Below are positions 1 to 31,480 of a DNA stretch of 31,480 nt, piece after piece. The notes beneath the pieces were generated by a model. It was given only the letters and a program-made list of their open reading frames with translations. It was not told where the DNA came from and did not search any database. Positions within the stretch are counted from its first letter, which is position 1; each line of letters starts with the position of its first letter. A program made the position numbers and the translations under genes. Source of the DNA: a virus. The DNA is taken from IMG/VR virus record IMGVR_UViG_3300028601_000785. One strand, written 5' to 3'.

Positions 1-1
1 A

Positions 2-283
2 TCTATCAGTAACAGTTGTCCCCAATCCCGGAGTCAGGTCTGTATTGCGAGTATAAAGATACTTCACAATCTGATTTCTGCAAGCGTCTGTGATTTCTTC
101 TGCGGACTCCTCACAGATGTGAAGGTAAGACACTGCTTTTTTATCCTTGTTGAGCCACTCTATTCTGTGGGTTGGTATTGTGTCTTTCAGGATGTTATAC
201 CCGGTTTCTGTGAATTTGATTACACATTCATAGTTCAAACCCTTCTCAAAATATTCAGCTTTTACAATTGTTGTGTTCTGCAT
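2..283 (-). CDS. Hypothetical protein, runs off the left edge (MQNTTIVKAEYFEKGLNYECVIKF...)
   Basis: Hand translation from the ATG at 283 gives 94 open codons to the window edge. It is divergent from ORF 500 across an AT-rich intergenic region and is not in the ORF track because it is truncated. Confidence 0.6.
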   Translation of the reverse strand, partial: MQNTTIVKAEYFEKGLNYECVIKFTETGYNILKDTIPTHRIEWLNKDKKAVSYLHICEESAEEITDACRNQIVKYLYTRNTDLTPGLGTTVTDR

Positions 284-441
284 CTTCTCAGCCTCTATTA
301 TGCTTCTCCATATACTACAATGGCACTAATGATATTTATAGTTTACTATGTTCGTAAGAGTTAGTAAAAATGGTTAATAATTTAATTTTAGAATCGTTGT
401 AAAATATTATTCAAATAATAAAACAGACACTTAATAATATA

Positions 442-449
442 TTTATATA
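442..449 (+). promoter_or_regulatory. Archaeal TATA box (TTTATATA) upstream of ORF 500
   Basis: Consensus TATA box about 50 nt before the ATG at 500, in AT-rich intergenic DNA. Confidence 0.55.
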
Positions 450-499
450 CATGTGTATCTATATTATATTACAGATATACTACTAAAACGGGGCAGACC

Positions 500-1747
500 A
501 TGACAAAAACAATAACCGTCAGCTCCTCAGTTGACGATTCAAAAAAACTGCAAAAACTCATAGACAACACGGGAAACACTCCAACCGAATACATTTTTTC
601 AAAGGATAACGACATTGAGATCATCTCACCGATTCGTTTTTATGGCAATCTCATAGTGAATGGGGGCGGGGCCGTTTTCCATCTCACAGACAAAGCCCCT
701 GAGTCTCTTTTTCCCTCCATGACGCCCATCCTCGGAGCAAAGTCCAACGGTGGATCTGGATATGAATTCTCAGGACTCGTTTTTGATGGGAATTCAGATC
801 ACCAAACGGTCCCGCTTGGGAAGGGATTTCATAACCTCATTGGCCTCAGTGGAGCCTCTGATATCAAGATACATGACATCCACCTGCACGACAGCGCCGG
901 AGACATGGCCCGTTTGGCAAATGTAAAGAAGGTACGGTACAATAAAAATAAAGTAATCCGGTGCGGTCACGATGGCCTCTATGTTGATGGGGGATACGAT
1001 GTTGAAGCAGATGATAATTACACTGAAATTCGGACAAACAGTGCAGTAAGATTAAGGCATGTGAAAGGTGGTAAGGTCCGGCGAAACGTAGTCAAAAATA
1101 AAGTAGGTGGGGCTGCATCGTGCCCAGGATTCCAGTTTGAGACATCATTGGAAAATAGGTATTCCTCTGATATTCTGGTAGAAGATAACGAGGTATCGGA
1201 TACGTGGGGACCTGGGGCATGGGTGATTTGTAGGGCAAATCCAAACAAAGGAGCTGCAACCGGGATTACATTCAGAGGCAACACGTTCACAAATTGCGGG
1301 AACATGGACAGCTCATATCATCATATTCCCGGCGTGGGTGGACTTGTTTTCGACTGCTGGGATAAGATCGTAGTCGAAAACAACACTTTCAAAGACTGCA
1401 AAGGGTATGGGGTCCTGTTTGGGGATTATGTGAACGCGGGAGACGTGGGAGCCAACCTTTCAGCCACAATCAGAAATAATAAGTTCATTGGCACTAAGAA
1501 AAGCAATACGGTGGGCACTGCGTCAGGTACTGCTATTGCTAATCTGAAATCAGAAAGATATACGTCTGTAGTTGCTCGGGAGAATTCCTATTCTGGGAAT
1601 GTCAGGGACCTCTACAACGTCACTGAAACGCCAGCCGCTCCCACCGAGAATCCTGCTTTTTTGAAAGTGACTTGCCTTGAATCTCAGATTAAGGCAATAA
1701 AAAACATAATTGCAAATAGAACAATTCTAAGGAAGTTGGAAAAATGA
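500..1747 (+). CDS. Right-handed parallel beta-helix protein, disaggregatase-related (putative methanochondroitin depolymerase)
   Basis: Repeated beta-helix coils. Motifs LGKGFHN, CGHDGLY, RTNSAVR, PGFQFE and TWGPGAW resemble Methanosarcina disaggregatase-associated domains as I recall them (Pfam PF08480-like). No signal peptide. Confidence 0.75.
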   Translation: MTKTITVSSSVDDSKKLQKLIDNTGNTPTEYIFSKDNDIEIISPIRFYGNLIVNGGGAVFHLTDKAPESLFPSMTPILGAKSNGGSGYEFSGLVFDGNSDHQTVPLGKGFHNLIGLSGASDIKIHDIHLHDSAGDMARLANVKKVRYNKNKVIRCGHDGLYVDGGYDVEADDNYTEIRTNSAVRLRHVKGGKVRRNVVKNKVGGAASCPGFQFETSLENRYSSDILVEDNEVSDTWGPGAWVICRANPNKGAATGITFRGNTFTNCGNMDSSYHHIPGVGGLVFDCWDKIVVENNTFKDCKGYGVLFGDYVNAGDVGANLSATIRNNKFIGTKKSNTVGTASGTAIANLKSERYTSVVARENSYSGNVRDLYNVTETPAAPTENPAFLKVTCLESQIKAIKNIIANRTILRKLEK

Positions 1748-2307
1748 CCACATACACGGACAGAGCTTCCCCCATATATACTACATTATACACTGACTGT
1801 AAAGATACAGGCTGCCTGCAACGAAAATTCACAATTCATGGTCAACCCGGCAAACAGATACGAATTGATTCAGTAGGCTGTTCTCTGGCAACCACCCGCG
1901 CGGGAGCCTCTGCTATTGCCTGGGTCATGGCTGTAGTTGATGGGGTGGAAACTACATTGGGATCGTGGGAAGAGACATCAAAGGATTATAAACAGAAAAT
2001 AAATAAACCCGCATTTTTGGCAGATTCCGGGAAAGATGTTATAGTACGGTTTCATCTAAAAACGTCTACCGTGGGAGCAAAAGCGAAAATCAAGCTCTGC
2101 TCTTATACGTATTCCTTTGTAGATTCCGAACCCTCTGTTCCTCCGGTGGTCGATGTTCCCCCGGTTGTCGAGACTCCCCCTGAGGATTGGCCTGCCTCTC
2201 TCCTGATCATGTGCAGCTCTCAGGCTGATGCAGAGGCCCTTATTCCGGAAGTCAAAAAAGTCATCGGAGAAAATGAAATCAGTATATGGACCAAGGGTGG
2301 GAAATAG
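1744..2307 (+). CDS. Hypothetical protein: beta-rich N-domain, Pro/Val linker, short C-terminal module; ends in TAG in frame with the next gene
   Basis: ATGA overlap with ORF 500; linker PSVPPVVDVPPVVETPP; stop is TAG at 2305-2307. Confidence 0.75.
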   Translation: MTTYTDRASPIYTTLYTDCKDTGCLQRKFTIHGQPGKQIRIDSVGCSLATTRAGASAIAWVMAVVDGVETTLGSWEETSKDYKQKINKPAFLADSGKDVIVRFHLKTSTVGAKAKIKLCSYTYSFVDSEPSVPPVVDVPPVVETPPEDWPASLLIMCSSQADAEALIPEVKKVIGENEISIWTKGGK

Positions 2308-2310
2308 ACC

Positions 2311-2347
2311 TGTCCTGAGAATGTTTTGCTAGTCAAACATTCTGACA
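2311..2347 (+). other. Stem-loop starting 4 nt after the amber codon
   Basis: TGTC[CTG]AGAATGTTT[T]G-CTAGT-CAAACATTCTGACA: 14 bp with two bulges and a 5-nt loop. It sequesters the TTG at 2326. Confidence 0.6.
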
Positions 2348-3156
2348 AAAACCATATCCAAATCAATGCCGCCCTGAAACTCGCCTCCTCCACTCCTGGG
2401 ACAATTGTAAGGCTCTCAGAACCTCGCATTTATGAAATTTCTGATAGCCTACTGTTCTATGCCGAATCTATCTTAGAGGGCGTTGATGGGGCTGTGATTA
2501 AGCTCGCTGGCGGCCTGCCTGTATGGGGTGGAAGTGATAGCAGTGTCTCAAAAAAGAAAGCTATGTTCATGATAAAGGGCAGTTCTGCAAGCAATATTAC
2601 AATCAGAAATTTAATTGTCGATGGCAGCCAGAGCGATTATTATCCTACAGTCAAGCTCGGTGCTTCCTGTTATAACATGGCAACCCTTGTAAATTGTGAT
2701 GGATTGACTATCCAGAATGTAACATTCAGGAATGGGTGTAATGATGCCATGCTTATCTCGCAATCCAAGAACATAATGATAGATAAAGTAACCGTGAACA
2801 AATGCGGGCATGACGGTGTATATGCCTATCATGTGGGTGGTATCACGGTTAAAGACTCAAATTTTATTAACCGGACTAATTCGTCCGTTCGTTTCGATTC
2901 CGTAACAGACGGGGCTATGCTGGACTGCAACTGTTCAACTGCCGGAGGGGGGTTCTGCGGGCTGGAATTGCAGGGTGATCTCAAGAATATTATTGCTAGA
3001 GGAAACCACATGAAAGGGCTGCCTTATCCTGGGATTGTGTCTCTTGATGCTAAAATGACTAATGTTGTGATTGAGGGGAATATAATTGAAAAGTGTAAGT
3101 CTCCGGGGATTTCTGCGGCGGGGGCTGTGATTCGAAATAATACGATTACATATTGA
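2326..3156 (+). CDS. Second disaggregatase-related beta-helix protein (possibly the C-terminal part of an amber-readthrough fusion 1744-3156)
   Basis: Motifs HIQINAAL, CGHDGVY and RTNSSVRF; paralog of ORF 500; only a TTG start with no clear RBS. Confidence 0.75.
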   Translation: MLVKHSDKNHIQINAALKLASSTPGTIVRLSEPRIYEISDSLLFYAESILEGVDGAVIKLAGGLPVWGGSDSSVSKKKAMFMIKGSSASNITIRNLIVDGSQSDYYPTVKLGASCYNMATLVNCDGLTIQNVTFRNGCNDAMLISQSKNIMIDKVTVNKCGHDGVYAYHVGGITVKDSNFINRTNSSVRFDSVTDGAMLDCNCSTAGGGFCGLELQGDLKNIIARGNHMKGLPYPGIVSLDAKMTNVVIEGNIIEKCKSPGISAAGAVIRNNTITY

Positions 3157-3238
3157 GACTCGCTGATGACATAATTAAGAATACTTTTCGATAACACACC
3201 CCACTTTCCTATTATTTGTCTCGCTATAATATACATTA

Positions 3239-3505
3239 ATGATATATATTAGAGTAAACATATTATGTAATAATATAATGTTGCAAAGATTGCCTATCAT
3301 GATATTACTACATAGACGAGGAGTGTTGAAAACGGAATTTGAAAAATGTAATCCTCTTTTCCTACTTTCGATAGCTGGGTTGATTACAATTGCGGTATCC
3401 CTCATTTTGACTCGCCAAGATGGGTTTTTATTAAAATGTATTATTGCGATCCTGGGAGGCACAGCCGGTTATTTAGCTCCAAGTAATCTATTTTCCAGAA
3501 AGTGA
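3239..3505 (+). CDS. Small two-TM membrane protein (holin-like); real start probably 3299-3326
   Basis: Two hydrophobic segments (FLLSIAGLITIAVSLIL; FLLKCIIAILGGTAGYLA) and a basic C-terminus. Confidence 0.55.
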   Translation: MIYIRVNILCNNIMLQRLPIMILLHRRGVLKTEFEKCNPLFLLSIAGLITIAVSLILTRQDGFLLKCIIAILGGTAGYLAPSNLFSRK

Positions 3506-3513
3506 GGTGCTAA

Positions 3514-3720
3514 ATGTGTGAAAATTGTTTCTTGACAATCGAACAAAAAAATAGACAACATCAGGATATGCAGAGAATTAGAGAACGCGAAGCCGCGCAC
3601 ATATGTTCAAATTGTTCAAACCACGAGGAACCAGATGATTTTTCAGATTGTCTTTGTGTGTGCAGTCGGGATGGATTAGAAAAGGGGCGAAATTCAAGTT
3701 GTAAAAAATGGAGTGAATAA
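3514..3720 (+). CDS. Small Cys-rich (putative Zn-binding) protein
   Basis: CxxC, CxxCxxH and CxCxC motifs; RBS GAGGTG upstream. Confidence 0.65.
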   Translation: MCENCFLTIEQKNRQHQDMQRIREREAAHICSNCSNHEEPDDFSDCLCVCSRDGLEKGRNSSCKKWSE

Positions 3721-3722
3721 AA

Positions 3723-4028
3723 ATGGTAGACATTGTATCTTTTTTTAGCGGGGCACTCGGAGGAATAATCACTTTCGGGACTGTGATGTATGGATATGCA
3801 CGTATGCAGGGTTTTAGGCTTCTACCAGAGGATCTCGGGGAAACTGTGGACAAATTACAGGGAGATTATGCAGGACTTCGTGATGAGATCGAGGAGGCAA
3901 TCGGCAACATCTCAATAACCGAGGTTGGGAAAATATTTATGAAAGCGCAGGAACTCGGAAAGGACGGGTTTACCGCAGGGGACGCTCAGGAACTCGGGAT
4001 TATGATTATAGACGCCGCAAAGGATTGA
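3723..4028 (+). CDS. Small protein with an N-terminal TM helix and an acidic helical domain
   Basis: IVSFFSGALGGIITFGTVMYGY followed by an acidic helical region; tightly packed in the operon. Confidence 0.7.
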   Translation: MVDIVSFFSGALGGIITFGTVMYGYARMQGFRLLPEDLGETVDKLQGDYAGLRDEIEEAIGNISITEVGKIFMKAQELGKDGFTAGDAQELGIMIIDAAKD

Positions 4029-4034
4029 TTCCTC

Positions 4035-4193
4035 ATGGAAAGGGGAGTCCGGGTCAAAACTTCAAAGGGTGAAGTCGGGATCGTGATTGGGGGCAAGAAA
4101 GATAAGGTGCATATTTGGGTTGAATCTTCTAAAAAATCTAAATATATAAACAAAAACGAGGTCATGAGAGCAGATGTAAAAATAAAGAGGTAA
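4035..4193 (+). CDS. Small basic hypothetical protein (52 aa, MERGVRVKTSKGEVGIVIGG...)
   Basis: Hand translation; fills the gap between ORFs 3723 and 4198. Confidence 0.5.
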   Translation: MERGVRVKTSKGEVGIVIGGKKDKVHIWVESSKKSKYINKNEVMRADVKIKR

Positions 4194-4197
4194 CCAA

Positions 4198-4428
4198 ATG
4201 TCAACTGCCGAGTTCGATATTCAAAATTCTGAAGGGTGGCTTCTAGCTATAGCAGGGGCTGTTGTTGTCATTCTCAAGAAGGGGATTAAACCGTTCTGGC
4301 GGCGGCTGATTGTATCTCAGGTGTTGCTTGGGCATAAGAAGTTAAATGAGTATCGAGCGAAGGAAGAGCTTACAAAAGAAGAATTAGAAGATTATAAAGA
4401 CATCGTTGAGGATGTTTTGAAATTTTAA
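4198..4428 (+). CDS. Small single-TM protein
   Basis: WLLAIAGAVVVIL followed by a basic segment; RBS GAGGT upstream. Confidence 0.65.
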   Translation: MSTAEFDIQNSEGWLLAIAGAVVVILKKGIKPFWRRLIVSQVLLGHKKLNEYRAKEELTKEELEDYKDIVEDVLKF

Positions 4429-4439
4429 ATAAAAATAAA

Positions 4440-4738
4440 TTTTAGGGGAGTGGGGATAGTGAATTTAAAAGGAGAGTGAATAAGTGACAGAATCGGAAGA
4501 GTTAAAATCGCTTAAATATGTAGCAGAAAACGAAAAGGGAAAAGCACAGTCTAAGATATACGAATTGAGGAATAAGATTGCAGAAATTGAAAAGGAAATA
4601 AGCCACTATGAAGGAGAGAAGGAGATGGCTGAGTATATTATATCAAAAATTGACGATGTTGGGAACAAAAATATGAAGGAAAAATGACTTTCTCACCATT
4701 GAGATGAATAAACATAATTTTTAGGGGAGTGGGGATAG
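4440..4738 (+). repeat. Identical 20-bp direct repeat TTTTAGGGGAGTGGGGATAG at 4440-4459 and 4719-4738
   Basis: Exact match; both copies are intergenic and flank ORF 4484. Confidence 0.85.
4484..4687 (+). CDS. Small coiled-coil protein
   Basis: Heptad-like, E/K-rich sequence; GGAG upstream of the GTG start. Confidence 0.6.
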   Translation: MTESEELKSLKYVAENEKGKAQSKIYELRNKIAEIEKEISHYEGEKEMAEYIISKIDDVGNKNMKEK

Positions 4739-4912
4739 GTGAAATTAATGGCTCTTGATGTTTTTCTTCTTACTTTTTGAGCAGTTGTATTTTCTTTTTT
4801 TTATTTAATTAGATAAATGCCGGTTGAGATGTACGCGATATTATAATAATGTTTTATATGTAAATACATATAAATATGATAAAGCTGTATTTGCATATAC
4901 TAAGTTACGAAG

Positions 4913-5197
4913 GTGGCACTACAAATGTACGATATTGCGAACATGCACTTTGATGATGTCTTTGTTATTTACTCCAATAATTTTGAGTATGGAGTATCCT
5001 GCACGGATTATATTTACTTCAAGGAAGAAGATGCACAGCGTGACGCGGACCGGATGAATGAGGCGTCTGCGTTTGGAAAGGATAAGAGATTCATGTATAA
5101 GGTTGCTACACTTACCCAATACGTCGAAGAGTATGGAGAAGGAAAGCACGATGAAGGAGAAGGGGCTACAAGAGCTTCAATGTCGTTTAATGATTGA
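4913..5197 (+). CDS. Hypothetical protein
   Basis: Coding-like composition; follows an AT-rich promoter-like stretch. Confidence 0.6.
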   Translation: MALQMYDIANMHFDDVFVIYSNNFEYGVSCTDYIYFKEEDAQRDADRMNEASAFGKDKRFMYKVATLTQYVEEYGEGKHDEGEGATRASMSFND

Positions 5198-5207
5198 AGG
5201 TGGGTAA

Positions 5208-5723
5208 ATGGTAAAAGTGCAACTCCCAAAAGTAAAGCAAGAAAATCGAATCGAATTAAATGTACTGAAAGCTCAACGTGATGATACTACATTAGATAAC
5301 ACTTTAGAGTATCTTTTGAAACTTCCCCGTCTGTCTATTGCCACAATAGAGAGACTTAATAAAAAACGACAATGGATCATAGATAGACAAGAAACTGATG
5401 ATGAATTAGTAAACCGTTTTTTGGATTATATGGAAGAGACGCCTACGGCTATAATAGGCAGAGCTATTAGAAACGCTATGGAATCCACTATAGAAGAAAT
5501 TGATACGTGGAACGAGTTCTCACCTGAATTCAGAGAATGGTTGAAGAGGTTCCCTGTAATGGAAGGGGAAGATAGGACTGTGCAGTTTTTCCCGAAACCA
5601 GATCCTAGTAAAATAAAACCAAGCAAGAACTTGTGTTGCGGAAGCCCAGAAAAATTTGAAGCATGTTTAAAAGAAGTTATAGAAGACAACAAAGAAGGAT
5701 TAATTCGTTTGGGTAGATCATGA
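5208..5723 (+). CDS. Putative tandem ribbon-helix-helix DNA-binding protein
   Basis: Two repeats resembling archaeal RHH proteins (..RIELNVLK..DTTLDNTLEYLL and ..TIERLNKKR..ETDDELVNRFLD). Confidence 0.5.
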   Translation: MVKVQLPKVKQENRIELNVLKAQRDDTTLDNTLEYLLKLPRLSIATIERLNKKRQWIIDRQETDDELVNRFLDYMEETPTAIIGRAIRNAMESTIEEIDTWNEFSPEFREWLKRFPVMEGEDRTVQFFPKPDPSKIKPSKNLCCGSPEKFEACLKEVIEDNKEGLIRLGRS

Positions 5724-5759
5724 ACATTTTATATATGTATATGAAAGGACGTGGAATAA

Positions 5760-6053
5760 ATGACTGATGAATTAAATGAAATTCTCAAAGAGTGTGCTGC
5801 AATCCGAGGAGTTCACAACCTCCAACATCGAATTCTCCATGAATTTGATTGGTTTGTTGGCTGCATAATATGGCACAAATGGGAAAAGTTCCCTGAAGAT
5901 GAAGATTGCCAAAAATTAAAAAAATATTCAAGCTTTGAGGTAAAGGATTGTAATAATGCTCTTTTGGAATGGGGGAAGCTGTTCTTAGATTACTATCATG
6001 AAAAAGAAATTGAATGGAATCACCAGTTAGATGAAGAAATTAAGAGGGGCTGA
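5760..6053 (+). CDS. Hypothetical protein, paralog of 23800..24090
   Basis: N-terminal DELNEILKEC..RGV..LQHRIL.EF.WFV is shared with ORF 23800. Confidence 0.8.
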   Translation: MTDELNEILKECAAIRGVHNLQHRILHEFDWFVGCIIWHKWEKFPEDEDCQKLKKYSSFEVKDCNNALLEWGKLFLDYYHEKEIEWNHQLDEEIKRG

Positions 6054-6059
6054 AAAGAA

Positions 6060-6248
6060 ATGAAAACGATATCAAAGGAAGAGTTAATAGGCTCAGAAAT
6101 CATCGGCATCGCGTATTATGAAGAAAATAAAGGCGAAATAGGCCCTTATATCATGGTCAAAACCAAAAATGGGAAAATAATTATGATTGGAGCAACAAGC
6201 CGGGAAACTCTTTTTGTAGCTGAAGATGGTGGGAATGATGATAGATGA
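6060..6248 (+). CDS. Small hypothetical protein
   Basis: RBS-like GAGGGG upstream; packed within the operon. Confidence 0.6.
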   Translation: MKTISKEELIGSEIIGIAYYEENKGEIGPYIMVKTKNGKIIMIGATSRETLFVAEDGGNDDR

Positions 6249-6696
6249 AGCATATAAAAAGATGGTGCTTGCCCTGCCGGAATCATTCTTTGAAGGGTGG
6301 AGCTGGCAAGCAGGCGACAGAGCAATCATAATGGATGATAGATATAAAAGAGAAGTCGTTGTGATAAGCTCACGGAATCAAATTGTATCGCGTAAAATGG
6401 TTAACCTGTTGTTCCCTGATGCATTTGATGAAAGTAAAACTGAAGAATATGTTTCTAGGTTAAGACCAATTCCGAGCCAGAAACAACTTCAAGACATCCT
6501 ATTAACTTACGACCATGATAATTGTGGATTCATGTCTGAATTACAAGCCCTGTTTTATTGGTTTAATTATTGGGTGAAGGGGGAAAATCAGATGAATGGT
6601 TTTCGGAATGAGTTCTCAGATTTAGATCAGTTGTGGCTTGCGTTTGCTATGCATACACTGCATGGGGAAACATGGAACGGGGAAAACTGGATTTAA
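6226..6696 (+). CDS. Conserved viral hypothetical protein (IPSQKQLQ...DQLWLAFAM type); start probably 6235/6238
   Basis: The P-x-Q-x-QLQ and QLWLAF-x-M motifs are ones I recall from uncharacterised viral proteins. Confidence 0.65.
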   Translation: MVGMMIDEAYKKMVLALPESFFEGWSWQAGDRAIIMDDRYKREVVVISSRNQIVSRKMVNLLFPDAFDESKTEEYVSRLRPIPSQKQLQDILLTYDHDNCGFMSELQALFYWFNYWVKGENQMNGFRNEFSDLDQLWLAFAMHTLHGETWNGENWI

Positions 6697-6745
6697 CCTT
6701 TTTTTAATCTCCCTAACCTTAGTTTCTTCTCTCTTTTTCTCTTCG
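6697..6745 (+). terminator. Oligo-T/pyrimidine tract, probable archaeal terminator
   Basis: A T7 run and a CT-rich tract directly after the last gene of the operon. Confidence 0.5.
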
Positions 6746-6773
6746 AAAACAGATACTAATCTATCCTAATGAA

Positions 6774-6809
6774 GCCACCGTCTTAAGGAGTGGGGGTTAA
6801 GACGGTGGC
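6774..6809. repeat. Perfect 13-bp inverted repeat GCCACCGTCTTAA-(GGAGTGGGGG)-TTAAGACGGTGGC
   Basis: Read directly from the sequence; intergenic. Confidence 0.85.
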
Positions 6810-7031
6810 ACACTTATTTTCAAAAAAGGTATGGGTTGTAAGGTTGGAGCCAGACAACTCAAGGATTTTGTTAAGGAACGAAACGGTAGTTGTACTCAAC
6901 TACTGTGTATTGAATGCCATATGGTAGAAGAGTATTATTACATATATATATTTCTACAGAGTAAATTATGATTAATATATTTTTAAAGTCTTTTTCGAAA
7001 TCTTAATAATCCATCCCCCGTATTTCTCCGT

Positions 7032-7511
7032 ATGCCCCCCGAAATACGCATTCCCATAACTGCCAAGATCCCCAAGTCCCTCCACGACAAAATACTAGAC
7101 GCAGTAAACTCTCAAAAATACGCAGATAAGACGGATTGTATTACAAAAGCTCTTGAAAAAATACTTGATAATACGGAGCAGTCAGGGCAAGTTGCGGCGG
7201 ATGTATTACAAGAGAGAGAAAATGAAATACAAAAACTTACGGCAGAATTACGCGAAAAATACGATGAAATACGCGAATTACGGGAGGTAATACAGGGATT
7301 ACCGGACCCCGTGGAACTCGCGGAAGTCAGGGCGCGGGATGATGTATTACACTTACTTCTTGAAGAAAAGGACCGGCGAATTGAAGGACTTGAGCGTGAA
7401 GTGGGGAACCTGGATAGGTTTGCTCATTATTTCGCGGAGAAAAAACAGGAAGTGAAACAGATTTCGGAGGGGGGGACTAAAAAGAAGTGGTGGGAATTGT
7501 GGAGGAAGTAG
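7032..7511 (+). CDS. RHH (CopG/Arc-like) DNA-binding protein with a coiled coil and a KKKWWELW tail
   Basis: ITAKIPKSLHDKILDAV..YADKTDCITKALEKIL has RHH pattern; a long heptad region follows. Confidence 0.7.
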   Translation: MPPEIRIPITAKIPKSLHDKILDAVNSQKYADKTDCITKALEKILDNTEQSGQVAADVLQERENEIQKLTAELREKYDEIRELREVIQGLPDPVELAEVRARDDVLHLLLEEKDRRIEGLEREVGNLDRFAHYFAEKKQEVKQISEGGTKKKWWELWRK

Positions 7512-7627
7512 ATTTATTTTTCAGGGGCCTGACGAATTAACAAAAAACAAGAGACCGTAAAACAGATCAGTATGAAAATAATTATTATAATAAAAAATAT
7601 ATATATAAACATGTTATAGTAATATCT

Positions 7628-7679
7628 GCTCACGGCTGAGGATCTGCTTTCTTGGCGGGAGGCATCCTCAGTTGCGAGC
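7628..7679 (+). ncRNA. Long hairpin about 30 nt downstream of a TATA box; candidate small or antisense RNA
   Basis: 16-bp stem 7628-7643/7664-7679 (one mismatch, two GU pairs); TATATATATAAA at 7598-7609; lies between convergent genes. Confidence 0.4.
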
Positions 7680-7681
7680 AC

Positions 7682-8050
7682 TCACTTTTTAAAATACAAT
7701 CTGTCGTGCTCTTGATACATTCCATACTCTACTATAATAGAGTGTATCACGCCAGGGATAGACCCCATAGCAAGCCCGAAACGTTTATTTAAAACTGTTT
7801 TCAGAATTCCCACATCGACCCCGTCTTTGACAGACACTGACGCATCATGTATGATTTTTGATTCGTCTTCGGTCTTTGTCTGCGAGATTGACAATAGTTT
7901 TTCTGAGTCTGATATCTGCACTTCAAAATTTACGAAGTACGTTTCCCCACAACAGGGACATGTTGCTTTGATTAACACTGTATATTCACATCCATAAATA
8001 TATCGGAAATATATATAATTCCTCGATATATTAACAGATGTATGAACCAC
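7682..8050 (-). CDS. Zn-ribbon (CPCC) protein with a C-terminal helical domain
   Basis: CPCCGETY motif; organisation similar to the neighbouring ORF 8071. Confidence 0.6.
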   Translation of the reverse strand: MVHTSVNISRNYIYFRYIYGCEYTVLIKATCPCCGETYFVNFEVQISDSEKLLSISQTKTEDESKIIHDASVSVKDGVDVGILKTVLNKRFGLAMGSIPGVIHSIIVEYGMYQEHDRLYFKK

Positions 8051-8070
8051 GGTGAGTAAAAAAAGGTTTG

Positions 8071-8379
8071 TTATGTTTTGACAGACACATTGGGTGGGGG
8101 GGTAATCAGCAGAGGGAGGATTAAAGTCTCTAACCGTTCCGCATACGTGGGGGAGACCCCGGCATATTTGACAAGAGCACCGGCTACATCACTTGGAATT
8201 ATTTCAATGTGTTTATTCATAATATCTGCAATAAAAAGTACAAACTCGTCTTCGGGCATCGTTTCTGAAATAGAGATGTCTTCAATTACGATCCCGCTTT
8301 CGGATAGATCCGCATCTACACTCAGGGCATAAACGAGATTTGCCCCACAGTTTAAACAAACACCATATGTATACATCAC
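8071..8379 (-). CDS. Zn-ribbon (CLNC) protein
   Basis: CLNCG motif; RBS GGTGA upstream. Confidence 0.65.
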   Translation of the reverse strand: MMYTYGVCLNCGANLVYALSVDADLSESGIVIEDISISETMPEDEFVLFIADIMNKHIEIIPSDVAGALVKYAGVSPTYAERLETLILPLLITPPPNVSVKT

Positions 8380-8512
8380 TAATCACCAATTCCGTGTCTT
8401 AATAAAACCCATCAAGGGTACTATAATATGTGATATATACATTTCGAAAAAATTATTCAAACCGCTCTTTTCTATTTTTTGATGGTGTGCCTGGAAAAAG
8501 GATAGTGTTGTC

Positions 8513-8869
8513 CTAGTGTGCCTCGTCTGGGGATTCCACAGAGAGCAATCCTGGGCGAGCTGTTATTTTTTCATATGCCTGTCGTCCCTCTTGTGTTTGG
8601 AGCATCAGTGCTAAGATATCAAGAGGTGATTCTGGGGCCGTTTGCGGTGCGATTTCTCTGATAGGTGGTTTAGAGGTACGCATGGTTTCTTCTCTTCCTT
8701 CCATACGGCCCTTTAGTTCTGCAAGCGCCACGGCCATAACATTTGACTGCGAATTAAACTGTTTTGATTTTGAGGTCTTTTTGAGCCATTCAAAAAGATA
8801 CAGGGGCAAAGACACTGACGTTTTGACCGCACCCCCCTGTTCTTCGGGTTCTAATTGTTCGTCTGACAT
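8513..8869 (-). CDS. RHH repressor-like protein (start placed at ATG 8869; track ORF extends to 8929)
   Basis: KTSVSLPLYLFEWLKKT..FNSQSNVMAVALAEL is an RHH strand-helix-helix pattern; divergent from ORF 9066. Confidence 0.7.
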   Translation of the reverse strand: MSDEQLEPEEQGGAVKTSVSLPLYLFEWLKKTSKSKQFNSQSNVMAVALAELKGRMEGREETMRTSKPPIREIAPQTAPESPLDILALMLQTQEGRQAYEKITARPGLLSVESPDEAH

Positions 8870-8929
8870 TGGTATATACAAGCCCACGCCCCTATTTATT
8901 TGTTTTTTGATACCGCGATATAGGTACAA

Positions 8930-9065
8930 TATACTGATATATGATGCGTATTGCTACTATTCGCAGCATATTGATGCGATTTGATGCAAAATACTACTAA
9001 ACGGGTAAGTTTATATACCTCCACTACCTATCTAGTAGTAGTTACTAATTGCGGGTAGTAGAAAA
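8930..9065. promoter_or_regulatory. Divergent promoter/operator region
   Basis: TTTATATA at 9010-9017; TGATGC at 8942, 8972 and 8982; CTACTA at 8954 and 8994; inverted TAGTAG copies around 9033-9041 and 9056-9061. Confidence 0.6.
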
Positions 9066-9221
9066 ATGGACAAGGATCTAACACAAAAACAAAATGCAGA
9101 TCTTGAGAGGCTAATCCCAAAAGAAGATTATGGATCTTTCGCGGAGGCAAAAAGAGCCGCCGTGAAGGAAGGGCTCAGAGTATTGCTAAAACGAAATAAA
9201 ATGGAGCCAACCGGAGATTAA
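9066..9221 (+). CDS. Small RHH-like regulator (51 aa, MDKDLTQKQNADLERLIPKEDYGSFAEAKRAAVKEGL...)
   Basis: Hand translation. The L..LI...YGSFAEA.R.AV helix pattern is typical of CopG-like proteins; first gene after the TATA at 9010. Confidence 0.6.
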   Translation: MDKDLTQKQNADLERLIPKEDYGSFAEAKRAAVKEGLRVLLKRNKMEPTGD

Positions 9222-9224
9222 AAC

Positions 9225-9449
9225 ATGAAAATAGAAGTCGCAGCAAAGAACGCAGAACAAGCAATTGATTTTGCAAGAACTGAACTCGGCATAAAGGGCC
9301 AAATCCACTTAAGCAGAGTCGGAGAAGGAAAGGAATGGCACGGCGACCTGTTGCCGGTAAAGGCTGACAGGGGAGAGCCTAGACATGTGTATAGTATTCG
9401 GGTAGAACCTCACGATGGGCTCGTAGATAATGGATTATATGTGCTGTGA
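9225..9449 (+). CDS. Small hypothetical protein
   Basis: RBS GGAGA upstream; 3 nt after the previous stop. Confidence 0.6.
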   Translation: MKIEVAAKNAEQAIDFARTELGIKGQIHLSRVGEGKEWHGDLLPVKADRGEPRHVYSIRVEPHDGLVDNGLYVL

Positions 9450-9478
9450 GGGAGGACAAAAACATATTTTTTCAACGT

Positions 9479-9530
9479 GCTACTGAGAATGGGGACTCAC
9501 ATTCCCTCCGGTGAAAGTCCGCCAGTGGCA
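9479..9530 (+). ncRNA. Miniature tRNA-shaped three-way junction (52 nt)
   Basis: 7-bp closing stem GCTACTG/CAGTGGC plus an unpaired A; hairpin GAATG/CATTC with a GG-containing loop; hairpin CGG-TGAAAGT-CCG with a T-loop-like loop. Confidence 0.35.
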
Positions 9531-9544
9531 AATTCCTAATAAAC

Positions 9545-9568
9545 CCCCCTGATGTCAGACCCAGGGGG
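9545..9568 (+). other. GC-rich hairpin CCCCCTG-N10-CAGGGGG
   Basis: Perfect 7-bp stem between the two tRNA-like elements. Confidence 0.6.
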
Positions 9569-9580
9569 CAACTCCCAATT

Positions 9581-9698
9581 GGCGCGATCAAGACGGTGAC
9601 ACAGCATTTTTCACCCCAACTCGACCTACCACCTCAAAATCCCCCTACAAAAAACGGTTCTTCCTCTGCTGTGAAGGGTTCAAACCCCTTTCGTGCCG
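9581..9698 (+). ncRNA. tRNA-like RNA with tmRNA-TLD topology and a 60-nt C/A-rich loop
   Basis: Acceptor stem GGCGCGA(9581-87)/TCGTGCC(9691-97) plus G; U8; stemless 12-nt D loop containing GG; 7-bp helix CACAGCA(9600-06)/TGCTGTG(9667-73); T arm AAGGG-TTCAAAC-CCCTT(9674-90). Confidence 0.7.
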
Positions 9699-9714
9699 TC
9701 CCCCGTGTGGGGGA
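9699..9714 (+). other. Hairpin TCCCCC-GTGT-GGGGGA directly 3' of the tRNA-like RNA
   Basis: Perfect 6-bp stem. Confidence 0.6.
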
Positions 9715-9730
9715 ATCTGTCATGAAATAC

Positions 9731-10025
9731 AAAACGGAATACTAAAAAACGGATTAAAAAACGCGCAGAAAATAAAATATGTTCAAAATAGCAATCCGGT
9801 ATAATTGAAAAACGGAATTTGAGTACGAACGAAAAACGGATTCCCAGACATAAAAAACGGATGTATTCTTAATTTTCAAAATCGCTCCGGAGAGGTCCGG
9901 GGCACACCTTACTCCTATGGTGTAGTGGTCAACCATTCGGGCCTTTGGAGCCCGAGACTCAGGTTCGAATCCTGATAGGAGTTTTTGCCCATGCCGGAAA
10001 TAAACAATGGGCTTGTAAAAACGGA
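9731..10025 (+). repeat. Six copies of AAAACGGA (9731, 9746, 9809, 9833, 9854, 10018)
   Basis: Counted by eye; all in the same orientation, irregularly spaced, flanking tRNA-Gln. Confidence 0.8.
9911..9983 (+). tRNA. tRNA-Gln(UUG), archaeal type, no intron, CCA not encoded
   Basis: Acceptor ACTCCTA/TAGGAGT (A1-U72); anticodon arm CGGGC-CTTTGGA-GCCCG with TTG at 9945-47; T arm TCAGG-TTCGAAT-CCTGA; followed by a T run. Confidence 0.93.
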
Positions 10026-10053
10026 TTTTTATATTAATGGGAGTTGAATTTTA

Positions 10054-10431
10054 ATGAATATTGAAAAGAGTTTAACAGAGTTTCCAGATGCGCCTGTGAA
10101 AACCTATGCAATTGAAAAGGATATCATAGCCGTTATTGAAAAGAGATTAATGCAGTTTGACGACCATGTAGAAGACCTTGAAGCCAGAAAAAGAAGAATT
10201 GAAAACGCTCTGAGAATGGATGTAGAAATACGGGCTGAAGATAAGGCTTCTGGGCTCACAAACGAGAAAAAGCGACAGATTGCCTATGAAGAACTTGCAG
10301 ATTGCAATGACGAGCTTCAGGGGCTTATTGTAGAGATCCGAGACACCCGGAGAGAACAGAAGAAGCTCAGGATAGAACTCGGGAATGAGCAGAGAGCTTA
10401 TGCTCTGAAAGTTGCAGGGGTGGGACTATGA
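10054..10431 (+). CDS. Coiled-coil hypothetical protein
   Basis: Long E/K/R-rich heptads; ATGA overlap with the next gene. Confidence 0.75.
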   Translation: MNIEKSLTEFPDAPVKTYAIEKDIIAVIEKRLMQFDDHVEDLEARKRRIENALRMDVEIRAEDKASGLTNEKKRQIAYEELADCNDELQGLIVEIRDTRREQKKLRIELGNEQRAYALKVAGVGL

Positions 10432-11849
10432 GTAAACGTGACCCTCTCGCAGACCTCTCAAGACTCTATCCTCAGCTTAAAATTAATGCTTCCAAGTTGT
10501 CAGGGGTGTTTCCCTTGCCAGAAACTGACTTAGAAATTAAGGTTGAAACCACAAAGGACCCGAAAACATGGAAGGCCTTTGATAAGAAAAGCGGGAGTAT
10601 GCTGACAGTTGAAGATGTCCACGGGGCTGCAAAACTCGAACTTGCCAAGTTTATTTGTGATTATACGGAAATTGTAATTCCAGAACTCAAAAAAGATCCT
10701 CTTGATAACTTGAAAGCTGGGGGATTTGAGATTGCAGGAGAGGCACAGGAAAGCCCGGTTGAAGTTCCTGCGGTGGAAGTCCCTAAAGAAGAGGAGATCG
10801 TTGAACCTGGGAAGGTAGACGAAGCCGAGATAAAGGCCAGAGAAGAACGGGAAGAAAATGAGAGGAAACTGGCCGAAGCAGAAGAACGAAAAATAATTGA
10901 GATGGAGAGACGGGAAAAGGTTAAAGAGATGCCCGAACCTCAGAAAATAAATGAATGGAAACAGGGTGGATACGTTGGGAAAATCCACGAAATCGGTTTT
11001 GAAGAAGTTGGACCTGTGCGACCTAACCCAGTAGAGAGACCAAGGCGGACTATTCGTGGGCTCACCCCCAGGCTTGCCGAGTGTGGGAAAATAAAGATCG
11101 GTAGAAAAGGCGAAATGAAAACATCCGCGAGGGGGAACCAGTTCAGACCTCCTGAGAAGATAGACCATTTCCTTATCACAACAATGGATAAAGTGAATGA
11201 TGACTTCGCGCCGGATACTTACATAATGAAACAATTAGGGGAAAACTGCCGTGAAATCCCTGTGAGACTTCCTTACGATGACCCGTCCTTGAACTTCCCT
11301 ACATCATATGCTTATTATGATAGTGCAGCGTGCAAGTGCCGAGGAGATGGGTTCATTGCTCTGAACTCAGAAGGTGCATCTATCGAATGTAACCCAGAAA
11401 CGTGCCCCAATATAAAAGATAAAAAATGTAAACCGAATGGGGTTTTGTCTCTCATTCTTGATGATGCTCCGAGGGTTGGCGGGGTATATAAATTCAGGAC
11501 AACCGGATGGAATTCTATCAATAATATATTCTCATCAATGGAATTCATCAGAGGCCTTACAAACGGACTTCTTGCAGGGCTGCCCCTTATGCTTACCCTG
11601 ACCCCAAAACACACTGTTATTCCAGGCACAAAGACCAGCACAACGATTTACATGGTCAATTTGGAGTACCGGGGATCTTTACAGGATATGGTCAATGCTA
11701 TTCAGCAAACCATGAATACCAGAGCTTTGATGCAGTATTCCGTAAGGGATTTTGAGAAACTGGCTGAGGAATCACTCTCATTACCTGAAGCACCGGAAGA
11801 ATGTAAAGCAATTGTAGAAGAGTTTTATCCAGAGACGGTGAGAGCATGA
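10428..11849 (+). CDS. Gp3-like recombination directionality factor domain (PF18897-like) with a long acidic N-terminal extension
   Basis: C-terminal half GKIKIG...P.K.DHF...EIPV.L...C.GDG...C...CP...CK..G.L...GG.Y.FRT.GWNS matches my recollection of the phiC31/phiBT1 gp3-like family. Confidence 0.65.
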   Translation: MSKRDPLADLSRLYPQLKINASKLSGVFPLPETDLEIKVETTKDPKTWKAFDKKSGSMLTVEDVHGAAKLELAKFICDYTEIVIPELKKDPLDNLKAGGFEIAGEAQESPVEVPAVEVPKEEEIVEPGKVDEAEIKAREEREENERKLAEAEERKIIEMERREKVKEMPEPQKINEWKQGGYVGKIHEIGFEEVGPVRPNPVERPRRTIRGLTPRLAECGKIKIGRKGEMKTSARGNQFRPPEKIDHFLITTMDKVNDDFAPDTYIMKQLGENCREIPVRLPYDDPSLNFPTSYAYYDSAACKCRGDGFIALNSEGASIECNPETCPNIKDKKCKPNGVLSLILDDAPRVGGVYKFRTTGWNSINNIFSSMEFIRGLTNGLLAGLPLMLTLTPKHTVIPGTKTSTTIYMVNLEYRGSLQDMVNAIQQTMNTRALMQYSVRDFEKLAEESLSLPEAPEECKAIVEEFYPETVRA

Positions 11850-11944
11850 CCCCTGATCAGATCACCATCTCTCTGGTTATCCTTTTTTGGAGTCTCGTAG
11901 GATTAGTATACCTCACCAGAAAACCAAAGCAGGTGAGAAGATGA
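11846..11944 (+). CDS. 32-aa single-TM peptide (MTPDQITISLVILFWSLVGLVYLTRKPKQVRR)
   Basis: Hand translation; ATGA overlap with the RDF-like gene; hydrophobic helix plus basic tail. Confidence 0.5.
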   Translation: MTPDQITISLVILFWSLVGLVYLTRKPKQVRR

Positions 11945-11998
11945 GTGGAACCCTGAAAAGATTGCTCAGATCCGGGCAGGATTCAACTCATACCGTTA

Positions 11999-12388
11999 TT
12001 GCGCCTTCTACTAATTCAAGTTATTGTGTGGGGGTGTTTTAATTTGCTTGAAATGACTGAAGTGCAAGATGGGTTGTTATCATCTCCCAAAAAAGAAATT
12101 ATGAAAGCCCGCTGCCCGGAATTATTCCCCGAGCAAATACAGGAATATTTCAATGATAAAAATAAAATTCGGTTGAATAAAATCGAAATTGGAATTGAAA
12201 GAGTTATAGTTAAAGATGAAGATAAGAAAGCCGTGTTCGATGCTGATTTTTTTACATATTTGAAGACGTTGGGGAAAATTGAGTATTATTTATCAAATGT
12301 GAGATTGCCGTGTGATGAAGGGGATTATTATCCACTGCTTGCGAAATATAAGTATGGGTGGGTAATAATCAGCCCACTGGAGGCGTAA
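11999..12388 (+). CDS. Hypothetical protein (start probably at MTEVQD)
   Basis: Coding-like composition in a co-directional cluster. Confidence 0.6.
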   Translation: MRLLLIQVIVWGCFNLLEMTEVQDGLLSSPKKEIMKARCPELFPEQIQEYFNDKNKIRLNKIEIGIERVIVKDEDKKAVFDADFFTYLKTLGKIEYYLSNVRLPCDEGDYYPLLAKYKYGWVIISPLEA

Positions 12389-12618
12389 GAGATGCCGTTC
12401 TCGAGACTCCTAATCATTGGTTTGTTTTTTCTTTTTTTGATTACATGGGCCGGGGTGGAACTGTGACCCGCAAAAAACAAACTCTGTATTACACTCCACT
12501 CGAAATGCGCGAGTGTAAGAAATGCGGAAAACGATTTCCGGCAAATGGACAGTCGAAATATTGCAAAGATTGTGAGAAGATGTTGAGAAATTCAAGTGTG
12601 TGTATGGGGGCCTGCTGA
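12358..12618 (+). CDS. Zn-finger protein (CKKC...YCKDC)
   Basis: C-x2-C-x12-C-x2-C near the C-terminus. Confidence 0.55.
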   Translation: MGNNQPTGGVRDAVLETPNHWFVFSFFDYMGRGGTVTRKKQTLYYTPLEMRECKKCGKRFPANGQSKYCKDCEKMLRNSSVCMGAC

Positions 12619-12773
12619 TGTTAGTTAGAGAATTGATAAATGCAAATCGAAGGGCTGTAAATGAGATCAAGAACTATCCCTATCAAAAACATTCAAATTT
12701 ATTTTTTGAAGGGTTGTTCACTTCTGCGTGGATTGCTGAGCCTGCCAGGATGTATGTAGAGGAGGCGGATTAA
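12618..12773 (+). CDS. Small hypothetical protein (51 aa, MLVRELINANRR...)
   Basis: Hand translation; TGATG overlap upstream and abuts the ATG at 12774. Confidence 0.5.
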   Translation: MLVRELINANRRAVNEIKNYPYQKHSNLFFEGLFTSAWIAEPARMYVEEAD

Positions 12774-13019
12774 ATGCCAGCGTATACTGAAAATCCCCCT
12801 GAAGAATCATTTGATTATCTCCAGAAGGTAGCTGAAGAACACAAATGTTTACTGTCATATAATAAGAACCTGCCGAAGATCCTGCGAATGAACGAGAAGG
12901 GCGAGAACGGGGTTTTAGCTTGTCTTTGTAAGATTAATACTCAGTGCCCTTGTAATGAGCTTGATGAGGATCTGAAGACTGAGGGGAAGTGTTATTGTGG
13001 GATATTTTGGGGGCTCTGA
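12774..13019 (+). CDS. Ferredoxin-thioredoxin reductase catalytic-subunit-like protein (4Fe-4S/disulfide)
   Basis: CLC-x5-CPC-x12-CYC-GIF corresponds to the three CxC motifs of FTR-c; RBS GGAGG upstream. Confidence 0.75.
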   Translation: MPAYTENPPEESFDYLQKVAEEHKCLLSYNKNLPKILRMNEKGENGVLACLCKINTQCPCNELDEDLKTEGKCYCGIFWGL

Positions 13020-13021
13020 TA

Positions 13022-13750
13022 ATGTTAACCCCCATTAAATTATTTTCCTCTGATGACATTGATAAGCTCAATGAAGATCTTTGGAGAACCATATACCAAA
13101 AGGGAAACCCCCTGAAATTTGGGAGTATAGAAGAGTCTAAAGATGCAAGAGAGATCTTCTCAGTGGTTCAGCTATACGGCAGGGCCCTTGATAGATTATA
13201 CCGTGGCGAGCTTCCTAAAGGGTGGATGTTTGGGAAAGAAGCTAATAAGGTATATATCGAGATGCTGAAAGATCCAGATAGGGGAGAGCAGCCTTATACT
13301 TATGGAGAGAGACTCCACAATTACAGAGTTTGGAGCGAGATCTCGGAATGGGTATCTTATATTGATCAAATGGACGAATGTAAAATAGAACTAGAAGAGG
13401 CTATAAAATCTGGAATTCAAAATAACAGAATATGTGGGGTCATTTGGAATCCACTAGATATTTTCTTAAAAAACCCCCCTTGTTATAATTGGTTCCAGCT
13501 TAGAACATCAGAAGGAAATAAAGTATCTCTCCGCGTTTTATTCCGTTCACATGATTATGGAAATGCCAACTTTGCTAATTTTGGAGCAATTATCCGAGCG
13601 TTTCAGGACGAAGTTATCCGGCCAGCCGGGGGAATACTCGAAGAGTTAATTTGTGTGTCTACTTCTGCGCATTTGTATAATAATGATTTGGACATGGTTG
13701 AAAATCTCGTTGGGAAAGTGCCAGAATCCATGCGGAGGCTCTTAAAATGA
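13022..13750 (+). CDS. thyA: Thymidylate synthase, archaeal type (track ORF starts at 12989)
   Basis: YTYGERL, WNP, catalytic PPC, FRSHD...N (Asn at the dUMP-specificity position), SAHLY. Confidence 0.85.
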   Translation: MLTPIKLFSSDDIDKLNEDLWRTIYQKGNPLKFGSIEESKDAREIFSVVQLYGRALDRLYRGELPKGWMFGKEANKVYIEMLKDPDRGEQPYTYGERLHNYRVWSEISEWVSYIDQMDECKIELEEAIKSGIQNNRICGVIWNPLDIFLKNPPCYNWFQLRTSEGNKVSLRVLFRSHDYGNANFANFGAIIRAFQDEVIRPAGGILEELICVSTSAHLYNNDLDMVENLVGKVPESMRRLLK

Positions 13751-14271
13751 TTATCGCCGTTGAAGGCCCGGATAAATTCGGTAAAAGTACAATTTGTGCC
13801 CTCCTTTCCAAAAAATTAAACGCCACCCTAATTAAATTCCCAAATGAAAATTTTGAATCCGGAAAGACCCTCCGGGATATCCTAAACAAAAAACTTCCAT
13901 TCGAGCCGATGTCATTTCAGGCTCTCCAGATAGTCAACCGGCTTGAGACCTATGAAACGCTTGATCCTAGAAAAACATACGTCTGTGACCGGGGGAAACT
14001 CTCTGGCATCGTTTATGCGCTTGCTGATGGGCTTCCTGAAGAATGGGTCAGGAAAACTGCGGATTATCTGCCTGATCCTGATGTTACTGTCTTAATCATG
14101 GGCAGACCATACGGGCGGGATTCTGATATTTATTCAGGTGTTGAGTATCAAAAGACGATTCGGGAGCTGTATAGAGTAGAAGGGAAGAACGCAGGCGGGA
14201 AGGTTGTTTATGTCTGCAATCAGGGATCAATTGGGGATGTGTTTGAACGTGTTCTCCGGAGGGTTGTTTAA
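13747..14271 (+). CDS. tmk: Thymidylate (dTMP) kinase
   Basis: P-loop EGPDKFGKST, KFP, CDR..S..VY, PDPD; ATGA overlap with thyA. Confidence 0.85.
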   Translation: MIIAVEGPDKFGKSTICALLSKKLNATLIKFPNENFESGKTLRDILNKKLPFEPMSFQALQIVNRLETYETLDPRKTYVCDRGKLSGIVYALADGLPEEWVRKTADYLPDPDVTVLIMGRPYGRDSDIYSGVEYQKTIRELYRVEGKNAGGKVVYVCNQGSIGDVFERVLRRVV

Positions 14272-14553
14272 TTGCCTCGTGTTGATTACTCCCAGGTTCT
14301 CCCCTGTGAAGGTCCGGAGCGGGGCAGGTATTGGACTAAAAAAACAATCATATTTGCTCCTGAACGATACCGGGAATTTGATCGAGAGTCTGAAAAGTGG
14401 ATTCCAGCGGAATATCTGAATACCAAACGGAAAGCTCAGAAGGGTACGGCACGCGCTTACAATAAGGGATCTAAGGCGTTAGTCGCTCGCCGGACGGCAA
14501 CCGGCACATGGTGTATAATTTGTATCAAGGAGGCTGTGCACTTTGCCTCCTAA
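14272..14553 (+). CDS. Basic hypothetical protein with a C-terminal CxxC
   Basis: Abuts tmk; WCIIC motif. Confidence 0.55.
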   Translation: MPRVDYSQVLPCEGPERGRYWTKKTIIFAPERYREFDRESEKWIPAEYLNTKRKAQKGTARAYNKGSKALVARRTATGTWCIICIKEAVHFAS

Positions 14554-15511
14554 AAAATCAGGCCGCCAGCCCCTCACATCCGAACACTACGAAAAGGAAA
14601 TGCGGTCCCTCTATCCAGCCGTGCAGCTCCTGAAAGCATATTGTGAAGCAAATCCAGAGGATGCCGAGACACTGAAGGAGCTTGAAAAAAAAAGAGGTTC
14701 CCTTCGTTGGTATAGAAATTGTTGGGCTGAACGATCAAAAGTTACTGTTTATGTTGATGGCAGAGAACAGCTTCCAAATTCCGCTGATGAACTCGGCTAC
14801 CCCACCGAACAAACCCCACAATATGATAAGAAGAAATGGCCTTACTACTCAGTAGGGGACTATGTGGCACACGTTCAGGGGGTGGGTTGGTATCCAGTTT
14901 GCCGGGAACGTAAGAGCTTAAACGATCTGTATGGAACCCTGATGGATGAGGACCACAGAAAGAACCTGTATGAAGAGTTTGGGCGGTTCTCAGGTGACAA
15001 AAGGTTTACTATTTTTAGATTTGATCTCGAATGCACAGAGGATGAATTTTATAATTATCTCCCTCAGTGGCCTAAACAGTGCCGTTTTTGCGAAGTTAAA
15101 CGGATAAAAACCGAAGATGGAGATTATTGGTGTCCTCGGTCACATGAATTATTCCCGGTTAGAGATAATACCCCTGATTTTAGATGTCATACTGGATTCA
15201 AGGAACGAAAGAGGTACACTGTAGACGTTCAGAGAATCAGGTCCACCCAGCATAAAATAATCATGCAGTGTCAGGAACTCGGGATGCAGATAATTTGGAG
15301 AGGCAGCCGGGAGGCAGCATATGAAGCGTATAGGCCGGGGGTAGAGGAATGGTTGAAGCTGAATTATGTAGAGCTCCTGAAGCTCGATGAGGCTCCATAT
15401 AATGACCGTGTTGCAATTGAAAACAAGATTGCTGAGTGTGAGGTTAATCTGTTTGCTTTGAGGGCTTCACTTGCGAGAATTGAAAAAACTCCGGAAGAGG
15501 TGGAAGCATGA
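14543..15511 (+). CDS. ERCC4 (XPF/Mus81-type) structure-specific nuclease with a Cys-rich insertion
   Basis: VYVDGREQ...VGDY...ERKSLNDL is the ERCC4 core (V-D-x-RE, GD, ERK-x3-D). Confidence 0.8.
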   Translation: MPPKKSGRQPLTSEHYEKEMRSLYPAVQLLKAYCEANPEDAETLKELEKKRGSLRWYRNCWAERSKVTVYVDGREQLPNSADELGYPTEQTPQYDKKKWPYYSVGDYVAHVQGVGWYPVCRERKSLNDLYGTLMDEDHRKNLYEEFGRFSGDKRFTIFRFDLECTEDEFYNYLPQWPKQCRFCEVKRIKTEDGDYWCPRSHELFPVRDNTPDFRCHTGFKERKRYTVDVQRIRSTQHKIIMQCQELGMQIIWRGSREAAYEAYRPGVEEWLKLNYVELLKLDEAPYNDRVAIENKIAECEVNLFALRASLARIEKTPEEVEA

Positions 15512-15720
15512 GCCCCTCTTCCATTGACGAAACTGCCGCGAAGGTCCATGCGGAATTCATCAGAGAAAAGACCGCACAGGGATATCACATCCCCCCTGAA
15601 TGTCCGGTGTGGTTAGAATCTCCACTCAGGGAACTCTGGCCGGAAAGAGAGAAGAATTTACACTGTGGGAAGTGTTTGAACGCGCTTTATCCTTTGTATG
15701 AAAAGGAGGATTCAAAGTGA
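15508..15720 (+). CDS. Small protein with HCGKC
   Basis: ATGA overlap; CxxC motif. Confidence 0.55.
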   Translation: MSPSSIDETAAKVHAEFIREKTAQGYHIPPECPVWLESPLRELWPEREKNLHCGKCLNALYPLYEKEDSK

Positions 15721-15797
15721 CGTTTTTAGAAAAGTTGGTACGCGGGAATGTAGATGTTACGTTGAAAATGATAGACGGGGAGGGTGAAAACAATAAG

Positions 15798-15822
15798 TAT
15801 ATATACTCATAATACGTATTAT
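15798..15822 (+). promoter_or_regulatory. TATA box followed by a perfect 14-bp palindrome ATAATACGTATTAT (15809-15822)
   Basis: Read directly; upstream of the Zn-ribbon and primase-helicase genes; operator-like position. Confidence 0.55.
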
Positions 15823-15885
15823 AGTACGTGGTATAATAAGTTTCATATCACTGCATAATATGGTCGGGAAAATTGGAGTTGTAAA

Positions 15886-16023
15886 ATGAAGACAGAATAC
15901 ATAACAGAATGCGAATGTTTAAAATGTGGGCACAAATGGATCCCCCGTAAAAAAGGACGCCCTGCACTATGCCCTAATAAACGGTGTCATAGTCCTCATT
16001 GGGACGTTCCAAAAGAACAATAA
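15886..16023 (+). CDS. 45-aa Zn-ribbon protein (CLKCGHKWIPR...CPNKRCHSPHW)
   Basis: Hand translation; the C-x2-CGH-x-W-x-PR...CP..C-x-S-x2-W pattern is common in archaeal viruses; GGAG RBS. Confidence 0.7.
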   Translation: MKTEYITECECLKCGHKWIPRKKGRPALCPNKRCHSPHWDVPKEQ

Positions 16024-16260
16024 TTAACAATTAGTTGAGAAATCCACAGAGATGGAGCGCATAGATAGATGAATCACTCTATAAAAAATGGAATGGGTAA
16101 CTTATATGCTACTCTAAAAACGAGGAAATTTGAAAACCACGACCGCTCACGGCAAAGAACTTTCAAAATACGACAGTGTTCATTGCCGAGGGTTTCACTA
16201 TGGGGATAAACTCAACACCTGGCCGGTTTACGTTCGTTCCAGATCTCGAACCTGATCTGA

Positions 16261-19062
16261 ATGAATACATCGATGCTGAAATCTTTAGAAAGCACTGTTC
16301 GCACTGTAGAGGAAAACGGAGAATACACAAACCGCAGACGTTTAAAAAAGGTGATGGGGATGTCAGTTTATACCGATCCAGAAGAGCTTAAAAAGTTTCA
16401 TATGCTTTTAATGGCTGACGCTCCACGTGGGTACACGCCTTATTATTTTCCACTTGAAAAAAATGGTAAAGACCCGTGGAAAGGCATGTCGTGGAAGCAG
16501 AACAGAAAAACCTTTAATGAAGCTTATAATCTCATGAAACAGGGCTTCAACATTGGTATAGCTGCAATAGATACTGACCCATTAGTAATCGTAGACATCG
16601 ACGATTTAAATCAAATTAAAAGCCATAAGCCCACACTTGAAAACCAATCACGAAAGCGGATAGGAAGGCACTGTTTTTATTTTACTGAAGACACCCCGGC
16701 AAAGTCCATATTTGAAAACTCATCGAAACAGAATATAGCTACAGAGGACGCGGGGGAGGTTCGGTCAAACTGGCAATATGTAGTCGCTGCTGGCTCGTAT
16801 GTCCCGGTGGCCCCGGAAGAATACGGGCTCATACCAGATGAAGATAAACCGAACGCTGGGAAATATTCTGTTATGGTTGAGCACAGCGTTCAATCAATCA
16901 CATACGACGAATTGCCAGAAGCTTATAGAGTATGTCTTGAAAATAAAAGAGCTACAGACATTGCTAACAGAAATAAGAAAAACAAAAGACCTGTCTCCCA
17001 GGATAAAGACGGTAAAAACAAATCTGCATTATGGTCACTTACGATTAACGACGTTACAGGAAAACACGACGATCCAACACATCGTTTCCCTTCTCCTTTT
17101 CATGGATCAAAAACGTACAAGGACACGAGCGTTTCAAATGGAATGTTGCACTGTTGGAGGCACAACGTAAGCCACACTGCATTGACATACATGGCGGTTG
17201 AGTGTGGGCTGTCTACGTGTTCTGGGGCCGGGTTTGGACACAATGGGGCGGGGTCGTCGGATGTAAATTTTGATGATCCGAAAACGGTTTACACAATATG
17301 GTTACATGCAAAAAACCACGGACATATCCCAAACGATGACCCAATACCAGCAAAAGCAATGGTTTACTATGCCCTCCAATCACACATATGTGAAGAAAGC
17401 GAAGTGGTTGACGGGTGGAAGCTCCCAAAAGAAGTATATAACGAAGTGGTAGAGCACGCCCCATTTGATACCGGCAGGGAACGGATCAAGACGAAGACTG
17501 AGAGTATTGGGCAAGCGATCCGAAGCACCGTGCACGACCCGGTGCAGATCGCCCAGGCTCTACAAGACAGCATCCCGATATATTTCGACATCGCTAAAAA
17601 TTATTGGATGTGGAACGACGAGTTGAAGAAATATGACAGGGTGGACGAAACTGAAATAATGTGTCAAATTTCATCGGGTATGGATCTGACAATTTATAAA
17701 TCACAAATGAAACAGGAGATACTCGAAGCTATCAGAATAACTGGTAGAAAAAGACGCGTGCAGCCTACTAAAAAAGAGTGGATCCAGTTTGAAAACACGG
17801 TTGTTAATATTGAAACCGGGGAGAAATTCGAGGCGACACCAGACTATTTTTTCGTTTCTCCGATACCTCATAAACTCGGGACGGCTGAGGAAACTCCTAT
17901 TATAAACACGATGTTCAAAAGTTGGCACAGTGAAAAAGCCGCGCTGCTTTGTGAAATATGTGCTTACTGCATGTATGACGGTTATCCGATTCAGAGAATT
18001 TTTGCGCTGGTTGGTTCAGGGTCGAACGGTAAAGGACAGTTCATGACTCTTTTAAGGCGGTTGGTTGGAATAGAAAACTGTGTAGGAACAGATCTTGATC
18101 GGCTGGCAAAGTCTCAATTTGAAGCATCTAAACTGTACAAGAAGAAAGCGGCGTTCATCGGAGAAACTAACTATAATACACTTTCAAGAACGAACATGTT
18201 AAAAGCTCTGTCGGGCGGTGATCTCGTATCATGTGAATTCAAGGGAAGAGACAGCTTTGATTTTATCAACACTGCAAAAATACTGATTGCTACAAACGGC
18301 TTGCCAGCTACAACCGATAGATCAGACGGGTTCTATCGTAGATGGTCAATAGTTGAATTTAAAAATAAATTCAAAGACGGGAAGGACATAGTAGACGAAA
18401 TTCCAGAAACTGAATATGAAAACCTGTGCATGAAGTGTATAAGGATTTTAAATAGTATGCTGAAAGCCGGAAAAATGTTAAATGAGGAAACACAGGAGGC
18501 ACGAAAGGACAAGTATGAAAGCTTATCGAACCCGGTGCAGGCGTTCGTAAACGACGAGTGTATAGACTCTGACAATTCGTTTGTGCCAATCTGGTACTTG
18601 TATGAGCAGTATGAGAGCTATCGAGAAAAGAGGGGGCATCGAAAGATATCAAAGAACGAATTTACCTCGATACTTCGAAGCATGGACTATGAAACAAACG
18701 CAAAAAAGTACAATGAGGAATTACAAAGTGAATATACAGACACCGTGGATCCAATAGGTAAAAATTGGAAATCTGTGTTCGGGCTGCGTTTGAAGGGTGG
18801 TAACTATAGTACCCCCGAAATAGACACGTATACGGAAACCGAGGCGGCCACTAAAAAGGAAGTTACCACGGTTACCGACGACGTGAGCCCGTTGCAGCTG
18901 ATTGATTCTTTAATAATCGAGTATGTGAAGAAAGAATACCCTAACCATGTGATAAAAGACGAATATGAATTTGAAAGGAAATTTATTAAACAGTGCCCAT
19001 ATTTCGCGGGTTCGATTGTTAGAGCAAGAATGCATGTATTGAGAACGAGAGGGTGGAAATAA
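16261..19062 (+). CDS. Primase-helicase: N-terminal bifunctional PrimPol plus C-terminal D5/P4-family SF3 helicase (alternative start ATG 16360)
   Basis: PrimPol motifs FPL..NGK.P, NIGI, VIVDIDD, G.H.YF; central FHGS...HCWRH metal-binding segment; D5-N region; Walker A GSGSNGKG (Gly in place of S/T), FIGE, ATNGLP, RRW. Confidence 0.92.
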   Translation: MNTSMLKSLESTVRTVEENGEYTNRRRLKKVMGMSVYTDPEELKKFHMLLMADAPRGYTPYYFPLEKNGKDPWKGMSWKQNRKTFNEAYNLMKQGFNIGIAAIDTDPLVIVDIDDLNQIKSHKPTLENQSRKRIGRHCFYFTEDTPAKSIFENSSKQNIATEDAGEVRSNWQYVVAAGSYVPVAPEEYGLIPDEDKPNAGKYSVMVEHSVQSITYDELPEAYRVCLENKRATDIANRNKKNKRPVSQDKDGKNKSALWSLTINDVTGKHDDPTHRFPSPFHGSKTYKDTSVSNGMLHCWRHNVSHTALTYMAVECGLSTCSGAGFGHNGAGSSDVNFDDPKTVYTIWLHAKNHGHIPNDDPIPAKAMVYYALQSHICEESEVVDGWKLPKEVYNEVVEHAPFDTGRERIKTKTESIGQAIRSTVHDPVQIAQALQDSIPIYFDIAKNYWMWNDELKKYDRVDETEIMCQISSGMDLTIYKSQMKQEILEAIRITGRKRRVQPTKKEWIQFENTVVNIETGEKFEATPDYFFVSPIPHKLGTAEETPIINTMFKSWHSEKAALLCEICAYCMYDGYPIQRIFALVGSGSNGKGQFMTLLRRLVGIENCVGTDLDRLAKSQFEASKLYKKKAAFIGETNYNTLSRTNMLKALSGGDLVSCEFKGRDSFDFINTAKILIATNGLPATTDRSDGFYRRWSIVEFKNKFKDGKDIVDEIPETEYENLCMKCIRILNSMLKAGKMLNEETQEARKDKYESLSNPVQAFVNDECIDSDNSFVPIWYLYEQYESYREKRGHRKISKNEFTSILRSMDYETNAKKYNEELQSEYTDTVDPIGKNWKSVFGLRLKGGNYSTPEIDTYTETEAATKKEVTTVTDDVSPLQLIDSLIIEYVKKEYPNHVIKDEYEFERKFIKQCPYFAGSIVRARMHVLRTRGWK

Positions 19063-19200
19063 AGTGGTATATAAAAGATTTCGATTCCGGAATAAACAAG
19101 AAATCCGTGAATGTCGTGGATGTCATTCTTTGTCTAATGCCATAATGAGAGAACTTGCTGAATACAGACTACTTGGAGATAAATACCCGTTCCAGGAGAG

Positions 19201-19404
19201 ATGAAAATGATAGCAGGCTGTAGATATTGTAAACGGGTCGAGAATGACCTCCGTGTGTTTAGTTATTGTGAATTGAGTTTGAGTGGATGTAGTTATAAAA
19301 TAAAATGTGCAGGTTCTTTAAACGAAAAAAAGAACTGCCCCCAATGGGGTCCAACGGTAGCGGCCGAAAAGTATTATCAAAAGAAACTTAAAAATGAAAA
19401 ATGA
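19201..19404 (+). CDS. Small Cys-rich protein
   Basis: Six Cys, including CRYC; GGAG RBS. Confidence 0.55.
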   Translation: MKMIAGCRYCKRVENDLRVFSYCELSLSGCSYKIKCAGSLNEKKNCPQWGPTVAAEKYYQKKLKNEK

Positions 19405-19417
19405 TTGGTGAATAAAA

Positions 19418-19795
19418 ATGAGCGAGCGTTGTTTGAAAAACTTTATAGTAACAGTTGAGTGGGGAGACGAGTTCCCAGCGATGCATTTTTTTCAAGCTGT
19501 GTCGTGGGAAGAACTTGAATGTTCAGACGCGTTTCAGAAAATCAACTTGAGTTATCCAAGTGGACTCGAGATGAAGGTATACCGCGATGTAAATAATGAA
19601 GTTTTCAATGAAAAATTGAAGTGTGCGAAGGAGTTTCAGAAGCTAATAGACAAAAGAAACGATGCTAAAATAAAAGCTTTCAATGAATCTACGGACCGGA
19701 TAGAAAACGAGGGTTCAAAAGTAATTTTAGCAGATTGGAACGAAGGTGTGATCTATAGTATGAAACGCGGGCAATATCGCAATTCGAACCGGTGA
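19418..19795 (+). CDS. Hypothetical protein
   Basis: RBS GGTGA upstream. Confidence 0.65.
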   Translation: MSERCLKNFIVTVEWGDEFPAMHFFQAVSWEELECSDAFQKINLSYPSGLEMKVYRDVNNEVFNEKLKCAKEFQKLIDKRNDAKIKAFNESTDRIENEGSKVILADWNEGVIYSMKRGQYRNSNR

Positions 19796-19802
19796 ATAAT
19801 CT

Positions 19803-19961
19803 CCCAGGTAACTGAGTAACCAAAGTAACCGATGTTTTACTCTATTTTCCTTATAGGAAATCGAAGAGAATATAGAGTTACTACGGTTACCTGAGTTACC
19901 GGGAACTAAAAAAACGATATCAATGAAAACGGTGTAAAATAATTCCGGTAACTCGGGTAAC
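19803..19961. repeat. Candidate replication origin: inverted arrays of GTAAC/GTTAC
   Basis: GTAAC at 19808, 19816 and 19825; GTTAC at 19877, 19886 and 19895; GTAAC again at 19948 and 19957. Arms 19803-29 and 19877-903 are near-perfect inverted repeats around an AT-rich core with inner palindromes. Confidence 0.7.
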
Positions 19962-20334
19962 TTTTAGGAAGTTAAAAAACACAATCGTAAATTTAGACAG
20001 TTGGTGTTAGTTTAAATACTTGTGTGGAATCCAAAAAAACAAAAATGCGAGGAAACATGCAGATACCAATTTCAAAACGAAGAAAAACGCCAAACAAGCC
20101 AAATTTCCTTAACAAATCCCGCTATCAAACTGATGCTCTGATAATGTGCTGTAATGCAGAAGGGGCAGTCGAAGGAGACATTCACAATAGTCCAGATTTG
20201 CAATGACGGATTCAGTTTTTTCAGTATAGAAAAGAGACATTCTGAATTGAATATATATACCATGAATAATCCGTTTAAAAGTCGAGTTATTAAAATGTAG
20301 ATAATGGTCATTCAAATATACAAAGGTGTGAACA

Positions 20335-21285
20335 TTGAAAAAGTGTAGTAAATGCGGAATTGAGAAGGATGCGAGTGAATATAATAAGGATTCAAATCAC
20401 AAAGATGGTTTAAGGTCACGTTGTAATGATTGCAGAGCGGTAGATCGTAAAAAATATCGAGAATCTCATCGAGATCACATCTTAGCTCATAATAAAATAT
20501 ATTATGAGCTAAACAAAGAAACGATTTCAAAGAAGAGGAGGACAAATCCCAGGTCATATCCAGAATCAGATAAACGTTACAGAACCGAACACAAAGAATT
20601 ACTAAAAAAAAGTTACAACGAATGGAGAAATGAAAACAGTGCGAATATTTCAAAAGTTCGAAAAGAATGGAGAGATAATAACAAAGAACATATAATAAAC
20701 TATAAAAAAAATTGGATCGAAAATAACAAAGACCGTTGGAACGAATCTACAAACAAATGTAAATACAACAAGAGGCGGGATAGAGTGCCACAAATGACTA
20801 TAAACGATACTGTTATTATTCAAAAAGCATTTGAACTGAGGGGTGTTGGTCTATTTGTTTCAGAAATTTCAAAAAGGCTATCTGAAGAAACCGGGACTAA
20901 AATCACTCAGATGGCACTGTGGAGACTATTCGACTCCCTTAAAGAAGAACCACAAAAAGAACTTTTAGAATCTGATTATCCATCACTCGATGATTACTCC
21001 TATATATTCAATAAAAAATTCCAGAAAGAAAAAACATCTACGCTCTTAACACATGATGGGATAACCATGAGAAGAGACTTGATGATAAGGATATTAAACA
21101 ACTATTACAAAACAGAATTCACTTATAATGAAGTGAAAAAAGAATGCAATGACAGAGTAGGGGATGAAAACTTTCTTGCGCATTGGAAACACCTGTTAGC
21201 TTTTCACTTCATAGAACAAGTAGACGATTATAAATTTAAATTCTGTGATAGAGTTAAAAAATGGAAGACATTCGGGCAGGTATAA
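20335..21285 (+). CDS. DNA-binding protein: homing-endonuclease-type N-terminal Zn finger and basic repeats plus HTH/winged-helix C-terminus; no HNH motif seen
   Basis: KKCSKCGIEK...F/YNK...KDGL.S.C.DC; K/R/Y/W-rich helical repeats; VSEISKRLSEETGTKITQMALWRL is HTH-like. Confidence 0.65.
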   Translation: MKKCSKCGIEKDASEYNKDSNHKDGLRSRCNDCRAVDRKKYRESHRDHILAHNKIYYELNKETISKKRRTNPRSYPESDKRYRTEHKELLKKSYNEWRNENSANISKVRKEWRDNNKEHIINYKKNWIENNKDRWNESTNKCKYNKRRDRVPQMTINDTVIIQKAFELRGVGLFVSEISKRLSEETGTKITQMALWRLFDSLKEEPQKELLESDYPSLDDYSYIFNKKFQKEKTSTLLTHDGITMRRDLMIRILNNYYKTEFTYNEVKKECNDRVGDENFLAHWKHLLAFHFIEQVDDYKFKFCDRVKKWKTFGQV

Positions 21286-21338
21286 CACACGGTCATTATA
21301 ATAACTCTAAACGTCATTAATCCAACAGGTGTAAATAA

Positions 21339-21632
21339 ATGCCACGGTATTACAAATATCTCCCCTGGTTCATTCTCGAAAGAAAACTAAACAAAATAGA
21401 TCCGTTTTATGCGGATAAAGTGACCGTCGGAAAAGAGGACCACGAGATAGTTCTCCTGAAAATCTCAGATGGTGTATGGATAGGAACAAATCATTCTGAT
21501 TACTGGAAAATTCAAAAAACCGAAGCAGAAAAGAGAATTAAAGAATATACAAGAAAATTGGAGGAAGCAAATGGCCATCTTCAGGAAGTTCGCGAAGATC
21601 TTACCGTTCTTTGTGCTAAAGAAACTCAATGA
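21339..21632 (+). CDS. Hypothetical protein with a C-terminal coiled coil
   Basis: N-terminus KYLPWFILERKLN resembles that of ORF 21571. Confidence 0.7.
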   Translation: MPRYYKYLPWFILERKLNKIDPFYADKVTVGKEDHEIVLLKISDGVWIGTNHSDYWKIQKTEAEKRIKEYTRKLEEANGHLQEVREDLTVLCAKETQ

Positions 21633-21849
21633 GTGTGCTCCCCGAGGTCCCGTGGTTCTTACGTTCATGAATAAACAAGTATGGGGGGACGACTGGGATG
21701 ACGAACCAACACACCCAACTGCGGAAGTTGACTTTTTTAATTTTTTTGATGGGGTGTATATGTTTAGTGATGAACGGTTCAATCTCGAACTGCAAGAGAA
21801 GAAGTTAGAGAAAAAGCTGGCGTGTGTTAAGAATAAACTTGGGAAATAA
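21571..21849 (+). CDS. Hypothetical protein, probable paralog of 21339
   Basis: KILPFFVLKKLN; GGAGG RBS upstream; 62-nt overlap with the previous ORF. Confidence 0.65.
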   Translation: MAIFRKFAKILPFFVLKKLNECAPRGPVVLTFMNKQVWGDDWDDEPTHPTAEVDFFNFFDGVYMFSDERFNLELQEKKLEKKLACVKNKLGK

Positions 21850-21864
21850 TATGAGGTTCCAAAA

Positions 21865-22185
21865 ATGGTTTATTTTGTTGACGATCCAAATTCAAAATGG
21901 GAACTTGATGTTAGAGCAGATGGTGAACACATAACAATTACGGGGCATAATGGAGCCAGGGAATTAATTAAGTCTTGGTGTGTATCTCCTCCAAATTTCA
22001 TCGAGTCTTTTTTTGGAATAACTTTTGAACGGAAACTGGAAAAGACTAAGAAGAAGGCACAGTTAAAAATAGATAAGCTCAATGAAGCTATTGATAGATC
22101 AAACAAAGTTATAGGAATTAAAAGTTTAGATTTTTCAAATCCTCCACGTGGTGGATCTGGATATCCATCTAAAAAAGATAACTAA
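21865..22185 (+). CDS. Hypothetical protein
   Basis: GAGG RBS; co-directional cluster. Confidence 0.65.
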   Translation: MVYFVDDPNSKWELDVRADGEHITITGHNGARELIKSWCVSPPNFIESFFGITFERKLEKTKKKAQLKIDKLNEAIDRSNKVIGIKSLDFSNPPRGGSGYPSKKDN

Positions 22186-22203
22186 AATCAAGAGGGTCTC
22201 AAA

Positions 22204-22467
22204 ATGATTTTCAACCCCACAAATAACCAACTCTCCCATGAGAGCCTAAACAAATTAATCTCAAAACTTGAAACCACAGTGCCGAACTTTCCACAATTGG
22301 AAGGTAAAACGGTATCATATGACTATGAAGCAGATATAATCTCGTTGACCTGGGATGATGGGTATCAAGTTTCTGAAGATCATGGATGGTATGTTTTGGA
22401 TTTTAATTTTGATCAGGAGATAATTGGAATTGAGCTTTTACATTTCAACCCGGAGGAAGGTGATTAA
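22204..22467 (+). CDS. DUF2283-like protein
   Basis: YDYEADIISL......S......VLDF...QEIIGIELL fits the DUF2283 YD-x-E-x-D...D...G-x-E-I/L pattern. Confidence 0.7.
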   Translation: MIFNPTNNQLSHESLNKLISKLETTVPNFPQLEGKTVSYDYEADIISLTWDDGYQVSEDHGWYVLDFNFDQEIIGIELLHFNPEEGD

Positions 22468-22558
22468 ATATGGATGGTGTGCCAGTTTTGATGTGGGGTC
22501 AGTTATAATTTAAGTACGGTGGCTCTACACATCATCACTTTACAAAAAAGGTATTATT

Positions 22559-22595
22559 CTCAGGCAAGTTGAATTCGCATTTCATCTTGCCCGAG
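22559..22595. other. Imperfect hairpin in a non-coding gap
   Basis: CTCAGGCAAG/CTTGCCCGAG outer stem (one mismatch) plus a TGAA/TTCA inner stem. Confidence 0.45.
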
Positions 22596-22731
22596 TAAGA
22601 TTATTGAGTGCCACAATAAAATTATGGGTCCTCATCAAGACTCTAAGATAGTATTCATCATTATGATATATATAATTCTCCACGACTTCCGGGGATATCG
22701 GGGTTGAATGGACTGAGCGAGCTATTAAGAG

Positions 22732-22995
22732 GTGCAAACAATGTCATTAACAGAAACCACCATGGGCATACTGAAATCGCTTAATTATAACCCAACCGCA
22801 ACTAAAAAAGGCAATTTTAACAATATTTCGTTTACATGTTTTGGTTTTAATTCCTTTCCGACAGAACATAAAAACGTAGTCAGGACTGTAGCAGGAGATC
22901 AGTTATCTGAGTTTTATTACGAGATGAATACTCAGCATATTATTTTAAAGGACAATCCAAACCAGGAGGAATTAAAACCATGCCAACTTTTCTAA
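22732..22995 (+). CDS. Hypothetical protein
   Basis: ORF track; GAGGTG RBS just before the ATG at 22741. Confidence 0.55.
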   Translation: MQTMSLTETTMGILKSLNYNPTATKKGNFNNISFTCFGFNSFPTEHKNVVRTVAGDQLSEFYYEMNTQHIILKDNPNQEELKPCQLF

Positions 22996-23377
22996 AAGAT
23001 TCCAAATCATTCATGAGTTACAATTCCCGTAATATAACGGGTAAAATATCGTTTTGGATTCAATATCCACGGGCTTATTATAGGTATATTAAATTGATGT
23101 ATTTTGATAAAGGCGTTAAAGGAATGTTATTATTGAGAAAACAATCAGAGGAACATAAATGATACTAAAAATCTGGTACTGTGATGAAATTAAAAGGAAG
23201 ATCACGCCGGCATGAAAACTGTTTACATCTTAGCTGGGAAATCTCATCATACCATTGTTCCAGTCGTCATACATGATGGGTATTCATTAATTGACATTTT
23301 CATAATCTCATTTTCGTTACTATGTTTAATTTCAATGGCATGGATTGTATTAATAAATCGAAAAAGGTGTATCTAAA

Positions 23378-23800
23378 ATGGATTTCAGTAAAGCACTTGA
23401 AGCCTTGAAAGCAGGCACGAAAGTAAGAAGACACTCTCTTCCGATCAAACATTTTTTTGAAATACTCCCTATACAACAAATGGATCTTTCTTTTAAGCGC
23501 GTTCTCCTAATCACTACAATAACAGATACTGGAAATTTCTCAGAAAATTATACATTAACTGATGATGATATATTTTCTGATGATTGGAAAATAATAGAAG
23601 ACACACCAGAACAACCCCTCACTCCAAAAACACACGGTATCAATTCCTATTCCCTTTGGCTCAACAATAAAATATCCGAATATAACTCAGCAATCCAGAG
23701 TTGCATAGAAGTCAGAGAGTATGACAGGGCTGCGGTATTAGCAAAAGAACGGGATGGATATAATATGTGTTTAAGTGCTTTTGAAAAGATGGTGATATAA
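23378..23800 (+). CDS. DUF2829 / Tad2 (Thoeris anti-defence 2)-like protein with a C-terminal extension
   Basis: MDFSKALEALKAGTKVRR...LTDDDIFSDDWKII matches the family signatures MxFxxALxALKxGxKVxR and DxLxxDWxI. Confidence 0.75.
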   Translation: MDFSKALEALKAGTKVRRHSLPIKHFFEILPIQQMDLSFKRVLLITTITDTGNFSENYTLTDDDIFSDDWKIIEDTPEQPLTPKTHGINSYSLWLNNKISEYNSAIQSCIEVREYDRAAVLAKERDGYNMCLSAFEKMVI

Positions 23801-24090
23801 TGCCCGACGATCTAAATGAAATACTAAAAGAATGTGCAAAACTTCGAGGAGTATTCCACTTACAACACCGGATACTCAAAGAGTTTGAATGGTTCGTTAA
23901 TGCGATCATTTTCGAAGAATGGAATCTCCCAGAGCGTTTGGAGCAAGAGGAATTTCAAGAACTCCGGATCTATGAGGGTAGATCAAATGATTTTAAAGAT
24001 CGGGATAATGTGCTTGTTGAGTGGGGCAAACTCTTTTTAGAGTATTATAGGGAGAAGGCTGATAAATGGAAGACGGAGGATTATATTTAA
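23800..24090 (+). CDS. Hypothetical protein, paralog of 5760..6053
   Basis: TAATG overlap; shared N-terminal motif and LLEWGKLFL/LVEWGKLFL. Confidence 0.8.
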   Translation: MPDDLNEILKECAKLRGVFHLQHRILKEFEWFVNAIIFEEWNLPERLEQEEFQELRIYEGRSNDFKDRDNVLVEWGKLFLEYYREKADKWKTEDYI

Positions 24091-24329
24091 TGGATCTCAA
24101 CAACTCCCCCTCTCTTGTAATCCCATGTGACACCGTAGAACACCTTAAAGAACTCGTAGACGCACTCTATGAAAAAGAGATTTTGACAGAGGAATCAATC
24201 AAATTCCTGAACTGTCCATCAAATATTCTTCAAATCCTCAACAGAGCTGATTTTTTTGAACCTGTAGACATTGCAGGCATTAAGGCGGTTAAAGGGCAGA
24301 CTGAACAACCCCCCGAAGATCTCCTTTAA
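24090..24329 (+). CDS. Small acidic hypothetical protein (track ORF starts at 24066)
   Basis: TAATG overlap at 24090; followed by a pyrimidine-rich, terminator-like tract. Confidence 0.6.
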   Translation: MDLNNSPSLVIPCDTVEHLKELVDALYEKEILTEESIKFLNCPSNILQILNRADFFEPVDIAGIKAVKGQTEQPPEDLL

Positions 24330-24640
24330 TTTCCCCTTCCATTTTTCCAACAGGCTCTCACACAGCCACGTAGCTCACTTTTCTTACGCTTCCCATACTT
24401 TCCTATTAACTCCCCTCTAAAATCCTCTCTACTGGCTTCTAGTGAATCTATACCTTTTTAATTCGTGTGACTATATTTTATTACTTCAATACAAACATTT
24501 TTATTTTGAAGAGTTATATTATCATCTATGATATATTTTTCAAAGAATGATATTTTTTGATATCTGGAGGAATAAATGATTAAAAAAACAGGCGGCTATT
24601 TTTGTGATGACTGAAAAACGATTTTTAGAAAGGGGCGGCG

Positions 24641-27205
24641 ATGAATAATAGAGTACGTCGTGGGTTTCTTTTTGTGGTTATTTTTTGGATATATTTGTGT
24701 CTCTTAGTAGGCTCTGCGAGTGCCGTCCCACCTTCAGGAGAAATACTACATTTTGATTTCGAAACGGGATCAGGCTCAACGGCATTAGATGATTCCGGAA
24801 ATGGAAACAACGGAACATTAGGCGCAAACGTTGTATGGGTAGACGGGAGAGGCGGAGGACATGCAGTCAGAACAAATAACACGGCTACGTCTATTGTTAC
24901 TGTATTAGATTCAAGTACACTAGATCTATACCAGTCAGATTTTTCTATGTCAGTAGACATTAAACCAAACGCAGTGATGGATGACATCACTGAACATTAT
25001 TATATAATTAAGAAAAGACAGAATTTTAATGACCTGAATGGTTATCAGGTTATCATTTCAAAATACGGAACTCCGGTTAAACCACTTACTATTAATCTCG
25101 GGGATGGTTCTGTTTCAGCATCAAGTTACTATCTCAACCAAAAAGAGTGGGCACAGAATATCTGGACAAATGTATTAATTACGTATGATTATGAAACAAA
25201 AACAGTAAAACAGTATAGAGACGGAACACTAAAAACAACTACCGTATTAAGCACGCTAAACGGAGAGGCAACTGCCGCAACGAATGAGCAAAATCTGATA
25301 TTATTCTCATACTGTAATGCTGATTTCGACAATGTAAATATATTTAATCGAACTGTAACAGACAGCACTGAAATCTCTCAACTAGCATATGGGGGCGATG
25401 CATCATCTCAAACGTATTATGTTTCTAACTCAGGAAGCAATTCGAATTCTGGCGCAATTGATTCTCCTCTACAAACAATTACTTATGCGTGTTCTATTGC
25501 ACTTCCAGGCGACACAATAAAAATTATAGACGGGACATTTTCCGAAAGTGGGATTGTACTCGCTGAAAGTGGATTATCTGGTCATCCAATTACAATAGAA
25601 AAATATAATGGAACTGTACTTTTACAGGGCAGTGGACAGCAATACGGTTTTAATATCCTGAAAAATTATATCACTATTGACGGGCTTGATTTAAACGGAT
25701 ACCAGAACTCAATATACTATTCAGGTGCTGACAACACAGAAACAAATAATGTATCAATTACAAATGTTTCGGCATATGGGATATATTATTCCTCTTGTAC
25801 AGATGCTATAATTGACACAATTGATATTGCGGATTGTACAGGCAGCGCAATAGGATACCTGAATCTGGAAACTGCATATGTTTCAGATATTAACATTGAT
25901 TCAGTAGATTATGGTATGATCGGGACCGGTCTAAAAAACTCCACAATTACAAATTATATTGCTAATGGGTCTATCAAAGGCGTGGATAGTACAGGGTCAT
26001 GGAATACAACATATGATAATTTCCGCATGACAAACATGTCTATAGACGGCATGGATTTCAAGACTAATTGTAATTATACCACTGTTAAAAATGGATATAT
26101 CGATACTATAATAAGTCATGGACTACACTTTTTCAACGGGGCGTATGATACAAAAGTTGAGAATGTCACATTCTGGGACTGCTGGCATAACGAGCTTGAT
26201 TTCCACACTAATTACAATAAACTTGATACTGTTAATGTGTCAAACTGTTATTTCAATTACAGACCAACTCCTACACCACTAACAGGAGATGTAGTAGGGG
26301 TATTCTTCCATAATTATAACGCATCTAATATAATAATAGACAATTGCGATTTTAATTATACATATCGCCCAATACAGATTTATAATACTAGGAATCTCAC
26401 CGTAACGAACAATGAATTCTGGAATATTAAACAGGATGATAGTCTACCTCTCGGTAACTGGTTATTGTTAGGGTCAATAGGAGATGATGATACATATGGG
26501 TATACAGGAGACTCCGACAAAAGAGGAGTATTCAATGCAACTTTTAGGGACAATATAATTTATGGTCCAAATTCATACGGGATAAATGTTTATACATACG
26601 CAAGTGGCACTTATCCGCTAGGTCCTAATCAGACATACATAGAGGATTGTATTTTTTGGAATAATACATTTTTAGGGCAAGCAAATCAGTATTTATATCT
26701 CACATCTTCATCAATTTTAAGTGATTGTCTATTTTTTGACAATGTTGAAGATAATTTAGTTTCTGGACTTGTATATCTCAACAATACACCAAATTCAACA
26801 GAAAACATTTCGATAGGGCTAGACGTTGCAACAGCTTACCCTCTTCAACACTCTTTTGATTTTGTAACGGTTGGCGTACCAATAGCAGCATTTTCAGCCA
26901 ATAACACAACAGGTACAGCCCCTATAGATTTATCATTTACGGACGGCTCTATGTGGGCTCCTACGTCATGGAGTTGGGACTTTGAAAATGACGGGACAAT
27001 AGACAGTACTGAACAGAATCCAATCTGGACATACGATACAGACGGGGAATACACAGTTAATTTGACAGTTTCGAATGAATATGGTAGTGATTCTGAAATA
27101 AAAGTGGATTATATACAATTAACTAATCCGTATGTTCCCCCACTACTAGTTACTGCAAGTGCAGTTGTAATGTATTTCTTCATGAGATCCAGGAGGTGGT
27201 GGTAA
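24641..27205 (+). CDS. Membrane-anchored surface protein: signal peptide, LamG/ConA-like domain, right-handed beta-helix, PKD domain, C-terminal TM
   Basis: N-terminal RRGFLFVVIFWIYLCLLVGSASA; HFDFETGSG..ALDDSG (LamG); YYVS..GS....G....P..TI (DUF1565-like entry to a beta-helix); AAFSAN...G.AP....F.D.S...PTSW.WDF..DG (PKD); LLVTASAVVMYFFMRSRR anchor. Confidence 0.85.
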   Translation: MNNRVRRGFLFVVIFWIYLCLLVGSASAVPPSGEILHFDFETGSGSTALDDSGNGNNGTLGANVVWVDGRGGGHAVRTNNTATSIVTVLDSSTLDLYQSDFSMSVDIKPNAVMDDITEHYYIIKKRQNFNDLNGYQVIISKYGTPVKPLTINLGDGSVSASSYYLNQKEWAQNIWTNVLITYDYETKTVKQYRDGTLKTTTVLSTLNGEATAATNEQNLILFSYCNADFDNVNIFNRTVTDSTEISQLAYGGDASSQTYYVSNSGSNSNSGAIDSPLQTITYACSIALPGDTIKIIDGTFSESGIVLAESGLSGHPITIEKYNGTVLLQGSGQQYGFNILKNYITIDGLDLNGYQNSIYYSGADNTETNNVSITNVSAYGIYYSSCTDAIIDTIDIADCTGSAIGYLNLETAYVSDINIDSVDYGMIGTGLKNSTITNYIANGSIKGVDSTGSWNTTYDNFRMTNMSIDGMDFKTNCNYTTVKNGYIDTIISHGLHFFNGAYDTKVENVTFWDCWHNELDFHTNYNKLDTVNVSNCYFNYRPTPTPLTGDVVGVFFHNYNASNIIIDNCDFNYTYRPIQIYNTRNLTVTNNEFWNIKQDDSLPLGNWLLLGSIGDDDTYGYTGDSDKRGVFNATFRDNIIYGPNSYGINVYTYASGTYPLGPNQTYIEDCIFWNNTFLGQANQYLYLTSSSILSDCLFFDNVEDNLVSGLVYLNNTPNSTENISIGLDVATAYPLQHSFDFVTVGVPIAAFSANNTTGTAPIDLSFTDGSMWAPTSWSWDFENDGTIDSTEQNPIWTYDTDGEYTVNLTVSNEYGSDSEIKVDYIQLTNPYVPPLLVTASAVVMYFFMRSRRWW

Positions 27206-27206
27206 T

Positions 27207-28052
27207 ATGTTATTAGGCGAATGTTATGCAGGCGAGGACGCAGAAGTCCTCTTTGAAGCAATGAAAGCAGATTGGTCGGGAGAAGATGAGGACGTAATCT
27301 CTAATCTCGTCGTCTATGTCAAACGATACAAACAAACCGCAGTTCAGGCAATCGGAGCAACAGCTGTATGGATTTCGGATATGGGAATGTATCTCCTGAC
27401 TGTACCAGCCGCGTATGTTCCTGCTGCGGGATCTTTTGATATTGTTGTAAAAGGCGCAGGCGACATCGATGATGTCAAAATACGGTTAGGGGTCAATACA
27501 GCAGATACCACACTCTCAACTATAGACAACGTTGTAGATGGAATCAAAATAGTAACCGATACACTGACAAACGATTACTTTGAATTAAGGGTCGCAACTG
27601 CATTAGAGGGATACAATACATCCACACTAACTGCCCAACAGGTCTGGGAACACGTCACTCGTACTCTCACGAGCGCAGGGGCAGGAGGAGCAACAGCCCA
27701 GGAGGTTTGGGAGTATGCAACAAGAACACTAACATCAGGAGGCACTGCCACGAGCGGAGGATCAGAATCTATTATCACGGGCTACACACATGTAGCATCA
27801 GCAAGGACAATTGATACAGGAGATACAGCACTCACAGTTGAACAGATTATCAGCATTTTTAATCTGTCTCAGGGATGTGAGATATACAACTGTTTGAATC
27901 CAAGAAAACACAGGATGTATTTAATTGCTCCTGACAATGAAGGAATTGATATTTCAATAACAAACGGAGTAATTACTTATATCGAGGATTCGGGTATGAC
28001 CAATGACGATAAACTTATGATAATCGTCAGGTCAGCTCATACTACAATTTGA
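27207..28052 (+). CDS. Putative virion or adhesin protein with tandem TAQ-x-VWE-x2-TRTLTS repeats
   Basis: Two 21-aa-period repeats starting at 27630 and 27693; Thr/Gly/Ala-rich; RBS GGAGGTG. Confidence 0.6.
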   Translation: MLLGECYAGEDAEVLFEAMKADWSGEDEDVISNLVVYVKRYKQTAVQAIGATAVWISDMGMYLLTVPAAYVPAAGSFDIVVKGAGDIDDVKIRLGVNTADTTLSTIDNVVDGIKIVTDTLTNDYFELRVATALEGYNTSTLTAQQVWEHVTRTLTSAGAGGATAQEVWEYATRTLTSGGTATSGGSESIITGYTHVASARTIDTGDTALTVEQIISIFNLSQGCEIYNCLNPRKHRMYLIAPDNEGIDISITNGVITYIEDSGMTNDDKLMIIVRSAHTTI

Positions 28053-28166
28053 TTTGCGGAGATTGCTAGCAATTTAGGAGGATGCCGTTTCACCTCCTAA
28101 AATTGCGGGACGAAGTCACATAAAAAACGACTTGTACACTCTATTTTTTCAAAGCTTCAGACATGC

Positions 28167-29453
28167 TTATTCTTTTTTACGTCCAAAGACTGCAATCATA
28201 CCTAGAACTGCAACCGTGGGCAATGCTACCGAAGGAAACTCCGGTACAGATATCTGCTGTGAAGGAAAGACATAAATTACAACATCTGCTGATGCTGTAC
28301 TGTATGTCATAGTATCATCTGGTATAAAATCAACATGTAATGTATGTATGCCTTCACTCAGTAACGTTCCTTCTGCCGGAGTATAGACAAAGGTTCCTGG
28401 TACTGAAGCAGATGCGCTTAACTGATCGCTGCCCAATGGTGTTCCATAGATTATATCAACAGGTTTAGGCCAGGTAATTGTGGGGGTCTCTGGGACACTA
28501 GGTTCATTATCTAGTACTGTAATTTCTTTTGTTGCAGTAGTCAATATCGTCTGTTTTCCATTATTATCCCAAATTCGATAATCTACATTTATTTCATGCG
28601 TTCCCGGAGAAAAAATAAAAGACTCACTCACATATAAATTGCTTCGATAAAGTTTTTTAGTTTCTGTAAATGCTAATTTACCATCAACATAACAATCTAT
28701 TGCACTGTTTTCTAGAATACACGGATAAACATAAATACTAATTTCATTTGGTTCAACTTGATGACTAAAAAACATATCTAAATCTGGATAAGTGCATATT
28801 CTTATATCAGGAACTGTATCAGGAAAACCAGTACTAGCATTAATTACACCATAATCGACACCTATTTTATTATCTTTAATTATTATTGGACTGATTCCTG
28901 TTGATTCATATTGAGCAATAATTGCATTTGTAGATGTATCTACAACCTGCAATGAGTCGAATAGAACTCTTACAAATAGTCTTGTACCATCGCTATTAAT
29001 AGCAGTGCTTACTGCTCTAATACCTAAAGTAGCAATTATAGAATTCGTACGCAAATCAACTGTTTTAACGTAATCTAGGTCAGGAGAATAAATATACAAT
29101 CTATTACCATCAGGACTAATAGTAATTCCGTAAGGCATATCGGTTTCAATAAACGAAGTTTCTTTACATGTAGCAACATCTACAATTGAAACTCCTTCAC
29201 AATAATCTGGAGGACGCATATAATGATAGTTTAGATAAATTGTTTTTCCATCAGGCGAGACAGCAACATTATTATCAGCGGTGCCCCCACCATAAGTAAC
29301 AACCCCAGTTACCATATTTGTTGCATGATCAATTACAGATACTGTGTTATTGTCATTTATTTTATATGTGAAAGGCGCGGCTCCGGCTATTTTAGTAAGC
29401 AAAAATAGACAAAATATAATTACTAAAATTCTTCTCGTACTAAACACTTCCAA
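28167..29453 (-). CDS. PEF-CTERM surface glycoprotein: signal peptide, YVTN beta-propeller, Ig-like domains
   Basis: Signal peptide ending IAGA; NTVSVID...V repeats (YVTN-like); TPTITW...I.YGT.L...QL.A.ASVPGTF.Y (Ig/MBG-like); C-terminal VPEFPSVALPTVAVLGMIAVFGRKKE is the PEF-CTERM motif, TM and basic tail. Confidence 0.85.
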   Translation of the reverse strand: MEVFSTRRILVIIFCLFLLTKIAGAAPFTYKINDNNTVSVIDHATNMVTGVVTYGGGTADNNVAVSPDGKTIYLNYHYMRPPDYCEGVSIVDVATCKETSFIETDMPYGITISPDGNRLYIYSPDLDYVKTVDLRTNSIIATLGIRAVSTAINSDGTRLFVRVLFDSLQVVDTSTNAIIAQYESTGISPIIIKDNKIGVDYGVINASTGFPDTVPDIRICTYPDLDMFFSHQVEPNEISIYVYPCILENSAIDCYVDGKLAFTETKKLYRSNLYVSESFIFSPGTHEINVDYRIWDNNGKQTILTTATKEITVLDNEPSVPETPTITWPKPVDIIYGTPLGSDQLSASASVPGTFVYTPAEGTLLSEGIHTLHVDFIPDDTMTYSTASADVVIYVFPSQQISVPEFPSVALPTVAVLGMIAVFGRKKE

Positions 29454-29773
29454 AAAGGCTTTCTAAATGTTTAATTATCATAATATACAAACATGTCGAT
29501 TTTTTTTAGATCTGATCTAAATATTAATAAAAAGTTGTAATTATCAGAAAAGTGCTATGATTTATAATTATTATTAATATTTATTTTCAATACCATATAA
29601 AAAAATTAAATGCGTTAATAAATAGAAAACTTCTAATGAAACTCATATGATGAAACTTTAATAAAAAATATAAAAAATATCAGGAAGCTTAAAACTATTT
29701 TTAGTTCTTTGAGTATAAAAAAGATTATTTCTATTTTTTTGAGTAGTAAAAAAAAAGGGAAATTTGAGTGAAT

Positions 29774-29884
29774 TCAAAAGAGTGTCTCACGCATTACAGA
29801 TATTAAATAATATCCAAGCACACACACGGCAACGAATCTCACAAGGTCAACGGCTGATTTTCCATCGAGTTTAATGTTATTCAC
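29774..29884 (-). CDS. 33-36-aa hydrophobic peptide ((MNN)IKLDGKSAVDLVRFVAVCVLGYYLISVMRETLF)
   Basis: Hand translation; strong RBS GGAGGTGA, with either the GTG inside it or an ATT 5 nt later as start; TATA-like element about 25 nt upstream. Confidence 0.45.
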   Translation of the reverse strand: MNNIKLDGKSAVDLVRFVAVCVLGYYLISVMRETLF

Positions 29885-29967
29885 CTCCTGTAATTAGGAA
29901 AGCGGCACAGTATTAAAAAGTTTACGTTATTCTTTCTTGTAATCCCATTTGATGTCAAAAAAGAAAA

Positions 29968-30231
29968 TCAAAGTAAATCCTTCTCAAATCTATACACCAC
30001 AGGGAGTGTCCTAAATATCTCAGTTTCCCTTCTCATGGTTTCCTCGTAGAGATCATCAATCCTTTTTATAAGCTCATCTGGCAGCAGGTGGCAACGATTA
30101 TTTCCAATCGTGGGGACGGATGTTTGATTTTTTGTGTCTTCCAACTGGGCATCAGCTAGGTTCTTGAGGTCTTCATCTGGAAGGTTATTCAGTTCGTTGG
30201 TTCGTTTTTTTATGCTGTCGCCGACTTTCAT
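29968..30231 (-). CDS. Hypothetical protein
   Basis: GGTGA RBS; minus-strand cluster. Confidence 0.6.
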   Translation of the reverse strand: MKVGDSIKKRTNELNNLPDEDLKNLADAQLEDTKNQTSVPTIGNNRCHLLPDELIKRIDDLYEETMRRETEIFRTLPVVYRFEKDLL

Positions 30232-30235
30232 TTAA

Positions 30236-30418
30236 TCACCGGTTTGTTTTTATTACAACTGCCCTAGAGGTGGATGTTCCACAATCGTCGAGAAGCAAGA
30301 TTATATCAGTTCCAATGACATCCACATAACCACATTCCTCTTGGATAACCGCTTCAGTTACAACTTCCATCTCTCCATCAACTTTATTGAGGAGGGCTAT
30401 TAAGTCACTGACATTCAT
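30236..30418 (-). CDS. Small hypothetical protein (MNVSDLIALL...EMEV)
   Basis: N-terminus resembles common viral M-x-V-x-ELI-x2-L proteins. Confidence 0.6.
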   Translation of the reverse strand: MNVSDLIALLNKVDGEMEVVTEAVIQEECGYVDVIGTDIILLLDDCGTSTSRAVVIKTNR

Positions 30419-30755
30419 TTTCTCTCAGACCCCAAAAACAAGTATAAGACTCACCAAGAATATTATACACTTCATTTATATTAATCTCATTCAAATTTAA
30501 TATATTCCTCTCTTGATTTTCATTTGCAATTACTCTCTTAACATATGCTTTCATTTCCTCTGAATCTTTGAGTGTTTTAATTTCATGTTGCAATTTATTT
30601 GCAAGTGTGATGGTGTACTTTTTGGGATCAGCTATGTTATCATATTCTCTATATAATTCAGCGCGGGTGAACCTATCAGGGCACGTTTGAATCTCATCTA
30701 TGAGAGTTTCTAATTCTGATTTTTCTGACATTTGTGCCATCTCCCACTTTTCCAA
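30405..30755 (-). CDS. Hypothetical helical protein
   Basis: ORF track; tightly packed cluster. Confidence 0.6.
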   Translation of the reverse strand: MEKWEMAQMSEKSELETLIDEIQTCPDRFTRAELYREYDNIADPKKYTITLANKLQHEIKTLKDSEEMKAYVKRVIANENQERNILNLNEININEVYNILGESYTCFWGLRENECQ

Positions 30756-30961
30756 TCCTGCTCGTACCCGGCCTCTACTGCCCTCATAACTACAAATCTC
30801 ATTTTGTGGAACGCTTTGAACTTCTTTTCGTTCAATTTTATTAACTGCTTTCTTCTCGCCCTTGTATCAGGCAATGATTCAAGTTCTTCAATTCTGGATA
30901 AATAATGTTTGTGGGTAGATTGGAGATTATCGATTTTTTGATTAAGTTCGTTTTCGTCCAT
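30710..30961 (-). CDS. Hypothetical coiled-coil protein
   Basis: GGAG(TG) RBS upstream; ends in TAG. Confidence 0.6.
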   Translation of the reverse strand: MDENELNQKIDNLQSTHKHYLSRIEELESLPDTRARRKQLIKLNEKKFKAFHKMRFVVMRAVEAGYEQDWKSGRWHKCQKNQN

Positions 30962-30968
30962 TTATTTT

Positions 30969-31343
30969 TCACACTCCTTTAAGCTCACTAAACTTAAATT
31001 CCTCTCCGACATCTGGATCATCCCCCGGGCAACACCATCCATTATTCTGAGCGTTCACCATTGATTCAATCATGCCGAGGCACTGCTGAGTATATACATG
31101 GCTCAATTCCTCACCAAGAGCAGGATTAAGCCCATCTATAATGGATCTGATGCAAACATACTCATATAAAAATAATGTGTCATATGACCCCTCGAAGAGT
31201 CTTTTTGTGAAAAATTTAATCAGGCTGAGTTTTTTCATTTTGATTTTCTTTGGATCTCTTCCAGGTGGGAGATCGTCTGTTATGTGCCAGCAGGGGGCGC
31301 GGTTTGTGCAGTTGAAACATTTTGTTAGGATGTTGTTTCCCAT
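30969..31343 (-). CDS. Hypothetical protein with N-terminal CFNC
   Basis: GGAA/GAAG upstream; packed cluster. Confidence 0.65.
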   Translation of the reverse strand: MGNNILTKCFNCTNRAPCWHITDDLPPGRDPKKIKMKKLSLIKFFTKRLFEGSYDTLFLYEYVCIRSIIDGLNPALGEELSHVYTQQCLGMIESMVNAQNNGWCCPGDDPDVGEEFKFSELKGV

Positions 31344-31346
31344 GAT

Positions 31347-31469
31347 TTATTCTTCCTTGAATCTCTCCAGAATCCTTTCAGCTTCGTTCTCAGTACATCC
31401 ATGATGAATCAGATGTGGGATGATCTGCGGATATCTTTTTTTGCAGTATGGGCATTGAGTTCTAGTCAT
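31347..31469 (-). CDS. 40-aa C2H2-like Zn-finger protein (MTRTQCPYCKKRYPQIIPHLIHH...)
   Basis: Hand translation; C-x2-C-x9-H-x2/3-H; RBS GGGGTGA. Confidence 0.6.
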   Translation of the reverse strand: MTRTQCPYCKKRYPQIIPHLIHHGCTENEAERILERFKEE

Positions 31470-31480
31470 TTATTCACCCC

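Follow-up and report, generated by a model that had tools for sequence, protein, structure and literature searches.

The window analyzed here, a viral DNA stretch of 31,480 nucleotides (IMG/VR record IMGVR_UViG_3300028601_000785), contains two consecutive open reading frames separated by an amber codon, which raises the question of whether this codon is a plain stop or is translated. ORF 1744-2307 on the plus strand is closed by TAG at 2305-2307; the same frame then stays open for 282 codons until TGA at 3154-3156. Downstream of the TAG follow the codons ACC TGT CCT GAG AAT GTT (2308-2325, plus strand; T C P E N V) and then TTG at 2326, in one frame throughout. Termination at the TAG gives a protein of 187 amino acids, reading it as a residue gives 470. 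An initial annotation had suggested that programmed amber readthrough with pyrrolysine fuses a small protein to a beta-helix depolymerase, and the in-frame TAG and the 470-residue fusion match that description. From the comparative analysis presented below we conclude that UAG 2305 is probably translated, most likely as pyrrolysine, with a 187-residue form and a 470-residue enzyme-bearing form as products.

The start codon of ORF 1744 overlaps with the TGA of the preceding gene (ATGA). This gene (500-1747, plus strand) encodes a protein of 415 amino acids with beta-helix and disaggregatase-related domains (Pfam Beta_helix, 2e-20; Disaggr_assoc, 1e-13) and is syntenic in two related loci, L014 and L001. 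The N-terminal domain of ORF 1744 (residues 1-127; 1744-2124, plus strand) is predicted to be a beta-sandwich, with strands throughout the AF2 model at a pLDDT of about 60, and no signal peptide was found in it. A homologue search with ORF 1744 returned its own cluster only, the N-terminal domain having no outside sequence relatives. Its structural neighbours in the Atlas are beta-sandwich domains, which serves as a lead only. A flexible Pro-rich linker follows (residues 128-149; 2125-2190, plus strand), as seen in the translation and in AF2 pLDDT values below 50 at residues 129-151. The short form ends with a beta-alpha-beta mini-domain (residues 150-187; 2191-2304, plus strand), recognised from alignments and containing an AF2 helix at residues 160-174.

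The putative extension consists of a right-handed beta-helix domain predicted to be glycan-active (residues 195-470 of the long form; 2326-3156, plus strand; Pfam PF13229, Beta_helix, 5e-13; AF2 pLDDT mostly >85). Foldseek matched its fold to polysaccharide hydrolases, lyases and depolymerases, namely GH87 glucanases, AlgE4, GH28 polygalacturonases and phage tailspikes (E 1e-10 to 1e-5). The PF13229 beta-helix is shared with disaggregatase-related proteins of Methanosarcina, and identity to secreted Methanosarcina proteins of 298 amino acids amounts to 63-69%. The likeness to disaggregatases extends to the neighbouring Disaggr_assoc gene and to the N-terminal domain of L001, which is of the Disaggr_repeat type. 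Unlike the cellular secreted proteins, the viral versions lack a signal peptide, carry the mini-domain, and occur with or without an N-terminal domain. A search for a characterised close relative of the enzyme found none; methanochondroitin may be its target.

Stop codon usage was determined for a rough selection of 58 ORFs of the window that do not overlap, of which 29 end in TGA, 24 in TAA and five in TAG. TAG is thus rare as a stop, as the initial annotation had stated, although it had counted four such genes, without the one at 362-364. Behind the other four TAG stops, a further in-frame stop comes after 0-19 codons; no such open stretch in the window is longer than the 282 codons behind TAG 2305. 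A global reassignment of TAG to sense was rejected, since no further long ORFs become joined if TAG is translated. A virus-encoded amber suppressor was rejected likewise: the sole tRNA in the window is a tRNA-Gln with anticodon UUG (9911-9983), and no tRNA with a CUA anticodon is encoded.

The TAG occurs in the same place and frame in five loci, namely the window, L014, L015, L016 and L001 (with L002 and L009), and in all five no other stop interrupts a frame of roughly 470 codons. These loci represent about three lineages from independent assemblies, all of them metagenomes or MAGs. The 187-residue product is identical in two contigs and the TAG is present in four related loci from other assemblies; hence, TAG 2305 is not an assembly error. 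In addition, contigs from other sequencing runs span the junction without gaps, which does not by itself prove that the TAG is kept in these runs. A sequencing or assembly artefact, or an indel in the T run at 2323-2326 bringing ATG 2321 into frame, has a negligible probability in our estimation. The presence of the T4 run is all that speaks for it, whereas the same TAG and frame appear in assemblies that come from different samples and from ENA, JGI, NCBI and Logan, and ATG 2321 opens a frame of just three codons in the window. The T-tract indel considered in the initial annotation fails because L014-L016 read ATGTTCTG or ATGTCCTG at this place; the T run is interrupted there (TTCTG, TCCTG) and the frame is kept.

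A junction profile run against 1.84 billion representatives retrieved only P0122 and one weak match of 149 amino acids. Among 177 genomes of the host's family the TAG module was detected in G001 only, the genome that carries the L001 provirus, and a scan of genome contigs recovered the L001 contig alone. Scans of metagenome contigs found nothing, and searches of viral contigs gave no usable result. An exact 17-mer match in L008, a giant-virus MAG, was taken as chance. Megablast found no GenBank phage that matches window positions 1-12000. The primase encoded in the window has remote phage relatives only.

Conservation of a TAG can have two meanings. The codon was never turned into sense although it lies in a variable linker; if any residue were acceptable there, the chance of this would be about 0.002 (tree of ~2.3 synonymous substitutions per site). 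With a stop-only model the chance is 0.3-0.5, and there are other stop codons likewise conserved between the five loci. On these figures, the conserved TAG alone does not separate readthrough from a plain stop. The latter would apply if two genes were present, with UAG as plain terminator and the beta-helix initiated 18 nt downstream at UUG or CUG, by termination-reinitiation or non-canonical initiation; the common frame would then be accidental. We regard this arrangement as unlikely, although it is the strongest of the alternatives. It agrees with gene callers splitting both ORFs in all records, with the expectation that about one in four adjacent gene pairs is in frame by chance, and with the probability given above for a plain stop to stay TAG.

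The codons behind the TAG were compared between the five loci. Over the first 33 of them, dN/dS is 0.04-0.27, similar to the 0.07-0.14 of the rest of the beta-helix, and Fisher tests on synonymous versus non-synonymous changes gave P-values of 5e-7 to 8e-3. The six codons up to TTG 2326, which in a two-gene layout would be a spacer, show five synonymous changes, two amino acid changes and one in-frame deletion of 3 nt; C, E, N and V do not vary. This pattern of coding-type substitutions argues against two genes and for a stretch that is translated rather than intergenic. Indels beside the TAG are multiples of three, L015 and L016 being two codons shorter ahead of it and one codon shorter behind it. 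By their substitution pattern, the codons after the TAG evolve as coding sequence under purifying selection.

The same data bear on gene decay, in which a nonsense mutation would have split an ancestral fusion, leaving the downstream part no longer expressed. In favour of decay, the split must be the derived state, given that contiguous homologues are known. However, the 280 downstream codons are open with a dN/dS of 0.07-0.14 in lineages that are 0.3 to >1 synonymous substitutions per site apart, and a second stop or a frameshift was found in none of the five loci; we therefore consider decay very improbable.

A separate beta-helix gene would need its own start. The codon at position +7 after the TAG is TTG in the window and in L001, which would suit two genes, but it is CTG, a synonymous Leu codon, in the other three loci (L014-L016). 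The first canonical start in L014-L016 is ATG at +31/32; initiation there would delete the N-cap helix with the motif 'QIN.AL', which is conserved family-wide. The initial annotation had noted the lack of a good ribosome binding site, and this was borne out: pairing between the 16S tail and the 22 nt upstream of TTG 2326 amounts to -2.7 kcal/mol, as compared to a median of -7.7 kcal/mol for 35 plus-strand genes and -3.8 kcal/mol for random positions. The site is the third weakest of the 35, and no Shine-Dalgarno-like site precedes it. TTG 2326 thus probably encodes an internal Leu, although, judged from the sequence alone, reinitiation at UUG or CUG keeps a low probability, since both the window and L001 do have a TTG at this position. 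Without a separate start for the beta-helix, synthesis of the enzyme would depend entirely on UAG being decoded as an amino acid. Homologous loci, to which the initial annotation had referred as a check, keep the in-frame TAG and the reading frame and lack a downstream start of their own; the core of that proposal came through all the computational checks it had listed.

Additional evidence comes from the domain composition of the relatives. The N-terminal domain of L001 is a Disaggr_repeat/CBM96 domain (1.9e-81) unrelated to that of the window, and similarity between the two begins only at the mini-domain (2191). Two unrelated N-terminal domains are therefore fused in frame to the same module of mini-domain, TAG and beta-helix. 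In L001, readthrough would join a carbohydrate-binding module to a catalytic domain, whereas with two genes L001 would yield a carbohydrate-binding module without enzyme. The distant relatives P0052, P0079, P0093 and P0099 (317-327 amino acids) are stand-alone genes, as a two-gene layout would predict; they comprise mini-domain and beta-helix in a single unbroken ORF that starts at a separate ATG. They cover the last ~35 residues of ORF 1744 plus the beta-helix, and hence begin upstream of the mini-domain and not at +7; separate initiation at +7 would leave the mini-domain dangling on the upstream protein. The mini-domain is homologous to the N-terminus of these stand-alone proteins of the viral clade (Smith-Waterman z up to 6 versus shuffles) and is also folded in the model of P0052 (pTM 0.88). 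The existence of P0052-type proteins indicates that the enzyme can work without a large N-terminal domain. P0025, P0028 and P0043 (728-742 amino acids) were considered as fused versions of ORF 1744 and rejected; they are cellular proteins with two beta-helices.

The initial annotation had also described a bulged hairpin of 14 bp downstream of the TAG and had named its covariation in homologous loci as a check. A local hairpin spanning the TTG is present at 2311-2347 (plus strand), with 13 bp rather than 14: a perfect stem of 9 bp (2318-2326 with 2335-2343) and an outer one of 4 bp (2311-2314 with 2344-2347). It stands out only moderately, with z = -2.4 in a 46-nt frame and about -1 when the frame is 66 or 101 nt long. 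Conservation of this hairpin, the sole candidate for a cis element, was not confirmed. The closest relative, L014, retains it and shows one compensatory pair; in L015 and L016 it is eroded, and L001 lacks it, so that it is lineage-specific. RNAalifold on the related loci gave no consensus structure and no pairs, pairing across loci was no better than in shuffles (70.5% versus 69.4% of cells), and no relevant Rfam match was obtained in 2200-2500. The sequence GAGAATGT after the TAG is invariant, which is accounted for equally well by its coding for E, N and V. A conserved stimulatory 3' context or RNA structure, as known for some cases of viral readthrough, is therefore lacking here, and so is a conserved stem-loop immediately downstream of the UAG, as in PYLIS. 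The window and L014 resemble mtmB with its PYLIS in that a hairpin follows the UAG at a distance of a few nucleotides; unlike PYLIS, it is not kept in L015, L016 and L001. The conserved layout, as far as the sequences tell, is not dependent on the hairpin.

Translation through the TAG requires a tRNA that reads it. Genome G001 encodes pylS (427 bits) with the tRNA-Pyl gene pylT (anticodon CUA) adjoining, pylB (573 bits) and pylD (400 bits), as well as an mtmB gene with one in-frame TAG. The host of the related provirus thus has the pyrrolysine-decoding machinery presupposed by the readthrough proposal, and the host of the window's virus is, judged from these relatives, presumably a pyrrolysine-decoding Methanosarcina. 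Alternatively, the UAG may be read by a near-cognate tRNA, for example tRNA-Gln, or termination may be generally leaky at this site; we consider this improbable, more so than the presence of two genes. Gln tRNAs are natural misreaders of UAG and UAA in several eukaryotic virus readthrough systems, the window does encode its own tRNA-Gln, and the comparative evidence for translation through the TAG is silent on the residue inserted. However, the UUG anticodon of that tRNA suits UAA better than UAG, the window is devoid of a CUA-anticodon tRNA, and the host of the related provirus possesses a dedicated UAG-decoding tRNA-Pyl together with pyl genes. Furthermore, published work showed that pyrrolysine insertion in Methanosarcina needs no context, a PYLIS-type motif not being required, and that in M. 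acetivorans UAG leads to short and long products. Based on the host machinery and this work, pyrrolysine would be the inserted residue. For putative pyrrolysine proteins, a recognisable domain in the extension that also occurs in homologues has been used as a criterion (PMC12626013); here, the TAG is conserved, the extension is a Pfam Beta_helix domain, and contiguous homologues exist.

We therefore propose the following model for translation through the UAG. ORF 1744 and ORF 2326 would constitute one translational unit broken by a conserved UAG (2305-2307, plus strand), an invariant codon in the five loci with a putative dual meaning as stop or pyrrolysine, located in an interdomain linker of low AF2 confidence (residues 187-192). 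Ribosomes starting at ATG 1744 would either terminate at this codon or insert pyrrolysine. Termination would release the protein of 187 amino acids comprising beta-sandwich domain, Pro-rich linker and mini-domain; insertion would give the protein of 470 amino acids, adding the predicted disaggregatase-like, polysaccharide-cleaving beta-helix. From the original proposal, this model retains amber readthrough, supported by the conserved TAG and frame, the coding constraint downstream and the missing start, and leaves out the hairpin. Both forms may be made and used, and the proteins may be virion-borne. Charging of tRNA-Pyl tracks methylamine availability (PMC13663744), and the ratio of short to long form might follow the supply of and demand for pyrrolysine in the host. 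Tentatively, and with less than even confidence, we suggest that Methanosarcina viruses use the ambiguous UAG/pyrrolysine decoding of their host as a programmed switch between adaptor only and adaptor plus depolymerase. The ratio, and with it the amount of matrix-degrading enzyme available to the virus, would follow the methylamine metabolism of the host through its supply of and demand for Pyl-tRNA.

A close parallel is found in cellular genes. RdmS of M. acetivorans (PMC12626013) likewise has an in-frame UAG between domains of a non-methyltransferase protein and no dedicated cis element. As for these cellular genes, short and long products are expected here and the extension domain is shared with homologues; unlike them, the gene described here is viral or proviral and known from sequence, its UAG is kept across diverged lineages and a swap of the N-terminal domain, and its long form would combine an enzyme with a part for binding or as adaptor. 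The tRNA-His guanylyltransferase Thg1 is another cellular gene of Methanosarcina with an ambiguous UAG. Viral stop codon readthrough is well known from the A1 protein of phage Q-beta, formed by UGA readthrough of the coat gene, and from gag-pol of murine leukaemia virus. These systems resemble the proposed one in having one start and two products, the extended form carrying an additional functional domain. They rely on near-cognate standard tRNAs, some with a stimulatory RNA structure, whereas here a dedicated host tRNA for the 22nd amino acid is proposed and no conserved RNA structure was found.

To our knowledge, nearly all work on pyrrolysine decoding concerns cellular methylamine methyltransferases and a few other cellular proteins. 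A full-text search of the literature found no natural pyrrolysine-containing viral protein and no viral recoding dependent on the 22nd amino acid. Gene callers would systematically split genes of this kind; all five records give the locus as two ORFs, and in three of these records the enzyme is truncated. If our reading is correct, the locus would provide a natural and compact test case for context-free pyrrolysine insertion and for readthrough efficiency as a function of the growth substrate. It would also mean that mobile elements exploit the UAG ambiguity of Methanosarcina, and it may give a lead on how viruses handle the methanochondroitin matrix of aggregated Methanosarcina cells.

ORF 1744 begins with an ATG at position 1744, which shares bases with the stop codon (TGA) of the gene before it, and ends with a TAG at 2305-2307 (+ strand). 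Six sense codons follow on the same strand before the TTG at 2326, and the frame then stays open until a TGA at 3154-3156, exactly the layout described in the initial annotation. Reading the TAG as a residue results in a protein of 470 amino acids (P0001). The 282 open codons behind TAG 2305 are the longest run behind any TAG stop of the window; at the other four, the next in-frame stop lies 0-19 codons away. ORF 119-364 carries a TAG followed at once by a TAA (362-367), and the TAG stops at 7509, 8513 (minus strand) and 30710 (minus strand) have a back-up stop 3-19 codons further on, a pattern that is expected where termination at UAG is leaky. As had been proposed, TAG is an uncommon stop: among 58 crudely selected ORFs without mutual overlap, 29 ended in TGA, 24 in TAA and 5 in TAG.

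The main rival explanation is that two genes are present and that the beta-helix protein is reinitiated at a UUG or CUG. Pairing of the 16S rRNA tail with the 22 nt that precede TTG 2326 amounted to -2.7 kcal/mol, compared with a median of -7.7 for 35 genes on the same strand and -3.8 at random positions. The TTG thus lacks a good ribosome-binding site, as suspected, which disfavours two genes.

Four further loci from other assemblies were reached via cluster members and protein P0003 (79% identical): L014 on a MAG contig from NCBI that shares synteny with the window, L015 on a Logan contig, L016 from JGI, and L001 (with L002 and L009) in a Methanosarcinales MAG, where it adjoins an integrase gene and cellular genes. 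DNA and protein alignments showed the TAG in all five loci as the sole stop within the frame of about 470 codons, so that the in-frame TAG expected in homologues was indeed found. In L015 and L016, two codons are missing 5' of the TAG and one is missing 3' of it; hence, the frame is kept. The residues x-C-(x)-E-N-V-L are conserved 3' of the TAG. At the position of the supposed TTG start, L014, L015 and L016 carry CTG, a synonymous leucine codon, which also speaks against a separate gene. In these three loci, the earliest canonical start codon is an ATG located 31-32 codons past the TAG; it was chosen by gene callers and deletes an N-cap helix with I, N, A and L residues that do not vary among 37 family members. 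Public beta-helix calls (L014 3158-3913, L016 358-1113) start at this internal ATG and encode 251 amino acids without the conserved helix, an error that the in-frame TAG introduces systematically into annotation. The five loci, each of which comes from a metagenome or MAG, represent about three lineages; no further TAG locus was detected in viral, metagenome and genome collections or among 1.84 billion protein representatives.

Selection was analyzed by Nei-Gojobori counting. The 33 codons 3' of the TAG showed a dN/dS of 0.04-0.27, as compared to 0.07-0.14 for the remaining beta-helix and 0.08-0.23 for the beta-alpha-beta mini-domain at the end of ORF 1744; the synonymous excess was significant (Fisher p from 5e-7 to 8e-3). 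In the six "spacer" codons, five changes were synonymous, two altered the amino acid, and one deletion kept the frame, a coding pattern that disfavours two genes. Uncorrected pS was 0.25-0.35 per site among four loci and near saturation versus L001; tree length was about 2.3 substitutions per synonymous site. Over such a tree, a plain stop would remain TAG with a probability of 0.3-0.5, so conservation of the TAG is by itself uninformative. For a linker codon that could be replaced freely, the probability of remaining TAG would be about 0.002. The linker residues beside the TAG vary (K/K/V/A/V before, T/T/D/D/T after); as judged from these alignments, the TAG itself is apparently held by selection while the sequence 3' of it is translated.

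ORF 2326 encodes a right-handed beta-helix (Pfam PF13229, 5e-13) and shares 63-69% identity with numerous 298-aa Methanosarcina proteins bearing signal peptides. A subgroup of the beta-helix matches with 317-327 aa (P0052, P0079, P0086, P0093, P0095, P0099) shares the C-terminal extension of the window protein, and its N-terminal extension can be aligned to the final ~35 residues of ORF 1744. The BLASTP alignment spans the TAG position (residues 153 to 470); the 40-residue mini-domain piece by itself reached z values of up to 6 against shuffles. In the model of P0052 (pTM 0.88), the beta-alpha-beta unit is folded ahead of the beta-helix. Mini-domain and beta-helix are therefore one protein in these relatives, and in the window the TAG divides them; this contiguous layout likewise argues against two genes. 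On their contigs, the 317-327-aa proteins are encoded by stand-alone genes with their own ATG, preceded by an AT-rich spacer. Such genes (L003 6001-6954, L004, L005, L013) occur in other mobile elements, where their neighbours are resolvase or integrase genes and a DUF2227 gene, suggesting that the module moves between elements.

ORF 1744 gave no match in Pfam or PHROG, and the homologue search found no relatives beyond its own cluster. AF2 predicted a beta-sandwich (residues 1-127, pLDDT ~60), a disordered Pro-rich linker, the mini-domain (150-187) and a low-confidence stretch holding the TAG (187-192); the model was confident from residue 194 onward, and its beta-helix matched GH87 glucanases, AlgE4, polygalacturonases and phage tailspikes. 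The window and L001 become similar only ~31 codons 5' of the TAG. In the part before this point (L001 5341-5982, window 1744-2190), the Methanosarcinales provirus L001 carries a Disaggr_repeat/CBM96 domain (1.9e-81), the window an orphan beta-sandwich. Two different N-domains are therefore fused in frame to one mini-domain-TAG-beta-helix module, with a recombination boundary at which the N-domain was swapped. Readthrough in L001 would yield the usual architecture of carbohydrate-binding module plus catalytic domain.

A 14-bp bulged hairpin had been proposed behind the TAG. It exists in the window with 9 + 4 bp (z against shuffles -2.4 for a frame of 46 nt and about -1 for wider ones), but is not conserved. 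In L014 the 9-bp stem is retained (z -4.2), and one pair has changed in a compensatory manner from U-A to C-G; in L015 and L016 the stem is eroded (z -0.6 and -1.4), and L001 has no hairpin (z +0.7). In the five-sequence alignment, RNAalifold predicted no consensus pairs, and pairing cells amounted to 70.5% versus 69.4% in shuffles; Rfam gave no match at this region. In the lineage of the window, the hairpin may have a modulating effect on decoding; it lies outside what is conserved among the loci.

The genome carrying L001 (G001) was examined for UAG decoding. It encodes PylS over the curated cut-off with an adjoining tRNA-Pyl (CUA), PylB and PylD on the same contig, and an mtmB with one in-frame TAG, in agreement with the postulated host machinery. 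The window encodes no amber suppressor tRNA; its sole tRNA, tRNA-Gln (9911-9983, +), has the anticodon UUG and is at most a remote candidate for near-cognate misreading of the stop. No other long ORF of the window merges when TAG is taken as sense, so TAG is not reassigned genome-wide. In M. acetivorans, UAG in RdmS leads to long and short forms, and to the short form only without pylBCD (PMC12626013); both the charging of Pyl-tRNA and the time that ribosomes dwell at UAG vary with methylamine availability (PMC13663744). In the library covered by full-text searches, no publication dealt with pyrrolysine in genes of viruses, which does not prove novelty.

The window lies at the end of a 49.9-kb metagenome contig and includes primase-helicase, ThyA-like, Tmk and Tad2-like genes, which fits a methanogen virus or integrative element. 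The thymidylate-synthase-like gene (PF00303, 2e-9) and the thymidylate kinase gene (PF02223, 7e-17) adjoin each other at 12989-14271 (+). The N-terminal domain of a 140-aa protein (23378-23800, +) is Tad2-like (Thoeris anti-defence 2; PF11195, 3.5e-10), which is unusual for an archaeal virus, and a 473-aa protein (10428-11849, +) strongly matches Gp3-like, recombination directionality factor-like proteins (PF18897, 1e-41). Directly upstream of ORF 1744, 500-1747 encodes a beta-helix plus Disaggr_assoc protein; a third beta-helix protein (24641-27205, +; 854 aa) carries a PKD domain, and the element therefore has three glycan-active candidates.

The most economical reading of the sequences is that UAG is translated and that the beta-helix would be made solely as the C-terminal part of the 470-aa protein; termination would release a 187-aa by-product or partner. 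In view of the host, pyrrolysine is the most likely residue to be inserted. Retention of TAG over a sense codon suggests that it may be of use in itself to terminate only partly, or to depend on Pyl status. Unlike their cellular homologues, the viral proteins have no signal peptide; they carry N-terminal modules instead, which would fit a candidate particle-borne or lysis-released depolymerase against the Methanosarcina matrix.

Follow-up and report, generated by a model that had tools for sequence, protein, structure and literature searches.

The question raised by this locus is whether positions 9581-9698 encode an RNA and, if so, of which class, since they were originally predicted to form an unclassified tRNA mimic with tmRNA-like topology, whose 60-nt loop would carry several segments resembling the anti-Shine-Dalgarno sequence. 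The DNA analysed, here called the window, is 31,480 nt long and is part of a 49.9-kb metagenomic contig from what looks like a Methanosarcinales-type virus. Besides the genes listed below, it encodes a thymidylate synthase and a thymidylate kinase. The closest relatives of its Gp3-like protein are found in metagenomes, in Methanolobus psychrotolerans and in one Methanosarcinaceae MAG. The element at 9581-9698 is contained in a 600-nt ORF-free stretch (9450-10053), which has a small ORF on one side and the opening gene of the Gp3/replication operon on the other, with everything on the + strand. The main features of this setting are:

500-3156: beta-helix and disaggregatase-related proteins
9546-9568, + strand: GC hairpin 12 nt 5' of the element, weak (folding z -1.49)
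9699-9716, + strand: GC hairpin directly after the discriminator (folding z -3.15)
9911-9983, + strand: true tRNA-Gln(UUG), 58.7 bits, the syntenic neighbour of the element in the window, L133 and L135
10428-11849: Gp3-like protein
16261-19062: primase-helicase
23378-23800: ORF with a Pfam match to a Tad2-like domain (Thoeris anti-defence 2-like; E 3.5e-10)

L-numbers denote fetched loci or contigs of related uncultivated viruses. A GC hairpin starts 1-3 nt past the discriminator in the window, L135 and L133, and in the latter two it differs in sequence from that of the window.

Several further features were observed in and around the same non-coding stretch. At 9479-9530 there is another element, 52 nt long, which is closed by a stem of 7 bp and encloses a hairpin carrying CCCTCC in its loop (folding z -2.35), and possible relatives of it begin right after the upstream ORF in L133 and L135. 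The word AAAAACGGW occurs seven times in the window against 1.09 expected, six of these copies being located in non-coding 9650-10025 and all on the + strand; it recurs in the equivalent regions of L011, L133, L135 and L003, and it is likely a promoter (BRE-like) element or the binding site of a regulator. The copy at 10017 stands directly 5' of a TATA-like box preceding the gene at 10054, and one 24-nt unit of the repeat stretch, at 9807, is missing from strain variants. A-rich boxes 5' of the element were read as TATA-like by eye only. An inverted repeat, GCCCATG ... CATGGGC, is conserved downstream of the last tRNA, ahead of the operon's first gene. Elsewhere in the window, the only other strongly C-rich, G-poor stretch (24371-24441, 25 C in 71 nt) is non-coding and lies upstream of a gene for an 854-aa beta-helix/PKD protein. 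The positions of the two repeated motifs are:

9650, 9745, 9808, 9832, 9853 and 10017, + strand: copies of AAAAACGGW
9987-10012 of the window: GCCCATG ... CATGGGC, shortened
L001:2644-2692, L003:2588-2634 and L009:1686-1730: GCCCATG ... CATGGGC in relatives

When the element itself was dissected, the layout that had been proposed for it, with an acceptor, a D-like loop, a helix, a 60-nt loop and a T arm, was recovered in every part:

9581-9587, + strand: 5' strand of the acceptor stem, pairing with 9691-9697 (7 bp, G-U at pair 4)
9588-9599, + strand: stemless D-like loop of 12 nt, with GG at 9595-9596
9600-9606, + strand: 5' strand of helix 2, a perfect 7 bp with 9667-9673, in the place of the anticodon arm
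9607-9666, + strand: 60-nt loop, putative single-stranded payload (A17 C25 G3 T15)
9667-9673, + strand: 3' strand of helix 2, directly followed by the T stem (variable region absent)
9674-9690, + strand: T arm, 5-bp stem and 7-nt tRNA-type loop TTCAAAC
9691-9698, + strand: 3' strand of the acceptor and discriminator G (9698); CCA is not encoded

The T arm, which had been given as GG-TTCAAAC-CC, is indeed canonical, with a stem fuller than described (5 bp). The four C-rich words of the loop start at 9611, 9629, 9640 and 9661 as reported, and GAGGTGG is present at 27193. It also proved true that the loop holds no stop codon in the three + frames, yet 15% of composition-preserving shuffles are equally free of stops; this property follows from the scarcity of G and is unremarkable. 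The G-U pairs on the + strand, the T-loop motif and the co-orientation with tRNAs point to an RNA of the + strand. The folding energy of the whole element is only weakly distinct (z-score -1.36), and helix 2, which is thermodynamically marginal in closing a 60-nt loop, is present in the centroid and absent from the MFE structure. The case for something more than chance rests on comparison with relatives. As an observation on the sequence, the tRNA-shaped structure is confirmed.

The element was expected to escape full detection by tRNA and RNA family searches, and ARAGORN and Rfam called only the neighbouring tRNA-Gln at 9911-9983. For the element, Rfam gave no call at gathering scores or up to E=10, and no RF00005 match at E<=10, with 9400-10100 as the region searched. 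ARAGORN reported nothing there with default, intron, mitochondrial or -m (tmRNA) settings, and with the threshold lowered to 60% it returned the same two ends joined by a meaningless fold. The Rfam mascRNA model scored 14 bits on the region, which is chance level, and no Rfam family matched the homologs described below. The element has the 7-bp acceptor and the T arm with T-loop motif that define one half of a tRNA, and it lacks the D arm, the 5-bp anticodon stem and the 7-nt loop that define the other; neither a D stem nor a variable region is present. The designation as a tRNA-shaped RNA outside all curated families is supported.

An intron could in principle explain such a structure. Nevertheless, a bulge-helix-bulge cannot form, because the loop has 3 G and helix 2 is without bulges, and none of 5195 single excisions from the window element, or of 6759 from its counterpart in L135, gave a tRNA recognised by ARAGORN, so that an intron-containing tRNA was rejected as a candidate. 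From the L133 element, 3 of 6667 single excisions did so. A decayed tRNA with a normal intron had been named beforehand as an outcome that would speak against the prediction, and the element is not of that kind, since no single excision restores a tRNA in the window.

For the comparison with relatives, about 0.63 Mb of loci were scanned with a descriptor that asked for a 7/7 acceptor together with a T arm, and for an inner helix enclosing a C-rich loop poor in G. It gave nine matches (six distinct), compared to about one in block shuffles. Eight of the nine are on the gene strand, just 5' of a Gp3-like gene in close relatives; the ninth, in L088, is dubious. As MAFFT did not align the elements structurally, we built a covariance model from nothing but the element of the window, using the proposed structure, and searched 183 kb of relatives. 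This model matched L135:1588-1722 (29.7 bits, E 1.8e-5) and L133:1422-1555 (22.2 bits, E 0.002), while none of the true tRNAs in the 183 kb was matched at E<=10. L135 and L133 are different viruses, and their Gp3-like proteins are 75-85% identical to that of the window over the C-terminal part. In all three viruses, the element is located upstream of tRNA-Gln(UUG) and the Gp3-like gene on the same strand, and it combines a 7-bp acceptor and a T arm with a D-like GG loop, a helix 2 of 7-11 bp that runs straight into the T stem, and a loop of about 60-77 nt that is poor in G. In the model alignment, the D-like loops of the window and L135 are one base and one insertion apart.

Compensatory changes in the three helices, whose absence had been set beforehand as grounds for abandoning the structure, were found: double-sided changes affect 13 of 19 pairs among the window, L135 and L133, distributed as 5/7 in the acceptor, 5/7 in helix 2 and 3/5 in the T stem, in an alignment of three sequences only that is fitted to the model. 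In this three-way alignment 98% of the cells pair, versus 30-44% in slid registers, and RNAalifold returned the same structure from it. The T-loop motif is kept in all members. Neither the acceptor sequence nor the discriminator is conserved, the latter being G, U, U and U across members; L135 and L133 carry G1-C72, C2-G71 and U73, like viral tRNA-Thr, and have no acceptor G-U. At the level of sequence, these comparisons show that the architecture is conserved and maintained through compensatory changes, and they indicate that the element is a product neither of chance nor of decay.

With a model built from the three sequences, a likely fourth member was found by sequence at L010:451-562 (27.2 bits, E 5.5e-6 in a small search); true viral tRNAs among the loci reach about 22 bits with this model, and host tRNA-Thr about 28 bits. 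A score of 18.7 bits was obtained for L010:51-130, and L003:2076-2185 is of the same design according to the descriptor, yet it was not matched by the three-sequence model. The known members thus amount to three clear and one or two probable ones, all on metagenome contigs. The proposed type A family, defined to include a G-poor loop of at least 30 nt and a location 5' of the Gp3-like operon, comprises the elements of the window, L135 and L133/L134, and L010:451-562.

Wider searches did not extend this set. Neither blastn with 9300-10100 nor tblastn with the Gp3-like protein found anything in the phage collection. In IMG/VR, no match was obtained with the exact 25-mer of T arm and acceptor or with the protein query; the 16 matches to a D-loop/T-loop pattern were chance ones, of which the model confirmed none, and an alignment query returned one close archaeal contig, which does not carry the element. 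Loci L132, L136, L147-L150, L248 and L249 have no upstream non-coding region or no element. In 151 Methanosarcinaceae and 151 Methanosarcinales genomes, the three-sequence model found only ordinary 72-nt tRNA-Thr or nothing, a result which, given strict filters and a search with no positive-control genome, means only that the element was not detected in those 302 genomes.

Other small structures were noted in the same regions of the relatives. A second conserved tRNA-like family of about 62 nt, absent from the window, is represented by L135:1868-1930 and L011:234-296; its members lack an anticodon arm and are made up of a covarying acceptor, an A-rich segment common to both, a small hairpin and a T arm. 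The viral tRNAs of the group are followed within 1-2 nt on the 3' side by a conserved hairpin, TTCNGG-ANCA-CCNGAA, a position where type A elements carry a hairpin too. The same conserved hairpin follows the degenerate tRNA at L010:243-309, which receives no ARAGORN or Rfam call. The TTCNGG-ANCA-CCNGAA hairpins are located at:

L003:2407-2425
L010:309-327
L011:56-74
L133:1772-1790
L009:1478-1496

Variation between strains was examined next to that between viruses. The seven public runs listed as containing the stretch are all DNA runs, from four studies, and no RNA run is listed. Contigs from four of the seven, belonging to two studies and about 93-96% alike, were compared. Across the four runs, substitutions were itemised at 9490-9578 and 9788-9863, together with a 24-nt deletion, whereas between them, at 9579-9787, the only itemised difference is a 1-nt deletion in the loop, at 9620, in one run. 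About four differences per variant contig were not itemised, and for this reason the claim is one of strong conservation and not of invariance. Two of the four runs have, at 9921-10001, 136 different letters instead of the tRNA-Gln, with the sequence conserved on either side, which suggests that this site is a tRNA cassette that can be swapped between strains.

These data bear on the possibility that the locus is a functionless remnant, either a tRNA pseudogene in decay or a tRNA split by an intron or an insertion. Its location in a tRNA cluster would fit, as would the resemblance of its acceptor and T arm to the tRNA-Thr and tRNA-Trp of related viruses, and in L010 a degenerate tRNA (243-309) does occupy the place where L003 has tRNA-Trp. 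However, the excisions described above restored a tRNA in almost no case, no Rfam tRNA was found at E<=10, the stems are perfect with compensatory changes in three viruses, and no substitution was itemised in the element while its flanks vary. We consider a pseudogene or an interrupted tRNA very unlikely and, judging from these comparisons, largely refuted.

A role at the level of the DNA, whether as an attachment site with part of a tRNA, as an array of operators or promoters, or as an origin structure, is highly improbable. The loop does hold one copy of AAAAACGG, a word repeated six times in 9650-10025 and recurring in relatives, and the region lies just upstream of the replication module, but the T loop, the G-U pairs on one strand and the covariation of the helices are signatures of RNA. 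The element is probably not an attachment site, given that there is no integrase among the window ORFs scanned, that both acceptor strands are present and not only a 3' fragment, and that a matching site was found in 0 of the 302 host genomes searched.

The tmRNA-like topology originally proposed stands with regard to shape and fails in all other respects. Like the tRNA-like domain of tmRNA, the element combines a 7-bp acceptor, a stemless D-like GG loop and a T arm with a long-range helix that encloses a large insert. In contrast to tmRNA, it has no G3-U70 (the alanine identity pair), its only acceptor G-U in the window being pair 4; it lacks a resume codon, a stop-terminated tag ORF and pseudoknots; it is not called as tmRNA by ARAGORN or Rfam; and it measures 118 nt, tmRNA being longer than 300 nt. 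Identification as a tmRNA was rejected on these grounds. A broader version, in which a tmRNA-like or aminoacylated RNA acts on the ribosome, could draw on this topology and on the tRNA-Thr-like G1-C72, C2-G71 and U73 of L135 and L133, but a loop with 3 G offers no pseudoknot potential and acceptor identity is not conserved among members; moreover, archaea, to our knowledge, lack SmpB. We regard it as extremely improbable.

The function assigned to the loop had been that of a multivalent anti-Shine-Dalgarno sequence, complementary to ribosome-binding sites in the window, and neither claim held against shuffled loops. With the 16S 3' end taken from a Methanolobus genome, the best identity of the window loop to the 16S tail is 6 nt, a value that 32% of shuffled loops attain; in the loops of L135 and L133 the longest such identity is only 4 nt. 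Duplexes of the loop with the 46 start regions of the window gave -10.8 kcal/mol versus -11.5 for shuffled loops, and random coding 31-mers gave -8.8 kcal/mol in the same test. The specific anti-Shine-Dalgarno sequence that characterises an anti-RBS sRNA is not found in the loop. A motif resembling the complement of helix 45 of 16S was also tried and rejected, being within shuffles. Any affinity of the loop for ribosome-binding sites would then be a matter of its composition and not of specific words, which are not conserved.

The premise that Methanosarcina sRNAs can mask ribosome-binding sites is itself well founded, as sRNA154 and sRNA41 of M. mazei do so (PMC5867862). These are archaeal sRNAs of the presumed host group with anti-RBS sequences, and the loop of the element is likewise C-rich and predicted to be unpaired. 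They have no tRNA scaffold, however, and the anti-RBS words of the element are within what composition yields and not shared by its homologs.

What the loops of the window, L135 and L133 do have in common is G-poverty, several C runs and collinear short islands, with 17 shared 6-mers versus 7.0 expected (P=0.005). Perfect complements of at least 9 nt within each virus's own locus included none common between viruses. A 12-bp hairpin at L088:85-133, on a Candidatus Methanoperedens contig, has a C-rich loop holding CCACCTCAA, which also occurs in the window's loop.

When the non-coding regions of eight related viruses were considered together, 6-mers of the 16S tail occurred 21 times on the transcribed strand, versus 7.4 +/- 3.3 expected, and only 6 times on the opposite one. 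Stretches of 7-9 nt identical to the tail are present in L133, L001, L135 and L003, mostly in the loops of small hairpins beside tRNAs or tRNA-like units. The anti-Shine-Dalgarno theme may thus apply to the whole cluster, without explaining this loop. The following small hairpins or single strands, just 5' of tRNAs or tRNA-like units, carry 6-9 nt of the 16S 3' end:

L133:1392-1413
L001:1800-1820
L003:2196-2222
L009:1375-1398
L135:1508-1516

The most conserved features of the element are the acceptor/T-arm half and the elbow, the parts that processing enzymes read. RNase P, tRNase Z and the CCA-adding enzyme recognise the acceptor/T-arm half with its elbow. Readers of the elbow are listed in PMC4810234. 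We propose that the virus encodes, at 9581-9698, a non-decoding RNA of tRNA-like shape, which most likely arose by exaptation of a viral tRNA and which is released with a C-rich payload, and we give this proposal about an even chance of being correct. Its family is small and conserved, and is found in uncultivated Methanosarcinales-type viruses, within the non-coding stretch, rich in tRNAs and hairpins, ahead of the early/replication operon. In L135, L133 and L010 the acceptor resembles that of viral tRNA-Thr and tRNA-Trp, and the best tRNA matches of the model are tRNA-Thr; because of this likeness in sequence, an origin from a duplicated viral tRNA is likely.

According to this proposal, the + strand would be transcribed together with the neighbouring tRNA, and host RNase P, tRNase Z and CCA-adding enzyme would read the acceptor/T-arm half with its elbow in the way shown for archaeal t-elements. 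Such processing would release and stabilise an RNA of about 118 nt, in which helix 2 would present the long C-rich loop as a single-stranded payload binding a partner in trans. The leading candidate for the partner, named tentatively and on composition alone, is purine-rich RNA such as ribosome-binding sites.

Archaeal t-elements are tRNA-like and are cut in vivo by RNase P and tRNase Z (PMC4326828, which cites Hölzle et al. 2008 and 2012), and those of plant mitochondria are cut likewise (PMC1920247). Known t-elements, such as the element upstream of 5S rRNA in Haloferax volcanii and those of plant mitochondria, have the same non-decoding tRNA shape, with the acceptor/T-arm half as the determinant for RNase P and tRNase Z. 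By this analogy, processing of the viral element by both enzymes is plausible. A non-decoding acceptor/T-arm structure, by which t-elements are recognised structurally, is present in the element and is known here from the DNA. The element differs from them as follows: t-elements are valued for the cut and have no conserved extra domain, whereas this element is viral, has a covarying helix and a G-poor loop of 60-77 nt, and it lies in a cluster of tRNAs and non-coding RNAs instead of at the end of an mRNA or rRNA.

The same precedents would also support another interpretation, namely a pure cis signal for processing or stability (a t-element, or 'tRNA punctuation'), whose cuts separate the RNAs of the cluster or set mRNA ends, the insert being functionless. 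That no targets of the loop were found among the 16S tail, start regions and own-locus complements agrees with it, and so do bare acceptor-plus-T-arm minihelices in the same regions of relatives, in which the top half is used alone:

L003:2235-2266 (= L004, L007): bare minihelix, 31-32 nt
L135:1465-1495: bare minihelix, 31-32 nt

These minihelices, however, imply that a cut signal needs no insert. Helix 2 nevertheless shows double changes in 5/7 pairs, the D-like loop is near-identical in the window and L135, and the loops retain their G-poverty and collinear islands with no itemised substitution among strains, which would be surprising in a neutral insert of 70-90 nt. As helix 2 and the loop are kept though a mere cut signal would not need them, we favour the released scaffolded RNA over the punctuation signal, to which we assign a real but rather low probability.

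Another possibility is that the element serves as a decoy or sponge for proteins that read the top half or elbow of tRNAs, be they defence nucleases, modification enzymes, synthetases or elongation factor. The parts forming the elbow (acceptor, T loop and D-like GG) are the best conserved ones, and the virus has other candidates for counter-defence, including the Tad2-like protein of 23378-23800. Yet an element with no anticodon loop does not mimic the substrate of anticodon nucleases, the variable discriminator (G, U, U, U) and acceptor identity argue against any one synthetase, and a decoy would leave the conserved long loop without a role. In our judgement a decoy is unlikely.

The released, scaffolded RNA that we prefer has partial parallels in other systems. 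In mascRNA/MALAT1 and the tRNA-miRNA units of gammaherpesvirus 68, a tRNA-like module is the handle by which RNase P and RNase Z bring about release or stability. In those cases the cargo is a neighbour of the tRNA-like unit; in the viral element it takes the place of the anticodon arm within the unit. They are also eukaryotic polymerase III or nuclear systems, as opposed to an archaeal virus. Mitochondrial tRNAs without a D arm share with the element a D-replacement loop and the retention of acceptor and T arm, but they decode and keep a 5-bp anticodon stem with a 7-nt loop, in place of which the element has a loop of 60 nt. By analogy, the element would work most like a t-element or a tRNA scaffold; it resembles the tmRNA domain in shape and, by the searches and comparisons above, is a member of neither the tRNAs nor the tmRNAs.

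A search of the accessible literature found no paper describing tRNA-like RNAs of archaeal viruses, and the class to which this RNA belongs is apparently undescribed. We know of very few non-coding RNAs of archaeal viruses, and of none with a described mechanism in viruses of methanogens. The family shows that a class of viral tRNA derivatives escapes both tRNA finders and Rfam. If the part of the tRNA that processing enzymes read has been kept while the decoding part was exchanged for a C-rich loop, the element would be a natural counterpart of the engineered 'tRNA scaffold'. More speculatively, these elements could be the first class of trans-acting regulatory RNAs of archaeal viruses, using the top half of a tRNA as a handle, for processing and stability, of a long C-rich strand that would titrate ribosome-binding sites rich in purines, or else a different G-rich RNA or protein of the host, and that, together with the hairpin loops carrying 16S-tail sequence, would reprogramme host translation early in infection. 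At 118 nt, the element is a clonable candidate for the use of host tRNA maturation by a Methanosarcina virus and, possibly, for interference with host translation.
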